A stretch of 64,000 nt of DNA. It comes from an uncultured Bacilli bacterium. Its GTDB lineage: Bacteria; Bacillota_I; Bacilli_A; RF39; UBA660. The number at the start of each line of letters is the position of its first letter. Within the stretch, counting starts at the first letter, position 1. A model generated the notes under the pieces. The model ran no database searches and had not been told where the DNA came from. It saw only the letters and a program-made list of their open reading frames with translations. This document shows, piece by piece, positions 1 to 64,000 of this stretch. A program made the position numbers and the translations under genes. Where the stretch lies: positions 27,069 through 91,068 of the forward strand of contig CAKOLD010000001.1 in NCBI GenBank assembly GCA_934096015.1. Direction: 5' to 3'.

Positions 1-1926
1 TATCTTCATTATCTGTATTATTATACAATTCTTTCTTATTTATAATTGGTTTTTCTGCTAAATTTTCTTCCTCACTATCGATCAAATCTTTATCAATTTC
101 TGCTATAAATCTACTAGGTAAATTCATTTGATCTTTACCATAAAGCATTCTTCTTTTAGCATTTGTAATATATAATCTTTCTCTAGCTCTAGTTATTCCA
201 ACATAACATAATCTTCTCTCTTCTTCTAAATTATCTTCCATTAAAGACATATTATGTGGAAATATTCCTTCTTCCATTCCAATTAAAAAGACTACATCAA
301 ATTCCAAACCTTTAGCACTATGAATAGTCATCAAGGTTACTTCATCGTTATCTTCCTTATGACTACTTATATCACTAATTAAAGATATTTCTTCTAAAAA
401 ATCTCCTAAATTAACACACCCAGTTCTCTCTTCAAAAGAAGCTGTTATACTTTTAAATTCCAATAAATTATCTAAACGTAATTCATTTTCTAAGTTTTTT
501 TCTTCTTCTAAAGATTCCTTTAATCCTGTTTTTTCAAGCACAGCATCAATAAGTTCGGTTAAACTCATGTTATTACTACACTCAACTAAATCTAAAATAA
601 TTTTTTTAAATTCCAACTCCTTCTTTGTAGACAAAGCTTCAAACATACTAATACCTTCAATAGAACTAATATTTTCTAAATTTTTAATAGCACTATCTCC
701 AATACCTCTTTTTGGAACATTAATAATTCTTCTTAAACTAACCTCATCATTATTATTATAAATCAATCTTAAATATGAAATTAGATCCTTTATTTCTTTA
801 CGATTATAAAAATAGTAACTACCGACAACTTTATAAGGTATTCCCTTTTTTAAAAACATTTCTTCAACAACACGACTCTGAGCATTAGTTCTATATAAAA
901 CTCCAATTTCACTTTTTTTATAACCCTGTTCTAACAAAGATTGAATTTCACTTAAAACCAAAGTTATTTCATGTTTTTCATCATAACTTCTTAAATACTT
1001 TATTTTTACCCCTTCACCCTTTTCGCTCCACAGTTTTAAATCTTTTCTCTCTTTATTATTTTTTATTACACTATTAGCTGCATTCAAAATATTATTAGTA
1101 CTTCGATAATTTTCTTCTAGTTTTATAATTTTGGCATCAGGATAATCTTTTTCAAAATTAATAATATTTTTATAATCAGCTTGTCTAAAAGCATATATAC
1201 TTTGATTTACATCACCTACAACAAATAAATTTCGGTATTTTTCTGCAAGTAATTTACAAAGTTTATATTGAACAGGATTAGTATCTTGATACTCATCGAT
1301 TAAAATATATTTAAATTTATCTTGATAATGTTCTAAAACAGTTTTATCATTTCTAAAAAGTTCTACTGGTTTAACAAGCAAATCATCAAAATCAACACTA
1401 TTATTATTTTTCATCATAACCTGATATTTTGTATAAACATCAACAACAACTTTATCAATTGGAGTATTAAAAAATTTATCAAGTTCCATTTGACTTAACA
1501 TTTGATTTTTAATAAAACTAATTTTATTTCTTATATAGTATGGACTATACTGTTTAGTATCCAAATTTAAATTCTTTAATATTTTTTTTATTATACTAAG
1601 TACATCTTCTGAATCAATAATTGTAAAATTTTTATCTAAACCAACTAAAGCATAGTTTTCTCTAATTACTCTTAATCCAAATGAATGAAAAGTCCCAATA
1701 AAACTATTAATCGGTCCTAACATAGCACTTATTCTATCACGCATTTCTTTAGCCGCTTTGTTAGTAAATGTAATTGCTAATATATTATAATCATTAACAC
1801 CATTTTCAATAAGTTTAGTTATTCGGGTAGTTAAAACACTTGTTTTTCCACTACCAGCTCCAGCCATGACTAAACATGGACCTTCTTTGACATTTACCGC
1901 TTCTATTTGTTGTTTATTCAATTTTT
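1..1926 (-). CDS. pcrA: ATP-dependent DNA helicase PcrA/UvrD family; the 3' end runs off the window (about 640 aa visible)
   Basis: Minus-strand ATG at 1924-1926 is preceded by an AGAGGTAG RBS. The N-terminus MDTKKLNKQQIEAVNV...GPCLVMAGAGSGKTSVLTTRI carries a Walker A motif with UvrD-type helicase motifs. The open frame continues to position 1. It is absent from the ORF track only because there is no stop in the window. Confidence 0.8.
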
Positions 1927-2045
1927 TTGTATCCATAACTACCTCTATTTTTCCTAATTAATTATACCAAATATATTTTTTTTATTAAATAGTTTTAAAA
2001 ATTTTTGTACAAAAAAAGATGTATAAAAAATAATAAACATCTATT

Positions 2046-2351
2046 TTATATATTGTAATTAATTAAGTCATCAACAGAATTATTTAAAATATCAACTAAC
2101 ATATCTTCGTTTAACTTAGTAAAATTTTGTTTTATCAATTTTAAAGGTAAACAAAACAAATCAATTCTATTAAGTAATATATTCTCAATGTTATTTACAC
2201 CTAAATCATATAAATAGTTGATGACTTCTTTGACATTTTTTTTCATTAATTCCAAGTTTTTTATAATATTTAAATCATTAGACTTAAGAATATTTTCAAT
2301 TACTTCATCACTCAAGTCAAATTCTTTTAAATAATTAAGCATTACGCACAC
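2046..2351 (-). CDS. mTERF-like repeat protein, C-terminal portion (probably the 3' part of a frameshifted gene, see 2342..3376)
   Basis: The 101 aa ORF has about 30-aa helical repeats of the form LxxLGxxxxxIxxILxxxxxLFxLP (for example INYLYDLGVNNIENILLNRIDLFCLPLKLIKQNFTKL) that resemble mTERF motifs. It overlaps the upstream ORF by 10 nt in a different frame. Confidence 0.4.
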   Translation of the reverse strand: MCVMLNYLKEFDLSDEVIENILKSNDLNIIKNLELMKKNVKEVINYLYDLGVNNIENILLNRIDLFCLPLKLIKQNFTKLNEDMLVDILNNSVDDLINYNI

Positions 2352-3376
2352 CTCTTACGTCCCGCTTCTCTTGTCTTTCCATAATTTGTTATAAAAAATG
2401 CTCTAATATTATCCAAATATTTAGGATCATTTTTTGGGACTTCTCCATAATAACTCATTTTTTGGATAGTTTCAAGTCGTTTATCTAATTCAACATATCC
2501 TAAAACTTCATAGCCAAGTCCTTTACTTAAGTTTGTAACTTCAACCCCATGTGCTTTTAAAATTTCCACATTACTTTTTAGCAAGTCTTTATTTACCACA
2601 AAAACATTACCACAATATTCAATCATAGTTGGAACATCTAACCCAAAACTATGTATCTCATTTACTAATGATTCCAAATCACTAGTAAGAAGTATTACAG
2701 GTTTATTAATAATTACATTCCTAACATTAACATTATTTTCCTCTAATATTTTTAAATTTTTTAAAAACAAATCATAATTCCCCGGAATTTCTTCTGGAGT
2801 ATTTTTCATAAAAATAGCTGGAATAGACTCAATAGCTTTTCCAAGACACCTTCCATCAATCACTCCATCATTCCTAAAAACATCAACAATATCTCCTATC
2901 AATTTTTTGTTTGAAAACATTAAAATATTTAAAATAATATTAGGATCAGATAATCTATTAATTATTCTATTTTCAGGTTTCTTAGAATTCTTGATAAACT
3001 TAGCAGTTTGTTCAACTTCTTTCAAACTTTTAACATTTTTCATATAATTCAAATTTGTTTCACTTAAATCACCAGATTCAATACCAAGATAACTTAATAT
3101 ATCAGACCAAGTAATTTCATTTTTAGGAGAAACATTAGTTTTCTCAGTTACATAATGTTCTTGTAACCCTAAGAGTTTAACATTATATACAGCAATTTCA
3201 TACATTATTTGATATAAAAAAGAATCAATTTCATTTATTTCACTCTTTTTAGCCACTTGCTCAATACAATTTATATCGGAAGCATTAATTATTTCATTCG
3301 AGTTTACTTTATTAACCAAATAATTTATTTCTGGTGTATATAACTTAGATAATAAATTTAATAAATTCTCAGACAT
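2342..3376 (-). CDS. hypothetical protein with mTERF-like helical repeats (N-terminal portion)
   Basis: The 344 aa ORF has repeats such as NLKILEENNVNVRNVIINKPVILLTSDLESLVNEIHSFGLDVPTMIEY and LLKSNVEILKAHGVEVTNL. Its C-terminal tail ...TREAGRKRCA looks like out-of-frame read-through into the next ORF. Confidence 0.4.
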   Translation of the reverse strand: MSENLLNLLSKLYTPEINYLVNKVNSNEIINASDINCIEQVAKKSEINEIDSFLYQIMYEIAVYNVKLLGLQEHYVTEKTNVSPKNEITWSDILSYLGIESGDLSETNLNYMKNVKSLKEVEQTAKFIKNSKKPENRIINRLSDPNIILNILMFSNKKLIGDIVDVFRNDGVIDGRCLGKAIESIPAIFMKNTPEEIPGNYDLFLKNLKILEENNVNVRNVIINKPVILLTSDLESLVNEIHSFGLDVPTMIEYCGNVFVVNKDLLKSNVEILKAHGVEVTNLSKGLGYEVLGYVELDKRLETIQKMSYYGEVPKNDPKYLDNIRAFFITNYGKTREAGRKRCA

Positions 3377-3388
3377 AATAAACCTCCT

Positions 3389-4036
3389 TTACCATTTATT
3401 GTGGTTTTTTTTACCCAACAACACTAAATTTCTCTGGGTAATATATTTTAGTAACTGCCATTTTTCACTCATTATTAATCCACTTTTCTTTAAAACATCA
3501 TTAAATTCTTCTAAATTAGTAAGTGGAATAATAAGTTCATCATCTTTAAAATACTTTAAATATTTTTGATACAAATCATCTGCCATTTTTAAACTATCCA
3601 AATAACTTTCATTACTTTCTTTAAATTCTAAAACAAATTCTTTAATATGATTTGCTTGTTCATCCAACCAATGTTGTGCCTCATCTTTCTTTAATTCCAG
3701 GTTTTCATCAACTTTACCCTCTAAAATTAATTCAGTAAAATTCTTAGAAACTTCTGAATAATATTCAAAATTTTTCAAACATTCTTCTGGATTATTATAA
3801 TTCACTACCTCTATAATTTTACCAAAATCCTCCAAAGAAATTAAAGCCAAATCATCCCCATTTATATATAAAACATCTTTTAAAGTCTGCTTTTTCAAAA
3901 TATTAACTATATCATTTACTCTATTTACTTTATCCTCAAATTGTTTAATTTGAATCTGTAAAAAATCTATTTTTTTGTGTAATTCGGAAACAAAAGTCTT
4001 AACAACTATCATATGTAAGCCTCCTACTATCACCAA
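3389..4036 (-). CDS. hypothetical protein (acidic, predicted helical)
   Basis: 215 aa ORF with no recognisable family. It is co-oriented with the mTERF-like gene and pcrA. The true start may be the internal MIVVKTF. Confidence 0.35.
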   Translation of the reverse strand: MVIVGGLHMIVVKTFVSELHKKIDFLQIQIKQFEDKVNRVNDIVNILKKQTLKDVLYINGDDLALISLEDFGKIIEVVNYNNPEECLKNFEYYSEVSKNFTELILEGKVDENLELKKDEAQHWLDEQANHIKEFVLEFKESNESYLDSLKMADDLYQKYLKYFKDDELIIPLTNLEEFNDVLKKSGLIMSEKWQLLKYITQRNLVLLGKKNHNKW

Positions 4037-4149
4037 TTATACCATACTTATTAATATAATACAAACAAATATTCAATATACAAAAACTTTATAAAATTGT
4101 AAAATAAACAAATATGTGATATATTTAAAAAAAATAAAGAGGTGATTTT

Positions 4150-4362
4150 ATGGATAACAAAGAATACAACATCGATATTGAAAATACTAATATAATTCCA
4201 ATACCTGAAGAGGCCAGAAAATTACTTAATACAGAATCAAATAAAAGTAATAATTACGAAAAAAAATTAACAAAAAAGAATTGTATTATTTTAGTAGTTT
4301 TATTCATGGTATTAGTAGTTACAATAACTAGTGTTATTTATAAAATGATAATTGCTAAATGA
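4150..4362 (+). CDS. small membrane protein (70 aa, one C-terminal TM helix)
   Basis: Strong RBS AAAGAGGTGA lies 5 nt upstream of the ATG. It has a hydrophobic C-terminus ILVVLFMVLVVTITSVIY. Its stop overlaps the start of the next ORF (ATGA). Confidence 0.35.
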   Translation: MDNKEYNIDIENTNIIPIPEEARKLLNTESNKSNNYEKKLTKKNCIILVVLFMVLVVTITSVIYKMIIAK

Positions 4363-4613
4363 AAGAACTTGAATATTATGTAAAGAACATAAGTAAAGAC
4401 TATCAACTTAAAAAAGTCAACAAAAATCTTCTATTAACAAACTATGAAATAAATGTTTTAAAAAAATATAATATTAGTTACAACACATGTAATTCGTATA
4501 ATGAAATTTTATATTTAATTGATATCATTTTAAACAATGATTATTTAAAAGATTTAGAAGACATATCAATAAGTATTAGTGAAAGAAATTACTATCAAAA
4601 CACAAACAAATAG
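4359..4613 (+). CDS. hypothetical small protein (84 aa)
   Basis: Translationally coupled to 4150..4362 and followed by a terminator hairpin. Confidence 0.25.
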   Translation: MKELEYYVKNISKDYQLKKVNKNLLLTNYEINVLKKYNISYNTCNSYNEILYLIDIILNNDYLKDLEDISISISERNYYQNTNK

Positions 4614-4637
4614 GAATGCGCACACATTCCTATTTTT
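4613..4637 (+). terminator. rho-independent terminator hairpin, GGAATG-cgcaca-CATTCC then TATTTTT
   Basis: Perfect 6-bp stem followed by a T-run. It sits between the converging small ORFs and smpB. Confidence 0.5.
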
Positions 4638-5064
4638 AAATATTCCTGGATTGTTCCCTTTTTAAATCTCTCTCTTTTATAGTTTCTCTTTTATCGTAAA
4701 GTTTTTTGCCCTTACACAAGCCAAGCAAAATCTTAACGTAATTATTCTTAAAATATAATTTTAAAGGAACTAAACTATATCCTTCTTTTATAACACCTTC
4801 ACGTAGCTTTTGAATTTCATTTTTTTTAAGTAACAACTTTCTTTCTCTTCTTTCGGGAACATTATATCTGTTACCTTCAAAATAAGGAGCAATATACATA
4901 TTAATTACGTAAACCTCACCATTTTTTACCCGAGCATAAGTATCTTTTAAATCTGCGCTTCCCTTACGAATAGATTTTATTTCAGTCCCCGTTAAAACTA
5001 TACCAGCTTCTATTTCTTTTAAAATAAAATAATCAAAATAGGCTTTCTTATTTTTTATTTCCAT
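4636..5064 (-). CDS. smpB: SsrA-binding protein SmpB
   Basis: [35 protein letters not shown]...YIAPY matches the SmpB family. The start is taken at the internal Met, with a GGTGAT RBS. It sits immediately downstream of rnr, the classic rnr-smpB pair. Confidence 0.85.
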
Positions 5065-7162
5065 CTTTATCACCATCAACCAAAACAAAATCAATAGTAC
5101 GTGCTTCTTTACTAGCAGCGACACATTTAACAGTTACTTTATCACCAATTCTATAAGTTTTTTTTGTATTTTCCCCAACTAAACTTAATAAATTTTCCTC
5201 ATAATTATAATAATCGCCTTTCAGTGTGTTAACATGAACTAATCCTTCAACTAAATTATCAAGTTGTACAAAAAAGCCAAAATTAGTAACTGTGTCTATT
5301 ACACCATCATATATTTCGCCAATTTTATCTTCCATATATTCGGCCATCTTCATATCATCAACTTCTCTTTCGGCTTCAACACTTTTTTGCTCTCTTTCAC
5401 TAGCCTGTTCAGCAATTGTAACCAAATTTGTATCCCAATAATTTATCGTTTCTCTTGATAAATCGTGGTCAAAAAGATAAGTTCGTAGTAATCTATGCAC
5501 GATTAAATCAGGATATCTTCTGATTGGAGACGTAAAATGTGTATAACATGAACTAGCTAAACCAAAGTGACCTATATTTTCCTTTTGATAAATAGCCTTT
5601 TTCATACTACGTAAAAGCATACTGCTTAATATTTTATATTCTGGTTTATCACTTAACTCTTCTAATAGTCTTTGCATATCTTTAGGGCTTACTGAATTAT
5701 ATTTTCCTTTAATAGTATAGCCTAATAAACTAATTAATTTTAAAAACTGTTCTATTTTCTCACTACTTGGTTCTCCATGAGTCCTATAAATAAACGGTAA
5801 ATCCATATTAAAAATATGAGTAGCTACAGTTTCATTAGCAGCAATCATAAAATCTTCAATAAGTTTTTCTCCATCTTCTCTGACTCTTTTTTCAATAGCA
5901 ACAACTTTTTTATTCTTATCAACAATAATTTTTGGTTCATCCAAATCAAAATTAATGTATCCTTTTCTCTCTTTATGTTTTCTCAAAATATGAGCAAGTT
6001 CATTCATTTCTAATAAAGTATCCTTGTATTCTGTGTATTCAGGATCAACAATATTTCTCATCAATATATCATTTACTTTTGCATAAGTCATTTTAATTCT
6101 TGACTTAATAAATGAAGGAAAAATGTTATAATCAACGACGTCTCCCTTAGAATCTATTTTCATTTCACAACTTATAGTTAGTCTTACTTGATTTGGATTC
6201 AAAGAACATATCCCATTGGATAATTTATGTGGTAACATCGGAATAACACTATCAGCTAAATAACTGCTTGTTCCACGTGCTAAAGCATCTACATCCAGTG
6301 GACTATTCAAAGAAACATAATGGCTAACATCAGCAATATGAACCCCTAACCAATAAAAATCTTTTTCTTTTTTTATACTAATCGCATCATCTATATCTTT
6401 AGTATCAGCACCATCTATAGTAAATATCATTTCTTGAGTTAAATCTGTTCTTCCTACTTTTTCTTGTTCACTTACTTCATTAGGCATATCTTCTGCCTGT
6501 TGCATTGATTCTTTGCTAAACTCTTCAAATATTCCATATTTATACGCAACTGTTTTTATATCAACTCCAGGATCATCCTTGTGACCAATAACAGTAACTA
6601 CACGTCCATAATAACGATTTTTACTAAGTTCTTTAATCAAAGAAACTAAAACTTTAGTTCCATCAACTAAACCTCTAGAACTAACTTTATCTAAAACTAT
6701 TTCAAGATCCTTTTTTTCATCATCAAGTTTAATAAAAACATCATCATTTTTGTTAACAATTTCACCTATAATATTTTTTAAATTTCTATTTAAAATTCTA
6801 ACTACTCGACCTTCAGTTTTATTCTTTTTATTATTTAGTTCCACTAACACATAATCTTCATTTACTGCCCCATTCAAATCGTCTTTAGCAATATAAATAT
6901 CTTCTTCATCTGGTAAAACTAAAAAACCAAAACCTTTTTTATTAACATCTAGTTTTCCTAATTTAAAGTTAGGACAATTTTTATATAAAACATATTTTTC
7001 TTTATTAGTTTTATACATAACATTTTCTTTGTATAGTTCTTCCAAACTATTTTCTAAATCTTTTAATTCTTGAGGAGTTTTTAAGCCTAACAAATCATTT
7101 ATTTCAATCAAAGTCAAAGCTTCCTTTTCTTGTTCCATTACACTAATTATTTTATCCTTCAT
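5048..7162 (-). CDS. rnr: ribonuclease R
   Basis: 704 aa with an RNB catalytic region ([26 protein letters not shown]) and C-terminal S1-like and basic domains. Confidence 0.9.
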
Positions 7163-7232
7163 CTAAATTCCTCCATTTTTTTCATTATAACATAATATTT
7201 TTTTACAAATAAAAAAAGTGCTAAAGCACTCG

Positions 7233-7448
7233 TTAACTAATGTAAAGTATAAAAGCTATAATAATAAAAGCTGCACTCAAACACATTGTCAATCTTGTTA
7301 TAAAAAGTTCAGCGCCTCTTTCTTTTTGCCTTTGAAACAATTCTGTATTTCCACCTGTAATTATTTGTCCTCCAGCACTAGCTTTATTACTTTGTAACAA
7401 AACAAGAACAATTAAAATCACGGCAATTACTAATAATGCAGTCTCCAT
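7233..7448 (-). CDS. secG: preprotein translocase subunit SecG
   Basis: 71 aa with two TM segments and a central glycine-rich loop (ASAGGQIITGG). It is positioned upstream of rnr on the same strand, as in Bacilli. Confidence 0.7.
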   Translation of the reverse strand: METALLVIAVILIVLVLLQSNKASAGGQIITGGNTELFQRQKERGAELFITRLTMCLSAAFIIIAFILYIS

Positions 7449-7498
7449 AAACTCACCCTCCGTTTAAAAATCTACTTTATAATTTAACATAAAATTAA

Positions 7499-8710
7499 TT
7501 ATTTTTCAAGAAGTTCTTCAATTTCTAATAATCTATTATATTTAGCAACTCTTTCTCCTCTACAAAGTGATCCAGTTTTAATATATCCTAAATTTAAACC
7601 TACTGCCATATCTGCTATAAAAGTATCAAGAGTTTCACCACTTCTGTGACTTATAATAGTTTTAAAACCTGCGTTTTTAGCCATATCAATAGTTTCTAAC
7701 ATTTCACTAATAGTTCCAATTTGATTAGCTTTAAGTAATATTGAATTATTATAATGTTCGTGAATACCCTGATCTAATAATTTTTTATTAGTAACAAAAT
7801 AATCATCACCTACCAGCATAATTTTATTACCTGCCTTTTTTGTAAAGGATTTAATAGCATCTAAATCAAATTCAGAAAAAGCATCCTCAATACTACAAAT
7901 AGGATAATCATTTATTAAATCTAAATAATAATTTTCTAAATCCACATACTCTAAATACTTACCATCAATAAAATATTTTCCCTCTTTATAAAATTCGCTT
8001 GCTGCACAATCTAAAGCTATAAAAACATTTTCACCAGCTTTATAATTACTAACGTTAATCGCTTCAACTATTAAATCTAAAGCTTCTCTTGTAGATTTCA
8101 TTTTAGGAGCAAATCCCCCCTCGTCCCCTACATTAGTACTCATCCCTTTATTTTTTAAAATACCTTTTAAATTGTGAAAGATTTCAGCTCCAGCCTGTAG
8201 TGCAGACTTAAAAGAAGAAAATTTAGGAACTATCATAAATTCTTGAATAGACAAGCCACTTGCTGCATGAACACCACCATTAACAATATTCATCATAGGA
8301 ATAGGCATTGTAAAATCGTTCCCTAAACATTCAAAAAGTTCTCTGTGATTTTTTTGAGCTAATGCTTTCATAACACATAAAGAAACTCCTAAAATTGCAT
8401 TTGCCCCCAAATTTGATTTATTATCAGTTCCATCTAATTTTATTAAAATATCATCAATTTTTTTTTGGTCCAATTCTATTCCCTTTAAATTATCATTAAT
8501 TATTGTATTTACGTTATTAACAGCCTTTAAAACTCCTTTCCCATTATATCTATCTCCACCATCTCTTAATTCCAAAGCCTCATTAGATCCACAAGAAGCT
8601 CCAGAAGGAACACTTGAAACTACAAAGTTTCCATCATAAAATAATTTAACCTCAACAGTAGGATTACCTCTACTATCTAATATCTCTCTTGCATATACTT
8701 TTTCTATCAT
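7499..8710 (-). CDS. eno: enolase (phosphopyruvate hydratase)
   Basis: IEKVYAREILDSRGNPTVEV... is an enolase signature. The track ORF begins at an upstream TTG. The real ATG at 8708-8710 is preceded by an AGGAG RBS. Confidence 0.95.
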   Translation of the reverse strand: MIEKVYAREILDSRGNPTVEVKLFYDGNFVVSSVPSGASCGSNEALELRDGGDRYNGKGVLKAVNNVNTIINDNLKGIELDQKKIDDILIKLDGTDNKSNLGANAILGVSLCVMKALAQKNHRELFECLGNDFTMPIPMMNIVNGGVHAASGLSIQEFMIVPKFSSFKSALQAGAEIFHNLKGILKNKGMSTNVGDEGGFAPKMKSTREALDLIVEAINVSNYKAGENVFIALDCAASEFYKEGKYFIDGKYLEYVDLENYYLDLINDYPICSIEDAFSEFDLDAIKSFTKKAGNKIMLVGDDYFVTNKKLLDQGIHEHYNNSILLKANQIGTISEMLETIDMAKNAGFKTIISHRSGETLDTFIADMAVGLNLGYIKTGSLCRGERVAKYNRLLEIEELLEK

Positions 8711-8816
8711 TATATAATCTCCTAACAATAAAATTATAAATTATTTGTAAATTATTAGCAAGTTTTATAAAAAAAATATAAAATCATGCTATAATTGTAT
8801 AAAGGAAGGTGTGCAT

Positions 8817-10094
8817 ATGAGAATAATAGAATTAAAGATTGAAGAATTCGACGAATATTCATTAAATAGTAAACTAGGAAACTATTGCCAAACCTCTCTT
8901 TATGCTAAAGTAATGGGAGAATTGGGTTTTGATTATGATTATATAGCAATGATCGACGATACTAGAGAAATTGTCGCAGCCTCTTTAATACTTTACAAAA
9001 AAATTGGAATCTTCTATAAATATGCATACGCACCAAAAGGTTTTTTAATTGACTATGAAGATGAAGAATTATTAAAAACTTTTATTAAATTATTAAAAAG
9101 TTACTACAAAAAAAGAGGTTTTGTTTTAATAAAAATCAACCCAGAAATTATCATTGGAAACTTAAATAATCAAACTTTAAAAATTACCCAAAACGATAGC
9201 AATTATTTAATTGATACCCTTAAACAACTAGGATTTAAAAGAAGAAAAGAAGTAGACCCTTTTGATCTATTAATGCCAAGATTATCTGCATTCATAAATA
9301 TCAGAGATTTTAAATTAAATGATATAGACAAACGCATTAGAACAAAAATTAAAAATGCTCAAAATAAAGGATTAGTATTAGAAGTCGGAACAGTGGACAA
9401 CATTGAAACTTTTTATGGTTTTGTAAAAAATAAAGTAAATAGAAGTATTGATTACTATAGAAACTTTTACAATGTATATAAAAAAGACAATAATATTGAC
9501 CTCCTACTAGTAAAAATTGACTACGAAGCATATTTAGAAAATGCTAAAAATAAATACCAAGAAGAATTAAATAGAAATGCAGAATATAACGAAAAAATCA
9601 AAAATGATCCAAGCGACAAAAACATGAATGAAAAAATGAATTCTGATAAAAATGTCATTGAATATAAAAAAGATTTAGTAGAAGCAACTGAAGGACTAAA
9701 AAACAGAAAATTTGCTTATGTTGCTGGAGCTCTTGTAATAAAATATAAAGACAAGGTTAGTATTCTTGCTAGTGGCTACGACCCTAAATATAAAGATTCT
9801 AATGCAAATTATTTTCTACATAATGAAATAATTGAAAGATATAAAAGTGACTATGATTATTTAGATATGGGAGGAATTGGTGGAGACTTCTCAGAAGATA
9901 GTAGATACTATGGATTAGATAAATTTAAACTGAATTTTAATCCAGAAGTTGTAGAATATATTGGAGAATTTGATTTAATAACTAATAAATTTGCCTTTAA
10001 AAGTTTAGAAAGTAATAATACTTTAGAAGCTGAATTTTTAAAATCTAAACCCTCTGGAAAAATAACTAAAGAAGAAAAAAATGAAAATAGCTAA
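8817..10094 (+). CDS. FemAB/FemX-family aminoacyltransferase (peptidoglycan interpeptide bridge formation)
   Basis: About 425 aa with the FemABX acyltransferase fold pattern (N-terminal LYAKVMGELGFDY ... YAYAPKGF) and a central coiled-coil insert. AAGGAAGGTG RBS precedes the ATG at 8817. The track ORF begins at a GTG at 8811. Confidence 0.7.
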   Translation: MRIIELKIEEFDEYSLNSKLGNYCQTSLYAKVMGELGFDYDYIAMIDDTREIVAASLILYKKIGIFYKYAYAPKGFLIDYEDEELLKTFIKLLKSYYKKRGFVLIKINPEIIIGNLNNQTLKITQNDSNYLIDTLKQLGFKRRKEVDPFDLLMPRLSAFINIRDFKLNDIDKRIRTKIKNAQNKGLVLEVGTVDNIETFYGFVKNKVNRSIDYYRNFYNVYKKDNNIDLLLVKIDYEAYLENAKNKYQEELNRNAEYNEKIKNDPSDKNMNEKMNSDKNVIEYKKDLVEATEGLKNRKFAYVAGALVIKYKDKVSILASGYDPKYKDSNANYFLHNEIIERYKSDYDYLDMGGIGGDFSEDSRYYGLDKFKLNFNPEVVEYIGEFDLITNKFAFKSLESNNTLEAEFLKSKPSGKITKEEKNENS

Positions 10095-10154
10095 AATAAT
10101 AGCTATTTTTATTATATAAAAAAACTCTAATTAACAAAATTAGAGTTTATTAAA

Positions 10155-11960
10155 CTAATTACGATTCTCTCTATAACGATCTTTTGGGTCTAAAATTGCT
10201 TTTCTTATTCTGATATCATCAGGAGTAATTTCTACATACTCATCATCTTCTATAAATTCTAAAGCTTCTTCTAGTGAAAAAGTTTTTGGAGTAATTAATT
10301 GAATTGCATCGTCGCTACCACTAGCACGAGTGTTAGTTAATTGTTTATTTTTACATGGATTAACATTTAAATCATTTTCTCTATTATTTATACCAATTAC
10401 CATTCCAACATAAACATCAGTAGCTGGCCCAACAATCAATGTTCCTCTATCTTGAAGATTCCATAATGAATACCCTAAAGTTTTTCCATTTTCCATAGAA
10501 ACTAATACACCATTTTTTCTTGTAGTTAATGCACCAGCATATGGTTTATAATCTTCAAAACTTCTAACCATAACGCCTTCACCTTTAGTATTTGTTATAA
10601 AGGCACTTCTATATCCGATCAACCCTCTAGTAGGAACAGAAAATTCTAAATGAGTATAATTATCATCAGTTGTTTGCATACTTTGCAATAAACCTTTTCT
10701 TTCCTGTAAATCATTGATAATCGTACTAGCATAATCACTTGGACAATTTACAATAACTTTTTCAAATGGCTCATATTTTTTACCATCTATTTCTTTTATT
10801 AAAACTTGAGGTTTTGAAACTGATAGCTCATACCCTTCACGTCTCATATTTTCCAACAATACAGATAAATGAAGTTCTCCACGTCCACTAACTTTAAAAC
10901 CATCGCTGTTTTCTAGTTCTTCTACTTCAAGTCCAACATTCGTTTCTAACTCTTTATCCAATCTTTCTTTTATGTGCCTATTAGTTAAATATTTTCCACT
11001 TCTTCCAGCAAATGGACTATTATTAACTAAAAAATTCATAGAAAGTGTTGGTTTATCAATATGGATTGGAGGTAATGGATTTGGTTTACCTAAACTACAT
11101 ACAGTGTCTCCAATACTTATACTAGAACAACCAGCAATAGTAACAATATCTCCATAATAAGCTTCTTTTTTTTCAACACGATTTATTCCTTCATTAACAA
11201 ATAACTTACTTACTTTAAAAGAAGTTTCCTTACCATCATTACTTATTAATGTTACAGTTTGACCACTTACAATTTTACCCTTATTAATTCTTCCAATACC
11301 TAATCTTCCAATATAATCGTCATAATCTAAAGAACTTATTTGTAATTGTAAATCGTCATTTTCATCACCTTCAAAAGGTCTAACTTGTGTTAATACAGTA
11401 TCAAGCAAAGGTTGGATAGTATCCTCCATTTTATTCAGATCCAAAGTTGATTTACCTTCTTTAGCAATACCATAAACTATTGGAAAATCTAATTGTTCAT
11501 CAGTAGCATTTAAATCACAAAATAAATCAAAAGTCATATTAACAACTTCTTCAGGTCTAGCATCCTTTTTATCAATTTTATTAATAAATAATATTGGCTT
11601 TAAATTTTGTTCCAAAGCCTTATTCAAAACAAATCTAGTTTGAGGCATAGGACCTTCCGCACTATCAACAATTAAAATAACAGTATCAACAGTCTTAATA
11701 ACTCTTTCAACTTCACTTGAAAAATCAGCATGACCTGGAGTATCAACAATATTTATTTTATAATCTTTATAACGAATCGCACAATTTTTAGAATAAATAG
11801 TAATTCCTCTTTCTCTTTCCAAATCATTACTATCCATTACACAGTCAACAACTTCTTCATTTTCTCTAAAAACACCATTTTGTTCTAACAACGCATCAAC
11901 CAAAGTACTTTTACCAGCATCAACGTGTGCTACAACCGCAACATTTATAATTTTATCCAT
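10155..11960 (-). CDS. typA: translational GTPase TypA/BipA
   Basis: N-terminus IINVAVVAHVDAGKSTLVDALL...DTPGHADF carries G-domain motifs with EF-G-like domains. 601 aa. Confidence 0.9.
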   Translation of the reverse strand: MDKIINVAVVAHVDAGKSTLVDALLEQNGVFRENEEVVDCVMDSNDLERERGITIYSKNCAIRYKDYKINIVDTPGHADFSSEVERVIKTVDTVILIVDSAEGPMPQTRFVLNKALEQNLKPILFINKIDKKDARPEEVVNMTFDLFCDLNATDEQLDFPIVYGIAKEGKSTLDLNKMEDTIQPLLDTVLTQVRPFEGDENDDLQLQISSLDYDDYIGRLGIGRINKGKIVSGQTVTLISNDGKETSFKVSKLFVNEGINRVEKKEAYYGDIVTIAGCSSISIGDTVCSLGKPNPLPPIHIDKPTLSMNFLVNNSPFAGRSGKYLTNRHIKERLDKELETNVGLEVEELENSDGFKVSGRGELHLSVLLENMRREGYELSVSKPQVLIKEIDGKKYEPFEKVIVNCPSDYASTIINDLQERKGLLQSMQTTDDNYTHLEFSVPTRGLIGYRSAFITNTKGEGVMVRSFEDYKPYAGALTTRKNGVLVSMENGKTLGYSLWNLQDRGTLIVGPATDVYVGMVIGINNRENDLNVNPCKNKQLTNTRASGSDDAIQLITPKTFSLEEALEFIEDDEYVEITPDDIRIRKAILDPKDRYRENRN

Positions 11961-12197
11961 AGAAACACTTCCTTTTTAATAACCAGTTAATAATACTACA
12001 AAATATAAAACTTTGCAATATTTACACAAATATCTATTTAAATTAATGTTTTTAATTAGGCTATTATATTGCCGAAAAAATAAAAAGTCAAACAAAAAAA
12101 TTTTACCTTAATGTAAATGCAACATAATATCAGATATTTTTAATAAAATAAATTGAATTAAAATTTTAGGTAGTATATAATCAAATTAGGTGATACG

Positions 12198-14768
12198 ATG
12201 CTCAAAAAAATTGGTAATAATATTAAAAAAAATAAAGATATATATTTAACATTTCTAATTGGAATAGCTATTATTTCAATTATATATTTTTTACAAAAAA
12301 TTTCTCCATTCGGAGAAAATTCTACTTTAACAGTTGATTTTTATCATCAGTACGGCCCAATGTTAGCAGAATTATACAATAGAATAAATACAGGAAAAAA
12401 TCTCATATATTCCTTTACCATGTCTATGGGATTACCATTTTTTAGAAATTTTTTAAATTATTTGTCTAGTCCTTTCAACATTCTATTACTATTATTTAAA
12501 CATGAAAACTTGTTGACTGGATTTTCAATTATAATTGGTTTAAAAGCTGTAGTAGCTTCAACTACCATGAGCTACTTTTTAAAAAAGAAATTTAATTCAA
12601 AAACGCCAGTAATAATCGCTTTAGGTTTACTATATGGATTTAATGCATATTTTACTGCTTATTATTGGAATATAATGTGGCTTGATGGTTTAGTATTTCT
12701 ACCACTAATCACTAAAGGAATTGAAGATTTAATTGATGACGATAAAAATCTACTTTATATTTTAAGTCTAGCAACCATGATAATTGCTAATTATTTCATA
12801 GCATATATGATTTGTATATATAGTGTTATCTATTTTGCAATTTATTTATTTATTAACAAAAAAAATCTTAAGTATAAAAAAATAATAAAAAAAATATTTG
12901 TCTTTTGCCTTTCATCACTTTTAGCAGGTACTCTAACAGCTGTTTTAACACTACCACTTGCAAGTAGCTTAACCTCAACTAGTGCTACAAATGACACAAT
13001 GCCTTTTACAAGATATTATAATTTTAACTTACTAGAATTTTTAATCAGTCATTTATCTGGGTCCACAAAATCCGTATTTGCTTCTGATATTACAAATGCT
13101 CCTAATATATCTTGTGGAATAATTTGTTTAGCATTGCTAATTTTATTTTACACTAATCCAAAAATTCATATAAAAATTAAAATAGCTTACTTCATAATAC
13201 TAGGGATACTAATAGCAAGTTTTTTCTACGCACCTTTAGATTATATATGGCATGCTTTCCATGTCCCTAACGACTTACCCTATAGATTTTCATTTTTATA
13301 TTCTTTTACTTTACTAATTATATGTTCTTACTCACTTTTAAAAATTAAAGATAATAAAATTATTTTTGTATTTATTTCATATCTATTATGTTTAGGATTT
13401 TTAATATTTGTGAAAATTTTAGACACCGAACAAATAACTAATAATTTATTATTAATAAATATCATCCTAATTTCTATTTATTTTCTTATATACACAATTC
13501 ACCATTTTTATCCTAAAGTTCAAAAATTAATGTATATTATATTTATCCTAACAATATCACTGGAATGTATAATAAAAACTAATTCAAATTGGTCAATAGA
13601 TCAAAAAATAAGTGATTTTTATGATGATTATAATCAAACTCAAAATATTTTAAATTTTATAAAAGATAATAACAGTGATAACAATGAAAGTATATTCTAT
13701 AGAGTAGAAAAAACAAATATGTTAACCTTTAATGATTCTTCTTGGTACAACTATTATGGTATCACTTCATTTAGCTCAATGATCTATGAAAATTTGGCAA
13801 AAATGCAAAGAGATCTAGGAATGCCAGGGAATGAAATAAATAGTTTTTACTATAAACCAAATACGCCAATATATAATCTAATGTTTAATCTAAAATATAC
13901 ACTTGGAGATAATCACGATTACCTTCATTATAAAAACATTTTAATAAATAATAAAGAACCTATATATAAAACAAATTTTTATAACAATTTATTTTATGTT
14001 TCAAATCACAATATCAAAAACTGGAAATTAACTGAAAAAGATCCAATAAGAAATCAAAACAACTTTATAGAATATACAACAGGAATCAAAAACACATTCG
14101 AAAAAAAATCTGTAGAAAACAAAAATATAATAGAACAAAAAAATAATATAACATTAATAAAATATGAATTTGCTAACTCATTTACTAATAATTACATTTA
14201 TCTAAGTGATAATAATATTGATTTTTTCATAATTAATAATATTTTGTATACCACAAATGATAATCAAGAAAATTTAAATATTATTTTTCCACAATTATCT
14301 TACTATAACACCGTAGATTACACTGAAAAAAGACTTTTAACTTTTTACAGTGATGACGAAAATATAGAAGTTTACGTAGGATATAATTATTACCATAATA
14401 ATGATATAACACTTTATAACTTAAATGAATCTAAATTTTCTGATGCAGTAGCTAAATTATCTGACACAAAAATAAATATTATTAAATTTGCCGAATCAAA
14501 TATAATTTTAACTACAAACTTAAAAAAAGATGAAACAATATATTCATCAATACCATATGACAAAGGATGGGAAGTATACGTAAATTCTAAAAAAATAGAA
14601 ACTTATAAAATAGCAGATACATTATTAGGATTCGATATAAAACAAGGAAATCATACGATAGAATTAAAATATAAACCGCACAATTACAAATATGGTTTAA
14701 TAATAACATTAACATCAACAATTATTCTCTTTATCAGTCAATGGAAATGGAAAAGGAAATTGCAATAA
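12198..14768 (+). CDS. yfhO: YfhO-family polytopic membrane protein (putative glycosyltransferase of cell-envelope polymers)
   Basis: 856 aa with more than 10 TM helices. The N-terminus ...NSTLTVDFYHQYGPMLAEL is typical of YfhO. It has a large C-terminal extracytoplasmic domain. Confidence 0.7.
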   Translation: MLKKIGNNIKKNKDIYLTFLIGIAIISIIYFLQKISPFGENSTLTVDFYHQYGPMLAELYNRINTGKNLIYSFTMSMGLPFFRNFLNYLSSPFNILLLLFKHENLLTGFSIIIGLKAVVASTTMSYFLKKKFNSKTPVIIALGLLYGFNAYFTAYYWNIMWLDGLVFLPLITKGIEDLIDDDKNLLYILSLATMIIANYFIAYMICIYSVIYFAIYLFINKKNLKYKKIIKKIFVFCLSSLLAGTLTAVLTLPLASSLTSTSATNDTMPFTRYYNFNLLEFLISHLSGSTKSVFASDITNAPNISCGIICLALLILFYTNPKIHIKIKIAYFIILGILIASFFYAPLDYIWHAFHVPNDLPYRFSFLYSFTLLIICSYSLLKIKDNKIIFVFISYLLCLGFLIFVKILDTEQITNNLLLINIILISIYFLIYTIHHFYPKVQKLMYIIFILTISLECIIKTNSNWSIDQKISDFYDDYNQTQNILNFIKDNNSDNNESIFYRVEKTNMLTFNDSSWYNYYGITSFSSMIYENLAKMQRDLGMPGNEINSFYYKPNTPIYNLMFNLKYTLGDNHDYLHYKNILINNKEPIYKTNFYNNLFYVSNHNIKNWKLTEKDPIRNQNNFIEYTTGIKNTFEKKSVENKNIIEQKNNITLIKYEFANSFTNNYIYLSDNNIDFFIINNILYTTNDNQENLNIIFPQLSYYNTVDYTEKRLLTFYSDDENIEVYVGYNYYHNNDITLYNLNESKFSDAVAKLSDTKINIIKFAESNIILTTNLKKDETIYSSIPYDKGWEVYVNSKKIETYKIADTLLGFDIKQGNHTIELKYKPHNYKYGLIITLTSTIILFISQWKWKRKLQ

Positions 14769-15698
14769 TCAATTTCCTTCTTTTTTTACAAACAATTCAT
14801 CATTATATGTCGTCGGCATAAGAATTTCAAAATCATTAATAATAGAAACAGTATAATTTAACTTAGATCTATCCAATTTTTCACCATCTATACACCAACT
14901 TTTATCTGGATAATTAGCAAATTTTAATTTAATTTTATCAGTTTTATAAAATTCCAATCCAGAAACTTTATTAATATCATTTGTAGTTAATAATTTTAAA
15001 GTCCTAATAATATCAATTCTATTTCTAAAATTGCATAATAACACTTCAAATTCATTATCATCCAGTTTAACATCTTTATAAAAATTATTTATTCCAGCTA
15101 TTCTGTTAGCATTACTAATTAACATAAAAGAATAATAACCAGTTTTTTCAATTCCATTAATTTCATAAGTTAAATTATATAATTTTACCGGTTTAAAAAA
15201 ATCTTTTATACCCTCTATTAAATAAGCCAAATAGCCAATTTTCTTTTTTAAATATCTTGGAGTTTCATAAGCAACGGTTACAAATTTTCCCAATCCTGCA
15301 ACATATACAAATGGTCTATCATTTATAGAACATATATCAATTTTTTTAACTTCACCGTTTAAAGCAAGGAGTAAATTTTTTTGGAAATTTTTTGTATAAC
15401 CAAACATTTTTCCTACATCATTAGTAGTTCCAACGGGAATGTGGCATACAATTAATCTATCTTTTCTAAGCAAATTACCTGTTACAACTTCATTAAAAGT
15501 TCCATCTCCACCTATAGAAAAAACAACATCAACTTTATCTAAGTGACTTACTATTTCCTTAGCATGGCCAGCATATTTAGTAGGAATAAATTTTGGTAAA
15601 TAATTAAATTTACTCAAATATTTTTTACAAAGTTTTAAATTATCTTTATTTAAGGTGTGTCCGCTATTAGGGTTGTATATGACTACACATGTTTTCAT
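14769..15698 (-). CDS. dagK: diacylglycerol/lipid kinase (DagK/YegS family)
   Basis: MKTCVVIYNPNSG...GGDGTFNEVV is the DAGK catalytic motif. The start is taken at the internal Met with a GGTGAT RBS. Confidence 0.8.
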   Translation of the reverse strand: MKTCVVIYNPNSGHTLNKDNLKLCKKYLSKFNYLPKFIPTKYAGHAKEIVSHLDKVDVVFSIGGDGTFNEVVTGNLLRKDRLIVCHIPVGTTNDVGKMFGYTKNFQKNLLLALNGEVKKIDICSINDRPFVYVAGLGKFVTVAYETPRYLKKKIGYLAYLIEGIKDFFKPVKLYNLTYEINGIEKTGYYSFMLISNANRIAGINNFYKDVKLDDNEFEVLLCNFRNRIDIIRTLKLLTTNDINKVSGLEFYKTDKIKLKFANYPDKSWCIDGEKLDRSKLNYTVSIINDFEILMPTTYNDELFVKKEGN

Positions 15699-15775
15699 TT
15701 GTATCACCACGTAAATTATAAATTTCATTTTTTAATAAGTCAAACATTTTCGGTTAATAGCCGTAATCTTTTTAT

Positions 15776-16921
15776 TTGCAAAACATAAAATGTAAAGAAG
15801 GGAGTAAATCATTGAATAATTGTGATATAAGAAAAAATCCATCATGTTGTAATAATTTTCCTAATCCTCAAATAGGACCTACGGGACCTACAGGGCCTTT
15901 TGGACCAACAGGTCCTCAAGGTATTCAAGGCATTCAAGGTATTCCAGGAGAAACTGGACCTACGGGACCTCAAGGTATTCAAGGAATCCAGGGTATTCAA
16001 GGTATTCCGGGAGCTGTTGGAGCAACAGGACCTACGGGACCAACGGGACCTCAAGGAACTGCTGGAACTCAAGGAGTTACTGGTCCGACTGGACCTCAGG
16101 GAGAAACAGGACCTACGGGACCAACGGGACCTCAAGGAACTGCTGGAACTCAAGGAGCTACTGGTCCGACTGGACCTCAGGGAGAAACAGGACCAACGGG
16201 GCCAACAGGTCCTCAAGGAATAACCGGAACTCAAGGAGTCACCGGTCCGACTGGGCCTACGGGGCCAACGGGCCCAACAGGCCCTGCTGGAACTGCAGAT
16301 ACCATAAGTATAGGAAATGTAGAAACTGGAGACGCAGGAACTGCAGCACAAATAACAGACACTGGAAGTGGAACTAATCACATTTTAAATTTTGTGATTC
16401 CTAAAGGCACTACTGAAACTACACAACGTAATGCCTACCTGGTTACATTTAATGAAAACAATCAAAATCCAATAGATGTATTAAGCAACAACAAAATTCC
16501 ACTTACAAAAAAAGAAATAGATATAACAAATATAGTAACTCTAGACCCAACAGATAATACAATTCAATTTAATGTTCCGGGGTACTATCAAATCAATTTT
16601 ACTGCTTTTGCATATGCAAGTGATAATGGAAGAGATTTTGATCAAACAAAAGATTTTGTATCTATCGGATTAAGAACGGCTGGTACAGACGACATATATG
16701 TTGGTGCTAGTAAATGGACAAATTCAACAATAGCCACTGAAATAACGGGCCAAGGAATAATTTCAGTACCAGATATTTCTACTCCATTTGAATTAGTAAA
16801 CTTAAGCCCTAGTACTATTCACTTAACAAGTCCAGATATGAATTATATTAAATCAAGTTCATATTTTACAAACCCACTAGTAACTATTACAATTGAATAC
16901 TTAGGAAGACAAAATATATAA
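15776..16921 (+). CDS. BclA-like collagen-triple-helix repeat protein (exosporium/surface glycoprotein candidate)
   Basis: The N-terminal region is followed by about 150 residues of G-X-Y repeats dominated by GPT/GPQ/GIQ triplets. The C-terminal domain of about 200 aa is non-collagenous and beta-rich. The likely start is the TTG at 15812, downstream of a GAAGGGAG RBS. Confidence 0.7.
16028..16207 (+). repeat. tandem 90-nt direct duplication inside the collagen-like region (30-aa unit [16 protein letters not shown](V/A)[13 protein letters not shown])
   Basis: Two near-identical 90-nt units with 1-2 mismatches can be read directly at 16028-16117 and 16118-16207. Confidence 0.8.
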
Positions 16922-16965
16922 AAGAGTTTTTAACTCTTTTTTAAAATAAAGAAAGGAAATTTTAA

Positions 16966-18036
16966 ATGAAAATATGTGTTTACGCCATCGCTAAAAATGA
17001 AGAACAATTTGTTGATAGATGGTACAACTCAATGAAGGAAGCAGATGAAATATATGTACTTGATACAGGTTCCACAGATAATACGGTTAAATTATTAAAA
17101 GATAAAGGAGTAATTGTAAAAATTAAAGAAATAAATCCTTGGAGATTCGATACTGCCAGAATTGAATCTTTAAAAATGGTTCCTGAAAATACCGATTTAT
17201 GTGTATGTACTGATTTAGATGAAATATTTCGTCCTGGTTGGAGAAAAGAATTAGAAAAATTGTACACAGGAAAAACAAGAGTAAGATATAATTACAATTG
17301 GAGTTTAAAAAATAATAAACCATTAGTAAATTTTTATTTAGATAACATTCATGTAAGAAAAGGATATACATGGACTCACCCAGTTCACGAGGTATTAACA
17401 AACACGGCCGACAATGAAACATTTGACACAATTCCAACTATAATATTAGATCATTACCCTGATTCAAAAAAATCAAGAAAATCATATTTAAAATTACTTG
17501 AATTATCCGTTAAAGAAGATCCTGAAGATGACAGAAATATGCATTACTTGGGAAGAGAATACATGTATTATCAAAAATATGATAAATGTATTAAAACTTT
17601 AAAAAAACATTTAAACCTTGAAAGTTCTAAGTGGAAAGATGAAAGAAGTGCTTCGATGAGATTTATTGCTAGAAGTTATATAGCTAAAAATAAAAACAAT
17701 CTAGCTATAAAATGGTACCAAAAAGCAATCAACGAAACACCATACTTAAGAGAGCCATTAATTGAACTAGCAATGTTATATTATAATGAAAAAAAATATT
17801 ATGAGATGCTAGATCTACTAATCAAAGCCAAAACAATTAAAAATAAAAACAAAACTTATATTAATGAACCATTTGCTTGGGATTCCACTTTAGATGATTT
17901 ATTAAGTCTAGCATATTATTACTTAGGACTATATGAAGAAAGCATTTTTTATATAAATAAAGCCTTAAAAATCGATCCTAATAATGAAAGACTTAAAGAA
18001 AATAAAAAAATATTTTTAAACTCTCAAAATCAATAA
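16966..18036 (+). CDS. family-2 glycosyltransferase with C-terminal TPR repeats
   Basis: N-terminus ICVYAIAKNEEQFVDRWYNSMKEADEIYVLDTGSTDNTV is a GT2 (GT-A fold) motif. C-terminal TPR-like repeats include YLGREYMYYQKYDKCIKTL and AIKWYQKAIN. It lies directly downstream of the collagen-like gene. Confidence 0.7.
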   Translation: MKICVYAIAKNEEQFVDRWYNSMKEADEIYVLDTGSTDNTVKLLKDKGVIVKIKEINPWRFDTARIESLKMVPENTDLCVCTDLDEIFRPGWRKELEKLYTGKTRVRYNYNWSLKNNKPLVNFYLDNIHVRKGYTWTHPVHEVLTNTADNETFDTIPTIILDHYPDSKKSRKSYLKLLELSVKEDPEDDRNMHYLGREYMYYQKYDKCIKTLKKHLNLESSKWKDERSASMRFIARSYIAKNKNNLAIKWYQKAINETPYLREPLIELAMLYYNEKKYYEMLDLLIKAKTIKNKNKTYINEPFAWDSTLDDLLSLAYYYLGLYEESIFYINKALKIDPNNERLKENKKIFLNSQNQ

Positions 18037-18192
18037 TTTATTATTACTTACAACCGTATTATTAAAAAAGTAGATTCAAAGTTTCTGCTTTTTTTATTTA
18101 TAAATAATAATTTTTTAGTAGCATATTAAAAATATTTTTAACATAAAATACAAAGTAATAACATATTTCTTCAATCATTTAAAGTATTTGAA

Positions 18193-18221
18193 TTGACAAA
18201 AATAACATCTTAGTGTAAAAT
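18193..18221 (+). promoter_or_regulatory. candidate sigma-A promoter for tRNA-Cys (TTGACA, 17 nt spacer, TAAAAT)
   Basis: -35 TTGACA at 18193-18198 and -10 TAAAAT at 18216-18221 are separated by 17 nt. They sit about 25 nt upstream of the tRNA 5' end. Confidence 0.35.
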
Positions 18222-18246
18222 TAATTTACATGGATTAATTAGAAAT

Positions 18247-18321
18247 GGGTCTATAGCCAAGTGGTAAGGCATGGGACTGCAACTCCCTGATTCGTTGGTT
18301 CAAATCCGACTAGGCCCTCCA
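18247..18321 (+). tRNA. tRNA-Cys (anticodon GCA)
   Basis: Acceptor stem GGGTCTA/TAGGCCC, discriminator T and encoded CCA. D-loop AGCCAAGTGGTAAGGC. Anticodon loop CTGCAAC. T-arm GGTTCAAATCC. Confidence 0.85.
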
Positions 18322-18332
18322 TAAATAAATTA

Positions 18333-18360
18333 AACTCGAATACTCGAGTTTTTTTTATTA
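18333..18360 (+). terminator. hairpin plus T-run downstream of tRNA-Cys
   Basis: aaactcgaatactcgag followed by tttttttt. Confidence 0.4.
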
Positions 18361-18397
18361 TTATAAATTATAGTAAAATAAAAAACCCTAAGAGGGG

Positions 18398-19984
18398 TTA
18401 TTTTAATTTATAAACATATTTTACATTTCTAGTATTAATTACAAACTCAACTGATTCAGCATTTTCTAATTCTTTAGGAATTTCAATTAATAAAACATTT
18501 TGAGATTCTAAATTTTTTCTTACTGAAACATTAATGCTTTTACTTTTACCATCGATATAATAAAATAAAGAAATAAATTTATTAAAAAACTGTTCTGAAT
18601 TTTGAATATAATTATAAATTGAACTGTTTTGGTCAATTGAAAAATTATATTCAATTTTTAATAATGTATTTTTTATGTTGTCATCTGCATTAATAACACC
18701 TGTTTTTTGTGAACAATTATCTGAAATACACACTTCATAATTATATTCATAAAAACTTACAAGATCATAATTTAAAAGACTAAAATCAGTACTTCCAAAC
18801 TGTTCTTCTAAAACTCCTAAAGAACTACCAAGATTAACATTAATAATATCTTTATCTTTATCAAGTTTTTCTGGACTTAAATTAATATTAATATATTTTG
18901 CTTTATTTGTTTTATTATCAACAGAATCATAAATTTTTAATTTTAAACCAGACAAAGATTTATTAATATCTAATTCATACACTAATATAAAATAATAATC
19001 ATCTTGATTATTTAATAAATTACCTTCGTAAGTTTTTCCTAAATCACTAAAATCTGAACTTTTAGGATTAAAAGGATAATAGTAATTTTCTCCATCGGTT
19101 AATCGAAACTTTTTAGTATCGAACAAAACACTTTCATAATTAATATTTTTAATTTTTAAATCTACTACTATATACTTTTTATCATTATTAATAATATTAC
19201 CAAAAACATTTTTTTCAGTCACATAAGATTTATTAACAGTAATTAAATAGTTCCCAGCAGAAACAGAAGTTTTCTCTCCATAATTATTATTTACAAATTT
19301 GTAATTCACAAAAAAATATATTACAAAAAAAATCGGAATTGCCACAATAATGGCTGTAAGCAAAAATTTATTTTCATAATAATAATATTTAAATTCTCTA
19401 GCTTTTTTTCTAAAAAATCGTATATATTTATATAAATTATTAGTTACTTCTAATTCAACTTCTTCACTGTCTCCTTCGTTTATTTCTAAATCTTTAATAT
19501 CTTTAGAAAAATTAAACTGTTTTACATTAAATCCAATAGCTCTAAGAATAGAAACTATTAAAAAATAATATTGTGGCAATGGTAATAAAAAGGAAATATC
19601 TCTATATGCTCTTAAAGATTCATTAGTCATAGAGGTTTCTTCCACTATAGATAATGCTGATTTTGCAAAAAACAAATAGAACATAAACACTAAAAAATAT
19701 AATATCAAAAATATATAAAATTTTCTTGGCTTATTCTTATTTTTCATCAATATCCAAATAAATAAACCAAACAGTATAATAACAATTATAAATAAATAGA
19801 TTAATCCTGGAATATATTTACCACTAAGTCCTAAAGTATTTGCTGTTTGATTTTGAGCAAGATTATTAAATAATTTTGTTAATAGATAAGATTTATAAAC
19901 TACATAAATTATTAAAACACTTAATATTAAATGAAATAATTTAAAATGTTTAATCATAAAAGCATAAGGCTTTTTAAATACCAT
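18398..19984 (-). CDS. polytopic membrane protein with a C-terminal extracytoplasmic DUF4352-like beta domain
   Basis: 528 aa with about 5 N-terminal TM helices, an acidic cytoplasmic loop and one further TM. The roughly 300 aa external domain has the pattern KYIVVDLKIKNINYESVLFDTKKFRLTDGENYYYP. Confidence 0.45.
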   Translation of the reverse strand: MVFKKPYAFMIKHFKLFHLILSVLIIYVVYKSYLLTKLFNNLAQNQTANTLGLSGKYIPGLIYLFIIVIILFGLFIWILMKNKNKPRKFYIFLILYFLVFMFYLFFAKSALSIVEETSMTNESLRAYRDISFLLPLPQYYFLIVSILRAIGFNVKQFNFSKDIKDLEINEGDSEEVELEVTNNLYKYIRFFRKKAREFKYYYYENKFLLTAIIVAIPIFFVIYFFVNYKFVNNNYGEKTSVSAGNYLITVNKSYVTEKNVFGNIINNDKKYIVVDLKIKNINYESVLFDTKKFRLTDGENYYYPFNPKSSDFSDLGKTYEGNLLNNQDDYYFILVYELDINKSLSGLKLKIYDSVDNKTNKAKYININLSPEKLDKDKDIINVNLGSSLGVLEEQFGSTDFSLLNYDLVSFYEYNYEVCISDNCSQKTGVINADDNIKNTLLKIEYNFSIDQNSSIYNYIQNSEQFFNKFISLFYYIDGKSKSINVSVRKNLESQNVLLIEIPKELENAESVEFVINTRNVKYVYKLK

Positions 19985-20038
19985 ATATATTCACCTACTA
20001 TATACTTAGTATATAACAAAAAAAAAGAAAAATATATA

Positions 20039-20383
20039 CTAATTTTTCTTAACTAAAAGCTGTCCATCTAAAAGATAAATAACTCTATTATCATTTAATA
20101 ATTGGGAAACCGAACTATCAAAAGTATTAGCAACAGTATCTAAAGTATCACCAGATTTTGTTAAGTAATAACTAAAACCACTTTTAGGTATCATTAATAC
20201 TTGACCAGGATATATATAATCTGTCAAATTAAGTCCATTTAAAGCTGATAATAACTCTGGATTTATATTGTATTTTTTTGAAATCTGATACAAATTATCT
20301 CCAGATTTTATTGTGTAATATTCGTAATATTCATTTTCCAATCTATTATCTTTCTCTCCATTTATATTAAAAGTATTATACAT
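20039..20383 (-). CDS. tandem LysM-domain protein (peptidoglycan-binding)
   Basis: Two LysM repeats: YYTIKSGDNLYQISKKYNINPELLSALNGL...PGQVLMIP and YYLTKSGDTLDTVANTF...LLNDN. Confidence 0.75.
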   Translation of the reverse strand: MYNTFNINGEKDNRLENEYYEYYTIKSGDNLYQISKKYNINPELLSALNGLNLTDYIYPGQVLMIPKSGFSYYLTKSGDTLDTVANTFDSSVSQLLNDNRVIYLLDGQLLVKKN

Positions 20384-20444
20384 TTAAATCACTCCTAATA
20401 TAAAATATGGTATTTTTTTCAAAGTGTTAAAAAAAATATGTTAA

Positions 20445-20894
20445 TTAATCTTGATGATTAACAACATATTTTTTCTTTTCTTCAATCATAAATTTAGTAA
20501 CAGTTTTTTGAATTTCCGGTAAGGATTTTTTAGAAACATTTGATAAATAAATAACTTCTTTTACTGTATCAATTGTAACTGAACCCCATAATAACCCAGA
20601 TATAATTTGTAAATCATTAAATAAATCTGGAGTTATAGAATTCACTGAATAACCAACTAACAAATGTTTCTGAGCAACTACCAATCTTTCACTGGTTAAA
20701 ACCACAACAAATGTATTAAAAAATCCAAAATGATTGTTATCCTTTTGACCACCAAAAGCATACAAAACTTCCTCATTATCATGTAAATTTGCCTCAATTA
20801 CTTTTGCATGTGCAGGCAAACGCCACATTACAGTAAAAGGATATTTTTTCTTATATTCATTTAATTTATTTAACACAATTGCCAAACTACTCAC
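20445..20894 (-). CDS. hypothetical protein (possible bacterial PH-like domain)
   Basis: 149 aa ORF with no confident family. Co-directional with the LysM and thioredoxin-like genes. Confidence 0.35.
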   Translation of the reverse strand: MSSLAIVLNKLNEYKKKYPFTVMWRLPAHAKVIEANLHDNEEVLYAFGGQKDNNHFGFFNTFVVVLTSERLVVAQKHLLVGYSVNSITPDLFNDLQIISGLLWGSVTIDTVKEVIYLSNVSKKSLPEIQKTVTKFMIEEKKKYVVNHQD

Positions 20895-21725
20895 CTACTT
20901 TATTAAATCATGACTTTGTAATTTTGTAATTAGAGAAGATCTGTCTGTATAACCACTTATACAATCAATTGTCTTACCCTTTTGCGTTATTATAGTTAAT
21001 GGAGTTCCAAAACCATCAGATAACAATGACTCTTTTCCTGAAGAATTACATTGAGCAGGAATTTTTAATCCAAGATCCATTATCTTCTTATATTCAGAAG
21101 CATCATAACTATCAGAATCAAAATAATAAATATCTAAATTATATTTTTCTGCAACTGCATTGTAAACTGGTTTAAATATATTACAATAATAACATGTATC
21201 TCTACCAAAAACAGCAACAGTAATATTTTTACTCTTGACTAACTTACTATATTCATCAGCTGTATTTAAAACTTTATAAGATTTATTATCATCATTAAAA
21301 GTTGCATTATAGTATGCATCAACAGAATTTATCAAAGTTTTTTCTTTAGAATCTTCAGCTAAAACTTTTTGATTATCTCCTGCTACTAAAAATACATATC
21401 CATTATCAGTACCAATTTTGTTTAATTCTTCTTTAGTTAAATCTGAACTACTTATACTGTAAATACTATAATCTGAAGCATAGTCACTCTTAATACCTTT
21501 TTTTTCAACATTTTTTAAAGTACTTGCTACATCCTGTTTAAAAGAATCATTATCCAAATCTCCAACATATACTAATGCATTTTCTCCATTCTTAACAATA
21601 TCTAAATACTTATCGTAAGTAATTTTTTCAATTTTTACTGAACCAAAATAATCAATCATTATTGGTAACATTACAATCAAAACAATTACTAATACAATAA
21701 TCCATGTTTTACTCTTGTTTTTCAT
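20895..21725 (-). CDS. membrane-anchored thioredoxin-like protein (CxxC = CYYC)
   Basis: N-terminal TM anchor. C-terminal segment VAVFGRDTCYYCNIFKPVYNAV has thioredoxin-fold CXXC context. 276 aa. Confidence 0.55.
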   Translation of the reverse strand: MKNKSKTWIIVLVIVLIVMLPIMIDYFGSVKIEKITYDKYLDIVKNGENALVYVGDLDNDSFKQDVASTLKNVEKKGIKSDYASDYSIYSISSSDLTKEELNKIGTDNGYVFLVAGDNQKVLAEDSKEKTLINSVDAYYNATFNDDNKSYKVLNTADEYSKLVKSKNITVAVFGRDTCYYCNIFKPVYNAVAEKYNLDIYYFDSDSYDASEYKKIMDLGLKIPAQCNSSGKESLLSDGFGTPLTIITQKGKTIDCISGYTDRSSLITKLQSHDLIK

Positions 21726-21920
21726 TTATATAACCTCCTTATTTACATTTTAAACTTTTTTTTATAAATAATCAACAATTTATAAAGCTTTTTTCAGAAT
21801 AAAAAAGTAAACGTTTTATTAGCGAATAAAATACTATTCACATTACTTCATTTACTTTCTTTACTAATCATCTAAAATAAAATGTTATATATATTCGAAA
21901 TCTCGAGTTAAATATCAATT

Positions 21921-22273
21921 TGGTGGAGCCGAGCGGAATCGAACCGCTGTCCAAAATAACTTCAAAATAACGTCTACAGGTTTAGTTAGAATTAAAATTT
22001 CATTAATAAAAAAGTATCTAACAAACTATTTATTAACTAAGTTTATAAATTATTCATTTTTTAATCTAAACAAATTAAAAAATATATCTTGTATATATGA
22101 ACCAAATATTAATCTACAAGAAAACCAATATTCAGCGCCAAAATTGCTAAATTAAGCAAATGCTAAGGCAGTATTATAATTATTGTCAGTTAATTTAAAC
22201 TGTGCTACTTAGGATTAGCTACCACCTGCAATTAAATCAAAACATTATTCTGTCGAAACCAATAAACGGCCCC
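21921..22273 (-). ncRNA. ssrA: tmRNA (ssrA), about 353 nt
   Basis: Minus strand 5' end is GGGGCCGUUUAUUGGUUUCGACAG. The 3' end GGUUCGAUUCCGCUCGGCUCCACCA gives a tRNA-Ala-like acceptor/T-arm. The internal tag reading frame GCA CAG UUU AAA UUA ACU GAC AAU AAU UAU AAU ACU GCC UUA GCA UUU GCU UAA gives the tag AQFKLTDNNYNTALAFA. Confidence 0.85.
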
Positions 22274-22303
22274 ATGCACAAAATTCTAGCACAATAACTA
22301 TTT

Positions 22304-22633
22304 TTATTCAACTATCTTAATAATATACTCCCCATCTTTTGAATATAAATACTTTTCTCTGGCATATTTTGCAATATAATCTGGATCTTGAAGCTTACTT
22401 ACTTCTTTTTCAAGTAGATCTTTTTTCTCCACTAAAGCAGCATATTTATTCTCTAATTCTTTTTTTTCTTTATACTTATCTAAAATTTTTCCCCAATAAA
22501 TAATTGTAACATAACCACTATAAATTAAAAAAGCACAAAAAGCCAAGAATAATAAAGACATTCTTCTAATAGCACCTTTGTTAGTTCTTTTTTTCATAAT
22601 CCTATGCTCCTCATTATTATGATAATAACACAA
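22304..22633 (-). CDS. divIC: septum formation initiator FtsB/DivIC family
   Basis: Single TM segment followed by a coiled-coil KELENKYAALVEKKDLLEKEVSKLQDPDYIAKYAREK. It sits downstream of the yabP and yabQ homologs, as in the B. subtilis yabP-yabQ-divIC operon. Confidence 0.6.
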   Translation of the reverse strand: MCYYHNNEEHRIMKKRTNKGAIRRMSLLFLAFCAFLIYSGYVTIIYWGKILDKYKEKKELENKYAALVEKKDLLEKEVSKLQDPDYIAKYAREKYLYSKDGEYIIKIVE

Positions 22634-22645
22634 TAATTATAATAT

Positions 22646-22900
22646 TCAATTATTTTTGTTGAATTTTACAGAAAATTTTACATAAGATTCTCCAAATACA
22701 AAACCTATTATTAACAAAATTTTATTATAAATATGAATATCAGCATAATTAAATTTATAAAAACAAAAAACAAATAATAAAGTAATTACCAAAAAATAAC
22801 CAATTTTTAAAAAAATTTTTTTTCTTCTCAGAAGACGATATATTATTCCGCAAACAAGGCCATAAAAAAATGAAAATAATAAATAAGCAAATTGCGTCAT
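22646..22900 (-). CDS. yabQ: YabQ-like small membrane protein (spore cortex biogenesis)
   Basis: 84 aa with about 3 TM helices. Positioned between the yabP and divIC homologs. Confidence 0.45.
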   Translation of the reverse strand: MTQFAYLLFSFFYGLVCGIIYRLLRRKKIFLKIGYFLVITLLFVFCFYKFNYADIHIYNKILLIIGFVFGESYVKFSVKFNKNN

Positions 22901-23184
22901 TATTTAAATAATTTACTAAATACAGATGATTCTTTTATACTATCTGAATCTAAATAATTTATCATATTAATTTTACCTTTTATTGAAACATTTCCTTCTA
23001 AAGTATCTAATTTTATCATTTCTAATGATTCTCCTTTTATTATCATCAATCCCATAGTTGTATCTAAAGAAAATTCTTTATCATCAAAATTATTAATTTT
23101 TTTTACTCCAGATAAAACTATATTTTTTCTTTCATTTATTTTTACAACATGATTAAAGTTTCCTACATCCATTATTTTATCCAT
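22900..23184 (-). CDS. yabP: sporulation protein YabP
   Basis: The motif VLSGVKKINNFDDKEFSLDTTMGLMIIKGESLEMIKLDTLEGNVSIKG resembles the YabP family. Its start overlaps the yabQ stop. Confidence 0.65.
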   Translation of the reverse strand: MDKIMDVGNFNHVVKINERKNIVLSGVKKINNFDDKEFSLDTTMGLMIIKGESLEMIKLDTLEGNVSIKGKINMINYLDSDSIKESSVFSKLFK

Positions 23185-23249
23185 AAATAGTCCTCCTATT
23201 AAAGTATATTATTATATAAAAAAAAAATTCGTTAATTATAACGAATAAT

Positions 23250-23531
23250 TTATTCAGAATCTTTTTTATTATATTCTTCAAATATTGCATCTTCAAACAT
23301 TTTACGTGCATCTGGATTTATAGGATGAACGATATCTCTATATTCTCCAACTGGTGTTTTCTTGCTTGGCATTGCAATAAATAAACCATTATCTCCTTCA
23401 ATAATTCTAATATCATGTACTGCAAAAGATTCATCTAAAACTACAGATGCAATCCCTTTCATACGTGATCCTTCCTTGTCATACTTACGAACAATTACAG
23501 ATGTAATTTTCATAACACTCACTCCTCTCAA
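23250..23531 (-). CDS. spoVG: septation/stage V sporulation protein G
   Basis: MKITSVIVRKYDKEGSRMKGIASVVLDESFAVHDIRIIEGDNGLFIAMPS is a classic SpoVG sequence. Confidence 0.9.
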   Translation of the reverse strand: MRGVSVMKITSVIVRKYDKEGSRMKGIASVVLDESFAVHDIRIIEGDNGLFIAMPSKKTPVGEYRDIVHPINPDARKMFEDAIFEEYNKKDSE

Positions 23532-23577
23532 GTTTATCTAAATTAATTTTACATAAAATATAATTAAAAATCAAGTG

Positions 23578-23787
23578 TTAAATATAATATAGTGAAATAT
23601 CTTTAATTAACACTTCTGAAAAAGAAAAACTTTTAGTTTCTACTCCATCAGATACAGTAAATATATTGGGATATATACCATTAATTATCCCAACAAAAAC
23701 ATCAGATTTATTTCGACAACATTTGGTTACTACTTTTACTCTTTTACCAAGATTTTCTTTCATATCATTTCTTATATCTTCTATCAT
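23578..23787 (-). CDS. veg: Veg protein (biofilm/stationary-phase small protein)
   Basis: IEDIRNDMKENLGKRVKVV...GRNKS..VGII.G.YPNIF.V resembles the Veg family. 69 aa. Confidence 0.75.
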   Translation of the reverse strand: MIEDIRNDMKENLGKRVKVVTKCCRNKSDVFVGIINGIYPNIFTVSDGVETKSFSFSEVLIKDISLYYI

Positions 23788-24554
23788 GATCTCGGATAGC
23801 CCACATACATCATTCCATTAGATTTTAAGCCACCCATACCATCCTTTCCATATTTAGTTTTTTCTAACATTTCAATTAAATTAACTTCCTTATTTTTTTC
23901 AGTTAATGCAACTGTAACTGCAATAATTGCAGGATCTAATGCATGAATATTAATCCTTTTAGGACTTGAAGCATAATTAGCACCACTTTTTATCAATTCT
24001 TCATAATCACTCTGGCAAGCTCCTGCTATAACTACTAACTTTTCATGACTCTTCTCATAAATTCTGGCATTTTTTACAGACTTAACAAAATTTAAACTAT
24101 TTTTATAATTTGTAATGTCATCCACATCACCTTTTTTTCTATAATATGCATCATGACCAGTAATAATAACTATATCAGGGTGATATTGTTCTAAATAATT
24201 TATTATTTTACTAGGTAGCTCAGACTCCTTAATTGCTTTGCCAACAGCCATAACACCTGCCTTTTTATAAAATTCTAAGCACCTATTCAAATATTCTTTA
24301 TCACCATCAAAATGTAAAATTTTAGCTGGCAAATAAAAATAATCGTCCCTTTCAGAATATAAATCAACTATTTCAAACTCATCTTCTTTTCTTTCATAAT
24401 CTACAAGCTCCAAATCAGTTAAAAAACTATCTGCAAATAAGCGAACATCTACACCTTTTAAATAATAAATATTATTTTTTATATTAATTACTTTAAATAC
24501 AGTATCATTATTGTAACTATTTCTAGTTACGTAATCTCCCTTTTTTATTTCCAT
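23784..24554 (-). CDS. yabG: sporulation-specific protease YabG (peptidase U57)
   Basis: IKKGDYVTRNSYNNDTVFKVINI...YHPDIVIITGHDAYY matches YabG. Conserved position ksgA-yabG-veg. Confidence 0.75.
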   Translation of the reverse strand: MEIKKGDYVTRNSYNNDTVFKVINIKNNIYYLKGVDVRLFADSFLTDLELVDYERKEDEFEIVDLYSERDDYFYLPAKILHFDGDKEYLNRCLEFYKKAGVMAVGKAIKESELPSKIINYLEQYHPDIVIITGHDAYYRKKGDVDDITNYKNSLNFVKSVKNARIYEKSHEKLVVIAGACQSDYEELIKSGANYASSPKRINIHALDPAIIAVTVALTEKNKEVNLIEMLEKTKYGKDGMGGLKSNGMMYVGYPRS

Positions 24555-24598
24555 TTACCCACCACTTAATTTTATTACACTTAAAAAAAAAAATTCCT

Positions 24599-25375
24599 CT
24601 ATAAGGAATTTGTTAAATCTACAAAAAATTCTAACGGTAACATTTCAGCACGATCATTTAAAGAAAATCCATAATTGTGTAATACTTTTTCTACTATATT
24701 TAAATCATAATCAAATAAATTATTTTTTAAATTTTTTCTTTTAAAACGAAAAGAATCATAAATTACTTTCTTTAATTTTTCTACATTAGTATCAGCTAAG
24801 TTTGTTTTTCTGTCTAATTTTACAACCGCACTATCAACACCAGGAACTGGATAAAAACTATTTTTGTTAACAAAAAATAAATATTCTCTTTCAAAAAAAT
24901 AATCTAATAATACGGTAAAAGCTGCGTAATCTTTATTTCCTGGTTGACTACATAATCTTCTAGCCACCTCATCCTGAACCATAACAACAACTTTTGAAAA
25001 TATATTTAAACTCATAACTTTTTCTAAAATTGGAGTTGTAATATAATAAGGCAAATTAGCAACCATTATTAATTCATCATAACTATAGCCTCCTATATCA
25101 TGCAATACATCAGCTTTCATAAAATCATTAATAACATAGTTAAAATTATCATTTTTAATTAAATTTAATTTAGATTTTAAAGTTTCATCCACTTCATAGG
25201 AAAAAACCTGAAAATTTTTCTCTAATAACTTTTTAGTTAAAGCTCCATCTCCTGCTCCAACTTCAATAACCAGATAATTTCTATCGTTTTCAATACTATT
25301 AACTATATTATCAAGCACTTTTTCATCTCTTAAAAAATTTTGACCATATTTCTTTTTAAATCTAAAATTTTCCAT
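24599..25375 (-). CDS. rsmA: 16S rRNA (adenine1518/1519-N6)-dimethyltransferase RsmA/KsgA
   Basis: FRFKKKYGQNFLRDEKVLDNIV...VIEVGAGDGALT is the KsgA signature. Confidence 0.9.
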   Translation of the reverse strand: MENFRFKKKYGQNFLRDEKVLDNIVNSIENDRNYLVIEVGAGDGALTKKLLEKNFQVFSYEVDETLKSKLNLIKNDNFNYVINDFMKADVLHDIGGYSYDELIMVANLPYYITTPILEKVMSLNIFSKVVVMVQDEVARRLCSQPGNKDYAAFTVLLDYFFEREYLFFVNKNSFYPVPGVDSAVVKLDRKTNLADTNVEKLKKVIYDSFRFKRKNLKNNLFDYDLNIVEKVLHNYGFSLNDRAEMLPLEFFVDLTNSL

Positions 25376-25400
25376 ATTTATAAAATAGAAACAAGCTAGC

Positions 25401-25955
25401 TTAACTTGTTTCTATATTCCTTTCCCATCCATATCTTAAAATATCATATGTTATTTGACGTCTTCCAATCGAATAAGCTTCATTAGAACTACCAACTAAT
25501 AAATCAATAGCGTTTCCAACAACACCTCTATCAAGTACAATCGCTACTTGTTTTTCAGAAAAAACATCAGTTTGAAATTGAATAATTGATCCACAAGGCA
25601 AATTACTACTTGATGCCACTATTTTTACTGTTCCGTAGCTCTTATCAACATAAGTTGTTGTTCCATCCAAAACATTTTGTCCAGTACAACCTAAAGTACC
25701 ACCACATAACGGACAATTTGCTAAATATCCTGTTAAATCTCCAACATACGTATCAAGCACATAAAATTTATCATTCATTTGAATCTCATTAATTTTAATA
25801 GCCATAGCATGTAAATCTAAAGTTTTATTTAAATTAACATTAGTAGCCATTTTATTTTCTTTTGTTATACTAACTTTAGAAAGAGTTAATACTAAACAGA
25901 ATATACAAAAAAATTTACTAAATTTTAATATTTTTTTCATTATCTTTGTTATCAT
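25401..25955 (-). CDS. 3D-domain (RlpA-like double-psi beta-barrel) secreted protein, YabE/YocH-like
   Basis: N-terminal signal/TM. C-terminal LPCGSIIQF...VLDRGVVGNAIDL is a 3D-domain motif. Confidence 0.55.
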   Translation of the reverse strand: MITKIMKKILKFSKFFCIFCLVLTLSKVSITKENKMATNVNLNKTLDLHAMAIKINEIQMNDKFYVLDTYVGDLTGYLANCPLCGGTLGCTGQNVLDGTTTYVDKSYGTVKIVASSSNLPCGSIIQFQTDVFSEKQVAIVLDRGVVGNAIDLLVGSSNEAYSIGRRQITYDILRYGWERNIETS

Positions 25956-25978
25956 TAAACATCACTAAAGTAATAATA

Positions 25979-26761
25979 TCATAACCCAATTTCTATGTCA
26001 AAAATTTCCTTAACATTTTTATTAGTAATTCTTGCTATTTCATCTAAAGAAACGTCAAATAAATTCGCTAAAAATAAAGCAATTATTTTTATGTTTTTTG
26101 GACTATTTTGAGAACCACGATAAGGAACTGGTGCTAAAAAAGGTGAATCAGTTTCTAACACCAAGTGTTCTAAACCTACTTTCTTTATAACATCTTTAAG
26201 ATTACAGTTTTTAAAAGTTATTACTCCATTAATTCCAAGTTTATAACCCATTTTTACGTACAACATAGCTGTTTCGTAACTGCCATTAAAACAATGAATA
26301 ACTCCTTTAAGATTATATTTTTTTAATATATTTATAGTATCCTGTGTTGCTTCTCTAGAATGTATTACCACAGGATAATTATATTTTTGAGCCAAGTCTA
26401 ATTGATACTCAAATAACTTTATTTGTTCTTTTTTATTATTTTTATCATGATAATAATCTAAACCAATTTCACCTATAGCAATTATTTTACTAGTACTTAT
26501 ATTTTTAATAATGTTGTCTAAAACACTATAATCTTCAAAAACATTATCAGGATGAATTCCAAGACACCCATATATATTTTCATAAGTTTCTGATAATTTT
26601 AAAACTTCTCCAATAGAACTTATATTATCTGATGCAACAAAAAATTTATTAACATCATTTTTAAAAGCTTCAAACAAAACCGGTTCTAAATTATTATAAT
26701 ATTCATTATATAGATGACAATGAGTATCAATAAATTTATAATTCATACTATTCATTTTCAA
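25979..26761 (-). CDS. tatD: TatD-family metal-dependent DNase/hydrolase
   Basis: FIDTHCHLY...GEIGLDY...VIHSR... are TatD motifs. Immediately downstream of metG, as with B. subtilis yabD. Confidence 0.85.
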   Translation of the reverse strand: MKMNSMNYKFIDTHCHLYNEYYNNLEPVLFEAFKNDVNKFFVASDNISSIGEVLKLSETYENIYGCLGIHPDNVFEDYSVLDNIIKNISTSKIIAIGEIGLDYYHDKNNKKEQIKLFEYQLDLAQKYNYPVVIHSREATQDTINILKKYNLKGVIHCFNGSYETAMLYVKMGYKLGINGVITFKNCNLKDVIKKVGLEHLVLETDSPFLAPVPYRGSQNSPKNIKIIALFLANLFDVSLDEIARITNKNVKEIFDIEIGL

Positions 26762-27080
26762 TTCTCTGAAATAAAATTTCTGGCTTTTTCAAAAGTGTAC
26801 CTGATTTATAATTACCAAATTCTTTTGCACTATCGTATGTTTTTAAATTACAATTTATTAAATCAAAAATTTTCTCAGCAGTATCTGGCAAAAAAGGTTG
26901 TAAATATACCGTACATATTCTAATTGATTCAATAAGATTGTACAATACAGTTTTTAATCTATCCGCCATATTTTCATCTTTTGCCAACAGCCAAGGAGTT
27001 GTTTCATCTATATATTTATTACAGCTTCTTAAGCAAAAAAATACTTCATCAATTGCTTCAGAAATTTTTAATTTATCCAT
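26748..27080 (-). CDS. metG: methionyl-tRNA synthetase, C-terminal anticodon-binding fragment (separated from the catalytic part by an in-frame TAA)
   Basis: SCNKYIDETTPWLLAKDEN aligns to the MetRS anticodon-binding helix bundle. It is in the same frame as 27126..28280. Confidence 0.65.
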   Translation of the reverse strand: MDKLKISEAIDEVFFCLRSCNKYIDETTPWLLAKDENMADRLKTVLYNLIESIRICTVYLQPFLPDTAEKIFDLINCNLKTYDSAKEFGNYKSGTLLKKPEILFQRIENE

Positions 27081-27125
27081 TTTGTTTTTAAAATGATTAG
27101 GTAACTCTAAAATTTTACATTTTAA

Positions 27126-28280
27126 TTATTCATCAATAGGTAAAGAAACATTTTTATTTTCTACAATCCCATCAAAATATTTATAACTCATTGAGATAGT
27201 TCTATTAACCAAATTTCCCAATATATTTGCTAAATCAGAATTATTTCTTTCTATTATCAAATCTTCTGTAATAACTCCATCATCTGCAAAAGGAATTTCA
27301 TGAAGTACAAAATATCTTATAGTATCTACCCCATATTTATTAACCAACTCATCAGCATACAAAATATTTCCTTTACTTTTGCTCATTTTGTCACCACCAG
27401 AAAGTAACCACGGATGTCCAAAAACTTGTTTAGGTAAAGGTAAATCCAAAGCCATTAAAATTATTGGCCAATAAATAGTATGAAATCTAATAATATCTTT
27501 ACCAATTAAATGTAAATCCGCAGGCCATAATTTTTTGAATTCATCAGTAATAGAATCAGTATCATATCCAATATTAGTAATATAATTAGTAAGCGCATCT
27601 AACCAAACATAGATAATATGTTTTTTATCAAAAGTTACTGGGATCCCCCATTTAAAAGAAGTTCTAGATACACATAAATCTTGCAAACCAGGTTTTAAAA
27701 AATTATTAATCATTTCGTTCTTTCTTGATTCTGGTTGTATAAATTCATTGTGATTTTCAATATATTCAATTAACCTGTCTTGATACTTTGATAATTTAAA
27801 AAAATAAGCTTCTTCACTCTTTTTACTTACATCACGTCCACAATCAGGGCATTTACCATTAATTAATTGAGTTTCTGTAAAAAATGATTCACAAGGAACA
27901 CAATACCATCCTTCATATTTTGATAAATAAATATCTCCTTGTTCATATAATTTATTAAATATTTTTTGAACTTTTTCTTCATGTTGTTTATCAGTAGTCC
28001 TAACAAAACGATTATAAGTTGTATTCATTAAATCCCAAATATTCTTAATTTCATCAGCAACTTTATCCACATATGTTTGTGGTGTTACACCAGCTTCTTT
28101 TGCTTTTAATTCAATTTTTTCTCCATGTTCATCAGTACCAGTCTGAAAATAAACGTCATATCCTTCTAATCTCTTATTTCTTGCTATAGCATCTGCCAAA
28201 ACTATTTCATATGTATTACCAATATGTGGTTTACTAGATGTATAAGCTATTGCAGTAGAAATATAATATTTTTCTTTCAT
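27126..28280 (-). CDS. metG: methionyl-tRNA synthetase, catalytic N-terminal portion (HIGH and KMSKS motifs)
   Basis: PHIGNTYEIVLADAIAR is the HIGH region. Zn knuckle CPDCG. KMSKSKGN. It ends with TAA at 27126-27128, 15 codons before the in-frame downstream fragment. Confidence 0.85.
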   Translation of the reverse strand: MKEKYYISTAIAYTSSKPHIGNTYEIVLADAIARNKRLEGYDVYFQTGTDEHGEKIELKAKEAGVTPQTYVDKVADEIKNIWDLMNTTYNRFVRTTDKQHEEKVQKIFNKLYEQGDIYLSKYEGWYCVPCESFFTETQLINGKCPDCGRDVSKKSEEAYFFKLSKYQDRLIEYIENHNEFIQPESRKNEMINNFLKPGLQDLCVSRTSFKWGIPVTFDKKHIIYVWLDALTNYITNIGYDTDSITDEFKKLWPADLHLIGKDIIRFHTIYWPIILMALDLPLPKQVFGHPWLLSGGDKMSKSKGNILYADELVNKYGVDTIRYFVLHEIPFADDGVITEDLIIERNNSDLANILGNLVNRTISMSYKYFDGIVENKNVSLPIDE

Positions 28281-28283
28281 TTA

Positions 28284-28530
28284 AATTTCTCCTTCCATAA
28301 TAAAAAACATGAACAAAAGGACGAAAAAATTCCGCGATACCACCTTTATTCATGTTTTAGCATGCTCTCAAATTTTTAACGCAATTAACGATTTAAACTC
28401 CAGAACCATGTTCATTGTTTTTTTATAATTCTCTTTCACCATTTAAGAACTCTCTAAATATAAAGCCACAATTACTCTTTCCTTCTTCGTCTAACAAGTG
28501 TATTCTAACATAATATTATTTTTTATACAA
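28284..28530 (-). promoter_or_regulatory. T-box riboswitch leader (Met specifier) upstream of metG
   Basis: Minus-strand T-box sequence AAAGGUGGUAUCGCGGAA (plus 28330-28348). Intrinsic terminator ACAUGAAUAAAGG...CCUUUUGUUCAUGU plus U-run overlaps the antiterminator. AG-box GAAAGAGUA. Candidate specifier AUG-A in CAAUGAACAUGG. Confidence 0.7.
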
Positions 28531-28532
28531 CA

Positions 28533-29039
28533 TTAATTTACTAACAAATTTAATACATTCGACAATAACAAATGAACATCAGTTGTTAAAATTTCTTTTA
28601 CCCTAATCATTATTAAACCTAACACACAACCGTCATCAATAACGCATTTAACATACACTTTACCACTTAAAAAATAATCTTCACAAATATCTATACCACT
28701 AGGATAATCCTCAGACTTATATTCCTTTGCCAATTCAATTAACACATTTGAAACTTTTTTATTAATAATTGATTTATCAATTCCGTCACTGCAAGCTACA
28801 ATTTTCTCTTCACTTACAAATATTAAATCATAATCTGATATATGCTCAAATAAATCTATTAACTCTCTCATTTTATTTATATCTAATAAATTCTTACTTT
28901 TAGTTATAATTAAATTGCCATTTTCCAGTTTCATATCTAAAAGTTCGCCAGAGTTAAAATTTAATTTATTTCTAAATTCTTTAGGAATAACTATTCTACC
29001 TAAATCATCTATATGACGTCTAAAACTAAAATGCATCAT
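28533..29039 (-). CDS. spoVT: SpoVT/AbrB-family transcriptional regulator (stage V sporulation protein T-like)
   Basis: N-terminus RRHIDDLGRIVIPKEFRNKLNFNSGELLDMKLENGNLIITK is a swapped-hairpin AbrB domain. A roughly 120 aa GAF-like C-terminal domain follows. It lies next to mfd, as in B. subtilis. Confidence 0.75.
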   Translation of the reverse strand: MMHFSFRRHIDDLGRIVIPKEFRNKLNFNSGELLDMKLENGNLIITKSKNLLDINKMRELIDLFEHISDYDLIFVSEEKIVACSDGIDKSIINKKVSNVLIELAKEYKSEDYPSGIDICEDYFLSGKVYVKCVIDDGCVLGLIMIRVKEILTTDVHLLLSNVLNLLVN

Positions 29040-29078
29040 TCACTCCATTCATATTTAGTTTAAATAGTTTTAGCTTTT

Positions 29079-32000
29079 TTATACATTACCTATATTACTT
29101 ATTAACATTTCTATTAATTTAATTAAATAAACTAAAAAATGATTTTCCAAATTTGTTGTCTTTAATGATATATAAATTTTTTTATTGAAATATCTTATTT
29201 TAAAATTCCTATTAATTTGATACAATTCCAAAAATAATTTATCACCATGAACTTTTGAAGAAATATCAGAAGGTATCTCTATTTCAACAAAATTACCAGT
29301 TTGTTTAACATTACTAACTCCTATTTTTTTTGCTAAATGATCAAACCATTCCTCATACATGTATATTATAATTTTTTCATCAAGCTTCCCAAAACGATCC
29401 TCTAATTCACTTTTAATTTCATTAAAAGATTTCTCATCCACTACACTATTTATTAATTTATGAATTTCTATAATTAAATTTTCATCACTAGACATTGAAG
29501 TTGCAACATGAGTATCTACCTCAATAAGATTATTATCATCCGTTTCTTCTTCAATTTTTTCTCCTTTTAATTTTTTTACTTCTTCTTCAAGCATTTTCAT
29601 ATAAAGTTCAATACCTATAGAATCTACAAAACCTGCTTGTTCACTACCTAAAAGTTCTCCAGCACCTCTTATTGCCATATCGCGCATTGCAATTTTATAT
29701 CCACTTCCTAATTCTGTAAAATCTTTTATGGACTTCAAACGCTTAATAGCAGTTTCTGTTAATACCTTTGATGGCTTATACATTAAATACGCATAAGCAA
29801 TTCTGTCACTTCTGCCAACTCTTCCTCTAATTTGATAGAGTTGACTTAAACCGAAATTATCAGCATCAACAATAATAAGAGTATTAACGTTTGGAATATC
29901 AATACCAGTTTCAATTATAGTAGTACATACCAAAATATTAAATTCATTATTAATAAACTTTTCAACTATACTCTCAAGCTCACCTTTATCCATTCTGCCA
30001 TGTGCAAAAATAACACTTGCTTCCGGAATTAACTGAGAAATTTTGGATGCAAATAAATCTATATCAGTCACTTTGTTATATAATATATATACTTGACCAT
30101 TTCTTGATAATTCTTTATAAATAGCATCTTTCATAATAACTTCATTTTCTTCTATTACATAAGTTTGCACAGGATACCTATTTACTGGAGCCGTATCAAT
30201 TACAGACATATCCTTAAGTCCACTCATCGCCATTTTTAAAGTTCTAGGAATTGGAGTTGCAGACAAAGTTAAAACATTAATAGTATTTTTTAATTCCTTT
30301 ATTTTTTCTTTATGAGTCACACCAAATCTTTGTTCCTCATCAATTATCAATAAGCCTAAATTTTTATAAACTATTTCTTTATTAAATAATTTATGGGTTC
30401 CAAATACAACATCTATTGTTCCATCCTTTAAACCACTAATGATTTTCTTAAAATCTTTTTGAGATGTAAAACGATTTAAAAGAGCAATATTAACTGGAAA
30501 ATGACGAAAACGTTCCATAGCATTATTATATTGTTGCCTAGATAATAAAGTAGTTGGACATAGATATGCAACTTGATCTCCATTTATAATTGCTTTAAAA
30601 ATTGCTCTAAAAGCAACTTCAGTTTTTCCAAATCCTACATCTCCACACAATAATCTTTCCATAGGCTTTTCTTTTCGTAAATCCTCATAAATATCATTAA
30701 TACATTTAATTTGATCACTAGTTTCATCATAAGGAAAATCAAGTTCAAATGTTTTTTCATCCGGAAAATCACTATACTTTTTCCCTTTAATAGCCAATCT
30801 ATTAGCATACAATTTTATTAACTCTTCACTAATATCTTTAATCCTATTTCTAACTCTTAATTTAGTTTTAGCCCAAGAAGTAGAATTTAATTTATCTATT
30901 TTAGGTTTTATTCCATCTTTATCACTATATTTATAAATTAAGTCTATTTTTTCAACAGGAACATATATTTTATCGTTTTTAGCATAATTAATTAATATAT
31001 AATCTTTTTGTAAACCACTTTTAGTTAGTGTAACAAGTCCTCCATAAATACCAACACCATGACTATTATGAACTACAAAATCACCAACTGATAAATCATT
31101 ATAATTCTTAATTTTTTTACCAAATTTATAATTATTCTTATATTTTATAGATCTTTTTACATTTTCAATGTCATATTCTCCAATTACTACATAATTATTA
31201 ATTTGAAAGCCATTATTAATTTTATAATCTAAAATACAAATATTATCTCTAAATGCAATATTATCAATTTCTTTTATTAAATTCTCAATATTATTTTTCT
31301 CTGCTTTATTAGATAAACAAAAAATAACTTTATTATTTTTAGATTTATTAATTACAAAATCTTTTAATTTTTCAAAATCAGAATTAAAGTTTTCAATAGT
31401 CCCACTTTTAAAATTTAAAGAACTACTTGATATAGTATCAACATTTTTATCTATATAAATATAATTTAAAACCTCTATTTGATCAAAGTCAAACATATAT
31501 TTAAAATCTGATTGTACACCTTTGCTTACATTATAATCAAAAATCTCCTTTTGCATCTTTTTATATGCAGAAATAATTAAATTGTAATCATAATAAAACA
31601 CCATAGGCTTTTCTAAATAATCATACAAAGAACTATATACTTCTCCAATTTTTTCATTTGCAGTAGTTAAAGTAAAATTATTTATGTTTTCAATTGATCT
31701 TTGTGTATCTACATCAAAAAAACGCAACGATTCAATATCTGAACCAAACATTTCCATTCTTATAGGATTATTTTCATTAAAAAGAAAAATATCAATAATA
31801 TAACCTCTTACAGAATACTCTCCAGTAGTATTAACAATACTAGTTTTTACATAACCATATTCTTCTAATTTATTTATTAAATTCTCTCTTGAAACTGTGT
31901 CTCCTACTTTTATTTCAAAATTACTTTTTTTAAAAGATTCAAACAAAGTCAAATATTTTAAATAACCTGTCAAATGAGTAACCACAATAAAATGATCATT

Positions 32001-32288
32001 ACTCTTTATTTTTTCTAATGTTTCAATACGCTTTAATTTTAAATCAGGAGAAGCAGCCAATGCTACACTAGTTAAAAAATCGTCCATAGGAAAAAGTAAA
32101 GTTTTAGAAGTATATGTAGTTAATAACTGATAAACTTTATTAGCTTCATATAAACTAGAAGTAACCACTAAAACATTTTTTTTATATTTTTTATAATAGT
32201 TATAAATATATAAAACATCTAATTCTTCAGTCAATCCAGAAATTGTTTTAAAATCTTCATAAGTAAATATTTCGTCTAAAAATTCCAT
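29079..32288 (-). CDS. mfd: transcription-repair coupling factor Mfd
   Basis: 1069 aa with an RNAP-interaction region and superfamily-2 helicase motifs (LLCGDVGFGKTEVA, DEEQRFGV, TATPIPRT). Confidence 0.95.
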   Translation of the reverse strand: MEFLDEIFTYEDFKTISGLTEELDVLYIYNYYKKYKKNVLVVTSSLYEANKVYQLLTTYTSKTLLFPMDDFLTSVALAASPDLKLKRIETLEKIKSNDHFIVVTHLTGYLKYLTLFESFKKSNFEIKVGDTVSRENLINKLEEYGYVKTSIVNTTGEYSVRGYIIDIFLFNENNPIRMEMFGSDIESLRFFDVDTQRSIENINNFTLTTANEKIGEVYSSLYDYLEKPMVFYYDYNLIISAYKKMQKEIFDYNVSKGVQSDFKYMFDFDQIEVLNYIYIDKNVDTISSSSLNFKSGTIENFNSDFEKLKDFVINKSKNNKVIFCLSNKAEKNNIENLIKEIDNIAFRDNICILDYKINNGFQINNYVVIGEYDIENVKRSIKYKNNYKFGKKIKNYNDLSVGDFVVHNSHGVGIYGGLVTLTKSGLQKDYILINYAKNDKIYVPVEKIDLIYKYSDKDGIKPKIDKLNSTSWAKTKLRVRNRIKDISEELIKLYANRLAIKGKKYSDFPDEKTFELDFPYDETSDQIKCINDIYEDLRKEKPMERLLCGDVGFGKTEVAFRAIFKAIINGDQVAYLCPTTLLSRQQYNNAMERFRHFPVNIALLNRFTSQKDFKKIISGLKDGTIDVVFGTHKLFNKEIVYKNLGLLIIDEEQRFGVTHKEKIKELKNTINVLTLSATPIPRTLKMAMSGLKDMSVIDTAPVNRYPVQTYVIEENEVIMKDAIYKELSRNGQVYILYNKVTDIDLFASKISQLIPEASVIFAHGRMDKGELESIVEKFINNEFNILVCTTIIETGIDIPNVNTLIIVDADNFGLSQLYQIRGRVGRSDRIAYAYLMYKPSKVLTETAIKRLKSIKDFTELGSGYKIAMRDMAIRGAGELLGSEQAGFVDSIGIELYMKMLEEEVKKLKGEKIEEETDDNNLIEVDTHVATSMSSDENLIIEIHKLINSVVDEKSFNEIKSELEDRFGKLDEKIIIYMYEEWFDHLAKKIGVSNVKQTGNFVEIEIPSDISSKVHGDKLFLELYQINRNFKIRYFNKKIYISLKTTNLENHFLVYLIKLIEMLISNIGNV

Positions 32289-32830
32289 TAATTATATTTA
32301 TTCATTAAAGTAAAAATATCCATATTTTCATAATCATTTAAAATATCCCTAAAAACATCTAAATTTTTACCAATAATGTCCTGTTCCTTTCTAGAAAATT
32401 TTGATAAAACAAAGTCAATTACATTTTCACTTTTTCCTATACCAACTTTTAATCTTCCAAATTTTTGTGAATTTAACATATTTATAATAGATTTAATGCC
32501 ATTATGCCCACCAGAACTACTATCAAATTTTAATTTATATTTACCAATTTCCAAATCTAAATCATCGTGTATAACTAATACATTTTCCACATCAATTTTA
32601 TAATAACTAACAAATTTTTTAACAACTTCTCCACTCAAATTCATAAAACTTAATGGCTTTAAAAATATAATCTTATCATAACCATTATTTTTAATATAAT
32701 ACATTCCATTAAATTTCGTCATCCATTTTACATCTTTTAAATAAAAATCTAATATCATAAAACCAACATTATGTCTTGTATTTAAATACTCTTTTCCTGG
32801 ATTTCCTAATCCTACAACCAATTTTATCAT
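32288..32830 (-). CDS. pth: peptidyl-tRNA hydrolase
   Basis: MIKLVVGLGNPGKEYLNTRHNVGFM is the Pth signature. Confidence 0.9.
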   Translation of the reverse strand: MIKLVVGLGNPGKEYLNTRHNVGFMILDFYLKDVKWMTKFNGMYYIKNNGYDKIIFLKPLSFMNLSGEVVKKFVSYYKIDVENVLVIHDDLDLEIGKYKLKFDSSSGGHNGIKSIINMLNSQKFGRLKVGIGKSENVIDFVLSKFSRKEQDIIGKNLDVFRDILNDYENMDIFTLMNKYN

Positions 32831-33546
32831 TAAACATCACCTTTTTCTAAATAATTGTTAATAAACAAAGGTTTATCAACATAAGTTTGAGTTTTTCCAT
32901 CTTTAACACACTCAAATAAAACACAACATGCACTACTGTTCTTAGATTCATAAACAAATTTTAAAGTTTTTATACTAAAATTATTTTTTGCTAATATATC
33001 AATAATTTCAATTAGCCTATCAGTTCTGTGAACAAAATAGAAATAACCATGTACTTTCAATAGTTTATAAGCAAGATTCACTATTTCTTCAAAATTAATA
33101 CAGATTTCATGTCTTGCCACAGCTTTAATATAATTATCGTTTACTACATTTTTTTCATTGCATTTAAAATATGGCGGATTACAAGTAATTATATCAAGTG
33201 AACCTTCTGGAAAATATTTTAAACAGTTTTTTACGTCATCATTTATTAATGAAATATCCAAATTATTATCTAAAACACTCTGAAGTGCTAAATCATAAAT
33301 ATTTTTTTGTAACTCCATTCCATATAAAGTTAAATTACTTTTCTTTTTTAAAATTAACAACAGAGGTGCATTTCCACAACAAAAATCCAAAAGAGTTTTA
33401 TCTTTCAGTTTAACATTTACAAATTCGGCTAATAAAACAGAATCAATAGAAAACTTAAAATAATCAGTATCTTGATATATTTTTAAACCGTAATCTAATA
33501 AATCATTTTTTACTCTCACCATAGCTAATTTCCTTTTTCTCACCAT
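32830..33546 (-). CDS. N6-adenine-specific RNA/tRNA methyltransferase (YabB/TrmN6-like, NPPY motif)
   Basis: LDFCCGNAPL (SAM motif I) and DIITCNPPYFK. The 5' end overlaps yaaT, so the start may be the internal Met. Confidence 0.6.
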   Translation of the reverse strand: MVRKRKLAMVRVKNDLLDYGLKIYQDTDYFKFSIDSVLLAEFVNVKLKDKTLLDFCCGNAPLLLILKKKSNLTLYGMELQKNIYDLALQSVLDNNLDISLINDDVKNCLKYFPEGSLDIITCNPPYFKCNEKNVVNDNYIKAVARHEICINFEEIVNLAYKLLKVHGYFYFVHRTDRLIEIIDILAKNNFSIKTLKFVYESKNSSACCVLFECVKDGKTQTYVDKPLFINNYLEKGDV

Positions 33547-34303
33547 TTACAAGAACGGTACAACTTCTATTTAAAATATTTAAATCAACAACCTCTCCTT
33601 GTCCAAATTCAGTTTTTACTTTATCGCCAATACTAGGTAATCCTTTACGTAACTCACAATAAACATCATCTTCGTACTGCAAACAACATAATAATCTCCC
33701 ACATAGACCATTAATTTTTGAAGGATTTAAAGCAATATTTTGATTCTTAGCCATATTTATAGAAATTGCATCAATTTTATTTAAAAATTTATGACAACAT
33801 AATTCTCTACCACAACATCCTATTCCACCAAACATTTTTGCCTTATCTCTTACACCTAATTGATGAAGCTCTATTCTTGTTTTATAAGTTGAAGCTAAAA
33901 ATTTTACCAATTCTCTAAAATCTATTCTTTCATCAGCAATAAAATTCAAAGTAAGCTGTTTTCTGTCAAAAGTAAAAGTTGCATCTACAAAATTCATATC
34001 AAGATTAAGTTTTAAAGCACGTTTTCTTGCTAAATCCAAAGCTTTCTTTGAATCTTTTAAATTTTTTAAATATTTATCATAATCGTTTTCAGTAGCAATT
34101 CTTATAATTGGTTTCATATTAGATAAAATATCTTTATTTTTTACATCAACATTTAATTCTACTACTTTACCATATTGCAATCCTTTTTCAGTTTCAACAA
34201 TTACACATATATTCTCTACTAATGATAATTCTTTAGAATAAAAATAATATGTTTTTCCAGCTGCACTAAATGAAATTCCATATATGTCCTTCACTACTTC
34301 CAC
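33503..34303 (-). CDS. ricT: PSP1-domain protein YaaT/RicT (stage 0 sporulation / RNase Y regulator)
   Basis: Cys-rich motifs GGIGCCGRELCC and GLCGRLLCCLQYE match the PSP1/YaaT family. Confidence 0.8.
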   Translation of the reverse strand: MEVVKDIYGISFSAAGKTYYFYSKELSLVENICVIVETEKGLQYGKVVELNVDVKNKDILSNMKPIIRIATENDYDKYLKNLKDSKKALDLARKRALKLNLDMNFVDATFTFDRKQLTLNFIADERIDFRELVKFLASTYKTRIELHQLGVRDKAKMFGGIGCCGRELCCHKFLNKIDAISINMAKNQNIALNPSKINGLCGRLLCCLQYEDDVYCELRKGLPSIGDKVKTEFGQGEVVDLNILNRSCTVLVNGEKKEISYGESKK

Positions 34304-35004
34304 TTCCTAACTAAATTTAAAATTACTAAATCTTGATTCCCATTTTTTCTTAAAATCTTAATACACTTTTCTAACAATTTAATATTCAAAATATTATCAA
34401 TTAAATAATAGCTAATTAAATATTGTTCAAGAGAACTTAACTCTTTAATTAAAGTAGGACGATCACTCGAAAAATAATTACTAACATATTCTAATTTATC
34501 AAATTTAGTCATCTTACCCATTTGATCAATAAAATCTTTATAATCTTTCTCTTCCCCTTTTATAATATAATCATTAAGTTTTAAAAATTGACATCTACTA
34601 ACAATAGTATTTATAACAGCAACTCTATTTGAAGTAACAAAAAAACCAATAACATCATTTTGAGGTTCTTCTAAAAACTTTAATAAAACATTAGCAGCTG
34701 CTAAATTCATAGTTTCACTATTAACAATAATGTAATATTTATGTTTTAATAATACAGGAAAAGTTTGAAAATCTAATATTATATTACTAATTTGATTTTT
34801 TTTTATTTCTTTTCCATCAGGAAATACAATTTTAACATCAGCACAATTTTCTAATTTAGTATTATCAATAGAATTAATTTGACCAATCAATCTTAAAATA
34901 TCTTGCAAAGCTGCCTTTTGATTATTAGATTCTATCAAAAAAGCATGAGAATTTGTATTCTCATTAAAAGTCAAAAGAATATTATTTAAGACTTCGCTAC
35001 ACAT
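34294..35004 (-). CDS. holB: DNA polymerase III delta-prime subunit (HolB), short form
   Basis: NVLLKFLEEPQNDVIGFFVTSN...IVSRCQ is the clamp-loader sensor-1/box VII pattern. Position between yaaT and recR-side genes. Confidence 0.65.
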   Translation of the reverse strand: MCSEVLNNILLTFNENTNSHAFLIESNNQKAALQDILRLIGQINSIDNTKLENCADVKIVFPDGKEIKKNQISNIILDFQTFPVLLKHKYYIIVNSETMNLAAANVLLKFLEEPQNDVIGFFVTSNRVAVINTIVSRCQFLKLNDYIIKGEEKDYKDFIDQMGKMTKFDKLEYVSNYFSSDRPTLIKELSSLEQYLISYYLIDNILNIKLLEKCIKILRKNGNQDLVILNLVRKWK

Positions 35005-35015
35005 AACACCAATCC

Positions 35016-35204
35016 TTACAATAAAAACACATATATCATTATTACAGAAATTATTCCTGGAAATCCTAATATAGAACTCACAGATAATGAAAACAAATTA
35101 ATTGGTATATGAATATTTAAAAGCGTTAATACAAGACTAATTGCATATAATGAACAAAATGCAAAAATCAATTTTTTTAAAACTACTTTAAACAAACTAA
35201 TCAT
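35016..35204 (-). CDS. bofA: BofA-like pro-sigma-K processing inhibitor (small 2-TM membrane protein)
   Basis: C-terminus HIPINLFSLSVSSILGFPGIISVIMI closely matches the B. subtilis BofA motif HVPINLVTTAISGILGIPGIAALVVI. Located just downstream of recR, as in B. subtilis. Confidence 0.6.
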   Translation of the reverse strand: MISLFKVVLKKLIFAFCSLYAISLVLTLLNIHIPINLFSLSVSSILGFPGIISVIMIYVFLL

Positions 35205-35243
35205 AAAATAATCACCAATAAATTATATAAATTAACACAAAAT

Positions 35244-35849
35244 TTATGAAATTTGTTTTCTATCTCTAAGTGCTCTTTCTAAAGTCATAGAATCTAAATA
35301 ATCAATTTCAACACCCATTGGTATCCCATATGATAATCTAGAAACTTTAACATTATATTTTTCTAGCAATTTGCTTATATAAAGAGTTGTTGTTTCTCCC
35401 TCAATACTCGGTTTTAAAGCTAAAATAACCTCATACTTTTCATTAGGATCTTCTTTTACCTTTGCTATCAAAGAAGAAATGTTAATATCATCAGGAGTAA
35501 CGCCATCAATTGGAGAAATCAATCCATCTAAAACATGATAAACACCTTTATAAGAACCAACTCTTTCAAACATAAACACACTCTTATAATCTTCTACTAC
35601 ACATATAACATTTTTACTACGAGTTTCACTTTCACAAATACTACAGATTTTTTTATCAGTGATATGTCCACAAATAGAACACTTCTTTAACTCAACTGAT
35701 AAATTTTTTAAAATTAAAGATAACTGATCTAGTTCATCCTTTTTTAAATTCATTAAAGATAAAGCTAATCTTTCTGCAGTTTTTTCTCCAACACCAGATA
35801 ATTTTTTTAAATAATTAATGAGTTCCTCTAAAATACTCGGATAAATCAT
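35244..35849 (-). CDS. recR: recombination protein RecR
   Basis: N-terminus LINYLKKLSGVGEKTAERLA (HhH). C4 zinc finger CSICGHITDKKICSIC. Toprim region. Confidence 0.9.
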   Translation of the reverse strand: MIYPSILEELINYLKKLSGVGEKTAERLALSLMNLKKDELDQLSLILKNLSVELKKCSICGHITDKKICSICESETRSKNVICVVEDYKSVFMFERVGSYKGVYHVLDGLISPIDGVTPDDINISSLIAKVKEDPNEKYEVILALKPSIEGETTTLYISKLLEKYNVKVSRLSYGIPMGVEIDYLDSMTLERALRDRKQIS

Positions 35850-35850
35850 A

Positions 35851-36147
35851 TTACATCAATCCATTAGCGTATTTGCTATAAGCACCCAATTTTTTTTCAT
35901 ATTCTGAATCTATTTTTTCAAGTGCGTTACTAAATGCAATTTTTATCATATCTTCAAGCATCTCTAAATCATCAGACTGCAAATCTTTATAATCAATTTT
36001 TACACTTATCACTTCTCTTTTTCCATTAAGAGTTATTTTTACCCATTCACTATTTCCTTCAAACTCCATTTGTTCTACTTCATTTTGTTTTTTTTGAATG
36101 TCCTTTTGCATTTTTTGCATCTGGCTCATTAAATTTTGCATATTCAT
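35851..36147 (-). CDS. ebfC: nucleoid-associated protein YbaB/EbfC
   Basis: MNMQNLMSQMQKMQKDIQKKQNEVEQMEFEG...VKITLNGKREV matches the YbaB family. Confidence 0.85.
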   Translation of the reverse strand: MNMQNLMSQMQKMQKDIQKKQNEVEQMEFEGNSEWVKITLNGKREVISVKIDYKDLQSDDLEMLEDMIKIAFSNALEKIDSEYEKKLGAYSKYANGLM

Positions 36148-36163
36148 AATATATTCCTTCTTT

Positions 36164-37732
36164 CTAATTAATTTCTATTATATCACCAAAAACTTCTTTT
36201 GCATCTTGTTCTACAGAATCTAACGTGCCATCCTGTTTTTGCTCGTCTTCTTCAATATAATGATCATATTTATTTTTATTGACAATATAATCTTTTTTTA
36301 TTTTATTACATTCTTCAGTAAATAAACAAATAAATTTATATGTCTTATTTTCAATTTTCTCAAATTCTCGTTCTAACAAATTTAAATTATTATTAAAAAT
36401 AATGCTATCACTTTGTATATCGGTGGAAAAAATAACATTACTATCACTAACTACTTCCACAGTAGCAGAATTAACATAACCAAGCAAATTATAATTATTA
36501 TATTCGCCTAATTTATAAATGAAATCTTTCCAATATTCACAAAATTGTTGTTTTAAAGATTTTTGAGCTCCATAAAAAGCATTATTAATTCTTATAAATA
36601 AAAAATTATCATCAATTTTATTAGTTTTTATTTCCCGGGAAATATTTTTTTCTACTTTTTTTTGGGAAATATTTTCTTTTTTTGCTATTTTAGGCTGATT
36701 TCCTTGAAAATATGTTAAAAATGAAATCAATAATAAATTATAAGCATTTTCCACTAATTTCAACTTTGTCTCTATATCAAATAAATCATCTATTATTTTT
36801 TTACAAAAATCAAAATCGTAATCAACATCATCATTACCTTTTTTTATACTTATACTCTGATCAATCAAATATGACAACATTTCATCAACTAAAGAATTAA
36901 TATCAATTCCTTGAATTTGTATTTCTTGAAAAATTTTTAAAAATTCTTCTATATCATTTTCATAAATAGCCTTAATTATTTTATCAATATACTGATTAGA
37001 AACTAATCCAAATGTTTCATTAATAATTTCTACTGTTATATTATTTGTAATTTTTGACAATTGATCAAGATAACTTAAACAATCACGTAAACAACCATCT
37101 GACATTGTAGCTAACAAATCTACAGAAGCATCATCAATGTCTATATTCTCTTTTTCAGCAATAAATAAAAGATGTTCTCTTATTTCTGAATTAGTCAATT
37201 TTTTAAAATCAAAACGTTGACAACGCGATAGCACAGTTATAGGTACCTTTTGAATATCAGTAGTAGCAAAAATAAAAATAACGTGCGCTGGAGGTTCCTC
37301 TAAGGTCTTCAAAAATGCATTCCAAGCACTATTAGACAACATATGAACTTCATCAATAATATAAATCTTATATTTAGACATAGATGGCACTAACTTTACA
37401 TTATTTCTGATTTCTCTTATTTCATCAACACCATTATTGCTGGCCGCATCAATTTCAATAATATCTGGATTTTCAGAAAAATTTAAACAATTCTTACATT
37501 TGCCACAACTATCCCCATTAACTGGAGAAAGACAATTCAAAACCTTAGCAAATATTTTTGCAGTACTTGTTTTACCAGTTCCTCTTGGACCAGTAAATAT
37601 ATATGCATGTGCAATTTTATCTTTTACAATAGAACCAATAAGAGTCTCTTTTACAAATTCTTGACCCACTAATTCCCTAAAATTTTGTGGTCTATATTTT
37701 CTATATAAAACTTTATAACCCATTCTAACCAC
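36164..37732 (-). CDS. dnaX: DNA polymerase III subunit gamma/tau
   Basis: YRKYRPQNFRELVGQE...HAYIFTGPRGTGKTSTAKIFAK are AAA+ clamp-loader motifs. 522 aa. Confidence 0.9.
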   Translation of the reverse strand: MVRMGYKVLYRKYRPQNFRELVGQEFVKETLIGSIVKDKIAHAYIFTGPRGTGKTSTAKIFAKVLNCLSPVNGDSCGKCKNCLNFSENPDIIEIDAASNNGVDEIREIRNNVKLVPSMSKYKIYIIDEVHMLSNSAWNAFLKTLEEPPAHVIFIFATTDIQKVPITVLSRCQRFDFKKLTNSEIREHLLFIAEKENIDIDDASVDLLATMSDGCLRDCLSYLDQLSKITNNITVEIINETFGLVSNQYIDKIIKAIYENDIEEFLKIFQEIQIQGIDINSLVDEMLSYLIDQSISIKKGNDDVDYDFDFCKKIIDDLFDIETKLKLVENAYNLLLISFLTYFQGNQPKIAKKENISQKKVEKNISREIKTNKIDDNFLFIRINNAFYGAQKSLKQQFCEYWKDFIYKLGEYNNYNLLGYVNSATVEVVSDSNVIFSTDIQSDSIIFNNNLNLLEREFEKIENKTYKFICLFTEECNKIKKDYIVNKNKYDHYIEEDEQKQDGTLDSVEQDAKEVFGDIIEIN

Positions 37733-37768
37733 ACCTCATAAAAAAATTATATCATAAACCCCGGTTAT

Positions 37769-38191
37769 TTATCTCCTTTTTTTAAAAAAATCAGTTAAAA
37801 TTTGCTTAAATTTTTGTTCCCAAATATCTTTATTTTGTAATTTTTCAAAATTTGTCTTTTGGTAACCTAATTTATTATCATCCCTTTTTACCAAATAATA
37901 AACATTTTTTAATCTAGCCTCTTTTATTACAGTTTTACACATTTCACATGGTTCCAAAGTCACCAGTAAAGAATATTCTGACAAATACTTGCTTTTCAAA
38001 CATTTGTTCGCTTTAATTATTGCTAATATTTCTGCATGATACAATATATTATTAGATTTTTCGCGTTTATTATAAGCCTTTGAAATTATCTTTCCACTTG
38101 ATTCATCATAAACAATTGCTGCAACAGGAACCTCTTTATTTTTCGACGCCCTATTACACAATTTATATAAATAATTAAAATACCTTTCCAT
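37769..38191 (-). CDS. tadA: tRNA-specific adenosine deaminase TadA
   Basis: HAEILAI ... PCEMC are the zinc ligands. The start is taken at MERYFNY, since the upstream Met would overlap the SRP RNA. Confidence 0.8.
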   Translation of the reverse strand: MERYFNYLYKLCNRASKNKEVPVAAIVYDESSGKIISKAYNKREKSNNILYHAEILAIIKANKCLKSKYLSEYSLLVTLEPCEMCKTVIKEARLKNVYYLVKRDDNKLGYQKTNFEKLQNKDIWEQKFKQILTDFFKKRR

Positions 38192-38212
38192 TATAAACAT
38201 CCTTTTACTAAT

Positions 38213-38292
38213 AAAAAAAGCGCACATCAACAGAGGTTGTTATGGCTGCTGTCTTCCGACTCTGACCAGGTTTCAACTTATCAATTGCGCAA
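38213..38292 (-). ncRNA. ffs: small SRP RNA (4.5S/scRNA-type, ffs)
   Basis: Minus-strand ACCUGGUCAGAGUCGGAAGACAGCAGCC matches conserved domain IV, including the GGAA tetraloop. It is closed by the GCGCA/UGCGC helix and followed by a U-tract. The tadA-scr-dnaX position is conserved with B. subtilis. Confidence 0.6.
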
Positions 38293-38333
38293 ATAAATTA
38301 TAACAAATTTAAAGTTAGTTAACAACCCTATGG

Positions 38334-38591
38334 TTATCCACAATGTTTCACGTGAAACATAAAAAAATCTTCACTTGTTTTTTTCACAATAAATTAATGT
38401 TTTTACACATATAGATGCATTTTAACTAGTTTCAATTATTATTTTATAATTTATATATAGTTATTCACCAACTATATTAATTTATATTTATATTTATATT
38501 TATTAAAACCATTAAAAAGTTTTCCACAATGTTTCACGTGAAACATTGTAATTTTGGTTTGCTATTAATTATATTGTTTCACGTGAAACAT
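38334..38591 (+). repeat. non-coding module downstream of gyrA: DnaA-box-like 9-mers, (TTTATA)x4 tandem hexamers and three copies of an 18-bp palindrome ATGTTTCACGTGAAACAT
   Basis: TTATCCACA at 38334-38342 abuts palindrome copy 1 (38343-38360). TTTTCCACA at 38520-38528 abuts copy 2 (38529-38546). Copy 3 lies at 38574-38591 and is 17/18 palindromic. Degenerate boxes TTTTTCACA, TTTTACACA and TTATTCACC lie between. (TTTATA)4 is at 38481-38504. Confidence 0.6.
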
Positions 38592-38604
38592 AAAAAAAGA
38601 AGAA

Positions 38605-41055
38605 TTACTCTTCTTCTTGATCGCTATTATCAGTAGTTTCTTCGTAATGCGATACAACACTTATTGCTGATACACTTTGTGAATCTTTTAAATTTATTAA
38701 TTTAACACCTTGAGTTACTCTGCCAAGTTGAGATATTTGATCAATTGGCAAACGAATAACTATTCCTGAATCAGTAATAATCATTAAATCCTGATCATCA
38801 TCTACAATCTTGAATGCAATTAAATTACCATTCTTTTCAGTAATACTTAAAGCCTTAACACCTTTACTTCCGCGTTTAGTCTTTCTATATTCTGATAATA
38901 CTGTTTTTTTACCATATCCATTTTTTGTAACAATTAAAATGTTATTAGAATCATCTGCTACATCTAATCCTATACATAAAGATGAATCTAAATTAATTCC
39001 TTTAACTCCAGAAGCTGTTCTTCCCATAACACGAATTTCATCTTCGTTAAATATTACCATTCTTCCTTCACTAGAAGCTAAAATAATGTTATTATCACCA
39101 GTCGTTTTTCTAACACCAATTAATTCATCATTATCTTTCAACGAAATTGCTATTTTTCCTGAAGTTCTTATATTATCAAAATCTTCTATTCTTGTTTTCT
39201 TTACCAAACCTCGCTTCGTTGCAAATAGTAAATATTTATAAGAATCATCATTATTTGTTAATTTTACCATAGAATTGATAGTCTCATCTTTTTCTATTTG
39301 TAATAAATTGATTATAGGTAATCCTTTTGATTGTCTAGAATATTCAGGGACTTCATATCCTTTCAATCTATATACTTTACCCTTATTAGTAAAGAACAAT
39401 AAGTAATCATGTGTTGATAAGTTTATCATTTGTTCAGCAAAATCTTCATCATTGGTTGACATTCCCTTTACACCGACTCCACCTCTATTTTGCGATTTAA
39501 ATGTATCAACAGTTGTTCTTTTTATATATCCTTTATTTGTTAGAACAATCATAACGCTTTCTTCAGGAATCAAAGATTCATCTTCAATATAATCAATTGC
39601 TGTCATATCAATCTCTGTTTTTCTATCATCTCCAAATTTGTCTTTAATTTCTAACATTTCTTGTTTAATTATTGCTAAAACCTTATTATCATCACTTAAA
39701 ATACCTCTTAAACGATCAATTTCTTTTAATAAAGCTTCTAATTCTTCCTCAATTTTAGCTCTTTCCAAACCAGTTAAACGCCTTAGTTTTAACTCTAATA
39801 TTGCATTACATTGAATATCATCTAGATTGAAACGTTCCATTAATTTAGTTTTAGCATCAACATCTGCTTCAGCTTCCCTAATAATACTAATAACCTCATC
39901 TAAGTTATCTAATGCGATTTTATATCCATTCAAAACGTGGACTCTATTTTCAGCTTTATTAAGTTCAAACTTTGTCCTTCTGATAATTACGCTTTTTTGA
40001 TAATCAATATATTTAGCAATGATATCTTTTAATCCTAAAGTCTTTGGTTGCCCATCATCAAGCATTAATAAATTAATACCATAACTTGTTTGTAACTGAG
40101 TATGTTTATATAAATTATTTAAAACAACATTGGCATTAGCTTCTCTTTTTAAAGTAATTACTACTTTAACACCATTTTTTTGATTAGACTCATCATGTAA
40201 ATCAGCAATACCATCTATTTGTTTTTCACGTACTAACTCACCAATACGTTCAATAAACATTTTTTTATTAACTTGATAAGGAATTTCTCTTACAATTAAT
40301 CTATTTTTCCCATTATGTTCTTCAACATCAACCTTTCCTCTAATTGTAATTGAACCTTTACCAGTTTCATATGCTTTCTTAATTCCTGAATTTCCTAAAA
40401 TTTTTGCACCTGTAGGAAAATCTGGACCTTTAATATATTGCATTAATCCTAATGTATCAATTTCCGGATTATCAATATACGCAACACAACCATCAATAAC
40501 CTCTTCTAGATTATGAGGAGGAATATTTGTAGCCATACCCACAGCGATTCCCATAGTTCCGTTTACTAAAATATTAGGAAATTTACAAGGCAAAACAACA
40601 GGTTCTTCTCTAACATTATCAAAATTAGGTCTAAAATCAACAGTATCTTTATTAATATCTCTTAAAAGTTCTAAAGAAATTTTAGATAATCTTGCTTCTG
40701 TATAACGATATGCCGCTGCTGAGTCACCATCTATTGAACCAAAATTACCATGTCCATCTATCAAAACATATCTATAACTAAAATCCTGCGCCATTCTAAC
40801 CATAGCATCATAAACCGAAGAATCTCCATGTGGATGATATTTACCTAAAACGGCTCCGACAGTAGTTGCACTTTTTCTGAAAGGTTTATCAGGTGTTAAA
40901 CCATCCTCATACATGGTATAAAGTATTCTTCTATGAACTGGTTTTAAGCCATCTCGTAAATCAGGTAATGCTCTAGCTACAATTACACTCATCGAATAAT
41001 ACAAAAAAGAATTTTCTATTTCATCTACAATATTTTTCTGTCTTAATTTATCCAT
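38605..41055 (-). CDS. gyrA: DNA gyrase subunit A
   Basis: [26 protein letters not shown] ... YHPHGD. 816 aa. Confidence 0.97.
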
Positions 41056-41064
41056 AAAACCCTC

Positions 41065-42975
41065 CTATATATCCAAATCATCTGCATAAACTGCATTTTC
41101 TTCAATAAATTTCTTTCTTGGTTCTACATCTTCACCCATTAATATTTCAAAAGCTTTATCCGCTGCTATAGCATCCTCAATGGTTATTTGAACTAAAGTT
41201 CTATGCTCAATATTCATCGTAGTGTCACATAACTCTTCTGGGTTCATTTCTCCTAACCCTTTGTTTCTACTTACTTCTACCTTTGTAGTTTCTGGTAAAG
41301 AAGCTAAATATTCGTCTCGTTCTTCATCTGTTAAAACATATTTAGTAGTCTTTCCATGTTTAATATTATACAAAGGAGGTTGTGCAGCATATACATAACC
41401 ACCTTCAACAATAGGTTTAAAAAATCTATAAAATAATGTTAAAAGTAAAGTTCTAATATGTCCACCATCGACATCGGCATCGGTCATGATTATAATTTTA
41501 TGATATCTTAATTTAGTAATATCAAACTCATCACCTATACCAGTTCCAAAAGCAGTAATCATACTCCTAATTTCTGCATTTGCCAAAGCTCTATCTAAAC
41601 GAGCCTTTTCAACATTTAATATTTTTCCTCTTAAAGGCAGAATAGCTTGAGTTTTAGGATCTCTACCACCTTTTGCAGATCCACCAGCTGAATCACCCTC
41701 GACTATAAAAAGTTCAGATATACTTGCATCTTTACTAGAACAGTCAGTTAATTTTCCCCAAGTATTTGGTAAATCTAATCCACCTTTTCTACGAGTTAAT
41801 TCACGAATTTTTTTTGCAGCTACCCTTGCTCTAGATGCTGTCATACATTTTTCAATAATAACCCTTGCTGCATCAGGATTTTCCATTAAATATCTCTCAA
41901 ATCCTTTAGAAAAAACATCTGAAGCTATCTTTTTTACTTCACTATTACCTAATTTTGTTTTAGTTTGACCTTCAAATTGAGGATTAGGATGCTTACAAGA
42001 AATTATCATCGTTAAACCTTCTCTTGTATCTTCTCCTGTTAAATTATCATCATTATCTTTTAAAAATTTATTTGTTCTTGCATAATTATTAATAATTCTA
42101 GTTAATGCCTGTTTTACACCATCTTCGTGCGTTCCACCTTCTGTAGTATGAATATTATTTGTAAAAGAATAAATGTTGGGATTATAAGAATCATTATATT
42201 GCATTGCAACTTCTATTAAAATATCATTTTCAGTTCCTTCAACAAATACTATGTCATCATGAAGTGGTTTCTTATCTTTATTAAGCATTTGAACATATTC
42301 AATAATACCACCATTATAATGGAAAATATCCTTCTTTTCATCATCTCTCAAATCAATAAGAGTAATCCTTATTCCTTTATTCAAAAAAGCCATTTCTTGC
42401 AATCTTTTTGCTAAAATTGAATAACTATATATAGTTGTTTCAAAAATTTCAGGATCAGCTTTAAAACTAACAGTAGTTCCTGTTCTATCAGGATCACATT
42501 CACCAATAACCTTCAAACTTTCAACAGGTTTTCCACCATTTTCAAACCTTTGAAAAAATACTTTTCCTTCCCTATATACCTTTACTTCCAACCAATCACT
42601 AAGTGCGTTAACAACGCTGGCTCCAACTCCGTGTAATCCACCACTAACTTTGTAGCCTCCGCCACCAAATTTTCCTCCAGCATGTAAAACAGTAAAAATT
42701 GTTTCAATTGTTGAAAGGCCAGTTTTCTGATTCATACCTGTTGGCATTCCTCTACCGTCATCTTTTACTGTAATAACGTTATTTTTACCAATTTCAACTT
42801 CAATATCATCACAATAACCAGCTAAAGCTTCATCAACTGCATTATCAACAATTTCCCAAACCAAATGATGTAATCCCATTTCATTTGTATTTCCTATGTA
42901 CATACCAGGTCTTTTTCTTACTGCTTCTAAGCCCTCCAAAACCTGTATGGCATTATCAGAATAATTATCTTTCAT
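41065..42975 (-). CDS. gyrB: DNA gyrase subunit B
   Basis: [16 protein letters not shown]...[16 protein letters not shown] is the GHKL ATPase signature. Toprim region [10 protein letters not shown]. Confidence 0.97.
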
Positions 42976-44060
42976 ATTTTTTCCTCCACTATACCATTAT
43001 CAACAATAAATACTTTACTATCTCTAACTATTTTTCTTTTAACTTTACTTAATTCTGTAGTCGTTATAAACGTCTGAACATCATCACTTATATAACTTAA
43101 AATATTATTTATTTTTTCTCTATCTAATTCACTAAATAAATCATCCAAAATAAGTATAGGATAATTACCTCTTATATTTTTAAACATTTCTAATTCCGCC
43201 AATTTAAAAGCAATTATAGCATTTTTTTGTTCTCCTTCACTACCATAATCTTTTAAATTAGTATCATCTTTAAAAAATATAAAATCATCATGGTGAACTC
43301 CAAAATGAGTTTTACCAAAATTAATATCTTTTTCTTCATATTTGATATATTTTTCCTTTATTTGTTCCCTACTCAGATCATAATCACTTACATATTTTAC
43401 AAATAACGAATCAGATTTACTTATTTTAAAATATATATCTTTTATTAAACAATTAATATCATTTATAAATTTCTTTCTAAATTCAAATATTTTGATTCCA
43501 TAATCTATAATATTATTAGTTAAAACTTCTAAATATTGTTTTGAAGCATAACCATTATACATTAATGTTTTCAAATAAGAATTACGTTGCTTTACTAACT
43601 TATTATAATTGTTTAACAAGCACAAATATTCATTGTCAAGTTGAGATAATTCCATATTTATTAGTTTTCTTCTAGTACTAGGAGTATCTTTTATTAACTT
43701 TAAATCATCAATACTAAAAAGTATTACATTAATTTTAGAAACATATTCAGATAGTTTTTTTACTCTATTATTATTAATATTTACTCTTTTATCGTCATTT
43801 GATATCACAATTTTATAATTATCAATAAATGTTGATTTTATATCAGCATCAACTTTCAAAAAATCGCAATCTTTTTTAATTAATATACCATCTGTTTGGC
43901 CTCTAAAAGATTTAGTAAAAGCTAAAACAAATAAAGCTTCCACTATATTTGTTTTACCCATCCCATTTTTTCCTATAATTATGTTTTTTTTAGGTGAAAA
44001 ATCTAAGTTCAATTTGTCATAATTTCTAAAATTTACTAAATTCAAATTATTAACTTGCAT
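42972..44060 (-). CDS. recF: DNA replication and repair protein RecF
   Basis: [18 protein letters not shown] is Walker A. Signature region DDLFSELD. Canonical gyrB-recF position. Confidence 0.9.
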
Positions 44061-44163
44061 CTAAAACCATATTTTCACCCCAAAATTAAATTTTTAGTAT
44101 TTTTACATACTCCTATACCCGCTATAATTATAGCACAAATTAGACTAACAAAAAAGAGAAAAC

Positions 44164-44625
44164 TCATTTTTCTCCTCTTCTTTTTCTTAAAACATATTCC
44201 AATCTATTAGCTTTTAATATTTGATTATTTAAAACATTGTAACTTAAAGAAAATTCCAAACTTTCTTCATTTAAAAACTGTACAATACTTTTATTTTGGT
44301 CTTTATCAAAATAATATTTATCTATATTATTCAAACTTATCCAAGCACACTGTTTTAAACGAGGAGAAGTTGTTGGAAAAAAGACAATAGGATTATTTTC
44401 CTCTACTATTATGGGAGCTTTATAACTAATTCCAATTAAAGAATCTGTTCCTTTTATTCTTCCATTCATAGAACTTCCATAATATTTACAATTAAAATCC
44501 ATTATCTTATTTGGTTTACTATCAACCAAAAAGCAATCATCCTCTTCATATACTAAAGACTTTTTTTCTCCACATGGAATTATAGCCAATGTTTTTTTTG
44601 AAATAGAATAATTTTTCATATTCAC
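44164..44625 (-). CDS. comK: ComK-family protein (competence transcription factor homolog)
   Basis: LAIIPCGEKKSLVYEEDDCFLVDSKPNKIMDFNCKYYGSSMNGRIKGTDSLIGISYKAPIIVEENNPIVFFPTTSPRLKQCAWISLNNI aligns along its length with B. subtilis ComK (AVLPEEIDGK..CSKIIEKDCVFYV...SCRFFGSSYAGRKAGTYEVTKISHKPPIMVDPSNQIFLFPTLSSTRPQCGWISHVHV). Confidence 0.7.
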   Translation of the reverse strand: MNMKNYSISKKTLAIIPCGEKKSLVYEEDDCFLVDSKPNKIMDFNCKYYGSSMNGRIKGTDSLIGISYKAPIIVEENNPIVFFPTTSPRLKQCAWISLNNIDKYYFDKDQNKSIVQFLNEESLEFSLSYNVLNNQILKANRLEYVLRKRRGEK

Positions 44626-44716
44626 CCCCTAACCCATAATTCTTATAACACTATAGAGATGTCCATAAATGTCATAATTTGTCATAAAAAAAGAAAAATA
44701 CATTTTTTGCATTTTT

Positions 44717-45835
44717 CTAATAAGTTTTAATAGGCAGAATTAATTGAATTAGAGTTTCATCACTTAATGATTTTAATATAATTGGACTACTATCATTATT
44801 TAAAAGAATCAAAAGTTCTTCTTCATTAAAAGTTCTTAAAGCTTCCATCATATATTTAGCACTAAAAGAAATAGCCATCTCATTTTCTGTATTTTTTGTA
44901 GCTTTAACTTGATCTTCTACTTTACCAATTTCAGACGAATAAGAACTAATGAAAAGCATATCTTTTTTTGTTTCCATTCTAACTATATTTTTATCTTTAC
45001 TTTGTGTTAATAACGCTGCTCTATCAATTGAAGAATAATAATCATTTAAATTAGTATTTATAATCATATCAAATTCATTTGGAATTAAATTATTAACATT
45101 TGGATAAGTTCCACTTAAAAGATTTGTTTGAAAAATCAAATTTTTATACTTAAATAAAACTTTATTACTAAATAAATGAACTTCTAAACTATCTTCTTCT
45201 GTTAAAATTTTATCTAATTCAGTAATATTTTTTCCTGGAATTACAATATCAACAGTTTCTGGATAATCATTTTCAAGAACAATTGTTTTTTTTGCTAAAC
45301 GATATGAGTCTGTTGCTACACATTCCATAACATTTCCATTAATCTTTATATTAATTCCTGTTAAAAGAGGTCTAGATTCTTGCATAGATACAGCAAAAAT
45401 AGTTTGCTTAATCATTTTTTTAATAACTTCACTATCAATTACAATTGGAGTTTTAGCATCTTCTAAAATAATTTGTGGATAATCCTCACTATTTAAACAA
45501 TTTAAATTATATTGACTTGTTTCTGTATAAATTCTAATTTTTAATCCATCTATAACTTCAATATTAATAGCATCACTAGGCATTTTCCTAATAATATCAA
45601 TAATGTATTTACTTTGAATAATTATAGTACCTGTTTGCTCTATATTTATTATATCTTCCTTTTTTATAAAAGTTTTTATAGTTAAATCACTATCACTAGC
45701 TAGTAAGTATAAACCTTCATCTGTTAATTGAAACATTATTCCATTCAAAATAGGTATAATATTTTTTGGACTAATTGCTTTTACTACGTTACTTAAATTT
45801 TCTAATAAAATATTTTTATCAATTGTTAATTTCAT
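44717..45835 (-). CDS. dnaN: DNA polymerase III beta sliding clamp
   Basis: 372 aa in the dnaA-dnaN operon position. The three-domain clamp pattern begins MKLTIDKNILLENLSNVVKAI. Confidence 0.9.
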   Translation of the reverse strand: MKLTIDKNILLENLSNVVKAISPKNIIPILNGIMFQLTDEGLYLLASDSDLTIKTFIKKEDIINIEQTGTIIIQSKYIIDIIRKMPSDAINIEVIDGLKIRIYTETSQYNLNCLNSEDYPQIILEDAKTPIVIDSEVIKKMIKQTIFAVSMQESRPLLTGINIKINGNVMECVATDSYRLAKKTIVLENDYPETVDIVIPGKNITELDKILTEEDSLEVHLFSNKVLFKYKNLIFQTNLLSGTYPNVNNLIPNEFDMIINTNLNDYYSSIDRAALLTQSKDKNIVRMETKKDMLFISSYSSEIGKVEDQVKATKNTENEMAISFSAKYMMEALRTFNEEELLILLNNDSSPIILKSLSDETLIQLILPIKTY

Positions 45836-45957
45836 TTTTATTCCTTCTTTCTTATATAAGTATTATCTTTATTATTAGCGTGTAAAATGTTGAAAAATGT
45901 ATTAATTACCTAAAACAAAAGTAAAAGTGTTTGTTAATAAATATTTAATTATCCACA

Positions 45958-47316
45958 TTATCCAATTTTTTCTTTAATTTGTTTAATCTGTTCATTCAAT
46001 TCTTCATTAGTTTTTAATTCTTCTGTTACCTTTTCTATAGCATGTAGAACGGTTGAATGATCTCTATTTCCAAACTCTAATCCGATCCTAGAAACTGTTT
46101 CTTCAGTAGTCATTCTGCAAATATACATTGCGATTTGTCTAGCATTATTAATATCCGCAGTTCTTTTTTTACTTTTTAAATTATCAACAGTTAAATTAAA
46201 ATATTCTGCAACTCCCTTTTGTATCTTAATTATATTATTAGTTCCATAATAGGATTTTCCTAAATAATCTTTTAAAGCTTCAGTTGCAAATTCTAAATTT
46301 ATGCATTGTGGAGACATTATTGCCGCATAAGCATATAATCTTGTTATTGCACCTTCTAAGTGTCTAACATCACTTTCACAATTATTCGCAATATATTCAA
46401 TAACTTCATTTTGAACTAATTTTGCTACTTCGTGCCCTGCCATCTTATCCCGTAATATTTTACATCTTAATTCAAAATCTGGTGGAAATATATTGACCGT
46501 TAAGCCCCATCTAAATCTCGTTCGTAGTCTATCTTCAAGCAATTTTAAATCATCAGGAGATCTATCACTACTAATAATAATTTGTTTATTAGAGTCATAT
46601 AAAGTATTAAATGTGTGAAAAAATTCTTGCTGTGTTTTTTCAGCTCCACCTAAAAATTGAATATCATCAATTATTAAAACATCTATATTTCTGTATTTTT
46701 CTTTAAAATGATCAACAATATCATAATTATCAGTATTTTTTTTGTTAATTCCAATAAAATCAGAAATAAATTCTTCACTTGTAACATATAAAACATTTAA
46801 ATCTGAATGGTCAACAATATAATTTCCTACAGCGTGCATTAAATGAGTTTTCCCCAGCCCACTCTTTCCGTGGATAAAAAGAGGATTGTATATTTTTCCA
46901 GGCTGTTCAGCAACCGCAACAGCTGCTGTTTGTGCAAATCTATTAGAATCCCCTATTACAAAATTTTCAAATTTATATTTAGGATTTAAGTTAGAATTAA
47001 AATTTCTTTCTTTATTTGAAATATCATCTAAAGATCTTGTTACTTGCTTTTTTTCATCTATTTCCTCATGAATTAAAAACTCCAAATCATAAGTATTTCC
47101 AGTCAAACTAGTAATAATCTCTTCAATTAAGTCATAATATGTAGTAGACAAAAATGTTTTATGAAATGACATTGGAACTTCGATAACTAATTTATCATCT
47201 TCCATAGAATACAATTTAGTATCTTTAAACCAAGTATCATAAGAAACACTCATCAATTTGTTCTTTATAACCTTTAAAAAATTATTCCAAAGTGTATCTT
47301 TGTCCAAAAAAACCAC
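45958..47316 (-). CDS. dnaA: chromosomal replication initiator protein DnaA
   Basis: NPLFIHGKSGLGKTHLMHAVGN is the AAA+ Walker A. The C-terminal DnaA-box binding domain includes VDNLKSKKRTADINNARQIAMYICR. Confidence 0.97.
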   Translation of the reverse strand: MVFLDKDTLWNNFLKVIKNKLMSVSYDTWFKDTKLYSMEDDKLVIEVPMSFHKTFLSTTYYDLIEEIITSLTGNTYDLEFLIHEEIDEKKQVTRSLDDISNKERNFNSNLNPKYKFENFVIGDSNRFAQTAAVAVAEQPGKIYNPLFIHGKSGLGKTHLMHAVGNYIVDHSDLNVLYVTSEEFISDFIGINKKNTDNYDIVDHFKEKYRNIDVLIIDDIQFLGGAEKTQQEFFHTFNTLYDSNKQIIISSDRSPDDLKLLEDRLRTRFRWGLTVNIFPPDFELRCKILRDKMAGHEVAKLVQNEVIEYIANNCESDVRHLEGAITRLYAYAAIMSPQCINLEFATEALKDYLGKSYYGTNNIIKIQKGVAEYFNLTVDNLKSKKRTADINNARQIAMYICRMTTEETVSRIGLEFGNRDHSTVLHAIEKVTEELKTNEELNEQIKQIKEKIG

Positions 47317-47616
47317 CCCGCATTCATGACACCTTTTTCTACAGATAATTTTAAACTACTTTTTCACAAAATAAAAGACAAAATTTTTAAAATTTGCAAA
47401 ATCCACAAAATATCAACATAATTTTCAACACACAACATCACTAAATAAGCTAAAAAACAAACTTTTCAACATTTTCCACAAATTGAAATTCACATCAATA
47501 TTAAAATTTCCACAATTAACGTTTAAAAATAAATTAAAATAAAAATCAAAATAAAATTGACATCTAAAGAGTAATGTTGTAGAATAAAGTAGCTAAAAAG
47601 AGGTGGAGGTGTCAAA
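47317..47616 (+). promoter_or_regulatory. dnaA-rpmH intergenic region: oriC-type cluster of co-oriented DnaA-box-like 9-mers (TTNTCCACA variants) plus dnaA/rpmH promoters
   Basis: AAATCCACA at 47399-47407, TTTTCCACA at 47472-47480, ATTTCCACA at 47506-47514 and TTTTTCACA at about 47360. The background is very AT-rich. A perfect TTATCCACA also sits at 45949-45957 in the dnaA-dnaN spacer. Confidence 0.5.
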
Positions 47617-47739
47617 ATGAAAAGAACTTATCAACCAAATAATCGTAAAAAGAGTAAAAAACATGGTTTTTTTGCTAGAAAAGTAACGAATATTTTAAAA
47701 AATAGAAGAAAAAAAGGACGTAAACGTTTATGCAAATAA
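47617..47739 (+). CDS. rpmH: 50S ribosomal protein L34
   Basis: [54 protein letters not shown]. Below the ORF-track length cut-off. Confidence 0.9.
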
Positions 47740-47740
47740 T

Positions 47741-47762
47741 ACCACATTTATGTGGTTTTTTC
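47741..47762 (+). terminator. hairpin ACCACA-ttta-TGTGGT plus TTTTTT between rpmH and rnpA (attenuator/terminator)
   Basis: Perfect 6-bp stem immediately followed by a T6 run. The rnpA RBS GGAGG follows at 47768. Confidence 0.5.
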
Positions 47763-47779
47763 TTCATTTGGAGGCAAAA

Positions 47780-48097
47780 ATGAAAAAAGAAGAAAGAGTG
47801 AAGGATAATATTTTATTTAATGACATTATCAAAAAAGGCCTAAAATTACAAAATAAATATTTTATTATATATTATAAGGATAATAATTTAGAGAAAAGTC
47901 GTTTTGGTATTGCAGCTGGAAAAAAATTAGGAAATGCAGTTACAAGAAACAAACAAAAAAGAAGAATTAGGATGTTATTAGGTGAAAATAAAAAATTATT
48001 TGAAAAAAATAGAGATTATATTATAATAATAAAAGAAGCATGTCTTAAAGCCAAATTTGATATTCTTCAACAAGAAATAAAAAATATAATGAAATAG
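47780..48097 (+). CDS. rnpA: ribonuclease P protein component
   Basis: MKKEERVKDNILFNDIIKKG...RFGIAAGKKLGNAVTRNKQKRRIR is the RnpA RNR motif region. Start is taken at the ATG at 47780 after GGAGG. Confidence 0.85.
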   Translation: MKKEERVKDNILFNDIIKKGLKLQNKYFIIYYKDNNLEKSRFGIAAGKKLGNAVTRNKQKRRIRMLLGENKKLFEKNRDYIIIIKEACLKAKFDILQQEIKNIMK

Positions 48098-48104
48098 GTG
48101 GAAA

Positions 48105-49055
48105 ATGAACAAAAAAAATTTAAAAAAAATAGTAATACTTATTGCAGCAGTGCTTTTATTAACAACAGGTTGTACACAATATGTTACCGATAACAAAAAT
48201 AAAAGAATCACAAACGAGGAAACAGGTCAAAGTTTAACAAGTAATTTGTTATGTAAGCCAACTGGCAGTTTGTACAATATCTATGAAAAATATGAAAAGT
48301 ATATGACCGTAAAACTAAAAGACTTACCAGAATGTAAAAATATTAAACCATTTAATACAAAAAATTATAGTGGTTTATGGGAAAGTATTTTTGTTTCTCC
48401 AATAGCTTGGTCAATAGTAAATCTTGGAAAATTAGTTAAAAATTATGGTATTTCCGTAATGCTAATAGGAATATTTATCAGATTATTATTGATGCCTTTA
48501 AGCATTAAGCCATTAAAACAGTCAGAAAACTTAAAGAAAGCTCAGCCAGAAATAGAAAAAATAGAGAAAAAATATAAAGACAAAACTGATTCTGATTCAA
48601 TGATGAAAAAGAGCCAAGAAACTATGTTAGTATACAAAAAATACAACATTAATCCACTAGGAAGTTGTTTATTATCATTTATTCAATTTCCATTATTCTT
48701 TGCTTTTCTAGAAGCTATCAATAGAGTACCAGCAATATTCGAGGGAAATTTATGGTCACTTCAATTAGGTACTACACCAATGATTGGAATTAAATCAGGA
48801 AATTATGTATATTTAATACTTATCCTTATTATTATATTAACCACGTACTTCTCATTTAAATTAAGTATGAATAATGGCATTAACTCAGAACAACAAAAAC
48901 AAATGCAATTTATGACAACATTTATGTTAATCTTTATCTCAATTGCATCATTTAGCTTGCCAACCGCAATTGCACTTTATTGGTGCGCAACAAACGGATT
49001 AAACGTTTTACAAACTGTGATATTTAAAAAAATGAAAGATAGAAAAGGAAATTAG
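48105..49055 (+). CDS. yidC: membrane protein insertase YidC/Oxa1 family (lipoprotein form)
   Basis: Lipobox LLLTTGC. Five-TM core. Canonical rnpA-yidC-jag order. Confidence 0.85.
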   Translation: MNKKNLKKIVILIAAVLLLTTGCTQYVTDNKNKRITNEETGQSLTSNLLCKPTGSLYNIYEKYEKYMTVKLKDLPECKNIKPFNTKNYSGLWESIFVSPIAWSIVNLGKLVKNYGISVMLIGIFIRLLLMPLSIKPLKQSENLKKAQPEIEKIEKKYKDKTDSDSMMKKSQETMLVYKKYNINPLGSCLLSFIQFPLFFAFLEAINRVPAIFEGNLWSLQLGTTPMIGIKSGNYVYLILILIIILTTYFSFKLSMNNGINSEQQKQMQFMTTFMLIFISIASFSLPTAIALYWCATNGLNVLQTVIFKKMKDRKGN

Positions 49056-49059
49056 TAAT

Positions 49060-49671
49060 ATGGAAGTAAAAGTATATGAAGGAAAAACAAAAGAAGAGAT
49101 TATTGAAAATATAAATAATGAATTAAATTTAGAAGAAAAAGATTATGTTTATACTGTAGAAACGACTAAAGGGTCTCTATTGAAAAAAAGTATGACTAAA
49201 ATGAATGTCTATTTGTTAACAGATCTTGCAGAATATTCAAAAAGTATTTTAGATGATATTCTCCAAAAAATGGGAATTGAAACAAAATATGAAACAAAGA
49301 TAAGAGATAATCAAATAGAAATAAAAATGTTTTCTGATAATAATTCACTTTTAATTGGAAGTGAAGGAAGAACATTAAAATCATTGAATTTGATTTTACG
49401 TCAAGCCATTGCCAATGAAATAAATGTTTATCCAAACATATACTTAGACGTTGAAAATTATAAAGAAAAACAACAAAAAAGATTAGAAAGACTAGCTAAT
49501 AACTTAGCTAAAGATGTAATAAGAACTAAAATAGAAATTAAGATGGATAATATGAACGCTTTTGAAAGAAGGATTGTTCATAATGCACTATCAACAAATA
49601 GTAAAGTAACCACTGTTAGTGAGGGTGTAGAACCCAATAGACATGTAATAATAAAATTAAAAGAAGACTAG
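49060..49671 (+). CDS. khpB: Jag/KhpB RNA-binding protein (KH + R3H domains)
   Basis: C-terminal R3H motif ...MNAFERRIVHNALS.... Position after yidC. Confidence 0.8.
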   Translation: MEVKVYEGKTKEEIIENINNELNLEEKDYVYTVETTKGSLLKKSMTKMNVYLLTDLAEYSKSILDDILQKMGIETKYETKIRDNQIEIKMFSDNNSLLIGSEGRTLKSLNLILRQAIANEINVYPNIYLDVENYKEKQQKRLERLANNLAKDVIRTKIEIKMDNMNAFERRIVHNALSTNSKVTTVSEGVEPNRHVIIKLKED

Positions 49672-49747
49672 TTCTTCTTTTTTACATGTCAAATTATTTC
49701 CCGGGAAATAATTATGTGCTATAATACATTAACGAAAGGAAAAAAAT

Positions 49748-51097
49748 ATGGAAACTGATACGATATGTGCTGTGTCAACTGCATTAGGTGTAGGAGCAAT
49801 TTCAATAATAAGATGTAGTGGACAAGATAGTATAAAAATTGTCAACAAAATGTTTGATGGAAAAAATCTAGAAGAAGTACCTTCACACACAATTCATTAT
49901 GGATTCATAAAAGACGAAAATGGCGAAAAAATAGACGAAGTTCTAATTAGTGTAATGAAATCTCCAAAAACATTTACAACAGAAGATGTAGTAGAAATCA
50001 ATTGTCATGGAGGAATTAGTACAACAAATAAGGTCCTAGAGTTACTTTTAACAAATGGATGCCGTTTAGCAACAAGAGGAGAATTTACTAAAAGAGCATT
50101 TTTAAATGGAAGAATTGATTTGTTAGAAGCAGAAGCAATAGGGGACTTAATAAATTCAGAAACAGAATCATCTAGAAAAATGGCAATAAATCAAATTACT
50201 GGTAATTTATCATTATTAATAGAAAATGCCAGAAAAGACATATTAGATTTATTAGCAAACATAGCAGTAAATATTGATTATCCAGAATATGAAGATGCAG
50301 AAATAATAACTCATGATTTGCTAAAACAAAAGTTGATACCTATTAAGAAAAAATTAGAAAATTTATTAGAAGAATCTAAAAACGGAAAAATTATAAAAGA
50401 AGGTATAAATGTATCAATAATTGGAAGACCAAATGTTGGAAAAAGCAGCATTTTGAACCATCTTTTAAATGAAAATAAAGCAATTGTCACTAACGTTGCA
50501 GGAACTACAAGAGATATAGTTGAAGGTGAAATAATTTTAAAAGGAATCAAATTAAATTTAACAGACACAGCTGGTATTAGAAAAACAGATAACATAGTTG
50601 AGCAAATTGGGGTAGAAAAAAGTAAAGAAATATTAAAGAATACTGATTTAGTAATTTTAGTATTAAATAGTAGTGAAAATTTAACGGAAGAAGACGAATA
50701 TTTATTGAATTTAACAAAAAACAAAAAAAGAATAATTTTATTAAATAAAACCGATTTACCAACAAAACTAGAAATAAAAGAGGAATATATTTTAGGTAAT
50801 ACAACTTCACCCAATGGATTAGATTTACTAAAAAATAAAATTTGTGAAATGTTTAATTTAGAGGAAATTAATTCTAAAAATTTAACTTTTTTATCAAACG
50901 CCAGACAGATTTCTCTTGTCAAACAATGCGTAAATTTAATCGATAATATATTAATCACAATTGATACAGAAATTCCAATTGATATGTTGGAAATTGATAT
51001 TAAATCAACTTTTGATTTACTTGGAGAAATTATTGGAAAAACATACAAGGAAGAACTAATTGATGAATTATTTTCAAAATATTGTTTAGGAAAGTGA
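49748..51097 (+). CDS. mnmE: tRNA modification GTPase MnmE
   Basis: [23 protein letters not shown]-domain [16 protein letters not shown]-terminal CxGK. Confidence 0.9.
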
Positions 51098-51105
51098 GGA
51101 TAAAC

Positions 51106-52968
51106 ATGAAATATGATGTAATAGTAGTAGGAGGCGGACATGCTGGATGCGAAGCAGCACATGCCACTAGTAAAATGGGATTAAAAACCGCTTTAATAAC
51201 TGCAAATAAAAAAAATATAGCTGATATGCCATGTAATCCTTCAATAGGGGGTACTGCAAAAGGTATAGTTGTTCGAGAAATTGACGCACTTGGCGGTTTA
51301 ATGGGAAAAATAGCTGACAGAAGCCATATTCAAATAAAAATGTTAAATAACAGTAAAGGACCAGCAGTAAGATCATTAAGAGCCCAAGCAGATAAAATTA
51401 CTTATCCAAAATTAATGTTTGAAGCTTTAGAACAAACAAAGAATTTAGATATTATAGAATCTATGGTAGAAAATTTAATTATAGAAAATGGAAAAATAGT
51501 TGGAATAAAAACGGAGAATAATATTGAATATTTGTGCAAATCTTTAATTTTAACAACAGGGACTTATTTACGCAGTAAAATACTAATAGGAGATTATTCT
51601 AAAGAAGAAGGGCCCCATGGTGAAAGAAGAAGTAATAATTTAAGTAATAATTTAAAAGAGTTAGGTTTTGAAATTCAAAGACTAAAAACTGGTACTCCGC
51701 AAAGACTTGATAAAAATAGTATTAATTTTAAACTATTAAAAGAAGAAAAAGGAGACTCTCAATACTGGACCTATAGTTTTGATGATAAACCAACATATGA
51801 TATAGATAAACAAGAAAGCTGTTATTTAGTTTACACTAATGAAAAAACTCATAAAATAATTAATGAAAATTTATCTAGATCAGCTATGTACGGTGGTTAT
51901 GCTGAAGGAATAGGCCCTCGATATTGTCCTTCAATAGAAGATAAAATAGTAAGATTTAAAGACAAAGAAAGACATCAACTTTTTTTAGAACCTGAGAGTA
52001 GATACTATGATGACATATACCTTCAAGGTTTTTCAACAAGTATGCCAATAGACGTTCAAGAACAAATGGTTCATAGTATAAAAGGTTTAGAATCAGCAAA
52101 AATATTAAAATATGCCTATGCAATTGAGTATGATGCCATTAATCCCCTTCAATTAAAACCTACACTTGAAACAAAAATAATAGATGGCCTTTTTACCGCT
52201 GGGCAAATAAATGGTACAAGTGGATATGAAGAAGCTGCTGGACAAGGATTAATAGCGGGAATTAATGCCGGTTTAAAACTATTAAACAAAAAGCAATTAG
52301 TATTAAAGAGAAATGAATCATATATAGGAGTCTTAATAGATGATTTAGTAACCAAAGGAACGAAGGAACCTTATAGATTACTTACATCTCGCGCAGAATT
52401 TAGATTAGTTTTACGTCACGATAATGCCGATTTAAGATTAAGAAAATATGGTTACTACGCTGGATTAATTGATGAAAATCAAATGAAACGTTTAACTGAA
52501 AAAGAAAGTAATATAGAAAAAATTATTTCAGAATTAAAACAAACAAGAATTAAGCCAAGTAATGTTCCAGAATTAATAAAATCAAAAATAGAACCTTTAA
52601 AAGTAGGTACAAGTTTATTTGATTTTTTAAAAAGACCAGAAATAAAAATAATTGATTTTGTTTCCACAAATCTAATAAAACCATATGATGAAGAAATCCT
52701 AGAACAAGCTGAAATAATAGATAAATATGAAGGTTATATTGATAAAACTTATAAAGAAATAGACAAAATGTTAAAGTTGGAAGAAAAACAGATACCTGAT
52801 GATATAGATTATACAAAGATTACTAACTTGGCAAGTGAAGCAAAACAAAAATTACAAGCTGTCAGGCCTATAACAATAGCCCAAGCAACAAGAATTAGTG
52901 GAGTTAATCCATCAGATATATCAATATTAGCAATCTATTTAAAAAAGGAATATGGAAAGAATGAATAA
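51106..52968 (+). CDS. mnmG: tRNA uridine 5-carboxymethylaminomethyl modification enzyme MnmG (GidA)
   Basis: [18 protein letters not shown] is the FAD-binding motif. Start is taken at the ATG at 51106 after a GTGAGGA RBS. The track ORF starts upstream. Confidence 0.95.
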
Positions 52969-53665
52969 AGATGAATTTTTAAAAGAATTAAATAAAAAGA
53001 ATATAAATTTGAAAGAAAATCAAATTAATCAATTTGAAGTATTCTGTAAAGAATTATTAAATTACAATCAACATACAAATTTAACTGCAATTACTGAAAC
53101 TTCTGAAGTTTATTTAAAACACTTCTTTGATTCATCATTATTAGCGACTTCTATTAACTTTAATGAAATATCCACAATGTTAGATATTGGTTGTGGAGCA
53201 GGATTTCCTGGTATTGTAATAAAAATATTATATCCTCATTTAAAACTTACACTTTTAGATTCCAATAATAAAAAAACAAAATTTTGTCAATATATAGTAA
53301 ATAAATTAAATTTAAAAGATGTAGAAATAATAAATGAAAGAGCTGAGATATACATTGATAAAAAAAGAGAATATTATGATTTAGTAACAGCACGTGCTGT
53401 AAAAGATCTCCAAATATTAACAGAATTATCTATTCCATATGTTAAAATAAATGGCTTTTTTATAGCGATGAAATCGGATTGTAAAATAGAATTAGAAAAC
53501 AGCTTAAGAGGAATAACATTACTAGGTGGAAAATATATAGAAACAAAAAAAATAGAAAACTATATTAATTTAGGACAAAGAGAATTTATAATTATCAAAA
53601 AAATTAATAAAACCTCAATTAAGTATCCAAGAAATTATAGTAAAATAGTAAAACAACCATTGTAA
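52952..53665 (+). CDS. rsmG: 16S rRNA (guanine527-N7)-methyltransferase RsmG (GidB)
   Basis: [13 protein letters not shown] is the SAM motif. Position after mnmG. Confidence 0.85.
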
Positions 53666-53736
53666 TATTCTTTTAATCTTGAAAAAATCTTTAAAATAAA
53701 GTAATATTAATATAGAATAGAAAAGGGGCAGTAGAA

Positions 53737-54762
53737 ATGAAAGTTGAACCTCAAATACAATTTATAAATGTAATGGACATTATTCCAAATAGATTTCAAC
53801 CAAGACTAACTTTTGACGAAAAGGCACTTCAAGAATTAGCATCTTCAATAAAAGAACATGGTATAATTCAACCACTTGTTTTAAGAAGATTAGGCGATAA
53901 ATATGAGATAATTGCTGGAGAAAGAAGATATAAAGCATCCCAAATAGCTGGATTAAACCAAGTCCCTGCAATAATTACTCAAATGGATGATAACAAAAGT
54001 GCAGAAGTTGCCATAGTTGAAAATTTACAAAGAAAAAATTTATCAGCAATAGAAGAAGCTAAATCTTATAAAAAATTATTAGATAGAGGTTATCTAACTC
54101 AAGAAGAGTTAGCAAAAAAGATGGGAATATCTCAATCAGCTATTGCTAATAAAGTTAGATTATTGAATTTAACCAACGAAGTTCAAAATGCATTAATAGA
54201 AGAAAAAATAAGTGAAAGACATGCCAGAAGTTTACTTCAAATAAGTGATCCAGAAAAACAAAAAGAAATGCTAAACAAAATAATAAATGGTAGATGGACA
54301 GTAAGACAATTAGATGAAGAAATTAAAAAGATAAAACCAGTTGTTGAAAAACAACTACCTCCAGAGCCAGCTTTTGTACCATTAAAAGAAGAAAAATCTA
54401 ATAATATATCTACATTGATCCAAGAAGATGATGATATGAAAGAATTGGCAAGACAGATAGAAGCCTTAAATAAATCAATAGGAATAACGTCAGATACTAA
54501 CTATGAAACATTCAATATTCCAACGGCTGAAGAATTAAATAAACCAGCTACTGAAATACCAACACTTCCTAAAAAAGAACCAATAATCGCACCATCACCA
54601 GAGCCAGTAAAGCCAAAGAAAATAGAAGTTGGAAATATAGAAAGTGCAGTTAAATCAATAAGAGAAATAGCAAAAGAAATAGAAGAAGCAAAATTTAAAA
54701 TTGAAACTGAAGAATTTGATTTTGAAGATCTTTATCAAATAATAATTAAAATTGAAAAATAG
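53737..54762 (+). CDS. parB: ParB/Spo0J/Noc-family DNA-binding protein with an atypical proline-rich C-terminal extension
   Basis: ParB-box IIAGERRYKAS. HTH LTQEELAKKMGISQSAIANKVRLL. The C-terminal 140 aa (KPVVEKQLPPEPAFVPL...EPIIAPSPEPVKPKK) is unlike the canonical Spo0J dimerisation domain. No ParA/Soj gene is adjacent. Confidence 0.75.
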   Translation: MKVEPQIQFINVMDIIPNRFQPRLTFDEKALQELASSIKEHGIIQPLVLRRLGDKYEIIAGERRYKASQIAGLNQVPAIITQMDDNKSAEVAIVENLQRKNLSAIEEAKSYKKLLDRGYLTQEELAKKMGISQSAIANKVRLLNLTNEVQNALIEEKISERHARSLLQISDPEKQKEMLNKIINGRWTVRQLDEEIKKIKPVVEKQLPPEPAFVPLKEEKSNNISTLIQEDDDMKELARQIEALNKSIGITSDTNYETFNIPTAEELNKPATEIPTLPKKEPIIAPSPEPVKPKKIEVGNIESAVKSIREIAKEIEEAKFKIETEEFDFEDLYQIIIKIEK

Positions 54763-54781
54763 ACTAATTATTAGTCTATTT

Positions 54782-56716
54782 TTATTGTGGTTCTGTTCCT
54801 TTAAGAAAATAGAAAACTGCACTTTTATTTCCGTCATTTGCTTGTTCACCGGTCACGGAATCTAAAATAGTGCTAACAACATTTTGTGGAATCTCGTACC
54901 AATCTTCATCACTAGTAATATTTTTATTTGCTAAATAATTTTCCATAGTATCAACCCAAATATTTTTTGTGATTTTAGAATATTTACTATTTAAGTTTTC
55001 ATTATTATCATTTCCAGTCCAAACCAAAGTTAAGGCTTTTTTATTATACCCAACCGTCCAATAGTCATTATCAGTTGTTCCAGTTTTAATCGCATATTTG
55101 TGAGTGATTTTTGGAGAAATTGATAAAACAGTAGGAGCATTGTAACTTATAAAAGACCTGTTATACGTATTAGTCATCATTTCATTTAATATATAAACAT
55201 AATTAGTATTTAATATAATTTCCTTCTCATTCTTTTTTTCATATATTACATTTCCATTAGAATTTTCTATTTTACGAATTAAATAAAGATCTTTTTTTTC
55301 TCCTCCACTAGCTAAAGTAGTATAAGCTTCAGCATAATCAAACATATTTAATTCTGTAGCTCCCAATGCTAAACTTGGAACCGCACTTACTTTTTCATTT
55401 AAACCACATTGCTTTAATGTGTTTACTAGAGTTTCTTCTCCTAAAAACAAATGAGTTTTAACTGCATAAATATTATCTGAATAAGCAAGAGCAGCAGCCA
55501 TTGTAATATCACTATTGGCATAACTATTTGCAAAATTTGTTGGAGAGTACGTTTTATTATCGGAAAAAACAAAAGTAGTTTCTTCACTTTTAAAAGTACT
55601 AGCAGAAGTCATGTTTTGTTCCAATGCTGAATAATATAAAAAAGGTTTAATAGTGGAACCAACCTGTCTTTTACTTGATGTAACTCTGTTATATTGACTG
55701 ATAGAATAATCTCTACCGCCAGCTAAGGCAATAACTTTTCCACTTTCGGGTTCTATCATTATACTTGCAACTTGTGTGTCATCATCCAACATATTATTGT
55801 CAATAGCATTTTCTAAATTAGTTTGAGCTTCTAAATCCAAGTTAGTATATATTTTTAATCCTCCAGAATCTATTAAAGATTTAGAAATAGTTTTAATATC
55901 ATTTAATTCTTTCATAACAGCATCTTGATAATATAATAAAGTTTTTAAATTATTGGAATCTCTTTTACCATAAATTTCTAATTTATTAGTAAATAAACTT
56001 TTAACTTCATTTTCTTGTAACATATCGTTATTAACCATGCTTGCGGCTACAATTTTTGCTCGCTTTACTGCATTATCATAGTTTGTTACTGGATTAAAAT
56101 TACTAGGATTTTTTGGAATTCCAGCCAACATTATTGCTTCTTCTAAACTTAAATCTTTAGCGTGTTTATTAAAGTAAAAATTACTTGCGGATTCAATTCC
56201 ATAATTTCCTTGACCAAAGTTAATAGTATTTAAATAACCTTCCAATATCTCATCTTTTGTATAATGCATTTCTAATTCTAAAGTTAAAAATGCCTCTTCA
56301 ATTTTTCTATTCCAATTTTGATCAAAATCTAAAAATAAATTTTTAACATATTGTTGACTAATCGTAGAAGCACCTTGAACAATAGATTTATTTTTTATAT
56401 TTAAAGCCATCGCTTTTACAATTCTCAAATAATCAAACCCTAAATGTTTATAAAAATATTTATCTTCAGTAGCAATAACAGCATTTTTTACATCATCACT
56501 AATTTCATCCAAATTAACCCATTTATTTGAACTAGATCCTTGATAAACAATACTATCATTATTATCAAGGATTTGTATAGCGTTTCCACTTTTAATATTA
56601 ATAGAAGGTGTAAAATATGCATAAATATATAAACTAGACATAATTACTATTCCAATTATAAATAACCACAAACAAATTTTAATAAAAGTTTTAAAAAATT
56701 TCAAAGATATCACCAA
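54782..56716 (-). CDS. class A penicillin-binding protein (bifunctional glycosyltransferase/transpeptidase)
   Basis: N-terminal TM. GT51 motifs ATEDKYFYKHLGFD and QGASTISQQ. Transpeptidase region with SxxK context (VGSTIKP) and KTGTT. Confidence 0.85.
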   Translation of the reverse strand: MVISLKFFKTFIKICLWLFIIGIVIMSSLYIYAYFTPSINIKSGNAIQILDNNDSIVYQGSSSNKWVNLDEISDDVKNAVIATEDKYFYKHLGFDYLRIVKAMALNIKNKSIVQGASTISQQYVKNLFLDFDQNWNRKIEEAFLTLELEMHYTKDEILEGYLNTINFGQGNYGIESASNFYFNKHAKDLSLEEAIMLAGIPKNPSNFNPVTNYDNAVKRAKIVAASMVNNDMLQENEVKSLFTNKLEIYGKRDSNNLKTLLYYQDAVMKELNDIKTISKSLIDSGGLKIYTNLDLEAQTNLENAIDNNMLDDDTQVASIMIEPESGKVIALAGGRDYSISQYNRVTSSKRQVGSTIKPFLYYSALEQNMTSASTFKSEETTFVFSDNKTYSPTNFANSYANSDITMAAALAYSDNIYAVKTHLFLGEETLVNTLKQCGLNEKVSAVPSLALGATELNMFDYAEAYTTLASGGEKKDLYLIRKIENSNGNVIYEKKNEKEIILNTNYVYILNEMMTNTYNRSFISYNAPTVLSISPKITHKYAIKTGTTDNDYWTVGYNKKALTLVWTGNDNNENLNSKYSKITKNIWVDTMENYLANKNITSDEDWYEIPQNVVSTILDSVTGEQANDGNKSAVFYFLKGTEPQ

Positions 56717-56723
56717 AATTATT

Positions 56724-57137
56724 ATGTATAAAAAAAATATAATTATAAGTGAAAAACAAAAGAAGTTATGTTATTATATCTCTGGTGATTGTATGTCTAA
56801 AATAGATTTAATTGTTTACAACAATGAAAAAAAAGAACTTCAAATATTACAAAAGGAATATAAAGTATTAGCAAATAATATATATTTTGAACACGAAAAC
56901 ACAAAATATCATTATAATAAAGAAAAACAAAAATTAAAATATAGAACTTTAAATGAACAAATAATATTAGATTTTAAAAATAAACAGTGTAAAATCACTT
57001 TACTTAATCCAAGTAATGAATTAGTAGTAAATTTAGAAAATGTAAACATTAATATTAAAGATAATGTACACACTATAGAATACCAAAATGAATATGAAGA
57101 AAATACTAAAAGAAAAATAAAAATTACTTTATATTGA
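56724..57137 (+). CDS. hypothetical protein
   Basis: 137 aa ORF, Lys/Asn-rich, no recognisable family. Confidence 0.3.
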   Translation: MYKKNIIISEKQKKLCYYISGDCMSKIDLIVYNNEKKELQILQKEYKVLANNIYFEHENTKYHYNKEKQKLKYRTLNEQIILDFKNKQCKITLLNPSNELVVNLENVNINIKDNVHTIEYQNEYEENTKRKIKITLY

Positions 57138-57235
57138 CAAACTAAAAACATATGATAAAATTATACTTGTTTAAAAAGTGTGTATCATACCAAATATGAG
57201 ATTCATATAATGTTTTAGATATTTAGGAGGATATT

Positions 57236-57664
57236 ATGAAATTAGATATAGATAAAGAAAAATTAGAACAAATGTCATATGATGACGTTGCCTATTTAAT
57301 ATTAAAAAACAAGAAAGATAAAATGAAAATTCAAGACTTGTTTAAAACAGTTATAGAAGTTATGGAACTTCCTCAATCAAATTTTGAAAACCATATAGGT
57401 GATTTTTTTGAGATGCTTTCAACAGACCAAAGATTTTTAATGTTAGAACAAGGTTATTGGGATTTAAAAGAAAATCATAAAACAAAACTAGTTATCGACG
57501 AAGATGAAGATTTAGAAGAAGAAGTAAAAGAAGAAATAGAGGAAGCTGAAATCGAAGAAGATATAAACTATGATGATGAATTAGTAGACGACGATGATGC
57601 AGAAGATGATTTAAAAGATTTGGTAGTCATAGATGATGATACAGAAGAAACAGATAATATGTAG
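57236..57664 (+). CDS. rpoE: DNA-directed RNA polymerase delta subunit
   Basis: N-terminal HARE-HTH-like domain followed by a long, highly acidic Asp/Glu C-terminal tail (EDEDLEEEVKEEIEEAEIEEDINYDDELVDDDDAEDD). This matches Firmicute RpoE architecture. Confidence 0.7.
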   Translation: MKLDIDKEKLEQMSYDDVAYLILKNKKDKMKIQDLFKTVIEVMELPQSNFENHIGDFFEMLSTDQRFLMLEQGYWDLKENHKTKLVIDEDEDLEEEVKEEIEEAEIEEDINYDDELVDDDDAEDDLKDLVVIDDDTEETDNM

Positions 57665-57692
57665 CATCTGTTTTTTTAAATAAGGAGGAACT

Positions 57693-58748
57693 ATGAGAGA
57701 AAGGTTAGAAATTATTGAAAATCGTTTTAAAGAACTGAATGAAGAATTAATGGATCCAGAGGTTTTAAATAATTATCAAAAAATGAAAAAATTATCTAAA
57801 GAACGCAGTGATTTAGAAGAAATTATAAAGGAATACAACGAATTAAAAAAATTAGATCAAGATATAAAAGAATTAAAAGAAATGCAAAATGATCCAGAAA
57901 TGGCAGATATGGTAGGAGAAGAATTAGCATCCTCTCTCGAAAAACAAAAAGATTTAGAAAAATCATTAGAAATTTTATTAATTCCAAAAGATGAAAATGA
58001 TGGTAAAAATATAATAATGGAAATAAGAGGAGCTGCTGGCGGAGATGAAGCAAACATTTTTGCTGGAGACTTATTTAGAATGTATTCAAAGTATGCAGAA
58101 AGAAATAATTGGAAAATTGAAATTACAAATTCTGTAGAAGGATCTAGTGGAGGATATTCACAAATCGAATTTTCTATCAAAGGTGATAACGTTTACTCTA
58201 AATTAAAATTTGAAAGTGGTTCTCATAGAGTTCAACGTGTACCAGAAACAGAAACTCAAGGAAGAATCCACACATCAACAGCAACAGTGTTAGTTATGCC
58301 AGAAGCAGAAGATATAGATTTTGAACTTGATATGAGTGAGATCAGAATAGACATTACAAGAAGTAGTGGATGTGGAGGTCAAGGAGTAAATACAACGGAC
58401 TCAGCTGTAAGATTAACTCATATACCAACAGGAATCATAGTATATTCTCAAACAGAACGTAGTCAAATAAAAAATAAAGAAAAAGCAATTCAGATTATGA
58501 AAACAAGACTTTATAATAAAAAATTAGAGGAGCAACAAGAAAAGGAAGGCGCAGAAAGAAAAATTAAAATAGGAACAGGCGATCGTTCTGAAAAAATTAG
58601 AACATATAATTATCCTCAAAATCGTGTTACGGACCATCGAATAAATTTTAGCGTGATGGAACTTGATAGAGTAATGGAAGGACATTTAGAAGCTATAATA
58701 GAAGCCTTAATAACAGAAGATCAAAGGATTAAATTAGAAGGAAAATAA
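57693..58748 (+). CDS. prfA: peptide chain release factor 1
   Basis: GGQ motif SGCGGQGVNTTDSAVRLTHIPTGI. AGGAGG RBS. Confidence 0.95.
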   Translation: MRERLEIIENRFKELNEELMDPEVLNNYQKMKKLSKERSDLEEIIKEYNELKKLDQDIKELKEMQNDPEMADMVGEELASSLEKQKDLEKSLEILLIPKDENDGKNIIMEIRGAAGGDEANIFAGDLFRMYSKYAERNNWKIEITNSVEGSSGGYSQIEFSIKGDNVYSKLKFESGSHRVQRVPETETQGRIHTSTATVLVMPEAEDIDFELDMSEIRIDITRSSGCGGQGVNTTDSAVRLTHIPTGIIVYSQTERSQIKNKEKAIQIMKTRLYNKKLEEQQEKEGAERKIKIGTGDRSEKIRTYNYPQNRVTDHRINFSVMELDRVMEGHLEAIIEALITEDQRIKLEGK

Positions 58749-59458
58749 TGGATGCTACTGAAAAAGTAATAATAGAAAAATATGGAGAAAAAGCTTTAGA
58801 AAAATATAAAAAGAAAAATTATCCACTTCAATACGTTTTAGGAAATGTAAACTTTTATGGATATGATTTCTTAGTGAATAAAAATGTTTTAATACCAAGA
58901 TTTGAAACAGAATTATTAATAGAAAAAACAATAAATTATTTAAAAAAATATAACATATTAAATCCAAATATCTTAGAAGTTGGAACAGGATCAGGTTGTA
59001 TAGCAATTACACTAAAAAAATATTTTCCAACATCCACCATTGATGCCATAGATATCAGTAAAAAAGCTCTAAAAGTAGCAACCAAAAATGCTGATCTTAA
59101 TAACGTAAATATAAATTTTTATAAAAAAGACATAAATAAATTTTCTAATAATCAAAAATATGATCTGATAATTAGTAATCCCCCATATTTAAAAAAAAGT
59201 GATGAAGTTTCTAAAAATACTAAATATGAACCAAAAAAAGCCCTATACGCTAAAGATAAAGGATTACAATTTTATAAAATAATAATAAATAAACTTAAAC
59301 ATAATTTAAATAATAAATTTATAATTGCTTTTGAAATAGGAATTGATCAAGGAGAATATCTTAAAGAATATGCCAAAAATCAGTTTCCATATTCTACAAT
59401 CTTAGTTGAAAAAGACTATTCAAATAGAGATAGATATCTTTTCATTATAAATGAATAA
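58748..59458 (+). CDS. prmC: release factor glutamine methyltransferase PrmC (HemK)
   Basis: VGTGSGCIAI and NPPYL motifs. Start is coupled to the prfA stop (TAATG). Confidence 0.85.
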   Translation: MDATEKVIIEKYGEKALEKYKKKNYPLQYVLGNVNFYGYDFLVNKNVLIPRFETELLIEKTINYLKKYNILNPNILEVGTGSGCIAITLKKYFPTSTIDAIDISKKALKVATKNADLNNVNINFYKKDINKFSNNQKYDLIISNPPYLKKSDEVSKNTKYEPKKALYAKDKGLQFYKIIINKLKHNLNNKFIIAFEIGIDQGEYLKEYAKNQFPYSTILVEKDYSNRDRYLFIINE

Positions 59459-59506
59459 AATTTTTAAATACTACCCAATATTAATTTAGAAAGGTAGTGT
59501 TTTTTT

Positions 59507-60028
59507 ATAAAAAAAATAATAATAATTACTTCCATAATAATATCATTTTTAGTAATCACAAAAAAAGAAACTGAAATTAAAATACCAATAGAATCAATAA
59601 GAATCAGGATAATAGCCAATAGTAATAGTGTTGACGATCAAAATATAAAATTAAAAGTCAAAAATAGCATAGAAAAATATTTATATTCATTAACACAAAA
59701 TAGCAATTCATTAGAAGAAACAAGAGAAATTATAAAAAGTAATATAAATAATATAGATGAATTAACAAGAAAAACTTTAAAAGAAAATAATTTTAAAACA
59801 AATTACACAATAAAATATGGATTAAATTATTTTCCCAAAAAGGAATATAAAGGAGTTAATTATTCTGAAGGAAATTATGAATCACTAGTAATAATTCTTG
59901 GAGAAGGAAATGGAGAAAATTGGTGGTGTGTTTTATTTCCTCCACTTTGTATGATAGATGCAGAAGAAAATCAAAGTGAAGTTGAATATAAATTTATTGT
60001 TGAAAAAATAATTAAGCATTTTATGTGA
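59507..60028 (+). CDS. spoIIR: stage II sporulation protein R homolog (SpoIIR), with no canonical start codon in frame
   Basis: The open frame from 59498 encodes signal-like KKIIIITSIIISFLVIT, then SIRIRIIANSNSVDDQNIKLK and ...NYESLVIILGEGNGENWWCVLFPPLC. These match the SpoIIR signatures AIRLRILANSDS...DQ and GANWWCVLFPPLC. No in-frame ATG/GTG/TTG follows the TAG at 59495-59497. The start at ATA 59507 is a guess. Confidence 0.55.
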   Translation: MKKIIIITSIIISFLVITKKETEIKIPIESIRIRIIANSNSVDDQNIKLKVKNSIEKYLYSLTQNSNSLEETREIIKSNINNIDELTRKTLKENNFKTNYTIKYGLNYFPKKEYKGVNYSEGNYESLVIILGEGNGENWWCVLFPPLCMIDAEENQSEVEYKFIVEKIIKHFM

Positions 60029-60059
60029 AAATCATAATAGAATTAAATAGGAGGAATAC

Positions 60060-60599
60060 ATGAAAGAATTTTTTCTTCTATTTTTAATTGCTATTGGATT
60101 AAGCATGGATGCTTTTTCTCTTTCTTTAGGATTTGGTACCTTAAATATGAATAGCAAACAAATCATAAGAGCAAGCATCTCAGTAGGAATTTTTCATTTT
60201 TTAATGCCGCTAATTGGATTAAGTATTGGGAGTTATTTAATAGAAATCTTAAAATTAAATTCCAATTTTATAATGGGTATCATTTTATTATTCATATCTT
60301 TAGAAATGTTAATTGAACTTTTTCAAAAAAAAGAATCAAAATTAACCAAATCTTTTATGGGAGTAATTCTTTTTTCTTTTAGTGTTAGTTTAGATGCTTT
60401 TTCTATAGGAATAGGATTAGAAGCAATAACTAACAATTATATTTTATCTTCATTTATATTTTCTATCGTTAGTTTTTCTTTCACGTTCCTAGGTTTACTG
60501 CTAGGAAAATATTCCATAAAATATCTTGGAAAATATGCTCAAATTATTGGAATAATTCTCTTATTTGCAATAGCCATTGTAAATTTATGTCAAATTTAA
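60060..60599 (+). CDS. MntP/YtaF-family membrane protein (DUF204 repeats; putative Mn2+ efflux or sporulation membrane protein)
   Basis: Two DUF204 repeats carry the SMDAFS/SLDAFS motif (GLSMDAFSLSLG and SVSLDAFSIGIG). About 6 TM helices. Confidence 0.65.
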   Translation: MKEFFLLFLIAIGLSMDAFSLSLGFGTLNMNSKQIIRASISVGIFHFLMPLIGLSIGSYLIEILKLNSNFIMGIILLFISLEMLIELFQKKESKLTKSFMGVILFSFSVSLDAFSIGIGLEAITNNYILSSFIFSIVSFSFTFLGLLLGKYSIKYLGKYAQIIGIILLFAIAIVNLCQI

Positions 60600-60671
60600 A
60601 CATGTTTAATACTATTTTTTAATTATTTATTTTATAATAAAATCAAATAAAACCTTGAAAGGAGGCATTTG

Positions 60672-61925
60672 ATGAAAAAACTAATTATTGAAGGCCAACA
60701 CATTTTAGAAGGAACAATAAAAATAGGAGGAGCCAAAAATTCAGTAGTAGCTTTAATTCCAGCAGCTATGTTAACTAATGATATTGTTGAAATTGTCAAT
60801 GTTCCTAATATAAGTGATGTCAAGAAATTAATTGAAATGATCAAAATTTTAGGGGCAGAAGTAACTTATAGCAATGAAACGTTAATCATAAATAACAAAC
60901 ATGCAAGAAATGCTGAAATTCCAGCAGAATATGCCAATAGTATAAGAGCATCATATTATTTTATGGGAGTACTTTTATCAAAATATAAAAAAGCCAAAAT
61001 TTCTTACCCTGGAGGCTGCGTAATTGGAAGTAGACCAATCGATTTTCATATTAATGGGTTTAAAAAAATGGGCGCTAAAGTTACAATAGAAAATAACACA
61101 TATACAATTGAAGCTGAAAAATTAAAAGGAGCCAACATCTTTTTAGATTTTGCAAGTGTAGGAGCTACTATAAATTTAATGTTTGCCGCCATATATGCAG
61201 AAGGAATTACTAGAATATTTAATGCAGCTAAAGAACCAGAAATAGTTAATATAGCATCACTTTTAAACAGTATGGGAGCCAAAGTAGAAGGAGCTGGAAC
61301 TAGCGAAATCAAAATAACAGGTGTTATTTCCTTATCTAGAGGAATTGTAGAAGTAATTCCAGATAGAATTGAAGCAGGAACCTATATTATGATTGGAACA
61401 CTTTTAGGTAAAAACTTAAAAATTCAAGGTGTAATCAAAGAACATTTAGAATCTGTTTTAACTAAATTGGCCGAAACAGGAGCGAATTTTAAAATAGAAG
61501 GTGACACCATCGAAGTTAATAAAGTAGAACATTTAAAACCAGTAAATGTAAAAACTTTAGTATATCCTGGATTTCCTACAGACTTAGGGCAACCAATGAG
61601 TACTCTTTTAACTCAATGTGAAGGTGAATCACTTTTTGAAGAAACAATCTATGAAAATAGAATGAGACACATAAAACACTTAAATGATATGGGAGCAAAT
61701 ATAAAATTATTTAACAATCAGGCAGCCATTAAAGGAAAAACTCCGTTAACTGGAACAACAGTAGTCGCAACTGATTTACGTGCCGGAGCCGCAATGATGG
61801 TAGCCGGAATGATTGCTTCAGGAACAACAACAATTTCCAATATAGAACATATTTTAAGAGGATATGAAAATATAGTAGAAAAAATAAATAAAGTGGGAGG
61901 AAAGATTGAATTAATTGATGATTAA
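60672..61925 (+). CDS. murA: UDP-N-acetylglucosamine 1-carboxyvinyltransferase
   Basis: N-terminus KKLIIEGQHILEGTIKIGGAKNSVVALIPAAMLT. Active-site Cys context PGGCVIGSRPID. About 417 aa. Confidence 0.9.
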   Translation: MKKLIIEGQHILEGTIKIGGAKNSVVALIPAAMLTNDIVEIVNVPNISDVKKLIEMIKILGAEVTYSNETLIINNKHARNAEIPAEYANSIRASYYFMGVLLSKYKKAKISYPGGCVIGSRPIDFHINGFKKMGAKVTIENNTYTIEAEKLKGANIFLDFASVGATINLMFAAIYAEGITRIFNAAKEPEIVNIASLLNSMGAKVEGAGTSEIKITGVISLSRGIVEVIPDRIEAGTYIMIGTLLGKNLKIQGVIKEHLESVLTKLAETGANFKIEGDTIEVNKVEHLKPVNVKTLVYPGFPTDLGQPMSTLLTQCEGESLFEETIYENRMRHIKHLNDMGANIKLFNNQAAIKGKTPLTGTTVVATDLRAGAAMMVAGMIASGTTTISNIEHILRGYENIVEKINKVGGKIELIDD

Positions 61926-62020
61926 TTTAATTATTACTTGCAATAAATAAAAATTATGATATACTATCTAAGTAATTATTTATCTATAACTATTACTAGT
62001 TATGGCGGAAGGAGTGTATT

Positions 62021-62230
62021 ATGAAAGCAAATATACATCCAGAACAAAAAGAATGTGTTATTACTTGCGCATGTGGTGCAACTTTTACAACAAAATCAAA
62101 TAAAGATAGTCATAAAGTAGAAGTTTGTAGTGAATGTCATCCATTCTATACAGGAGCACAAGGAAAACATAAGAGAACTGGAAACGTAGAAAAATTTAGA
62201 AGAAAATACAATTTAGAAGATGCTGCATAA
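62021..62230 (+). CDS. rpmE: 50S ribosomal protein L31 (Zn-ribbon type)
   Basis: [24 protein letters not shown]...[10 protein letters not shown] has a CxxC...CxxC zinc ribbon. A GGAAGGAG RBS precedes it. Confidence 0.9.
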
Positions 62231-62280
62231 GCATCTTTTTTGTTTTATTATAACATGCTATAATTATATTAGGTGATAAA

Positions 62281-63276
62281 ATGAGTAAAGTAAAATATCT
62301 ATGCACAAGAATATTAAAAATGGATTATAAATCATTTTTTAAAACCATTAACGATGTTCATCAAAAAAGTCAAAAATCGAAAATTATAATATTTTTTGAC
62401 ATCATTCATTGTGGAATAAAATATGAAGCTGGATATGTAGATTACAAATTATTTGAAATGTACAATTTATCCGAAAAAGAACGTGCAACAATAGTAACAA
62501 GAGGAAAAAATAATAAGTTAATAAAAAAATATAACAATCCAAAAGAAACTTATAAATTTGAAGATAAAGCTTTATTTAATAAACTATATAATAAATATTT
62601 AAATAGAGAATGGTTACTATTAGATGATAATTTAGATGAATTCACAAAATTTATAGAAAATAAAAAAGAAATAATCGTCAAACCTTTATCATTATCTTGT
62701 GGAAAAGGAGTAGAAAAAATAGAATTAAAAAATAAGAATCCTAAATCTCTTTTTCAAACTCTAAAAAAGAATGGCCAATTATTAGTAGAAGAAGTAGCCA
62801 TTCAACACGATGTAATAAATAAAGTTTACCCATATTCTATAAATACTGTACGTATAGTAACATTAAATAAGCAAGTTGTAGCAGCATTTATTCGTTTTGG
62901 AAACAACAAAAATGTAGTAGATAATTTTAATCATGGAGGAATGGTAACAACAATTAATATAGAAACTGGAATTGTGGAATATCCTGCAATAGATAAAAGT
63001 GGAAACGTTTATAAAAAACATCCACTCACAAAAGAACCTATCATTGGATTACAAATTCCTATGTGGGATAAAGTAAAAAAACTATGTATAGATGCTTGTG
63101 ATGTAACAGAAGAAATTGGATATATTGGATGGGATGTATGCGTTGGAAAAAATCAACCATCCCTTATAGAAGGAAATGATTTTCCAGGTCATGATTTATA
63201 CCAACTTCCAGTCCACAGAAAAGACGGAAATGGTTTAATGCCAATTTTAGAAAAGGCAATGAGAGGTGAAAAATGA
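62281..63276 (+). CDS. ATP-grasp domain protein (TupA-like, sugar-transfer-associated family)
   Basis: IIVKPLSLSCGKGVEKIE is a central ATP-grasp-like segment. About 330 aa, adjacent to cell-envelope genes. The assignment is tentative. Confidence 0.4.
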   Translation: MSKVKYLCTRILKMDYKSFFKTINDVHQKSQKSKIIIFFDIIHCGIKYEAGYVDYKLFEMYNLSEKERATIVTRGKNNKLIKKYNNPKETYKFEDKALFNKLYNKYLNREWLLLDDNLDEFTKFIENKKEIIVKPLSLSCGKGVEKIELKNKNPKSLFQTLKKNGQLLVEEVAIQHDVINKVYPYSINTVRIVTLNKQVVAAFIRFGNNKNVVDNFNHGGMVTTINIETGIVEYPAIDKSGNVYKKHPLTKEPIIGLQIPMWDKVKKLCIDACDVTEEIGYIGWDVCVGKNQPSLIEGNDFPGHDLYQLPVHRKDGNGLMPILEKAMRGEK

Positions 63277-63722
63277 AAATAGCTATAGCAACAGATCACA
63301 ATGGAGTAAAAGAAAAACAAGAACTAATTAAATATTTAGAAGAAAAAAATTATCAAGTTTTTGATATGAGCACTAATAATACCCCTACAGATGACTATCC
63401 AGACTTTGCATTCAAAGTTGCAACAAGTGTTGCAAAAGGTGAAGTAGATTACGGTATATTATTATGTGGAACCGGAATTGGTATGTCGATTGCCGCTAAT
63501 AAAGTAAAAGGAATAAGATGTGCTCATGTTTCGAGCAAAGAAGATGCAGTTCATACAAGAAATGATAATGATGCTAATATAATAGCATTGAGTTATAAAA
63601 ACAATTTAGATGATCTAAAAAGTATAATAATCACTTTTTTAGAAACTCCATTTTCAAAAGAGGAAAGACATCAACGTAGAATAGATAAAATAAAACAATA
63701 CGAGGATTCAAATGTCAATTAA
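63273..63722 (+). CDS. rpiB: ribose-5-phosphate isomerase B (RpiB/LacAB family)
   Basis: MKIAIATDHNGVKEKQELIKYLEEKNY...GILLCGTGIGMSIAANKVKGIRCA is the RpiB signature. Confidence 0.85.
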   Translation: MKIAIATDHNGVKEKQELIKYLEEKNYQVFDMSTNNTPTDDYPDFAFKVATSVAKGEVDYGILLCGTGIGMSIAANKVKGIRCAHVSSKEDAVHTRNDNDANIIALSYKNNLDDLKSIIITFLETPFSKEERHQRRIDKIKQYEDSNVN

Positions 63723-63909
63723 AGCTCTCTTATATGTTTTATTTTCATTAATAAGTGCATATATATTATCGAGTATTAATTACAATAACTTTTTTAAAAA
63801 AAATAAAATTATTGAATCCAGAATATTTATTATACTACTTAGTTTTATAATGAGTTACTTAATTACTAATTTTATTGTTGATTTTTTATCATCAAGTCAA
63901 ATACTATAG
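63712..63909 (+). CDS. small hydrophobic protein (2 TM), hypothetical
   Basis: 65 aa ORF overlapping the rpiB stop. Membrane-like composition. Confidence 0.25.
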   Translation: MSIKALLYVLFSLISAYILSSINYNNFFKKNKIIESRIFIILLSFIMSYLITNFIVDFLSSSQIL

Positions 63910-64000
63910 AAGGGAAAAATATGAATAAAAATAAAATATTAATATTTATTATTCTTTTTTTAATACCAATATCTGTAATAAGTTTTTTAGTAAAATCAAA

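Follow-up and report, generated by a model that had tools for sequence, protein, structure and literature searches.

mTERF proteins are regarded as eukaryotic factors specific to organelles and are known mainly from mitochondria and chloroplasts. In a stretch of 64,000 nucleotides from an uncultured Bacilli bacterium (hereafter the window), an earlier note nevertheless described mTERF-like repeats in two overlapping open reading frames (ORFs) lying upstream of pcrA, and read them as a single gene disrupted by, or expressed through, a frameshift. The locus therefore raises the question of whether it holds one broken gene or two, whether the products are related to mTERF proteins, and which role they could have in a bacterium.

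Gene layout of the locus

Two ORFs do occupy positions 2046-3376, on the minus strand. We named the genes of the locus X, A and B, in 5'->3' order on that strand; the features are as follows.

4075..4103, minus strand: promoter-like site (TTTACA-17-TATATT) upstream of X, the candidate operon promoter, scoring 10/12 in a consensus scan that is weak in DNA of 25% GC (30 sites found against 23 expected)
3389..4012, minus strand: gene X, first gene of the cassette; 207 aa, acidic, helical; no family matched
3374..3391, minus strand: X/A junction, with the X stop TAA at 3391..3389, SD AAAGGAGG at 3390..3383, a 6-nt spacer and the ATG of A at 3376..3374
3376..2342, minus strand: gene A, 344 aa; N-terminal helical bundle, disordered linker and about six mTERF-like three-helix motifs
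3173..3376, minus strand: N-terminal helical bundle of A, residues 1-68
2372..3109, minus strand: mTERF-like helical-repeat region of A, residues 90-335, delimited from secondary structure
2447-2803, minus strand: part of A aligned significantly to mTERF profiles by hhalign, residues 192-310
2345..2644, minus strand: C-terminal three-motif module of A, residues 245-344; elsewhere an ORF of its own (~100 aa or 225 aa)
2340..2356, minus strand: A/B junction, with SD AAGAGGTG at 2356..2349, a 6-nt spacer and TAATG
2344..2342 and 2342..2340, minus strand: stop codon of A and start ATG of B, with one base in common
2342..2046, minus strand: gene B, 98 aa, acidic; three mTERF-type three-helix motifs; very highly conserved
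1..1939, minus strand: 5' part of pcrA (UvrD-family helicase, from Pfam); the gene extends beyond the window

The ORF upstream of A, earlier given as 215 aa, most likely encodes the 207 aa of X from the ATG at 4012, which is preceded by GTAGGAGG. Downstream, a spacer of 106 nt with a promoter-like site at 1988..1961 separates B from pcrA, whose product matched the Pfam families UvrD-helicase (E = 9.6e-89) and UvrD_C (E = 5e-79). The window has about 25% GC, and the composition of the cassette equals that of the surrounding DNA.

A and B are two translationally coupled genes

On the minus strand, the A/B junction reads GGA CGT AAG AGG TGT GCG TAA TG CTT AAT, and the 17-mer AAGAGGTGTGCGTAATG that spans it (2356..2340) has a single occurrence in the window. 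The overlap of 10 nt described in the earlier note stems from starting B at its first in-frame GTG (2351), whereas the ATG at 2342-2340, a start shared by every homolog, reduces the overlap to 1 nt and yields a protein of 98 aa with the N-terminus MLNYLKEF. The last residues of A, TREAGRKRCA, had been judged implausible and taken as the sign of a frameshift. They correspond to the G-rich ribosome-binding site of B translated in the frame of A, and the relatives of A carry similar C-terminal tails (KRCA, KKAA and RGAA). Equivalent junctions were found at loci L001 (AAGAGGTGTGCGTAATG) and L002 (AAAGAGGTGCAGCATAATG), and junctions combining an SD and a start codon extend across L001-L017.

In a translationally coupled pair, the downstream gene starts at or within the stop of the upstream gene and has its own SD at a distance of 5-9 nt. 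At the A/B junction, the start lies within the upstream stop, B has its own SD, and both traits are conserved in relatives. As in ordinary coupled overlapping pairs (TAATG/ATGA), A and B share stop and start bases, and the SD sits inside the upstream coding sequence. We conclude that the arrangement earlier taken for a frameshift is ordinary coupling.

We compared the window with 22 related loci, four obtained by exact look-up and 18 from species-representative genomes. A and B were separate ORFs in different frames in all 22, with an overlap ranging from 1 nt (TAATG) to ~40 nt and falling to zero at L018 and L020. The A homologs of the closer set measured 344-348 aa, while all 58 clusters of B homologs fell between 64 and 101 aa, most of them beginning with ML.YLKE. 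No fused A-B form was detected among the 22 loci, the 58 B clusters or the matches of the A profile. Because identical A and B proteins recur in several independent assemblies (NCBI, ENA and Logan), on contigs of up to 140 kb, an assembly indel is not credible.

The single gene of about 445 aa proposed earlier would be either a pseudogene created by an indel in one ancestral gene or a fusion expressed through programmed frameshifting, and it draws on two observations: A and B overlap out of frame with each other, and they encode the same type of repeat. We hold this reading to be almost certainly wrong. The homologs are uniformly separate genes of characteristic length, the very outcome that the earlier note named as a refutation; the overlap varies and is absent at L018 and L020, and the same arrangement stands in independent assemblies. 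Inspection of the junction sequence revealed no slippery heptamer; the frame of B is closed by a stop codon five codons 5' of its ATG, and B is preceded by a canonical SD and spacer. Moreover, B is more constrained than A: its mean column identity is 76%, with 35 invariant positions, against 41-51% for A. In B, the C-terminus NNSxxDLINYNI is invariant, as are many polar positions elsewhere. A and B are thus two distinct, translationally coupled genes. The annotation should keep the two ORFs as two genes and move the start of B to the ATG at 2342.

Genetic code 4 was also considered as a cause of the split and rejected. Among 39 long ORFs whose stop could be read, eight end in TGA, so the standard bacterial code applies; the A/B junction uses TAA, with B in a different frame.

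Relationship of A and B to mTERF proteins

A Pfam scan of A and B from the window gave no mTERF match even at E <= 1, and by the threshold of this family (PF02536, gathering cut-off 23.1 bits) neither protein is a member. Across the members of the A family, mTERF was the only Pfam family to recur (4/61 at E <= 0.01, best 2e-5); across those of B, it was the second most frequent sub-threshold family (8/27 at E <= 10, best 4.9e-4). When 1.84 billion representative proteins were searched with an A-family profile, only 124 were retrieved at E <= 0.001. The distant matches cover residues ~205-320 of A, often in several stretches; where a source is named, it is Euglena gracilis, a snail or, by its label, a member of Woesearchaeota. 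All ten distant matches tested pass the Pfam mTERF model, with 43-162 bits, and the library-wide E-values of the Pfam-positive proteins among the A-profile matches ranged from 7e-13 to 3e-5.

Direct comparison gave the same picture for A. Using hhalign, the A family aligned to an alignment of 13 mTERF proteins with a probability of 95.9% (E = 5.4e-9, residues 192-310). In the reverse direction, an HMM derived from these mTERF sequences recovered A as the sole significant ORF of the 161 in the window (E = 4.1e-10), with B in second place (E = 0.079). The mTERF motif signature is also visible in A, for example in KPVILLTSDLESLVNEIHSFGLDV...NKDLLKSNVEILKAHGVEV. A thus qualifies as a relative of accepted mTERF proteins by profile-level homology, and we conclude that, at this level, its repeat region is that of a diverged mTERF homolog.

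For B, the hhalign comparison with the mTERF alignment was not significant (E = 0.014, probability 3%), and a weak match over several repeats linked it to a Pfam-positive snail protein. hhalign detected no significant relationship between A and B, and searches of PDB sequences with four family profiles returned no mTERF chain, only noise. The mTERF resemblance first noticed in both ORFs therefore stands for A, through profile homology, while by sequence B stays below threshold.

The helical repeats of ~30 residues reported for both proteins were borne out by AlphaFold2 models, which are all-helical and built of three-helix units. In the model of B (pLDDT 94.2), nine short helices are grouped in threes; that of A (pLDDT 82.8) places the bundle at residues 1-68 and a disordered linker at 73-85, followed by about six three-helix units. 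Both were built on shallow alignments (27 sequences for B and 10 for A), and helical repeats cross-match easily; with this in mind, the best structural matches of A and B are mTERF proteins, at 8-17% sequence identity, with MTERF1 ranking first or second for each. The solved mTERF chains that were matched are 207-344 residues long. A Foldseek search of the PDB with the model of A gave no significant match, the best being TALE proteins at E = 0.4. Defined as three-helix units of ~30 residues wound into a superhelix, the mTERF fold is present in both models. We conclude that the products of A and B, as modeled, take the mTERF fold, with B as a minimal three-motif module, and, judging by its model, that B is probably homologous to mTERF proteins as well.

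Could A and B instead be generic alpha-solenoids, convergent with mTERF proteins or closer to TALE/BurrH-type repeats, so that the resemblance is not homology? The TALE proteins that head the Foldseek results for A point that way, non-significant as they are, and so do the position of both window proteins below the Pfam threshold and the lack of a significant profile link between B and mTERF. Against this, compositional noise would not make all ten of the tested distant matches of A members of Pfam mTERF; in addition, the hhalign probability is 96% and the reciprocal HMM E-value 4e-10. We consider the generic solenoid very unlikely.

Comparison with known mTERF systems

Like eukaryotic mTERF proteins (PF02536; human MTERF1-4 and plant mTERFs), A and B are predicted to share motifs of ~30 residues and three helices arranged in a solenoid. 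They differ in being bacterial chromosomal genes rather than nucleus-encoded organelle proteins, in being net acidic and not basic, and in falling below the Pfam threshold. In addition, A carries an N-terminal helical bundle, and the repeat array is spread over two or three polypeptides, with three motifs in the 98 aa of B. The mitoribosomal mTERFs (Tetrahymena mS93, Chlamydomonas mL114 and Polytomella mL121) have 8-17% identity to A and B; mS93 and mL114 were described as mTERF proteins (PMC8998825). Unlike the assembly factor MTERF4-NSUN4, the X-A-B cassette has no methyltransferase partner.

The only published prokaryotic mTERF relatives that we found are the pTERFs, 'prokaryotic mTERF-like' proteins from metagenome-assembled genomes (MAGs) of Bacillota, which were presented as the first prokaryotic ones (Nucleic Acids Res 2024, PMC11417379). 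These proteins, among them pTERF1 (MBQ3414883.1), consist of 3-11 regular tandem repeats with a period of ~35 aa and bind specific DNA with nanomolar Kd (PMC11417379). The pTERFs resemble A and B in their origin from Bacillota of gut metagenomes, in their mTERF-like three-helix units and in their low identity to eukaryotic mTERFs. Compared by published description only, A and B differ in their degenerate, non-tandem motifs, their acidity, their split architecture within a three-gene cassette and the N-terminal bundle of A. A search of positions 1900-4100 for tandem repeats with a period above 10 nt found none, and the regular repeat that characterizes pTERFs is thus absent from this DNA. We conclude that A and B form a second, different bacterial family with the predicted mTERF fold, unannotated and set apart from pTERF by description.

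The X-A-B cassette, its neighbors and its hosts

X, A and B form a conserved unit, the X family being found 5' of A in all clades (16 loci). X of the window shares 66% identity over residues 1-196 with a homolog of 309 aa at L001, and lacks the C-terminal ~110 aa found in its relatives of 307-328 aa; across the clades, X homologs measure 307-393 aa. X received no family assignment from Pfam, PDB sequences, NCBIfam or PADLOC; its N-terminal segment gave weak, sub-threshold matches to coiled-coil families, and hhalign detected no relationship of X to mTERF, A or B. None of Pfam, NCBIfam and PADLOC recognizes the family.

The closer clades have the cassette flanked by secG-rnr-smpB on one side and pcrA-(NTP transferase)-ligA on the other, with extra ORFs between B and pcrA at L005, L007 and L009. 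At the more distant L019, L021 and L022, B is followed by hsp20 instead of pcrA; L021 further carries gltX, rplM-rpsI and tilS. The operon suggested earlier, joining the two ORFs to an upstream unknown protein and to PcrA, therefore holds for X-A-B, while the adjacency of pcrA is confined to the closer clades. Its loss at these three loci indicates that the linkage is probably inherited synteny and not functional coupling. No consistent functional clue emerged from the gene neighborhood in the loci examined.

The hosts are uncultured Bacilli known from MAGs of ~25% GC, recovered from the gut of humans (Hadza), goats and rabbits and from a few other samples. At least one of the cassette-bearing records carries the label Tenericutes; two more, which carry the label Muribaculaceae, were probably mis-binned.

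Three adjacent genes with no known function, together with the ORFs inserted between B and pcrA at L005, L007 and L009, might call to mind a mobile or defense module rather than a housekeeping one. Such a module would hardly keep a stable chromosomal position across clades (secG-rnr-smpB ... X-A-B-pcrA-ligA), a very highly conserved B and a composition identical to that of its surroundings. PADLOC yielded no credible match (best E 0.0025-0.011, 14-16 bits), and neither repeats nor integrase genes were found nearby. We regard a mobile or defense module as highly improbable.

Modularity of the repeat array

The size of A varies by clade: it is 344 aa in the clade of the window, other clades have ~400-530 aa, and the most distant ones reach 633-692 aa. 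In two clades, A is itself split into two overlapping ORFs, of 243+101 aa (L003/L004) and 310+225 aa (L005-L009). On A of the window, the fission points map to residues 245 (L003/L004) and 243 (L005-L009), where two repeat modules meet. Residues 245-343 of A are matched by stand-alone proteins of ~100 aa from about nine representative clusters. The recurrent split and these stand-alone proteins imply that a three-motif module of ~100 aa is viable as a separate polypeptide, and in the models B is a module of the same size and fold as the C-terminal module of A.

These modules (the C-terminal one of A, and B) would be independent folding units that associate without covalent linkage in a single mTERF-type solenoid, perhaps including X. 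We infer non-covalent assembly because two clades with A divided at residue ~244 have kept both pieces; judged from this pattern of gene fission, the modules probably do assemble in this way. Coupled translation would supply the subunits in fixed proportion.

Charge and possible function

All three proteins are net acidic. B has a pI of ~4.5 (4.3-5.0 in 25 of 27 members), A of ~5.5 (mostly 4.9-6.1) and X of ~5 (4.6-5.3). In mTERFs that bind nucleic acids, a positively charged concave face is used (PMC8998825). Net acidity makes it less likely that the entire concave face binds nucleic acid and leaves room for a protein-docking role: since X, A and B are all acidic, a protein-docking scaffold, at least for B, appears about as likely as whole-face binding of nucleic acid. 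The invariant NNSxxDLINYNI and the many invariant polar positions suggest that B contacts a conserved partner.

The explanation of the locus that we favor, with somewhat better than even confidence in it as a whole, joins the coupled A and B genes in an X-A-B operon, the mTERF fold, assembly from modules and a role as adaptor. The role taken by itself is more tentative, at a little under an even chance: MTERF3, MTERF4-NSUN4 and the mTERFs of mitoribosomes offer the analogy for a housekeeping adaptor, which could hold on to DNA or to a structured RNA (rRNA or a ribosome precursor), bring a partner protein to it, or serve a protein that acts on nucleic acid.

The main functional alternative is that A and B, with or without X, form a sequence-specific DNA-binding factor comparable to MTERF1 or pTERF, perhaps working with PcrA; such a factor might repress transcription, terminate it as a roadblock or act as a barrier to replication forks. 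The rank of MTERF1 among the structural matches of both proteins is in its favor, as is the nanomolar affinity of pTERF1 and pTERF2 for specific DNA (PMC11417379), and in the closer clades pcrA and ligA lie 3' of the cassette. The acidity of X, A and B speaks against it. So does the genomic context, in which the pcrA linkage is lost at L019, L021 and L022 and a candidate promoter sits between B and pcrA, and so do repeats that are degenerate, with no tandem repetition at the DNA level, instead of the near-identical units of pTERFs. On balance, we consider such a factor unlikely, while giving it appreciable weight beside the adaptor that we prefer.

Whatever their role, A and B represent a family that is chromosomal and syntenic, with an array naturally divided into separately encoded modules of ~100 aa. 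For work on structure and binding, B offers a minimal unit of three mTERF motifs that is predicted to fold well, and the family provides a natural test of whether mTERF solenoids can assemble from subunits, as well as one more piece of evidence on how the fold originated. More speculatively, and in our estimate with only a slim chance of being right, X-A-B may be an essential, lineage-specific housekeeping machine made of non-covalent mTERF modules in gut Bacilli with reduced genomes. Such a machine would do the jobs of organelle mTERFs: roadblock termination, fork pausing, or chaperoning of rRNA and ribosome assembly. If this were true, the mTERF system would have a counterpart in free-living bacteria, which would bear on whether mTERF proteins arose in bacteria or passed between gut eukaryotes and their bacteria.

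Variation in the cassette among relatives

The mTERF-fold gene A occurs as two overlapping ORFs in two different clades of relatives, and the break falls at the same module boundary in both, near residue 244 of the window's A protein. The ORF junctions of the split genes are of the ATGA type, and A residues 245-343 are matched by many stand-alone proteins of ~100 aa in the representative library. Positions of the split genes are given within each related locus:

L003:2856-3889, split A gene, two overlapping ORFs
L004:2471-3504, split A gene, two overlapping ORFs
L005-L009:4420-6026, split A gene, two overlapping ORFs

The acidic helical protein X is 207 aa long in the window (3389-4012, minus strand), compared with 307–328 aa in 13 relatives, and lacks the C-terminal ~110 aa found there. 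The X stop codon is separated from the A start by just 12 nt, so the short X is not the product of a frameshift. The C-terminal ~110 aa may be dispensable, or X may be truncated in the window's lineage.

At the other end of the cassette, some Hadza-gut MAGs carry additional ORFs of 198 and 454–457 aa between B and the helicase gene pcrA, which may represent an insertion element:

L005:6398-8359, extra ORFs in the B-pcrA interval
L007:6367-7740, extra ORFs in the B-pcrA interval
L009:6354-7727, extra ORFs in the B-pcrA interval

Genomic setting

Upstream of X lie two small divergent ORFs, whose position is kept in loci L001-L004, followed by smpB:

4150-4613, plus, two small ORFs divergent from X
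4636-5124, minus, smpB as listed (162 aa, GTG start)

The first small ORF (70 aa) has a hydrophobic, probably transmembrane, C-terminal segment and overlaps the second (84 aa) by 4 nt; no Pfam family was found for either. From its listed GTG, smpB overlaps rnr by 77 nt. Because smpB measures 141–142 aa in relatives, its true start probably lies downstream of this codon.

GC skew along the window turns from negative to positive at ~47–48 kb. The window seems to contain the origin of chromosome replication, in region 42975-53000, with these genes and a candidate oriC:

47316..45961, minus, dnaA
within 42975-53000, minus, dnaN and recF, with dnaA
47317-47749, intergenic between dnaA and rnpA, candidate oriC
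47750-48097, plus, rnpA
within 42975-53000, plus, yidC, jag/KhpB, mnmE and mnmG, with rnpA

The X-A-B cassette is ~44 kb from the candidate oriC and oriented in the direction of replication. The window also contains four RNA features:

18247-18321, plus, tRNA-Cys
21921-22273, minus, tmRNA (tag peptide DNNYNTALAFA)
28314-28496, minus, T-box leader
38204-38301, minus, small SRP RNA

Other possibly prokaryotic mTERF-domain proteins

Among distant library matches to the A-family profile (P0150-P0199), a set of metagenomic proteins of 380–710 aa passed Pfam mTERF (e.g. P0179, MBI1969848.1). The source record of one Pfam-positive metagenomic protein is labelled Candidatus Woesearchaeota. The sources may be true prokaryotes or eukaryotic contamination, and mTERF-domain proteins may be commoner in prokaryotes than the literature states.

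Follow-up and report, generated by a model that had tools for sequence, protein, structure and literature searches.

A spore-surface collagen-like protein with a characterised modifying enzyme is BclA3 of C. difficile. Its O-GlcNAc transferase was shown experimentally to be SgtA, a protein comprised of a GT-A domain and TPR repeats (PMC7157674), which adds β-O-GlcNAc to the threonines of GPT/GAT collagen peptides in the presence of UDP-GlcNAc and Mn2+ (PMC7157674). The bclA1–3 genes are sigma-K dependent, and the sigma-K consensus in C. difficile is AC / CATATAAT (PMC3789822). In Bacillus, as is well established, a proline-rich motif that binds ExsFA/BxpB serves as the exosporium-targeting leader (see also PMC12357932). 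In C. difficile and B. anthracis, it is the outer nap that controls how spores adhere, how the immune system recognises them and how they are transmitted. For uncultured gut Bacilli of the kind considered here, sporulation is a genome-based prediction only (PMC10868615).

Here, we describe a pair of genes in a 64,000-nt stretch of DNA from an uncultured Bacilli bacterium. The whole stretch is referred to as the window, and all coordinates are positions within it; both genes lie on the + strand. The pair is likely to be a cassette for a glycosylated spore-surface filament in an uncultured lineage of low-GC gut Bacilli.

The Collagen-Like Protein

The mechanically defined open reading frame of the first gene spans 15776..16921 (+) and encodes a collagen-like protein of 381 aa. 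We prefer the TTG at 15812 as the start codon, since it is preceded at a distance of 7 nt by a ribosome-binding site, GAAGGGAG (15797..15804, + strand, read from the sequence), and since the same start, with the same 369-aa product, was called independently in three other assemblies of the species. An exact look-up of the 381-aa form gave no match, and gene callers report the 369-aa form. The coding sequence is thus most likely 15812..16921 (+).

The protein starts with a Cys-rich segment of 21 aa (15812..15874, +) that contains three cysteines, C4, C12 and C13, the latter two forming a CC pair, and that is invariant in seven conspecific assemblies. The N-termini of relatives carry a similar motif, C[RK]PxC(C), immediately before GPTGP. 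Read from the sequence, the collagen-like protein contains no signal peptide, LPXTG motif or other anchor. The preliminary description had proposed a search for an N-terminal exosporium-targeting motif; the 21-aa segment contains no Pro-rich, ExsFA/BxpB-binding leader of the Bacillus type.

The collagen-like region follows at 15875..16297 (+) and consists of 47 unbroken G-X-Y triplets, including 16 GPT, 7 GPQ and 5 GIQ, much as first described (Pfam Collagen, E = 1.3e-22). It contains 30 threonines, which occupy the Y position in 24 of the 47 triplets, and the predicted stalk is ≈40 nm long. The perfect 90-nt tandem duplication previously assigned to 16028–16207 was not found: the two claimed copies are identical at only 53 of 90 positions, and the true period is 81 nt, or nine triplets. 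Three such 27-aa units are arranged in tandem at 16024..16266 (+). The first two (16024–16104 and 16105–16185) are identical at 80 of 81 bases, the sole difference being at 16077/16158, where valine is replaced by alanine, while the third (16186–16266) is identical at 64 of 81 (≈79%). Other in-phase offsets within the collagen region yield only 58–83% identity, so the 99% identity of the first two copies reflects a recent duplication rather than a side effect of collagen composition.

The expectation that the locus would be variable in length, in the manner of a VNTR, was borne out. Conspecific assemblies have 30, 39, 47, 48 or 56 triplets, differing in steps of the 81-nt unit, while the N- and C-terminal parts are invariant; these variants come from short-read metagenome assemblies, in which repeats can be collapsed. 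Slippage or recombination between the 81-nt units would cause the length of the stalk to vary among strains from ≈26 to 48 nm. The VNTR could be used for typing strains in metagenomes.

The C-Terminal Head

The collagen region is connected to the C-terminal domain by a small linker module (16298..16426, +) that forms three β-strands in the AlphaFold2 (AF2) model. This unit is repeated in paralogues, including proteins from the related loci L004 and L045, and in phage fibre proteins, and it gave rise to weak PHROG matches that were confined to residues 2–41 of a query with the head alone. The remainder of the protein is a non-collagen head of 164 aa (16427..16918, +). Both the β-rich nature of the C-terminal part and the suspected TNF/C1q-like fold are consistent with the AF2 model, in which the head is predicted, as a monomer, to form a C1q/TNF-like jelly roll (pLDDT 90.7). 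When the PDB was searched with this model using Foldseek, heads of the BclA family were the top solved matches. The best was F-BclA (9h38; E = 8e-9, TM = 0.8), accompanied by BclA itself (1wck, 2r6q and 2z5w; TM ≈ 0.78–0.80, normalised to the target). Further matches included EDA, C1q, ExsFA and proteins of the TNF family.

At the sequence level, we considered the possibility that the head belongs to the Pfam BclA_C family (PF18573), and rejected it after three separate tests. Against a cut-off of 38 bits, the head reached 17.3 and 19.2, and weak BclA_C matches were present in only 6 of 12 heads from relatives. A profile built from the head only had no match among PDB sequences. Alignment with hhalign to two heads of the BclA_C type (43.3 and 29 bits; cut-off 38) gave a probability of 7.8%. 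An earlier profile match to 1wck (E = 5e-7) owed its score largely to collagen columns. By its sequence, the head thus constitutes a distinct small family, separate from BclA_C, with 180 clusters among 1.84 billion representatives, and provides a compact new family of C1q-like heads. It was found in 24 genomes, mostly from uncultured low-GC human-gut Bacilli, in records with titles such as 'Tenericutes', 'Bacilli' and 'Clostridium sp. CAG:302/762'. The C1q-like heads of collagen proteins from phages and giant viruses match the head model as well as BclA does (E = 4e-9), so that the assignment to the spore rests on the genomic context and the promoter motif.

The Glycosyltransferase

The second gene (16966..18036, +) encodes a protein of 356 aa in which Pfam detects Glycos_transf_2 and TPR, in agreement with the original reading of a GT2 glycosyltransferase fused to TPR repeats. 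In the AF2 model (pLDDT 93.6), a GT-A domain (residues ≈1–170) is followed by a TPR-like helical domain (≈172–355), and Foldseek ranked ThuS and SunS, both peptide glycosyltransferases, highest among solved structures (E = 8e-15). For comparison with SgtA, the C. difficile locus (L048) was retrieved with a padded 60-aa query built from peptides published in PMC7157674. BLASTP aligned residues 1–356 of the window enzyme with residues 2–358 of SgtA (L048:4846-5919) at 25% identity (E = 6e-20). On this alignment, the enzyme is a full-length but distant homologue of SgtA; an identity of 25% does not imply orthology. The proposal that a GT2-TPR enzyme would be a fitting partner for the collagen-like protein gains from this relationship to the BclA3 O-GlcNAc transferase. 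Three motifs, DTGSTD, D83-x-D85-E86 and HPVHE, are invariant among 33 GT2-TPR homologues, and the catalytic DxD and nucleotide-binding motifs are intact. The enzyme is probably active, and such a distant relative of SgtA could serve in the glycoengineering of collagen-like peptides.

Genomic Context of the Pair

The two genes of the window are separated by 44 nt, compared to 8–11 nt in most relatives. A possible leaky terminator lies between them at 16920..16940 (+), where a run of U comes after a weak, AT-rich hairpin; the centroid energy of the hairpin, −6.5 kcal/mol, is not significant (z = −1.1), and we rejected it as a terminator. A scan with a trimmed alignment of the head identified the 24 related genomes, and in 11 of these species the head gene is paired with a GT2-TPR gene (10 full-length and 1 partial, by tblastn). 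The pair is also present in loci L001-3 and L045-46, and its flanks are unrelated between relatives. On a high-GC faecal contig, a GT2-TPR gene encoding a protein of 47% identity again follows a collagen-like gene, in this case one with different end domains. In L004, from a relative, the family gene has a Coat_F gene on one side and two collagen genes on the other, and one of these two scores above the Pfam threshold for BclA_C. In L045, a gene of the phage-integrase family is located ≈4 kb upstream of the cassette.

The immediate neighbours in the window are genes for a YfhO protein, a lipid kinase, tRNA-Cys and housekeeping functions, with dnaA ≈30 kb away, and the locus occupies an unchanged position in every conspecific assembly. 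The YfhO/PgfM-like and lipid-kinase genes were rejected as parts of the system, since they are conserved next to the pair within the species only and are absent from all other loci of the family. The sporulation genes noted earlier were confirmed in part by NCBIfam models: YabG and YabP scored above the cut-offs, and YabQ and a SpoVT-like gene below them, all at a distance of 5–12 kb from the pair.

At 15784..15792 (+), 28 nt 5' of the start codon, CATAAAATG may represent the −10 element of a promoter of the mother-cell (sigma-K/E) type. The family genes share a motif of the mother-cell sigma type, CATAnnnTA, ≈27 nt upstream. CATA was the top enriched 4-mer at −36..−18 (18 of 19 family genes, versus 16 of 169 background upstream regions), and CATAnnnT occurred at −31..−24 in 16 of 19 versus 7 of 169; the upstream regions share descent, and p-values for these counts therefore overstate their independence. 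Stand-alone GT2-TPR genes have CATATATTA at the same distance from the start. The copy in the window is a weaker match, having no AC at −35 and TG in place of TA at its end. No sigma-70-like promoter was found on the + strand 5' of the window gene, and in some relatives the upstream region also admits a sigma-A-like reading (TTTACA-17-TATTTT). From the motif, we infer that the collagen-like gene is expressed in the mother cell.

Discussion

We propose that the collagen gene would be transcribed in the mother cell from the sigma-K/E-type promoter, and that the glycosyltransferase gene would either be co-transcribed with it or follow a collagen gene transcribed just ahead. The 369-aa protein would trimerise through its C1q/TNF-like head and thereby nucleate the collagen triple helix. 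Since the head starts the trimer of the stalk, we place it at the distal end. The Cys-rich N-terminus would hold the base of the filament to the outermost layer of the spore, probably by disulfides. The TPR domain of the enzyme may bind the repeat region, allowing the O-glycosylation of threonines in GPT, GAT and GET triplets in a reaction that would require a divalent metal and a UDP-sugar; the precedent of SgtA points to GlcNAc as the probable sugar. The location on the spore surface is suggested by the context and the promoter motif, while the modification of the collagen protein, its acceptor residues and its sugar are presumed from SgtA.

The preliminary description had favoured an exosporium or spore-surface filament system, a reading that our results support. 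The jelly-roll fold, the relationship of the enzyme with SgtA, the length variation and the nearby spore genes speak for such a reading, whereas the lack of a Bacillus-type leader and a head that falls outside BclA_C speak against it. The strain-variable cassette of the BclA3/SgtA type, the mother-cell-type promoter, and yabG, yabP and yabQ together argue for spores with a glycosylated outer nap, at least in this lineage. It is tempting to go further and to see in the combination of an undescribed family of C1q-like heads, a conserved N-terminal C-x-P-x-CC motif and an SgtA-like enzyme a sugar-coated hair or tip fibre that belongs to a novel kind of spore-surface structure, a fibre locked at its base by disulfides, whose variable length and head would tune adhesion, clustering or host recognition. 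We consider this rather unlikely; if it were true, lineages that have never been cultured would make decorated, transmissible spores. The cassette does not reveal a new principle.

Other explanations for the pair were weighed against the spore-surface cassette. The collagen protein might be a tip fibrillum, or "ruffle", of an endospore appendage rather than a filament of the nap. Its N-terminal CC would then dock the protein onto a pilus-like ENA fibre through a covalent link, a mechanism suggested for L-BclA of Bacillus. [quoted passage not shown] Both L-BclA and a candidate ruffle protein of S-ENA also begin with a segment rich in cysteine, which includes a CC motif (C13C14) and lacks an exosporium leader (PMC11362473, PMC12357932), like the leaderless N-terminus with C12C13 described here. 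However, in the ORFs of the window and the neighbouring genes of L001, L004 and L045 that were scanned with Pfam, there was no ENA-type subunit (DUF3992 or DUF4183), and the protein lacks the hook of F-ENA, a motif made up of two hydrophobic residues, one further residue and P-F. Nor does the CC motif discriminate between nap and ENA tip, since it also occurs in BclA3, a nap protein. We therefore regard an ENA tip as improbable. A loose pairing appears about equally improbable. In that case, GT2-TPR would be a general sporulation glycosyltransferase acting mainly on other substrates, with the collagen protein unmodified or modified by another enzyme. The numbers lend this some weight: there are more than 7,800 GT2-TPR homologues, often not beside a collagen gene, compared to the ≈180 clusters of the head family; 13 of the 24 head-family genes have no adjacent GT2-TPR; and the GT2-TPR genes in L042 and L044 stand alone. 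Yet the pair recurs at a spacing of 8–11 nt in many species with unrelated flanks, GT2-TPR is also paired with collagen-like genes of other end domains (in L047, and with a collagen-only gene near L044), and repeats of just this GPT/GAT kind are the substrate of SgtA, the homologue that has been characterised.

We give little credence to an origin unconnected with sporulation, in which the pair would be a collagen-like tail fibre and a glycosyltransferase derived from a phage or prophage. PHROG tail-fibre families match the collagen protein (phrog_5073, E = 1e-41, and others), GT2-TPR matches phrog_13126 (E = 1e-113) and has homologues of 27–42% identity in jumbo phages, and viral heads match the head model, as noted above. 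However, the PHROG matches stem from the collagen and linker parts, with nothing beyond the linker residues when the head alone was used, and the head had no tblastn match in 50,697 phage records. There are no phage genes near the pair in the window, which sits in a chromosomal housekeeping context at a constant position, and the cassettes of relatives occupy varied chromosomal contexts with no adjoining phage genes. A mother-cell-type motif is also conserved 5' of the family genes. The context and the lack of phage matches to the head led us to reject a prophage origin. It is just as hard to accept the collagen protein as a Scl/Lcl-type adhesin on the surface of vegetative cells. The NCBIfam SclB, Lcl and SclA models do match the collagen region (E = 1e-20 to 3e-26), but with scores of 75–92 bits against cut-offs of 325–500, and to the collagen repeats only; moreover, the protein lacks a signal peptide and the anchors listed above, and sortases are reported to be lacking in related uncultured orders (PMC10868615). 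The spore-surface cassette thus remains the preferred reading.

Comparison with Known Systems

Among the systems with which the pair can be compared, the Scl/Lcl adhesins are set apart by their signal peptide and LPXTG motif, and the window protein scores below the cut-offs of their models. The collagen fibres of phages and giant viruses share with the window protein the collagen repeats, the small β linker module and the C1q-like head fold, whereas searches of phage genomes gave no sequence match to its head, and its context is chromosomal and linked to sporulation. The glycosyltransferases SunS, ThuS and Listeria GmaR likewise join a GT-A catalytic domain to a helical, TPR-like domain at the C-terminus that binds the substrate; their acceptors are peptides or proteins, and they give weak sequence matches to the window enzyme. 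They differ in having an identity of only 17–18% and no link to collagen-like genes; SunS and ThuS S-glycosylate cysteine in small bacteriocin precursors, and GmaR acts on flagellin.

The tip fibrillae L-BclA and F-BclA also consist of a collagen stalk and a C1q-like head without an exosporium leader, and L-BclA has an N-terminal CC motif (C13C14, PMC11362473). Their stalks are longer, however (273–701 residues, compared to 141), there are no ENA subunit genes near the window pair, and it lacks the hook motif of F-ENA. BclA of B. anthracis/cereus has the same three-part build, with GPT-rich collagen and a C1q/TNF-like head fold, which is trimeric in BclA and predicted here. The collagen region of BclA likewise differs in length among strains, and BclA is O-glycosylated, as would be expected for the window protein by analogy. 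On the other hand, the window head is larger (164 aa versus ≈135) and below the BclA_C threshold, the leader that binds ExsFA/BxpB is missing, no rhamnose or anthrose operon accompanies the pair, and the pair includes an SgtA-type enzyme.

The last of these features relates the pair to SgtA–BclA3 of C. difficile, although there are several differences. The gene order is reversed, with sgtA upstream of bclA3 and the window enzyme gene downstream of the collagen gene; the enzymes share only the 25% identity given above; the heads have no detectable sequence similarity; the N-terminal domain is shorter (21 aa versus ≈45 in BclA3), as is the collagen region; and the pair comes from an uncultured, low-GC lineage of Bacilli. 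In both systems, however, a Thr-rich GPT/GAT collagen gene adjoins a gene for a GT-A/TPR protein of ≈357 aa (SgtA, encoded beside bclA3 in L048, has 358 aa), and the two enzymes align from end to end. In both, a Cys-rich CC motif (CDCHHCCPPSC in BclA3) lies shortly before the collagen region, and the sigma-K dependence of bclA3 fits the mother-cell-type motif of the window family.

The Collagen-Like Gene and Its Repeats

The two ORFs of the cassette, 15776..16921(+) and 16966..18036(+), are present as given in the preliminary description. The first contains 47 uninterrupted G-X-Y triplets (15875-16297; Pfam Collagen match of the protein, E = 1.3e-22), including 16 GPT, seven GPQ, five GIQ and three each of GET, GTA and GTQ, with 24 of the 30 Thr residues at the Y position. 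The G+C content of this region is 57%, compared to 26% across the window, since Gly and Pro codons require G+C. A perfect 90-nt duplication had been described at 16028-16207, where only 53 of 90 positions are identical. The real repeat unit, according to Tandem Repeats Finder and a scan of periods, is 81 nt, or nine triplets. The copies at 16024-16104 and 16105-16185 share 80 of 81 bases, with a single change from Val to Ala, and a third copy (16186-16266) is identical at 64/81. Because the remaining in-phase offsets of the collagen region reach only 58-83% identity, the near-identical pair reflects a recent duplication, not a compositional effect.

The likelier start of the gene is TTG 15812, 7 nt after GAAGGGAG, where the gene calls of same-species assemblies also begin (product 369 aa). 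From this start, the protein opens with a 21-aa N-terminus that contains three Cys, two of them as a CC pair, and lacks a hydrophobic signal sequence. The collagen repeats then span 141 aa, followed by a beta linker of 43 aa (ending in NFVIPKG) and a C-terminal head of 164 aa, whose last residues are EYLGRQNI.

Seven same-species assemblies from different samples were found via the exact enzyme sequence and near-identical variants. All are short-read assemblies, two of which break within the repeats, so the copy numbers are provisional; as anticipated for a length-variable locus, the repeat number differs, with 30, 39, 48 and 56 triplets (318, 345, 372 and 396 aa) in one assembly each and 47 triplets (369 aa) in three, the window among them. 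Lengths change by whole 27-aa units plus individual triplets. All seven share the same 21-aa N-terminus, with no more than three residue differences in the 207-aa C-terminal part. Taking 0.286 nm per residue, the predicted stalk ranges from ≈26 to 48 nm.

The Head Domain

With the non-collagen part as query, 77 relatives were found, mostly 40-59% identical and, with two exceptions, unnamed and metagenomic. The head family is small: searched exhaustively with phmmer, 1.84 billion cluster representatives gave only 180 members at E ≤ 1e-3, and among the matches listed the alignment runs to or nearly to the C-terminus. The AlphaFold2 model of the head (54-sequence alignment, pLDDT 90.7) was compared to the PDB with Foldseek. 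First came F-BclA (9h38), the head of the tip fibrillum in Bacillus thuringiensis F-ENA, with E = 8e-9 and a target-normalised TM of 0.8; other leading matches were BclA (1wck, 2r6q, 2z5w), EDA, C1q-like proteins and ExsFA. The predicted model thus has the suggested C1q/TNF-like jelly roll, with BclA-type heads at the top.

Membership of BclA_C by sequence was rejected. The Pfam model scored 17-19 bits on the head, below its cut-off of 38; a head-only profile matched no PDB sequence; and hhalign gave 7.8% probability against the heads of two paralogues in L004, a related gut MAG, one of which exceeds the Pfam cut-off of 38 bits. An earlier profile match to 1wck was dropped as sequence evidence, its score being inflated by collagen columns.

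The Glycosyltransferase and Its Pairing with Collagen-Like Genes

The enzyme (16966..18036(+), 356 aa) has an N-terminal Glycos_transf_2 domain and C-terminal TPR repeats (Pfam); its DTGSTD, D83-x-D85-E86 and HPVHE motifs are invariant across 33 homologues. Over its whole length, the AF2 model (pLDDT 93.6) best matched ThuS and SunS (E = 8e-15), which are peptide S-glycosyltransferases, and the sequence has weak matches to ThuS and GmaR. In C. difficile, sgtA lies immediately upstream of bclA3; SgtA (358 aa) has a GT-A domain at 3-225 and four TPR repeats at 262-358, and in vitro adds beta-O-GlcNAc from UDP-GlcNAc, with Mn2+, onto Thr/Ser of GPT/GAT collagen peptides (PMC7157674). We reached the C. 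difficile locus, L048, via published BclA3 N-terminal peptides. The window enzyme aligns end to end with SgtA (L048:4846-5922) at 25% identity (E = 6e-20); judged from this alignment, the two share an architecture and are distantly homologous. In L048, from the complete genome CP134690, bclA3 (6001-8065) is called as a 77-aa fragment and a 428-aa ORF in another frame, a frameshift within the collagen repeats that reflects strain variation or faulty assembly.

When one genome per species was scanned, the head family was present in 24, nearly all from uncultured, low-GC human-gut bacteria (titles include “uncultured Bacilli”, “uncultured Tenericutes”, “Clostridium sp. CAG:762” and “CAG:302”, and one Bacteroidaceae bacterium, L032). 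A GT2-TPR gene, its product 55-67% identical, lies directly downstream of the family gene in 11 of the 24; the gap is usually 8-11 nt in relatives and 44 nt in the window. Directly upstream of the window cassette are genes for a YfhO/PgfM-like GT-C membrane glycosyltransferase (12198-14768, +) and a DAGK-type lipid kinase (14769-15728, −). These occur in none of the other family loci scanned, so the conserved unit is the gene pair; they accompany the cassette only within the window species and are probably unrelated to it, their likely role being in teichoic-acid-type glycosylation. In another genome (L007, 7825-8630), two ORFs make up the family gene, one of 56 aa with the N-terminus and a collagen stub and one of 209 aa with the linker and head; this is likely a frameshift or decaying copy and has no adjoining GT2-TPR gene.

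In the reverse direction, three GT2-TPR homologues on long contigs lay in three different contexts: abutting a family gene (L045), 1.3 kb downstream of a collagen-only 257-aa gene (L044), and with no collagen-like gene (L042, 5001-6077). The two L044 genes (2940-6083) are separated by a Sua5 gene that is fragmented into three ORFs. In L047, a faecal contig of high GC, a 47%-identical GT2-TPR lies after a collagen-like gene whose end domains are unrelated. The collagen repeat is the common denominator of the GT2-TPR contexts, which would suit a role as acceptor. The enzyme family far exceeds the head family in size, with >7,800 matches, and has jumbo-phage relatives, so exclusive pairing with collagen is not implied, and the enzyme could conceivably have a looser role than that of a dedicated partner. 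The L047 record (MT838491.1, human faeces), deposited as “UNVERIFIED: Bacteriophage sp.”, has metabolic-looking ORFs besides the collagen-like and GT2-TPR genes (119-2162) and may be bacterial rather than viral.

Sporulation Context and Putative Promoter

The window is a chromosomal segment near the replication origin, with dnaA, dnaN, recF, gyrB and gyrA at 38.6-47.3 kb and rnpA, yidC, jag, mnmE, mnmG, rsmG and parB beyond. A ComK-family gene (44164-44625, −; Pfam E = 3e-40) sits between dnaN and recF in this otherwise canonical cluster. A Bacillus-like yabG-veg-spoVG-yabP-yabQ-divIC block occupies 22646-24554 (−; ≈22.3-24.6 kb); YabG (289 bits) and YabP (89 bits) both exceed their NCBIfam equivalog cut-offs. 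A SpoVT-like AbrB-domain gene (28533-29039, −) adjoining mfd scored under its cut-off. The yab block and the SpoVT-like gene indicate a lineage that is, or recently was, capable of sporulation. In L004, a cluster (7147-16011) that looks like a spore-surface gene island runs Coat_F, family gene, a 624-aa unknown, two collagen genes, and unknowns of 582, 114 and 181 aa; the family gene is thus between the Coat_F and collagen genes, whose BclA_C-type heads score 43.3 and 29 bits (cut-off 38, so one passes).

In an unbiased comparison of 4-mers at −36..−18 upstream of family genes, with 169 other upstream regions of the same loci as background, CATA ranked first (18/19 vs. 16/169, the regions being related by descent). 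CATAnnnT at −31..−24 was found in 16/19 family regions vs. 7/169, nine of the 16 having AC 16-17 nt further upstream. As in family genes, CATATATTA lies ≈25-28 nt upstream of the stand-alone GT2-TPR genes (L042 5001-6077; L044 2940-6083). By sequence, the motif matches the sigma-K-type consensus reported for another host, C. difficile (AC / CATATAAT), in which bclA1-3 are sigma-K dependent (PMC3789822). The window copy, CATAAAATG (15784-15792), is without the AC. Some family upstream regions can also be read as sigma-A-like; upstream of the window gene, no sigma-70-like + strand promoter was found in a scan that was at chance level overall.

Just downstream of the cassette are tRNA-Cys (18247-18321, +) and a bidirectional terminator-like hairpin (18332-18351); a tmRNA (21921-22273, −) encodes the tag DNNYNTALAFA. 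The methionyl-tRNA synthetase gene (26748-28280, −), preceded by a T-box leader (28314-28496), has one in-frame TAA (27126-27128) and reads as a 384-aa catalytic ORF and a 110-aa anticodon-domain ORF; possible explanations are a pseudogene, an error in assembly and an enzyme that is truly split.

Alternative Roles and Relation to Known Systems

Viral C1q-like heads from phage and giant virus fit the head model as well as BclA (E = 4e-9), so the fold cannot tell spore from virus. PHROG tail-fibre families do match the window protein, as for a phage tail fibre, but through its collagen and linker parts; the head has no match in 50,697 phage genomes, and no phage genes lie near the window cassette. 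The SclB and Lcl models that would suggest a cell-surface adhesin score far under their cut-offs and match the collagen region only, and the protein has neither signal peptide nor wall anchor.

No Bacillus-type exosporium leader was found in the window protein. Its relatives carry Y-x-K-I-x-x-K-I...C-[RK]-P-x-C(C) right before GPTGP, of which the window protein retains only the cysteines. C. difficile BclA3 has CDCHHCCPPSC at this site. For a C13C14 motif in Bacillus L-BclA, covalent docking into the L-ENA fibre has been proposed (PMC11362473). From these parallels, it is reasonable to infer that the window protein would be anchored by disulfides. The protein might therefore sit at the tip of an appendage instead of forming a nap filament, but the window and the scanned neighbours showed no gene for an ENA-type subunit.

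The proposal of a BclA-like spore-surface protein with a glycosyltransferase partner thus holds as a BclA3/SgtA-like cassette whose head is not a BclA_C-family member; the repeat is revised to 81 nt. Found in an uncultured lineage of gut Bacilli, the cassette differs from BclA3/SgtA of C. difficile in its reversed gene order, in a C1q-like head family of its own and in its minimal Cys-rich N-terminus.

Follow-up and report, generated by a model that had tools for sequence, protein, structure and literature searches.

The metG gene of an uncultured Bacilli bacterium, located within the 64,000-nucleotide stretch of DNA analyzed here (the window), is interrupted by an in-frame TAA codon. For an essential MetRS gene, this arrangement raises the question of whether the stop codon is a true feature of the organism, as would be the case if it were read through, if the enzyme were assembled from two polypeptides or if the gene had recently been lost, or whether the stop codon arose when the sequence was assembled.

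The species is represented by metagenome contigs only. The window has a G+C content of 26% and standard stop codon usage, and the conspecific contigs derive from human-gut metagenome assemblies, Hadza samples included. Coverage is stated for three of these contigs and ranges from 3.3x to 5.6x. Among the matches listed, the nearest GTDB genomes (‘MAG: Bacilli bacterium’, ‘Mycoplasma sp. CAG:956’ and ‘uncultured Tenericutes’) are at most 73% identical.

The metG reading frame is interrupted once

The metG frame extends from position 28280 to 26748 on the minus strand and comprises 511 codons, with a TAA at 27128-27126 (codon 385) as its single interruption. A previous examination of the letters of the window (the sequence-only reading) had called attention to this in-frame TAA at 27126-27128, and its presence is directly confirmed in the sequence. 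The upstream ORF (28280-27126, minus strand) encodes 384 amino acids and ends at the TAA, as evident from the ORF list and its translation, and the same frame remains open for 125 further codons until a TAG at 26750-26748 is reached. The first in-frame ATG 3′ of the TAA is codon 401 (27080-27078), which follows 15 sense codons (45 nucleotides), exactly where the sequence-only reading had placed the start of a downstream ORF. The features of the locus are as follows.

27129..28280, minus strand: metG codons 1-384, encoding the Rossmann catalytic core and the first anticodon-bundle helix (ORF list, translation, Pfam, predicted helix 339-369)
27126..27128, minus strand: premature TAA, codon 385, created by a change at base 27128, a coding-strand T (plus-strand A) where all other assemblies carry a coding-strand G (GAA, Glu)
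27120..27122, minus strand: codon 387, coding for Lys (AAA) in the window, for Asn (AAT) in a 99.99%-identical sibling strain (contig comparison)
27078..27080, minus strand: ATG codon 401, the first in-frame start past the stop and an internal Met that is invariant in intact MetRS (sequence, homologue alignment)
26748..27125, minus strand: metG codons 386-510 and TAG in the same frame, encoding the remainder of the anticodon-binding helical bundle with the invariant P429/W430 (translation, Pfam Anticodon_3)
25979..26755, minus strand: tatD-family gene, next in the operon; its ATG and the metG stop share an 8-nucleotide overlap (ATGAATAG) (gene calls transferred to the window from contigs L001, L002 and L083; sequence)

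When the window is searched by tblastn with the intact MetRS of a conspecific (P0001), a single HSP is obtained that covers residues 1-510, spans the stop and is 99.4% identical. This result supports the earlier view that the locus is one metG gene with a single stop rather than two genes. The same search returns no second metG-like locus within the window, again as had been stated. Gene calling divided the window’s metG into two proteins of 384 (P0108) and 110 (P0123) amino acids, and this pair of calls is on record (NCBI, ENA) for a single 96,627-nucleotide contig, presumably the one from which the window was taken and presumably part of a metagenome-assembled genome.

The stop codon falls within the anticodon-binding domain

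The conspecific protein P0001, which is the product of the same gene with GAA at codon 385, scores 743 bits against NF008900 (cut-off 598) and 543 bits against TIGR00398 (cut-off 336). In the window, the 384-amino-acid fragment matches Pfam tRNA-synt_1g (E about 9e-113 to 3e-112), with the match ending at residue 361, and the downstream fragment matches Pfam Anticodon_3 (3e-10) over residues 385-510, beginning at profile position 13. An uninterrupted frame that joins the catalytic and anticodon-binding parts is absent from the window and present in the six conspecific contigs read as DNA.

The class I signatures, which are invariant in 32 homologues, are HIGN at residues 19-22, KMSKS at residues 298-302 and a zinc knuckle formed by C127/C130/C144/C147. 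Therefore, the full class I core that had been ascribed to this protein is borne out with regard to KMSKS and the zinc knuckle, but the sequence given as HIGH is actually HIGN. This is a clade-wide variant, found in 75 of 80 related genomes, and is normal for the clade. A homologue search found 8000 sequences, the best 120 of which are about 510-522 amino acids in length with two exceptions: the window’s own 384-amino-acid product and a 482-amino-acid sequence on a 1.9-kb contig. Judged by these matches, the intact gene is an ordinary MetRS1-type enzyme without a C-terminal appended domain.

The TAA had been described as separating the two domains of the enzyme, and this description must be revised. 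The stop lies approximately 12 positions inside Pfam Anticodon_3, and in an AlphaFold model residue 385 occupies the first turn of a helix formed by residues 381-402 (modelled at pLDDT ~95), with Met401 at the end of this helix. Only the C-terminal bundle of the model (pLDDT 87-98) was used, the catalytic half being poor with several stretches below 50. Across the 32 homologues, position 385 is variable and can be E, A, N, T, S or D. Farther downstream is the invariant P429/W430 segment, the part of MetRS that recognizes the CAU anticodon, a role established for E. coli Trp461. Because the stop removes the bundle that carries this segment, it would be lethal, or close to lethal, in the absence of compensation.

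A single private base creates the stop codon

Codon 385 is GAA in all six of the conspecific contigs whose nucleotide sequence was inspected; they originate from six metagenome samples (ERZ28614788, ERZ27286956, ERZ27287315, ERZ28574207, SRR29133901 and ERZ28574235). The same intact 510-amino-acid proteins are specified by two additional recorded contigs, of 111 kb and 140 kb. Conversion of GAA (Glu385) to TAA takes one G-to-T substitution on the coding strand, and this substitution is present in the window assembly only. The sequence-only reading had proposed that a sense codon at this site in the raw reads would refute a true interruption; by proxy, such a codon is found, as GAA, in each of the other assemblies of the species.

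Contigs that are nearly identical to the window permit the substitution to be assigned with precision. Contig k141_348014 of ERZ27287315 agrees with the window over ~31 kb at 99.99% identity; the alignment is free of indels and contains three mismatches, two of them in metG. These are the stop base at 27128 and position 27120 in codon 387 (AAA versus AAT), and the third is a synonymous change in gyrB at 41983. Comparison with outgroups reveals that the changes at 27120 (K387N) and 41983 are derived in the sibling and not in the window. The sibling contig L083 differs from the window at two of 21,533 bases that span the locus, both within metG, such that the codon 387 change is the sole difference besides the stop in 21.5 kb and resides 8 nucleotides from the stop-creating base. 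Further contigs match the window without a single difference over 12.4, 11.3 and 3.1 kb, and contigs of this strain with 100% identity are present in samples ERZ4559597 (Hadza I-L_B_1_2682), ERZ27287480 and ERZ28614778. When contigs at least 99.96% identical to the window were compared, with outgroups of ~98.8% identity supplying the ancestral base, the T at 27128 proved to be the window’s only private derived base across 51,578 comparable bases, and the metG codons downstream of the stop carry no private change. Exact-pattern scans around the stop yielded no match in GTDB genome contigs or in JGI metagenome contigs.

Among 20 genes compared with contig L001, metG alone has an internal stop. 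Only 0.33% of metG bases differ from L001, versus a regional mean of 1.2%, and the full-length homologues are all about 510 amino acids long. Given this low divergence and uniform length, metG is evidently under constraint in the species. Contig L096, which codes for a 147-amino-acid fragment (P0124), comes from a different strain and sample.

The T-box leader is intact but uninformative on expression

Upstream of metG is a regulatory RNA that is represented by two features.

28314..28496, minus strand: Met T-box leader upstream of metG (Rfam RF00230, 100.7 bits versus a gathering score of 93, full-length match 1-219)
28413..28415, minus strand: AUG in the specifier position of the T-box, with the conserved purine that follows (A) at 28412 (cmscan alignment and sequence)

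The intact Met T-box leader reported previously is thus verified by its RF00230 score, which is above the gathering score, and its AUG specifier codon matches the downstream gene, metG. T-box leaders with an AUG specifier are typical of metS/metG in Firmicutes. The sequence-only reading had also taken the intact leader as an argument that metG is still expressed, and for this we find no support. The leader has zero differences between the window and the sibling contig L083, whose metG is intact, because both of the differences across the locus are inside metG. Since there has been no time for decay after the split from the sibling strain, the intactness of the leader reveals nothing about expression.

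The stop codon is not a recoding signal

One explanation for the interrupted frame is that UAA is read through or reassigned, with full-length MetRS as the normal product. In keeping with this proposal, the frame continues perfectly past the stop and the downstream codons are intact, but the termination signals of the window give every indication that TAA is used in the usual manner. TAA terminates 28 of the 49 ORFs in the window, whereas TAG and TGA terminate 12 and 9, respectively, and no other window ORF carries an in-frame stop. RF1 (prfA) is coded in the window, and no stop-reading anticodon exists among the window tRNAs, the RNA genes of this kind being tRNA-Cys and tmRNA only. The organism employs the standard genetic code, and stop-codon reassignment was rejected because TAA is the main genuine terminator.

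Readthrough at this particular site, which had been listed earlier as a possible explanation, fares no better. The metG stop occurs in the context TAAT, which is the commonest stop tetranucleotide in the window, and the fold of a 111-nucleotide RNA segment that surrounds and follows the stop is no better than those of shuffled sequences (z = +0.81). Furthermore, the stop is conserved in no conspecific, all of which have GAA, and in no homologue, as evident from the amino acids found at position 385. Given the lack of RNA structure and of conservation, programmed readthrough was rejected, and we regard either form of decoding as having a negligible chance of being correct. We also rejected an old or decaying pseudogene, because the gene has no further lesions and its leader and downstream codons are the same as in the sibling strain, aside from the sibling’s own change at codon 387.

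A two-polypeptide enzyme is very improbable

A second explanation is that MetRS consists of residues 1-384 and a 110-amino-acid fragment whose translation reinitiates at Met401, and that the two pieces reassemble non-covalently. Artificially split class I synthetases can indeed reassemble in this manner, and an artificially split E. coli MetRS reportedly assembles, a finding said to be that of Burbaum and Schimmel in 1991. Splits also occur naturally, as with the alpha/beta LeuRS of Aquifex and the AlaRS of Nanoarchaeum. At the metG locus, an in-frame ATG is present 45 nucleotides past the stop, and the 110-amino-acid product (P0123) is called by gene callers.

The sequence-only reading had pointed to this Met as evidence for a separate downstream polypeptide, but its properties argue otherwise. 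Met401 is invariant in the 32 intact homologues and therefore is not an acquired start. The true metG start is preceded by AGGAG, whereas no Shine-Dalgarno-like sequence is present within 20 nucleotides upstream of ATG401. Moreover, initiation at this codon would produce two pieces that lack residues 385-400, and thus most of the predicted helix 381-402. The split is absent from relatives, since a 384-amino-acid product is found among the best 120 homologues only for the window itself, and the window’s metG has no compensating change over its entire length. A natural split gene was rejected on the basis of the missing conservation, the missing start signals at ATG401 and the broken helix, and very little probability can be granted to a two-polypeptide enzyme. 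The TAA is, in sum, neither a recoding signal nor a split gene nor an old pseudogene.

Origin of the private base

The interpretation we prefer, to which we assign a probability of roughly 0.6, is that the TAA stems from an error in the consensus or the base calls of the metagenome assembly, or from a non-fixed deleterious variant. Under this interpretation, metG would be an ordinary, conserved, T-box-regulated MetRS1-type gene, and the TAA would reflect a single G-to-T change in one assembly. The most likely origin of the T would be an error of consensus or base calling during metagenome assembly, with the close alternative that the assembler picked a non-fixed deleterious variant by chance. 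We infer that the T at 27128 is an artefact and not a true allele. Sequencing or assembly error was among the causes listed by the sequence-only reading, and it is the one favored by the evidence, namely a private single base at a codon that is GAA elsewhere.

Several observations favor an artefact or a non-fixed variant. The contigs of the species for which coverage is stated are all of low coverage (3.3-5.6x). Contig L089, another assembly of this strain with a coverage of 3.3x, contains three singletons that are private to it; two of these are G:C-to-T:A changes located 3 base-pairs apart, so noise of this type is present in these data. The six differences among near-identical assemblies comprise one transition and five transversions, versus 138 transitions and 61 transversions between strains (Fisher p = 0.014). 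In addition, a random substitution in coding DNA of the window has a chance of approximately 6% of creating a stop, and therefore a nonsense artefact would not be exotic.

Other observations run against an artefact. Over ~52 kb, the window is free of other private errors, which indicates that the assembly is not generally sloppy, and if the window has exactly one private change, the chance that this change creates a stop is only ~5%. The sibling’s private K387N change is located merely 8 nucleotides away, and this coincidence, with a probability of roughly 1.6e-3, is unexplained by the error model. There could be something local at the site of codons 385-387.

These same observations bear on the possibility that the T is a genuine and very recent nonsense mutation in the sampled cells, which we consider less likely. 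Such a mutation might be carried by a doomed minor variant, or by cells whose genome has a further MetRS gene at another locus, such as a MetRS2-type paralogue. Another form of this explanation is a leaky UAA, wherein low-level misreading generates some full-length enzyme from a hypomorphic allele. G:C-to-T:A is also a common class of spontaneous mutation, the window consensus looks clean in that other private differences are lacking, and the sibling strain carries its non-synonymous change 8 nucleotides from the stop base. Because position 385 is variable among homologues, the enzyme would probably accept whichever residue is inserted by misreading. Viable hypomorphic metG alleles, C-terminal truncations included, have been selected as persistence mutants (PMC11004401). 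In E. coli and Salmonella, the hypomorphic or truncated alleles metG630, metG delta-ETIT and metG83 increase antibiotic persistence, and the persistence alleles affect residues 569-630 of the 677-amino-acid E. coli MetRS and keep the anticodon-binding bundle (PMC11004401).

Truncation at codon 385, in contrast to these published alleles, loses the bundle with its invariant P429/W430 segment, and the nonsense allele is observed in one assembly only. With regard to leakiness, genuine ORFs of the window terminate most often at UAA with U as the next base (13 of 49 ORFs), prfA is present and the window is without a suppressor tRNA. With regard to a second MetRS gene, metG is more conserved than its neighbors, which argues against redundancy. 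The narrower proposal that the TAA is a true and tolerated allele, for instance one in which rare misreading of UAA supplies a strongly hypomorphic MetRS, is improbable.

The consequences of the two outcomes differ in scale. If the T is an artefact, as we favor, then the practical value of the finding is limited to the demonstration that a one-base consensus error can make an essential MAG gene look split or like a pseudogene. If the allele were true, slowed growth and possibly antibiotic or stress tolerance would be anticipated, as with the metG persistence alleles, and the K387N change 8 nucleotides away would be a hint that this site has been under repeated selection in a wild commensal of the human gut. 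A real and tolerated stop would be a natural and drastic hypomorphic allele of an aminoacyl-tRNA synthetase in a gut commensal, with relevance to persistence, although the present evidence is unsupportive.

Comparison with known MetRS enzymes and alleles

The closest solved structure is that of S. aureus MetRS (7wpi, 4qrd), to which the intact conspecific protein can be aligned over residues 2-482 (E = 7e-165). The S. aureus enzyme has Glu at the position aligned to 385, as does the intact conspecific protein. Relative to the MetRS proteins described by NF008900 and TIGR00398, the C-terminal appended domain is absent, as evident by a profile match that ends at 512 of 648, and the window copy differs further by the TAA at codon 385 and by HIGN in place of HIGH.

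The window’s metG resembles the genes for split synthetases in that the catalytic N-terminal part of its coding sequence is separated from the C-terminal part. However, natural splits are conserved within a lineage, provide each piece with its own start signals and leave structural elements complete, and the window’s metG exhibits none of these characteristics. The persistence alleles of metG offer a second point of comparison, since they also are mutations, a premature stop included, in an essential MetRS gene. Those alleles are viable, whereas the stop observed here removes almost the entire anticodon-binding bundle.

Base differences around the premature metG stop

In addition to the base change that creates the in-frame stop of metG (window position 27128), a second difference is found at codon 387 of this gene, which reads AAA in the window (27120) and AAT in L083 (position 11161), the contig of a near-identical sibling strain that carries an intact metG. 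The resulting K387N substitution is a private non-synonymous change of this sibling, which is itself 99.99% identical to the window. Only 8 nucleotides separate it from the stop-creating base, and together the pair accounts for two of the three differences between the window and its sibling across ~31 kb. This closeness could reflect a local hotspot, selection, or coincidence.

Private singleton bases are also present in L089, a contig of the window's own strain from a Hadza assembly with 3.3x coverage, which differs from the window at the following three positions.

Private singletons of L089 relative to the window (window coordinates)
54912
54915
57221

Two of these are G:C-to-T:A changes located 3 base pairs apart within a penicillin-binding-protein gene, and the singletons probably illustrate assembly noise in these data.

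Genomic context

The ATG of a tatD-family gene overlaps the natural metG stop codon by 8 nucleotides (26748-26755, ATGAATAG), and therefore translational coupling of the two genes is suggested by the sequence. If real, the premature metG stop would disturb this putative coupling.

The small RNA genes of the window are ordinary.

21921-22273, minus, tmRNA gene (ssrA), 117 bits, tag peptide DNNYNTALAFA
38204-38301, minus, small SRP RNA, 53 bits
18247-18321, tRNA-Cys

L001, a conspecific contig of another strain, carries a ~2.4 kb insert (L001 16361-18741) whose insertion point coincides precisely with the tmRNA gene's 3′ end (window 21921); this insert is missing from both the window and L083. 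Its two ORFs (271 and 155 amino acids) yielded no Pfam match, and the insert has the appearance of an ssrA-associated island that varies between strains.

The chromosomal origin region spans 38605-53665, with a likely oriC gap at ~47317-47700.

within 38605-53665, minus, dnaA-dnaN-recF-gyrB-gyrA
within 38605-53665, plus, rpmH-rnpA-yidC-jag-mnmE-mnmG-rsmG-parB
44164-44625, ComK-family ORF between dnaN and recF

Class I signature of metG

Residues 19-22 of the metG product (28215-28226) read HIGN in place of the class I 'HIGH' signature. The variant recurs in 75 of 80 genomes of relatives, among them isolates of Blautia and Roseburia, and sequence comparison therefore identifies HIGN as a trait of the subfamily rather than a defect.

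Follow-up and report, generated by a model that had tools for sequence, protein, structure and literature searches.

parS palindromes and adjoining putative DnaA boxes in a candidate origin-proximal centromere array between gyrA and the SRP RNA gene of uncultured gut Bacilli

The analyzed DNA (the window, meaning the whole 64-kb stretch) has a GC content of ~25%, and its gene order is typical of a Firmicute origin region. On the minus strand lie dnaA, dnaN, a ComK-family ORF, recF, gyrB, and gyrA, and the last of these is followed by a 303-bp spacer, the small SRP RNA gene (ffs), tadA, and dnaX. The plus strand harbors, from 47.7 kb onward, rnpA, yidC, jag, trmE, gidA, gidB, and a gene of the ParB family (Table 1). 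The host is an uncultured, walled, spore-forming gut bacterium, with genes for PBP1, SpoIID, YabG, and RNA polymerase delta. Identical contigs have been recovered from Hadza and other human gut metagenomes, and the gyrA-ffs spacer is base-for-base the same across independent metagenome assemblies, which excludes an assembly artifact.

Table 1. Predicted features of the window discussed in the text
Feature	Position	Strand	Remarks
NBS, first copy	36630–36643		perfect ATTTCCCGGGAAAT; none expected in shuffles
ffs (small SRP RNA gene)	38204–38301	−	53.3 bits; conserved downstream neighbor of the parS array
Putative sigma-70 promoter of ffs	38297–38325	−	−35 TTGTTA, 17-bp spacer, TG-extended −10 TATAAT
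Perfect DnaA box	38334–38342	+	TTATCCACA; ACA end 1 bp from the parS core; between parS and the ffs promoter
parS copy nearest ffs	38344–38359		perfect 16-bp TGTTTCACGTGAAACA; 18 bp upstream of the ffs −35 hexamer
Two-mismatch DnaA boxes	38380–38469	+	TTTTTCACA (38380), TTTTACACA (38401), TTATTCACC (38461); significance weak
One-mismatch DnaA box	38520–38528	+	TTTTCCACA; same 1-bp gap and same orientation toward parS
Middle parS copy	38530–38545		perfect TGTTTCACGTGAAACA; within the extended palindrome ACAA-parS-TTGT
parS copy nearest the gyrA stop	38575–38590		perfect 16-bp TGTTTCACGTGAAACA
Putative gyrA intrinsic terminator	38592–38618	−	10-bp A/G-rich stem, stop codon in the loop, then U-run
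gyrA	38605–41055	−	NF004043, 1172 bits; conserved upstream neighbor of the parS array
oriC region	45836–47620	−	dnaA with box-bearing spacers on both sides
Perfect DnaA box of oriC	45949–45957
dnaA	45958–47316	−
TGTGGA/TGTTGA-type boxes of oriC	~47400–47520		several
NBS, second copy	49696–49709
ParB-family gene	53737–54762	+	only one in the window; beside gidB; Noc-type specificity residues Q-K-N-R

The spacer contains no ORF of at least 40 aa, in agreement with the original prediction for this DNA. A hairpin that overlaps the gyrA stop codon is probably this gene's own intrinsic terminator; a 63-nt segment carrying it together with a parS hairpin (see below) folds at −13.2 kcal/mol (z = −2.65). 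On the side of ffs, a putative sigma-70 promoter that matches the consensus at 10 of 12 positions, with TG preceding the −10 hexamer, probably serves the SRP RNA gene. Only 8 bp separate it from a perfect DnaA box.

The most conspicuous feature of the spacer is a 16-bp palindromic core, TGTTTCACGTGAAACA, which occurs three times within 250 bp, where 0.11 copies are expected; none of 100 shuffles had as many. Other copies with up to two mismatches are absent from the rest of the 64-kb window. The original prediction described a thrice-repeated, perfect 18-bp palindrome, and two identical copies of the 18-mer ATGTTTCACGTGAAACAT are indeed present at 38343–38360 and 38529–38546. The third, at 38574–38591, retains a perfect 16-bp core, while the 18-mer begins with T in place of A and thus carries one mismatch. 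All three cores are perfect matches to TGTTNCACGTGAAACA, the conserved chromosomal parS at which ParB/Spo0J nucleates (PMC7022226), that is, to the idealized parS consensus, which is written TGTTTCAC-GTGAAACA. The exact 18-bp palindrome is also included in the 20-mer GATGTTTCACGTGAAACATC used in ParB-parS crystallography (Jalal et al.), and the 16-mer appears in 27 papers. By its sequence, the thrice-repeated palindrome is thus the standard bacterial centromere sequence parS, the predicted loading site of ParB/Spo0J, and it lies 7 to 9 kb from dnaA and the GC-skew minimum. One of the readings offered originally, the binding site of an uncharacterised regulator, has to be given up since the palindrome is the textbook ParB site. 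In genome scanning, TGTTTCACGTGAAACA should therefore be checked among the operators before a palindrome is called unknown.

Two other assignments of the repeat were considered and rejected. The palindrome is not an NBS, the site of Noc, since at the two discriminating positions its half-site has the bases of TGTTTCAC (parS) and not those of TATTTCCC (NBS, with A and C). A CRISPR-like array is ruled out by AT-rich spacers of 20 to 270 bp, the lack of cas genes, and the identity of the repeat as parS.

The same site was followed through related genomes. Species-representative genomes were scanned with the C-terminal half of GyrA, which yielded 47 relatives at 59 to 73% identity; they are metagenome-assembled genomes of uncultured gut Bacilli, including “Clostridium sp. 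CAG:609” and “Firmicutes bacterium CAG:460.” When arrays were counted with the general pattern TGTTNCACGTGNAACA, 46 of the 48 loci (the window included) were found to have one to nine parS-type palindromes directly after gyrA, and the two loci without them are contigs that end just after this gene. Up to nine sites occur in ~1.2 kb. The SRP RNA gene lies downstream of the array in all six relatives tested for it, and parS is essentially absent elsewhere in the ~20 kb around the locus. A REP/MITE-like dispersed element is hence ruled out, consistently with the original prediction, as both the window and the relatives have their copies in a single spacer only.

Over ~200 parS copies, the core columns are invariant in sequence and not merely in pairing, indicating recognition by a protein; the conserved site is effectively 18 bp long (A-parS-T). 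Some lineages carry another known parS variant throughout the array (TGTTCCACGTGGAACA, TGTTCCACGTGAAACA, or TGTTACACGTGAAACA). In the TGTTCCACGTGGAACA subgroup, parS escapes a search that allows one mismatch, and it is this variant that these genomes carry, which rules out that parS was replaced by NBS there. Some of the arrays are near-perfect tandem repeats, with exact 64-bp units in locus L031. The array-wide variants and the tandem repeats together indicate that the arrays evolve in concert. By sequence and synteny, the three copies of the window are a small version of a clade-wide, putative centromere array at a fixed syntenic position. The entire centromere of this clade would thus be a tight array in the gyrA-ffs spacer, with no parAB operon near the origin.

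The second component of the spacer is a set of DnaA boxes. Within ~300 bp there are two boxes with at most one mismatch and five with at most two, and all five are on the plus strand with none on the minus strand (P ~0.002 in spacer shuffles), so that the earlier description of degenerate, co-oriented boxes holds. It is also correct that boxes abut the palindromes: TTATCCACA adjoins the 18-mer nearest ffs, and TTTTCCACA adjoins the middle one. The latter box variant is found at 47472 in the window's oriC as well.

To see how far this adjacency extends in the clade, all flanks (n = 438) were read 5′ to 3′ toward parS, and a box was counted if it ended no more than 10 bp from parS. Boxes with at most one mismatch point toward parS in 55 cases and away from it in none, where ~3 are expected from background, and with at most two mismatches the numbers are 97 and 9; these counts are not independent events, since units are duplicated as arrays grow and the species share ancestry. 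The adjacency is seen in 25 to 32 species-level loci, and 50 of the 57 boxes inside arrays adjoin a parS, although no more than roughly 25 to 50% of the parS copies carry a box. No adjacent DnaA box was found at 16 parS sites of outgroup Clostridia. The gap between box and parS varies from 0 to 10 bp. Box placement relative to gyrA differs as well, one subclade having the box on the gyrA-distal flank of parS and another on the gyrA-proximal flank. The fusion of co-oriented DnaA boxes to the palindrome, first proposed from the window, is thus conserved and highly nonrandom across the clade, and the suggestion that a regulator's site is juxtaposed to DnaA was essentially right, with ParB as the regulator.

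We consider it highly probable, on the evidence of sequence and its conservation, that the palindromes constitute an origin-proximal parS centromere and that the adjacent boxes bind DnaA, preferably as a reservoir or checkpoint. The parS-adjacent boxes are most likely real DnaA binding sites. An unlikely alternative accepts the palindromes as parS and denies that DnaA reads their neighbors, which would bind some other factor or extend the ParB loading element in a lineage-specific way, the likeness to TTATCCACA being coincidental or inherited through duplication of units. It would accommodate the many boxes that deviate from the consensus at one or two positions (TTATCAACA and TTATTAACA, for example), the growth of arrays by tandem duplication as in L031, and the variable gap. 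However, five loci, the window among them, have a perfect TTATCCACA next to parS, and the motif is one-sided and hence lies outside the symmetric ParB site. An alignment of the flanks anchored at the box shows conservation of TTATC[A/C]ACA and, beyond 7 nt outside it, no more than background information content, which argues against hitchhiking on recent duplications. The box variant also follows the variants of each subclade's own oriC. In the close subclade, TTATCAACA dominates next to parS as well as in oriC, where 16 origins contain 49 copies, whereas in the L026 group TTTTCCACA and TTATCCACA occur in both places and TTATCAACA in neither. This covariation is partial in the TGTTCCACGTGGAACA subgroup, a point in favor of the alternative, because the boxes next to its parS sites belong to weak variants (such as TTATTAACA) and other variants are more frequent at oriC.

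A perfect parS in 46 species needs a reader, and the window offers only one member of the ParB family. This protein is closer to Noc than to Spo0J (285 bits on TIGR04285, with a cut-off of 315), its best PDB matches are the Noc structures 7ng0, 7nfu, and 7ol9, and its four specificity positions read Q-K-N-R, a combination shared by 117 of its 120 closest homologs, all of them Noc-type. As a Noc it is atypical, since it lacks the N-terminal helix region, has a C-terminal extension, and carries N at position 184. Noc and NBS belong to the same superfamily of proteins and sites as ParB and parS, and perfect NBS copies are present in the window together with this Noc-type protein; many relatives have one to three NBS right after their parS arrays. 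A second ParB-family protein, with residues of the parS type (R173...G201), was not detected in the window by tblastn or Pfam annotation. Neither a parS-type ParB nor ParA was found in the same species up to +27 kb from oriC, beyond the window ends, within ±10 kb of gyrA in the relatives (tblastn of the loci), or within ±10 kb of two Noc-like orthologs. ParA was likewise not seen in the window or in the relatives' loci searched.

Taken together, these observations might suggest that the Noc-like protein is the sole ParB-family member and reads both NBS and parS, so that the array would be a Noc-type platform for nucleoid occlusion or organization and not a classical ParB centromere. The absence of a canonical ParB or ParA from ~74 kb around oriC and from the relatives' loci, the perfect NBS directly after so many arrays, and the atypical features of the protein all speak for this reading, which we nevertheless regard as improbable. 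A mutational study of ParB and Noc found that Q173 and R201 with lysine at 179 or 184 specify NBS, that R173 is invariant in parS-specific variants, and that dual binders mostly have T or S at 201. The protein has Q173 and R201 with K179, which is the NBS-specific configuration, so that it would not be expected to read parS. Moreover, two distinct types of perfect palindrome stand side by side, as two separate readers would keep them, and the ~74 kb searched for ParB and ParA are a small part of the genome. We infer that a canonical ParB is encoded elsewhere in the genome, outside the window.

The original prediction had viewed the spacer as an origin-like module, possibly the second half of a split oriC. 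The curve of cumulative GC skew declines steadily across 38.3 kb, with no inflection there, and reaches its minimum at ~47.5 kb in the dnaA-rpmH spacer, ~9 kb away. DnaA-box clusters are recognizable in the dnaA-rpmH and dnaA-dnaN spacers, which mark the real oriC. The run of four TTTATA hexamers, described at 38481–38504 as resembling an unwinding element, does exist (TRF score 48), and may be read as (ATTTAT)4 at 38480–38503; it is one of 92 comparable AT-rich microrepeats in the window. A run of at least three such hexamers after gyrA was found in none of the 47 relatives and only in the window's species, so that the run is real and a conserved unwinding element it is not. On the grounds of the skew, the position of dnaA, and the nonconserved AT-rich run, an origin or a split oriC in the spacer is rejected. 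Textbook biology accounts for the finding, taken at face value, as the chromosome's parS centromere, and the origin-like reading should be dropped.

For related reasons it is very improbable that the spacer is mainly a DnaA-box cluster for titration, or a part of a split oriC, with the palindrome secondary. Two strong and three weak co-oriented boxes do lie in 300 bp of origin-proximal DNA, and DnaA-box clusters (DBCs) of Bacillus subtilis are known to restrain initiation. Against this stand the skew profile and the hexamer run already mentioned, the finding that array boxes are tied to parS (50 of 57) and not clustered among themselves, and the fact that the element invariant over 46 species is parS and not the box. 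As an additional role of the boxes within the parS array, DnaA titration is a live possibility.

It is scarcely credible that the palindromes act mainly as RNA or single-stranded DNA hairpins, that is, as terminators, processing sites, or stabilizers of the gyrA transcript, since the 16-bp core is invariant in sequence and not just in pairing, pointing to protein recognition. Some observations fit such a role: flanks lengthen the palindrome by complementary, copy-specific bases (3.3 extra bp, versus 1.65 ± 0.08 when partners were shuffled), a T-run comes after the first parS hairpin in loci L008, L009, L034, and L036, and the middle copy of the window folds at −12.2 kcal/mol (z = −3.2) and is weakly terminator-like on both strands. 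Yet extended palindromes can also arise neutrally, as template-switch correction around a perfect palindrome may lengthen it. On the gyrA strand of the window, T-runs precede copies 1 and 3, as was pointed out originally to argue that these hairpins do not terminate gyrA, and since a separate hairpin with a U-run lies at the stop codon, termination of gyrA by the parS hairpins is rejected for the window.

From these sequence comparisons we infer ParB binding, DnaA binding, and any functional coupling between them at the array. In the parS reading, a canonical CTP-dependent ParB/Spo0J dimer, encoded outside the window, would nucleate on each 16-bp site, close into a clamp, and slide or spread over ~10 to 15 kb, reaching oriC 7 to 9 kb away. 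The spread ParB would mark the newly replicated origin region for loading of SMC-condensin, and if a ParA exists, the same mark could serve ParA-driven segregation. The DnaA boxes, 0 to 8 bp from many of the parS copies and with their ACA ends toward parS, would place the replication initiator beside the loading sites of ParB. We prefer the view that the centromere array has a second role near the origin, as a DnaA reservoir or checkpoint similar to a DBC or datA, and that occupancy of this reservoir and loading of ParB may influence each other.

It is tempting to go further and assume that a parS-directed DnaA box forms, together with parS, a dedicated cis-element coupling replication initiation to centromere assembly, in which DnaA bound 0 to 8 bp from parS would gate loading of the ParB-CTP clamp or act as a one-sided roadblock, and ParB loading would set how much DnaA is held or released near oriC. 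We put this forward tentatively, as a possible and somewhat doubtful extension. The variable gap argues against a rigid contact between DnaA and ParB. A version in which DnaA closes off one end of the array and ParB is thereby directed to oriC is rejected, because subclades differ in the side of parS that carries the box. Should the coupling exist, the centromere array would be the main initiation-control locus of this lineage too, and might replace a missing Soj/ParA-DnaA pathway.

The centromere cluster itself belongs to a familiar class of elements. Chromosomal parS sites of the ParABS/Spo0J systems of B. subtilis, Streptococcus pneumoniae, Staphylococcus aureus, and others have the same 16-bp palindrome, and they are likewise origin proximal with several copies clustered. 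ParA may be absent from ParB-parS systems, as it is in S. pneumoniae and S. aureus. Elsewhere, however, the sites are scattered over the ori domain or lie inside parB, whereas here they are packed in one noncoding spacer, no parAB operon is near the origin, the cognate ParB was not located in the regions searched, and oriented DnaA boxes are attached to many of the copies. Plasmid centromeres made of iterated ParB boxes are also tight tandem arrays in noncoding DNA, comparable to the six to nine sites of some relatives, but the array of this clade is chromosomal, has the chromosomal parS sequence at a fixed syntenic position, and its spacers vary in length and sequence.

Two precedents exist for DnaA near a centromere or held near an origin. 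The parS region of Caulobacter crescentus contains boxes to which DnaA binds, enabling segregation (Mera et al. 2014, reviewed in PMC6399470), so that initiator and ParB share a locus near the origin, as they would in the array described here. That organism belongs to another phylum, whereas in the present clade the unit is repeated, has a strict box-then-parS orientation, occurs in dozens of species, and is predicted from sequence. The DBCs of B. subtilis, which act together with Spo0J/Soj to restrain DnaA and initiation, and datA of Escherichia coli resemble the array as origin-proximal groups of boxes able to hold DnaA. B. subtilis DBCs have not been described as fused to parS, while here there are few boxes per site and each is tethered to a parS.

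The new part is the conserved, oriented composite of box and parS, a repeated natural juxtaposition of the sites of the initiator and of the segregation protein with absolute orientation (55 versus 0). The literature treats the coupling of initiation to segregation and the reason for parS clustering as unsolved questions, and we found in it, for Firmicute-type bacteria, no account of a conserved composite of box and parS with strict orientation in an array fixed between gyrA and ffs. The ~26-bp composite TTATCCACAATGTTTCACGTGAAACA is expected to bind both proteins, which is directly testable in vitro. In a metagenome scan for the composite, among the matches listed, the low-GC, gyrA-linked ones belong to the same clade, and most of the others are a coding coincidence inside soj genes (one lineage of ~38% GC).

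In many relatives, the parS array that follows gyrA (parS being the 16-bp ParB/Spo0J centromere palindrome) has one to three perfect Noc-binding sites (NBS) of sequence TATTTCCCGGGAAATA directly past it, so that ParB sites adjoin Noc sites. The window itself contains two perfect NBS (ATTTCCCGGGAAAT), while none would be expected by chance in this 25% GC genome. Its gidB-linked ParB-family protein may, judging from its sequence, be an atypical Noc. Position 184, one of the specificity residues, is Asn instead of Lys in 117 of 120 homologues, and the protein is without the ~23 N-terminal residues found in Bacillus and Geobacillus Noc, a stretch that includes the membrane-targeting helix. The reading frame is closed by a stop codon 7 codons upstream, and a C-terminal extension of ~130 amino acids is present.

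In some relatives a T-run directly abuts the first parS hairpin after gyrA, and there the centromere site probably also serves as the gyrA intrinsic terminator. In the close subclade the last parS of the arrays is slightly degenerate, and past it comes a conserved ACGAAC(A/G)...-type motif, which is similar to half of a LexA/Cheo box.

Within a lineage, one parS variant (TGTTCCACGTGGAACA, TGTTCCACGTGAAACA, or TGTTACACGTGAAACA) is used across the whole array, and the TGTTACACGTGAAACA arrays are built of exact 64-bp tandem units. Such uniformity points to concerted evolution of the centromere arrays or to their recent amplification. Repeated parS palindromes break short-read assemblies, and parS arrays in metagenome-assembled genomes may therefore be under-counted; one independent contig ends inside its third parS copy. 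Individual palindromes are lengthened by 4 to 13 bp through their flanks, the extension differing from copy to copy, with a mean of 3.3 extra complementary base pairs versus 1.65 with shuffled partners. Selection for hairpin or cruciform potential could explain such complementarity, as could neutral template-switch correction.

In one abundant lineage, parS occurs within soj (parA), with a TGTTGAAAA-type 9-mer after it. By coincidence of coding sequence, this arrangement mimics the composite of a DnaA box beside and oriented toward parS.

Features in the window and in compared loci (L numbers: relatives or metagenome contigs)
Feature	Location	Strand	Remark
ParB-family gene, gidB-linked	window 53737-54762	+	Noc-type recognition residues Q-K-N-R
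Perfect NBS ATTTCCCGGGAAAT	window 36630-36643, 49696-49709		sequence match
Perfect NBS TATTTCCCGGGAAATA	L008 10970-10985, 11141-11156; L052 12346-12361		sequence match
First parS hairpin 3' of gyrA, then T-run	L008 9769-9800; L009 11351-11385; L034 11331-11360; L036 8638-8665		
Motif past last parS	L008 10647-10680; L009 12078-12110; L052 12247-12285; L006 11874-11905		
Single-variant parS arrays	L038-L044, L049, L050 (after gyrA); L030 11367-12050; L031 11304-11710		
Contig end inside third parS	L091 3021-3038		independent metagenome contig
parS with palindrome-extending flanks	L026 11305-12490; L027 11286-12335; window 38524-38551		
parS inside soj coding sequence	L096, L104, L108, some 30 further metagenome loci		about 38% GC
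Collagen triple-helix repeat protein	window 15767-16921	+	81-bp tandem repeats at 16019-16258
ComK-family ORF	window 44164-44625	-	between dnaN and recF
tmRNA	window 21921-22273	-	tag DNNYNTALAFA
T-box leader upstream of methionyl-tRNA synthetase gene	window 28314-28496	-	

The collagen-repeat gene belongs to a local GC-rich island (33%) and is adjoined by a GT2-TPR protein; together these features point to a BclA-like fibre, of the exosporium or of the surface. The dnaN-recF interval holds a small S4-like gene in many Firmicutes; the ComK-family arrangement is kept in relatives (L001, L092, and L094). The tmRNA and the T-box leader are ordinary.

Follow-up and report, generated by a model that had tools for sequence, protein, structure and literature searches.

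The spacer between gyrA and the small SRP RNA gene of this uncultured Bacilli bacterium carries three perfect copies of the 16-mer TGTTTCACGTGAAACA. Their identity as genuine chromosomal parS sites is well supported, with the comparison to related genomes forming the stronger argument, and together they appear to represent a small version of a centromere locus that occurs throughout the clade. The best explanation as a whole, mechanism included, is that the sites make up a compact centromere at the conserved locus of the clade, some 9 kb left of oriC; we consider this probable. The identification of parS is by itself routine. What appears to be new, judging from the sequence, is a tight and oriented composite of a DnaA box and parS, and, at the level of the clade, the packing of parS sites, DnaA boxes and Noc sites. 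Positions given below refer to the window, i.e. the whole stretch of 64 kb that was analyzed, and the features are collected in Table 1.

The parS consensus palindrome TGTTNCACGTGAAACA is matched by the three sites, which have its perfect palindromic form, as the original prediction had stated. An exact 16-mer search of the window gave three copies of TGTTTCACGTGAAACA, compared to 0.04 expected from dinucleotide shuffles. No further matches with up to two mismatches were found elsewhere in the 64 kb, and allowing three mismatches added one weak match at position 3056. The sites are irregularly spaced over 247 bp and all lie within the 303-bp gyrA–SRP RNA spacer, with parS3 starting 14 nt past the gyrA stop codon and the center of parS1 located some 62 nt upstream from where the SRP RNA begins. 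Together with the flanking A/T, parS1 forms an 18-bp palindrome ATGTTTCACGTGAAACAT, and parS2 is enclosed by a 24-bp palindrome ACAATGTTTCACGTGAAACATTGT at 38526–38549. The proximity of the three copies to the origin was also borne out, as the sites are 7.4–9 kb from dnaA, and their number is far above chance. Assemblies made independently from other samples carry this spacer without a single base difference, which excludes an assembly artefact. One contig from another sample terminates exactly at parS1, and because the palindrome is repeated an end at this position is expected.

Table 1. Positions of features in and around the gyrA spacer, the origin region and the ParB-family gene (window coordinates).
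Feature	Position	Strand	Remarks
parS1	38344–38359	none	perfect TGTTTCACGTGAAACA 16-mer
parS2	38530–38545	none	perfect 16-mer
parS3	38575–38590	none	perfect 16-mer
DnaA box, perfect TTATCCACA	38334–38342	+	1 nt from parS1
DnaA box TTTTCCACA	38520–38528	+	fits TTWTNCACA; 1 nt from parS2
Relaxed DnaA box TTTTTCACA	38380–38388	+	TTWTNCACA; not next to parS
Relaxed DnaA box TTTTACACA	38401–38409	+	TTWTNCACA; not next to parS
Box–parS unit of the window, 28 bp			GTTATCCACAATGTTTCACGTGAAACAT
gyrA	38605–41055	-	parS cluster begins directly past its stop codon
Small SRP RNA (scr) gene	38204–38301	-	RF00169, 53.3 bits (gathering score 40)
scr promoter-like site	38297–38325	-	TTGTTA-17 nt-TATAAT, extended -10 TG
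TadA-like deaminase	37769–38191	-	140 aa as called on same-species contigs
Noc site TATTTCCCGGGAAATA, perfect	36629–36644		inside dnaX; 1.7 kb from parS1
Noc site TATTTCCCGGGAAATA, perfect	49695–49710		jag–mnmE spacer; about 2 kb from oriC
dnaA	45958–47316	-	
dnaA–dnaN spacer, presumed second part of oriC	45836–45957		AT-rich; perfect DnaA box at 45949–45957
dnaA–rpmH spacer, presumed oriC	47317–47617		same-strand DnaA-box-like repeats; 8.7–9.3 kb from parS
ParB-family gene	53737–54762	+	after rsmG; neither soj nor spo0J adjacent; not predicted to bind parS

The scr gene, which was overlooked in the first reading of the sequence, sits between the parS cluster and tadA, and it is found at the same place, at the array, in 11 of the 12 relatives that were checked. 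From its sequence, the promoter-like site is positioned to drive the SRP RNA gene. Its -35 hexamer is followed, 7 nt further upstream, by the perfect DnaA box at 38334–38342 and then directly by parS1. The minus strand carries dnaA, dnaN, a comK gene at about 6 kb from the parS cluster, recF, gyrB, gyrA and the TadA-like deaminase gene, after which dnaX, ebfC and recR follow. The plus strand carries, from 47618 onwards, rpmH, rnpA, yidC, jag, mnmE, mnmG, rsmG and the ParB-family gene. Both the GC skew and the gene orientation switch at 47.3–47.7 kb, beside dnaA and rpmH. This switch and the boxes in the spacers that flank dnaA place oriC there, 7.4–9.3 kb from parS.

The position of parS in related genomes was examined in two sets of sequences. 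A pattern scan of 185,579 species genomes (GTDB) for TTATCCACA followed by 0–6 nt and parS yielded 77 loci, of which about 44, from about 40 genomes, belong to low-GC uncultured Bacilli (labeled Bacilli, Tenericutes, 'Mycoplasma sp. CAG:776' or 'Clostridium sp. CAG:710'). In these low-GC loci the parS hits occupy the same gyrA–spacer–tadA–dnaX position. The regions downstream of gyrA in 37 related genomes (GyrA C-terminal identity 59–69%) and in the window itself, 38 in all, contain 160 parS sites with at most one mismatch, with 1–12 sites per region, distributed over 0.2–1.4 kb. Because the GTDB set was chosen for carrying the composite, so that the composite frequency in it is biased, a second, unbiased sample was drawn. 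This was obtained blind to parS by a search of metagenome contigs with the GyrA C-terminal domain, which gave 28 distinct downstream sequences. At least two parS sites follow gyrA in 23 of them, and the number of sites in this sample is 123. The same species was not matched in the GTDB/metagenome collection by the pattern or GyrA scan, the best hits having 73% nucleotide and 70% protein identity; the same-species contigs were found only via exact-protein look-up.

These data show that parS is conserved at the orthologous locus in relatives. In the window and in every relative examined, parS was present only in the gyrA–tadA spacer, and dispersed high-copy occurrence, which would have spoken against the original prediction, was not seen in these sequences. 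The base preceding the 16-mer is an A in 93–98% of the flanks, which makes the site of the clade effectively the 18-bp palindrome found around parS1. The sequences between the sites cannot be aligned across species (38–41% identity, compared to 37% expected by composition) and the sites are exact. Such exact sites within flanks that are similar only at random level point to selection acting on the parS sites. A true tandem array was found in one relative (L100, 84 bp x 6.4 copies).

Two of the parS copies abut DnaA boxes, each at a distance of one base (TTATCCACA and TTTTCCACA), which agrees with what had been predicted. Box, a single A and parS are part of a 28-nt direct repeat GTTWTCCACAATGTTTCACGTGAAACAT that is present at parS1 and parS2. 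The spacer contains four boxes of the relaxed form TTWTNCACA, one of which is perfect. They are located on one strand within 195 bp and form the densest cluster of such boxes in the 64 kb window; four same-strand boxes were reached in none of 20,000 Markov simulations of the spacer. The gyrA spacer would be a small DnaA-box cluster outside oriC, with a box density above chance.

The relationship between boxes and parS was further analyzed in the two sets of relatives. Among the pattern-selected genomes, 54 composites with a perfect box were found in about 40 genomes, of which 31 have a 1-nt spacer; by our estimate fewer than one perfect composite is expected in the same genomes. In this selected set, 40 boxes with at most one mismatch face parS at a spacer of 1, compared to at most one at any offset in the reverse orientation. 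Nine boxes with one mismatch at spacer 1 occur in flanks that are outside the pattern selection. In the unbiased sample, a forward-oriented box-like 9-mer is present within 0–5 nt of parS in 23 of 246 flanks, with about one expected. Eighteen of these 23 are TTATCAACA, in which a conserved C is broken, and a perfect box is found in a single flank of the 246. Boxes of the TTWTNCACA type number 10 in the arrays of this sample, compared to 5.4 expected, i.e. an about twofold excess, and DnaA boxes were rejected on these numbers as a general feature of the arrays of the clade. This weak enrichment implies that the box function may be lineage-specific or absent.

On the sequences compared, the orientation and spacing of the box–parS composite appear non-random, and the composite recurs in about 40 species without being universal in the clade. 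It would represent a lineage-specific elaboration and not a defining feature of the centromere of this clade. Outside the clade the pattern is found beside soj–spo0J in Lachnospiraceae, Alphaproteobacteria and others, where the 42 composites are near a rough estimate of chance. The original prediction that a juxtaposition of DnaA box and parS is not a described arrangement was too strong, as DnaA boxes have been described in the parS region of Caulobacter (Mera 2014, via PMC6399470). A literature search gave no description of a fixed 1-bp box–parS composite in Firmicutes.

The parS sites had also been linked to the product of the ParB-family gene at 53737–54762, which was regarded as an orphan ParB. 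This link is not supported by the properties of the protein. It has the ParB N-terminal and HTH domains, its top NCBIfam match is Noc (TIGR04285; 285 bits, which is under the cut-off of 315), and its best matches among solved structures are Noc as well. Four specificity positions, 173, 179, 184 and 201 in Caulobacter numbering, are occupied by R, T, A and G in ParB and by Q, K, K and R in Noc (PMC7383237). Among strong parS binders R173 is invariable and position 201 holds a small residue (G/S/T/C); T or S predominates at 201 in variants of dual specificity, and a protein with Q173/R201 can already read the Noc site when just one of positions 179 and 184 is a lysine (PMC7383237). The window protein has Q, K, N and R at these positions and carries the Noc-type combination of Q173, a lysine at 179 and/or 184, and R201. 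A text search of the supplements of PMC7383237 gave no listing of the QKNR combination itself. The pattern QK(N/K/S)R is kept in all 120 of the closest orthologues.

The N-terminal amphipathic membrane-targeting helix, which defines Noc function (PMC8429893), is missing from the window protein. The protein begins about 22–25 residues later than Noc of Bacillus and Geobacillus, and the open reading frame has no possible upstream extension; all 120 orthologues are equally short at the N-terminus. From its residues the protein is predicted to read the Noc site and is probably not the partner of parS. It appears to be a Noc-type paralogue, yet no textbook Noc.

The site that corresponds to this specificity is present. 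Two perfect copies of the 16-bp Noc site TATTTCCCGGGAAATA are present in the window, compared to 0 expected, and 81 Noc sites with at most one mismatch are found in 510 kb of low-GC loci, the window included. The site in dnaX is found at the equivalent position in 34 of 73 related loci, again including the window, and the one in the jag–mnmE spacer is conserved in the related loci L001 and L083–L085. In several relatives, Noc sites are located inside the parS arrays. A triple module, in which a Noc site is followed after 3–6 nt by a DnaA box and after a further 0–1 nt by parS, all within about 46 bp, was found in its strict form nine times in five genomes, with L014 and L080 as clear cases. 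The adjacency of Noc sites to box or parS formed no part of any selection. The window species has only the DnaA box–parS part of this module, with the Noc site 1.7 kb off in dnaX.

The 64 kb window, the next 10 kb on its right and all related loci that were searched yielded no gene for a canonical ParB or for Soj/ParA. The search was done by tblastn with Soj and Spo0J of B. subtilis on the window and 170 loci, and only the Noc-type gene was matched in the clade. Extension of the window by exact-protein look-ups added 10 kb on the right without a ParB and nothing new on the left. Around two distant orthologues the synteny is the same, and soj and spo0J are again lacking. Since neither soj nor a second ParB gene is present in the window or in the loci of relatives, we infer that the cognate parS binder is encoded elsewhere, and a parS-specific ParB from outside the window is assumed in the mechanism described below.

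In the proposed mechanism, a canonical parS-specific ParB that is encoded outside the window would load at the three sites as CTP-dependent clamps, after which it would spread over the neighboring kilobases with gyrAB, recF, dnaN, dnaA and oriC. ParB could then organize or segregate the origin region, probably via recruitment of SMC. By analogy to known systems, the spacer would act as a center for ParB nucleation and condensin loading. Because a single base separates the 9-bp box from the 18-bp palindrome, DnaA and ParB should either exclude each other or touch, and both outcomes would tie the loading of the centromere to DnaA occupancy. Coupling of DnaA occupancy, which could serve titration or cell-cycle signaling, to centromere loading would be the most likely role of the spacer. 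A side effect on the adjacent SRP RNA–tadA–dnaX promoter is conceivable, and a hairpin formed by parS2 and parS3 could terminate the gyrA transcript as a side function. The Noc-type paralogue would read its own sites, and in some relatives these sites are tightly packed with the same DnaA box and parS. In this scheme protein binding, spreading, SMC loading and the coupling to DnaA are all predicted steps.

Other readings of the spacer should also be considered. The parS sites could be real and the adjoining DnaA boxes functionless, either copied along with the 28-nt unit or arising as a by-product of the C-A-A flank. This would agree with the observation that both composites in the window are one 28-nt direct repeat, and with the C-A-A of the extended parS flank of the clade, which overlaps the 3′ end of the box and leaves positions -3 to -1 C/A/A-biased even where a box is absent. 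The only about twofold excess of boxes and the rarity of perfect boxes in the unbiased sample are also consistent with it. However, two of the four same-strand boxes within the 195 bp are away from parS, extension of the palindrome does not account for the TTATCC half of the box, and the flanks are unrelated across species. The number of perfect composites in the roughly 40 genomes, their strict orientation bias and their preference for a 1-nt spacer also argue against a by-product, and we regard functionless boxes as rather unlikely. Binding of parS by the 53737–54762 protein, acting as an orphan ParB without ParA, is improbable. In its favor, the gene is the sole ParB-family member across the window, the adjoining 10 kb and the related loci, where soj and spo0J are lacking, and its product is without the helix that defines Noc function. 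Yet the protein has Q173, K179, N184 and R201 where strong parS binders require R173 and G/S/T/C at 201 (PMC7383237), and the Noc-type pattern is retained in all orthologues. The Noc site is moreover present in perfect form in the window and abundant in the low-GC loci, and the presence of two distinct palindromes, each perfectly conserved, speaks for two proteins.

The palindromes could mainly be RNA hairpins that terminate gyrA transcription, with the match to parS being secondary. Indeed parS2 with its extension scores as terminator-like on both strands, and in the RNA parS3 and parS2 can pair as a 17-bp stem (-26 kcal/mol, z = -4.2) that precedes a U-rich stretch directly past gyrA. A terminator scan flagged parS2, although its tail is AAAACTTTTT, and left parS1 and parS3 unflagged; on the gyrA strand, no U tract follows either of the latter. 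A hairpin requires no fixed loop or sequence, yet all 16 positions, including those of the loop, show no variation among hundreds of copies from different species, and this conservation led us to reject termination as the main function. Arrays of up to 12 copies over 1.2 kb, far from gene ends, also make it very improbable. parS2 may terminate transcription as a side function. The suggestion that the spacer is part of the replication origin, as an additional region of DnaA boxes that includes an AT-rich element for unwinding, could draw on the four DnaA boxes and the AT-rich stretch ATATTTATATTTATATTTAT between them. All spacers of this genome of about 25% GC are AT-rich, however, and the usual box arrays are found in the spacers that flank dnaA. 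The skew and gene orientation switch 9 kb away, at 47.3–47.7 kb and not at 38.4 kb, and a start at 38.4 kb would put gyrA, gyrB, recF, dnaN and dnaA head-on to the fork. A second origin at the gyrA spacer was rejected on GC skew and gene orientation, and we attach almost no probability to it. A centromere remains the preferred reading.

Compared to known systems, the proposed centromere resembles parS/Spo0J of B. subtilis in having the same 16-bp consensus and, in the stretch covered, few and origin-proximal sites, and the expected role in ParB nucleation and SMC recruitment is also the same (PMC3245932). It is different in that the eight sites of B. subtilis are spread through the origin-proximal region, whereas here three occur within 247 bp in one conserved spacer; relatives of the window species, unlike B. 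subtilis, have up to 12 parS sites in 1.2 kb. Furthermore, a soj–spo0J operon is not present next to noc, and the cognate ParB is presumed to be encoded elsewhere. In B. subtilis, clusters of DnaA boxes (DBCs) and Spo0J jointly restrain initiation (PMC3245932). Like the DBCs (PMC3245932), the gyrA spacer is an intergenic group of DnaA boxes that lies near the origin and outside oriC, but it is small, with four relaxed boxes of which one is perfect, and interleaved with parS. Caulobacter crescentus also has initiator sites inside an origin-near centromere region that link initiation and segregation (PMC6399470). Caulobacter belongs to another phylum, and the 1-base spacing and fixed orientation set the predicted arrangement of the window apart.

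The Noc system of S. aureus restrains DnaA-dependent initiation by a route that is unexplained (PMC5540599). The window protein shares with Noc of B. subtilis and S. aureus the Noc-type residues, the site TATTTCCCGGGAAATA and the position of the gene after rsmG. It differs from these proteins by the lack of the N-terminal membrane-targeting helix, by having N instead of K at position 184, by a longer C-terminal linker (341 aa) and by a score of 285 bits versus the NCBIfam cut-off of 315. In the loci of relatives the Noc sites are concentrated beside parS and DnaA boxes and not scattered. The centromere sopC of plasmid F consists of tandem repeats. Head-to-tail arrays of a ParB-family palindrome in relatives, such as the 84-bp repeats of L100, resemble it, whereas these arrays are chromosomal, contain the canonical chromosomal parS and are mostly irregularly spaced; the window itself has only three irregular copies. 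In Streptococcus pneumoniae, parS and ParB function without ParA and ParB spreads into a competence operon (PMC4488948). The two systems are alike in having few origin-proximal parS sites in a Firmicute, and comK is located about 6 kb from the cluster in the window. They differ in that the pneumococcal ParB is known to bind parS, whereas the only local ParB-family gene here is of the Noc type.

For this lineage of uncultured gut Bacilli, the results assign the centromere to a fixed position following gyrA. They describe an ordinary chromosome-segregation element with an unusual layout. This layout is noteworthy for the initiator boxes that are one base away from centromere sites, and for an anchorless Noc-type paralogue with sites that in relatives are packed on the same boxes. 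An annotation error, in which the rsmG-adjacent ParB homologue was taken for a parS binder, is corrected as well. The layout also bears on the mechanism by which proteins of the ParB/Noc family influence DnaA in B. subtilis and S. aureus. A natural module of 26–46 bp that contains all sites would offer a simple in vitro system for distinguishing competition from cooperation. A more far-reaching proposal, which we put forward tentatively and consider doubtful, is that the gyrA–SRP RNA spacer of the clade is a three-protein hub where ParB, the anchorless Noc paralogue and DnaA occupy abutting sites. If this hub is true, two CTP clamps would directly gate DnaA occupancy or be gated by it, the availability of the replication initiator would be physically coupled to centromere loading, and the spacer would provide a DNA-level mechanism for the crosstalk between Noc and DnaA in S. 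aureus and between Spo0J and DnaA in B. subtilis.

Some relatives of the window organism carry very dense parS arrays on the 3′ side of gyrA. In locus L100 the chromosomal array is a tandem repeat of 6.4 copies of an 84-bp unit (4772-5308), and in L016, L025 and L011 the region downstream of gyrA packs 9-12 perfect parS sites into about 1.2 kb. Among the metagenome relatives sampled without regard to parS (L088-L112, L165), 18 flanks downstream of gyrA have the 9-mer TTATCAACA at a distance of 1-5 nt from parS. This 9-mer matches the DnaA box at all but one position, a conserved C, and may be a DnaA box that is weak or has decayed, or else some other site. Outside the clade, perfect DnaA box-parS pairs with spacers of 1-6 nt adjoin soj-spo0J operons in some genomes. 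The total of such out-of-clade pairs is close to a rough chance estimate, but spacers of 1 nt are over-represented among them, at 14 of 42.

In some relatives a Noc site is packed with the DnaA box and parS into modules of about 46 bp (e.g. ATTTCCCGGGAAATAATTTTATCCACAATGTTTCACGTGAAACA), which recur up to three times per spacer. The triple modules of L014 are separated by another recurring element, about 55 nt long, that contains the inverted repeat TTTTGCAT...ATGCAAAA and is possibly a further binding site or a small RNA. In the window itself the 16-bp Noc-binding site, TATTTCCCGGGAAATA, is present in two perfect copies. The dnaX copy is retained at DnaX residues 344-402 in 34 of 73 related loci, and the jag-mnmE site is also found in L001 and L083-L085. 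The equivalent spacer of B. subtilis (thdF-jag) holds a DnaA-box cluster.

The position of comK between dnaN and recF is retained in L001, L083 and L085. In S. pneumoniae, competence genes are modulated through ParB spreading out from a parS site (PMC4488948).

Features of the window and of other loci
Feature	Location	Remarks
DnaA box-parS pairs, Lachnospiraceae	L012, L031, L036, L041, L045, L046, L052, L063	
DnaA box-parS pairs, Alphaproteobacteria	L018, L039, L040, L055	
Noc-DnaA box-parS modules	L014 3990-4860; L080 3370-4475; L056, L064, L070	
~55 nt inverted-repeat element	L014 4100-4165; 4495-4560	two copies
ORFs in higher-GC stretch	window 15776-16921; 16966-18036	plus strand
tRNA gene	window 18247-18318	beside the ORFs of the higher-GC stretch
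tmRNA gene	window 21921-22273	ordinary
T-box leader	window 28314-28496	upstream of methionyl-tRNA synthetase-like ORF (27126-28280); ordinary
Perfect Noc site	window 36629-36644	inside dnaX
comK	window 44164-44625	between dnaN and recF; ~6 kb from parS cluster
Perfect Noc site	window 49695-49710	jag-mnmE spacer
ParB-family gene, Noc-type (Q-K-N-R)	window 53737-54762	3′ of rsmG

Elsewhere in the window, GC content rises to 0.33-0.34 at 15000-18300, against about 0.25, and this stretch may be acquired DNA. About 8 kb past the right end, two same-species contigs diverge (L167 18523-20450, L168 18592-20450): a phage-type integrase and an AAA_25/DnaB_C-like gene on one contig occupy the place that SIR2 and other genes take on the other, an insertion that varies between strains.

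The Noc-type protein of the window lacks about 22-25 N-terminal residues, which in Bacillus Noc carry the membrane-targeting helix, and, at 341 aa in all, has a long linker rich in Pro, Lys and Glu. Both the missing stretch and the long linker are common to all 120 of its 120 closest orthologues. The protein may act as a DNA clamp of the origin region without a membrane tether.
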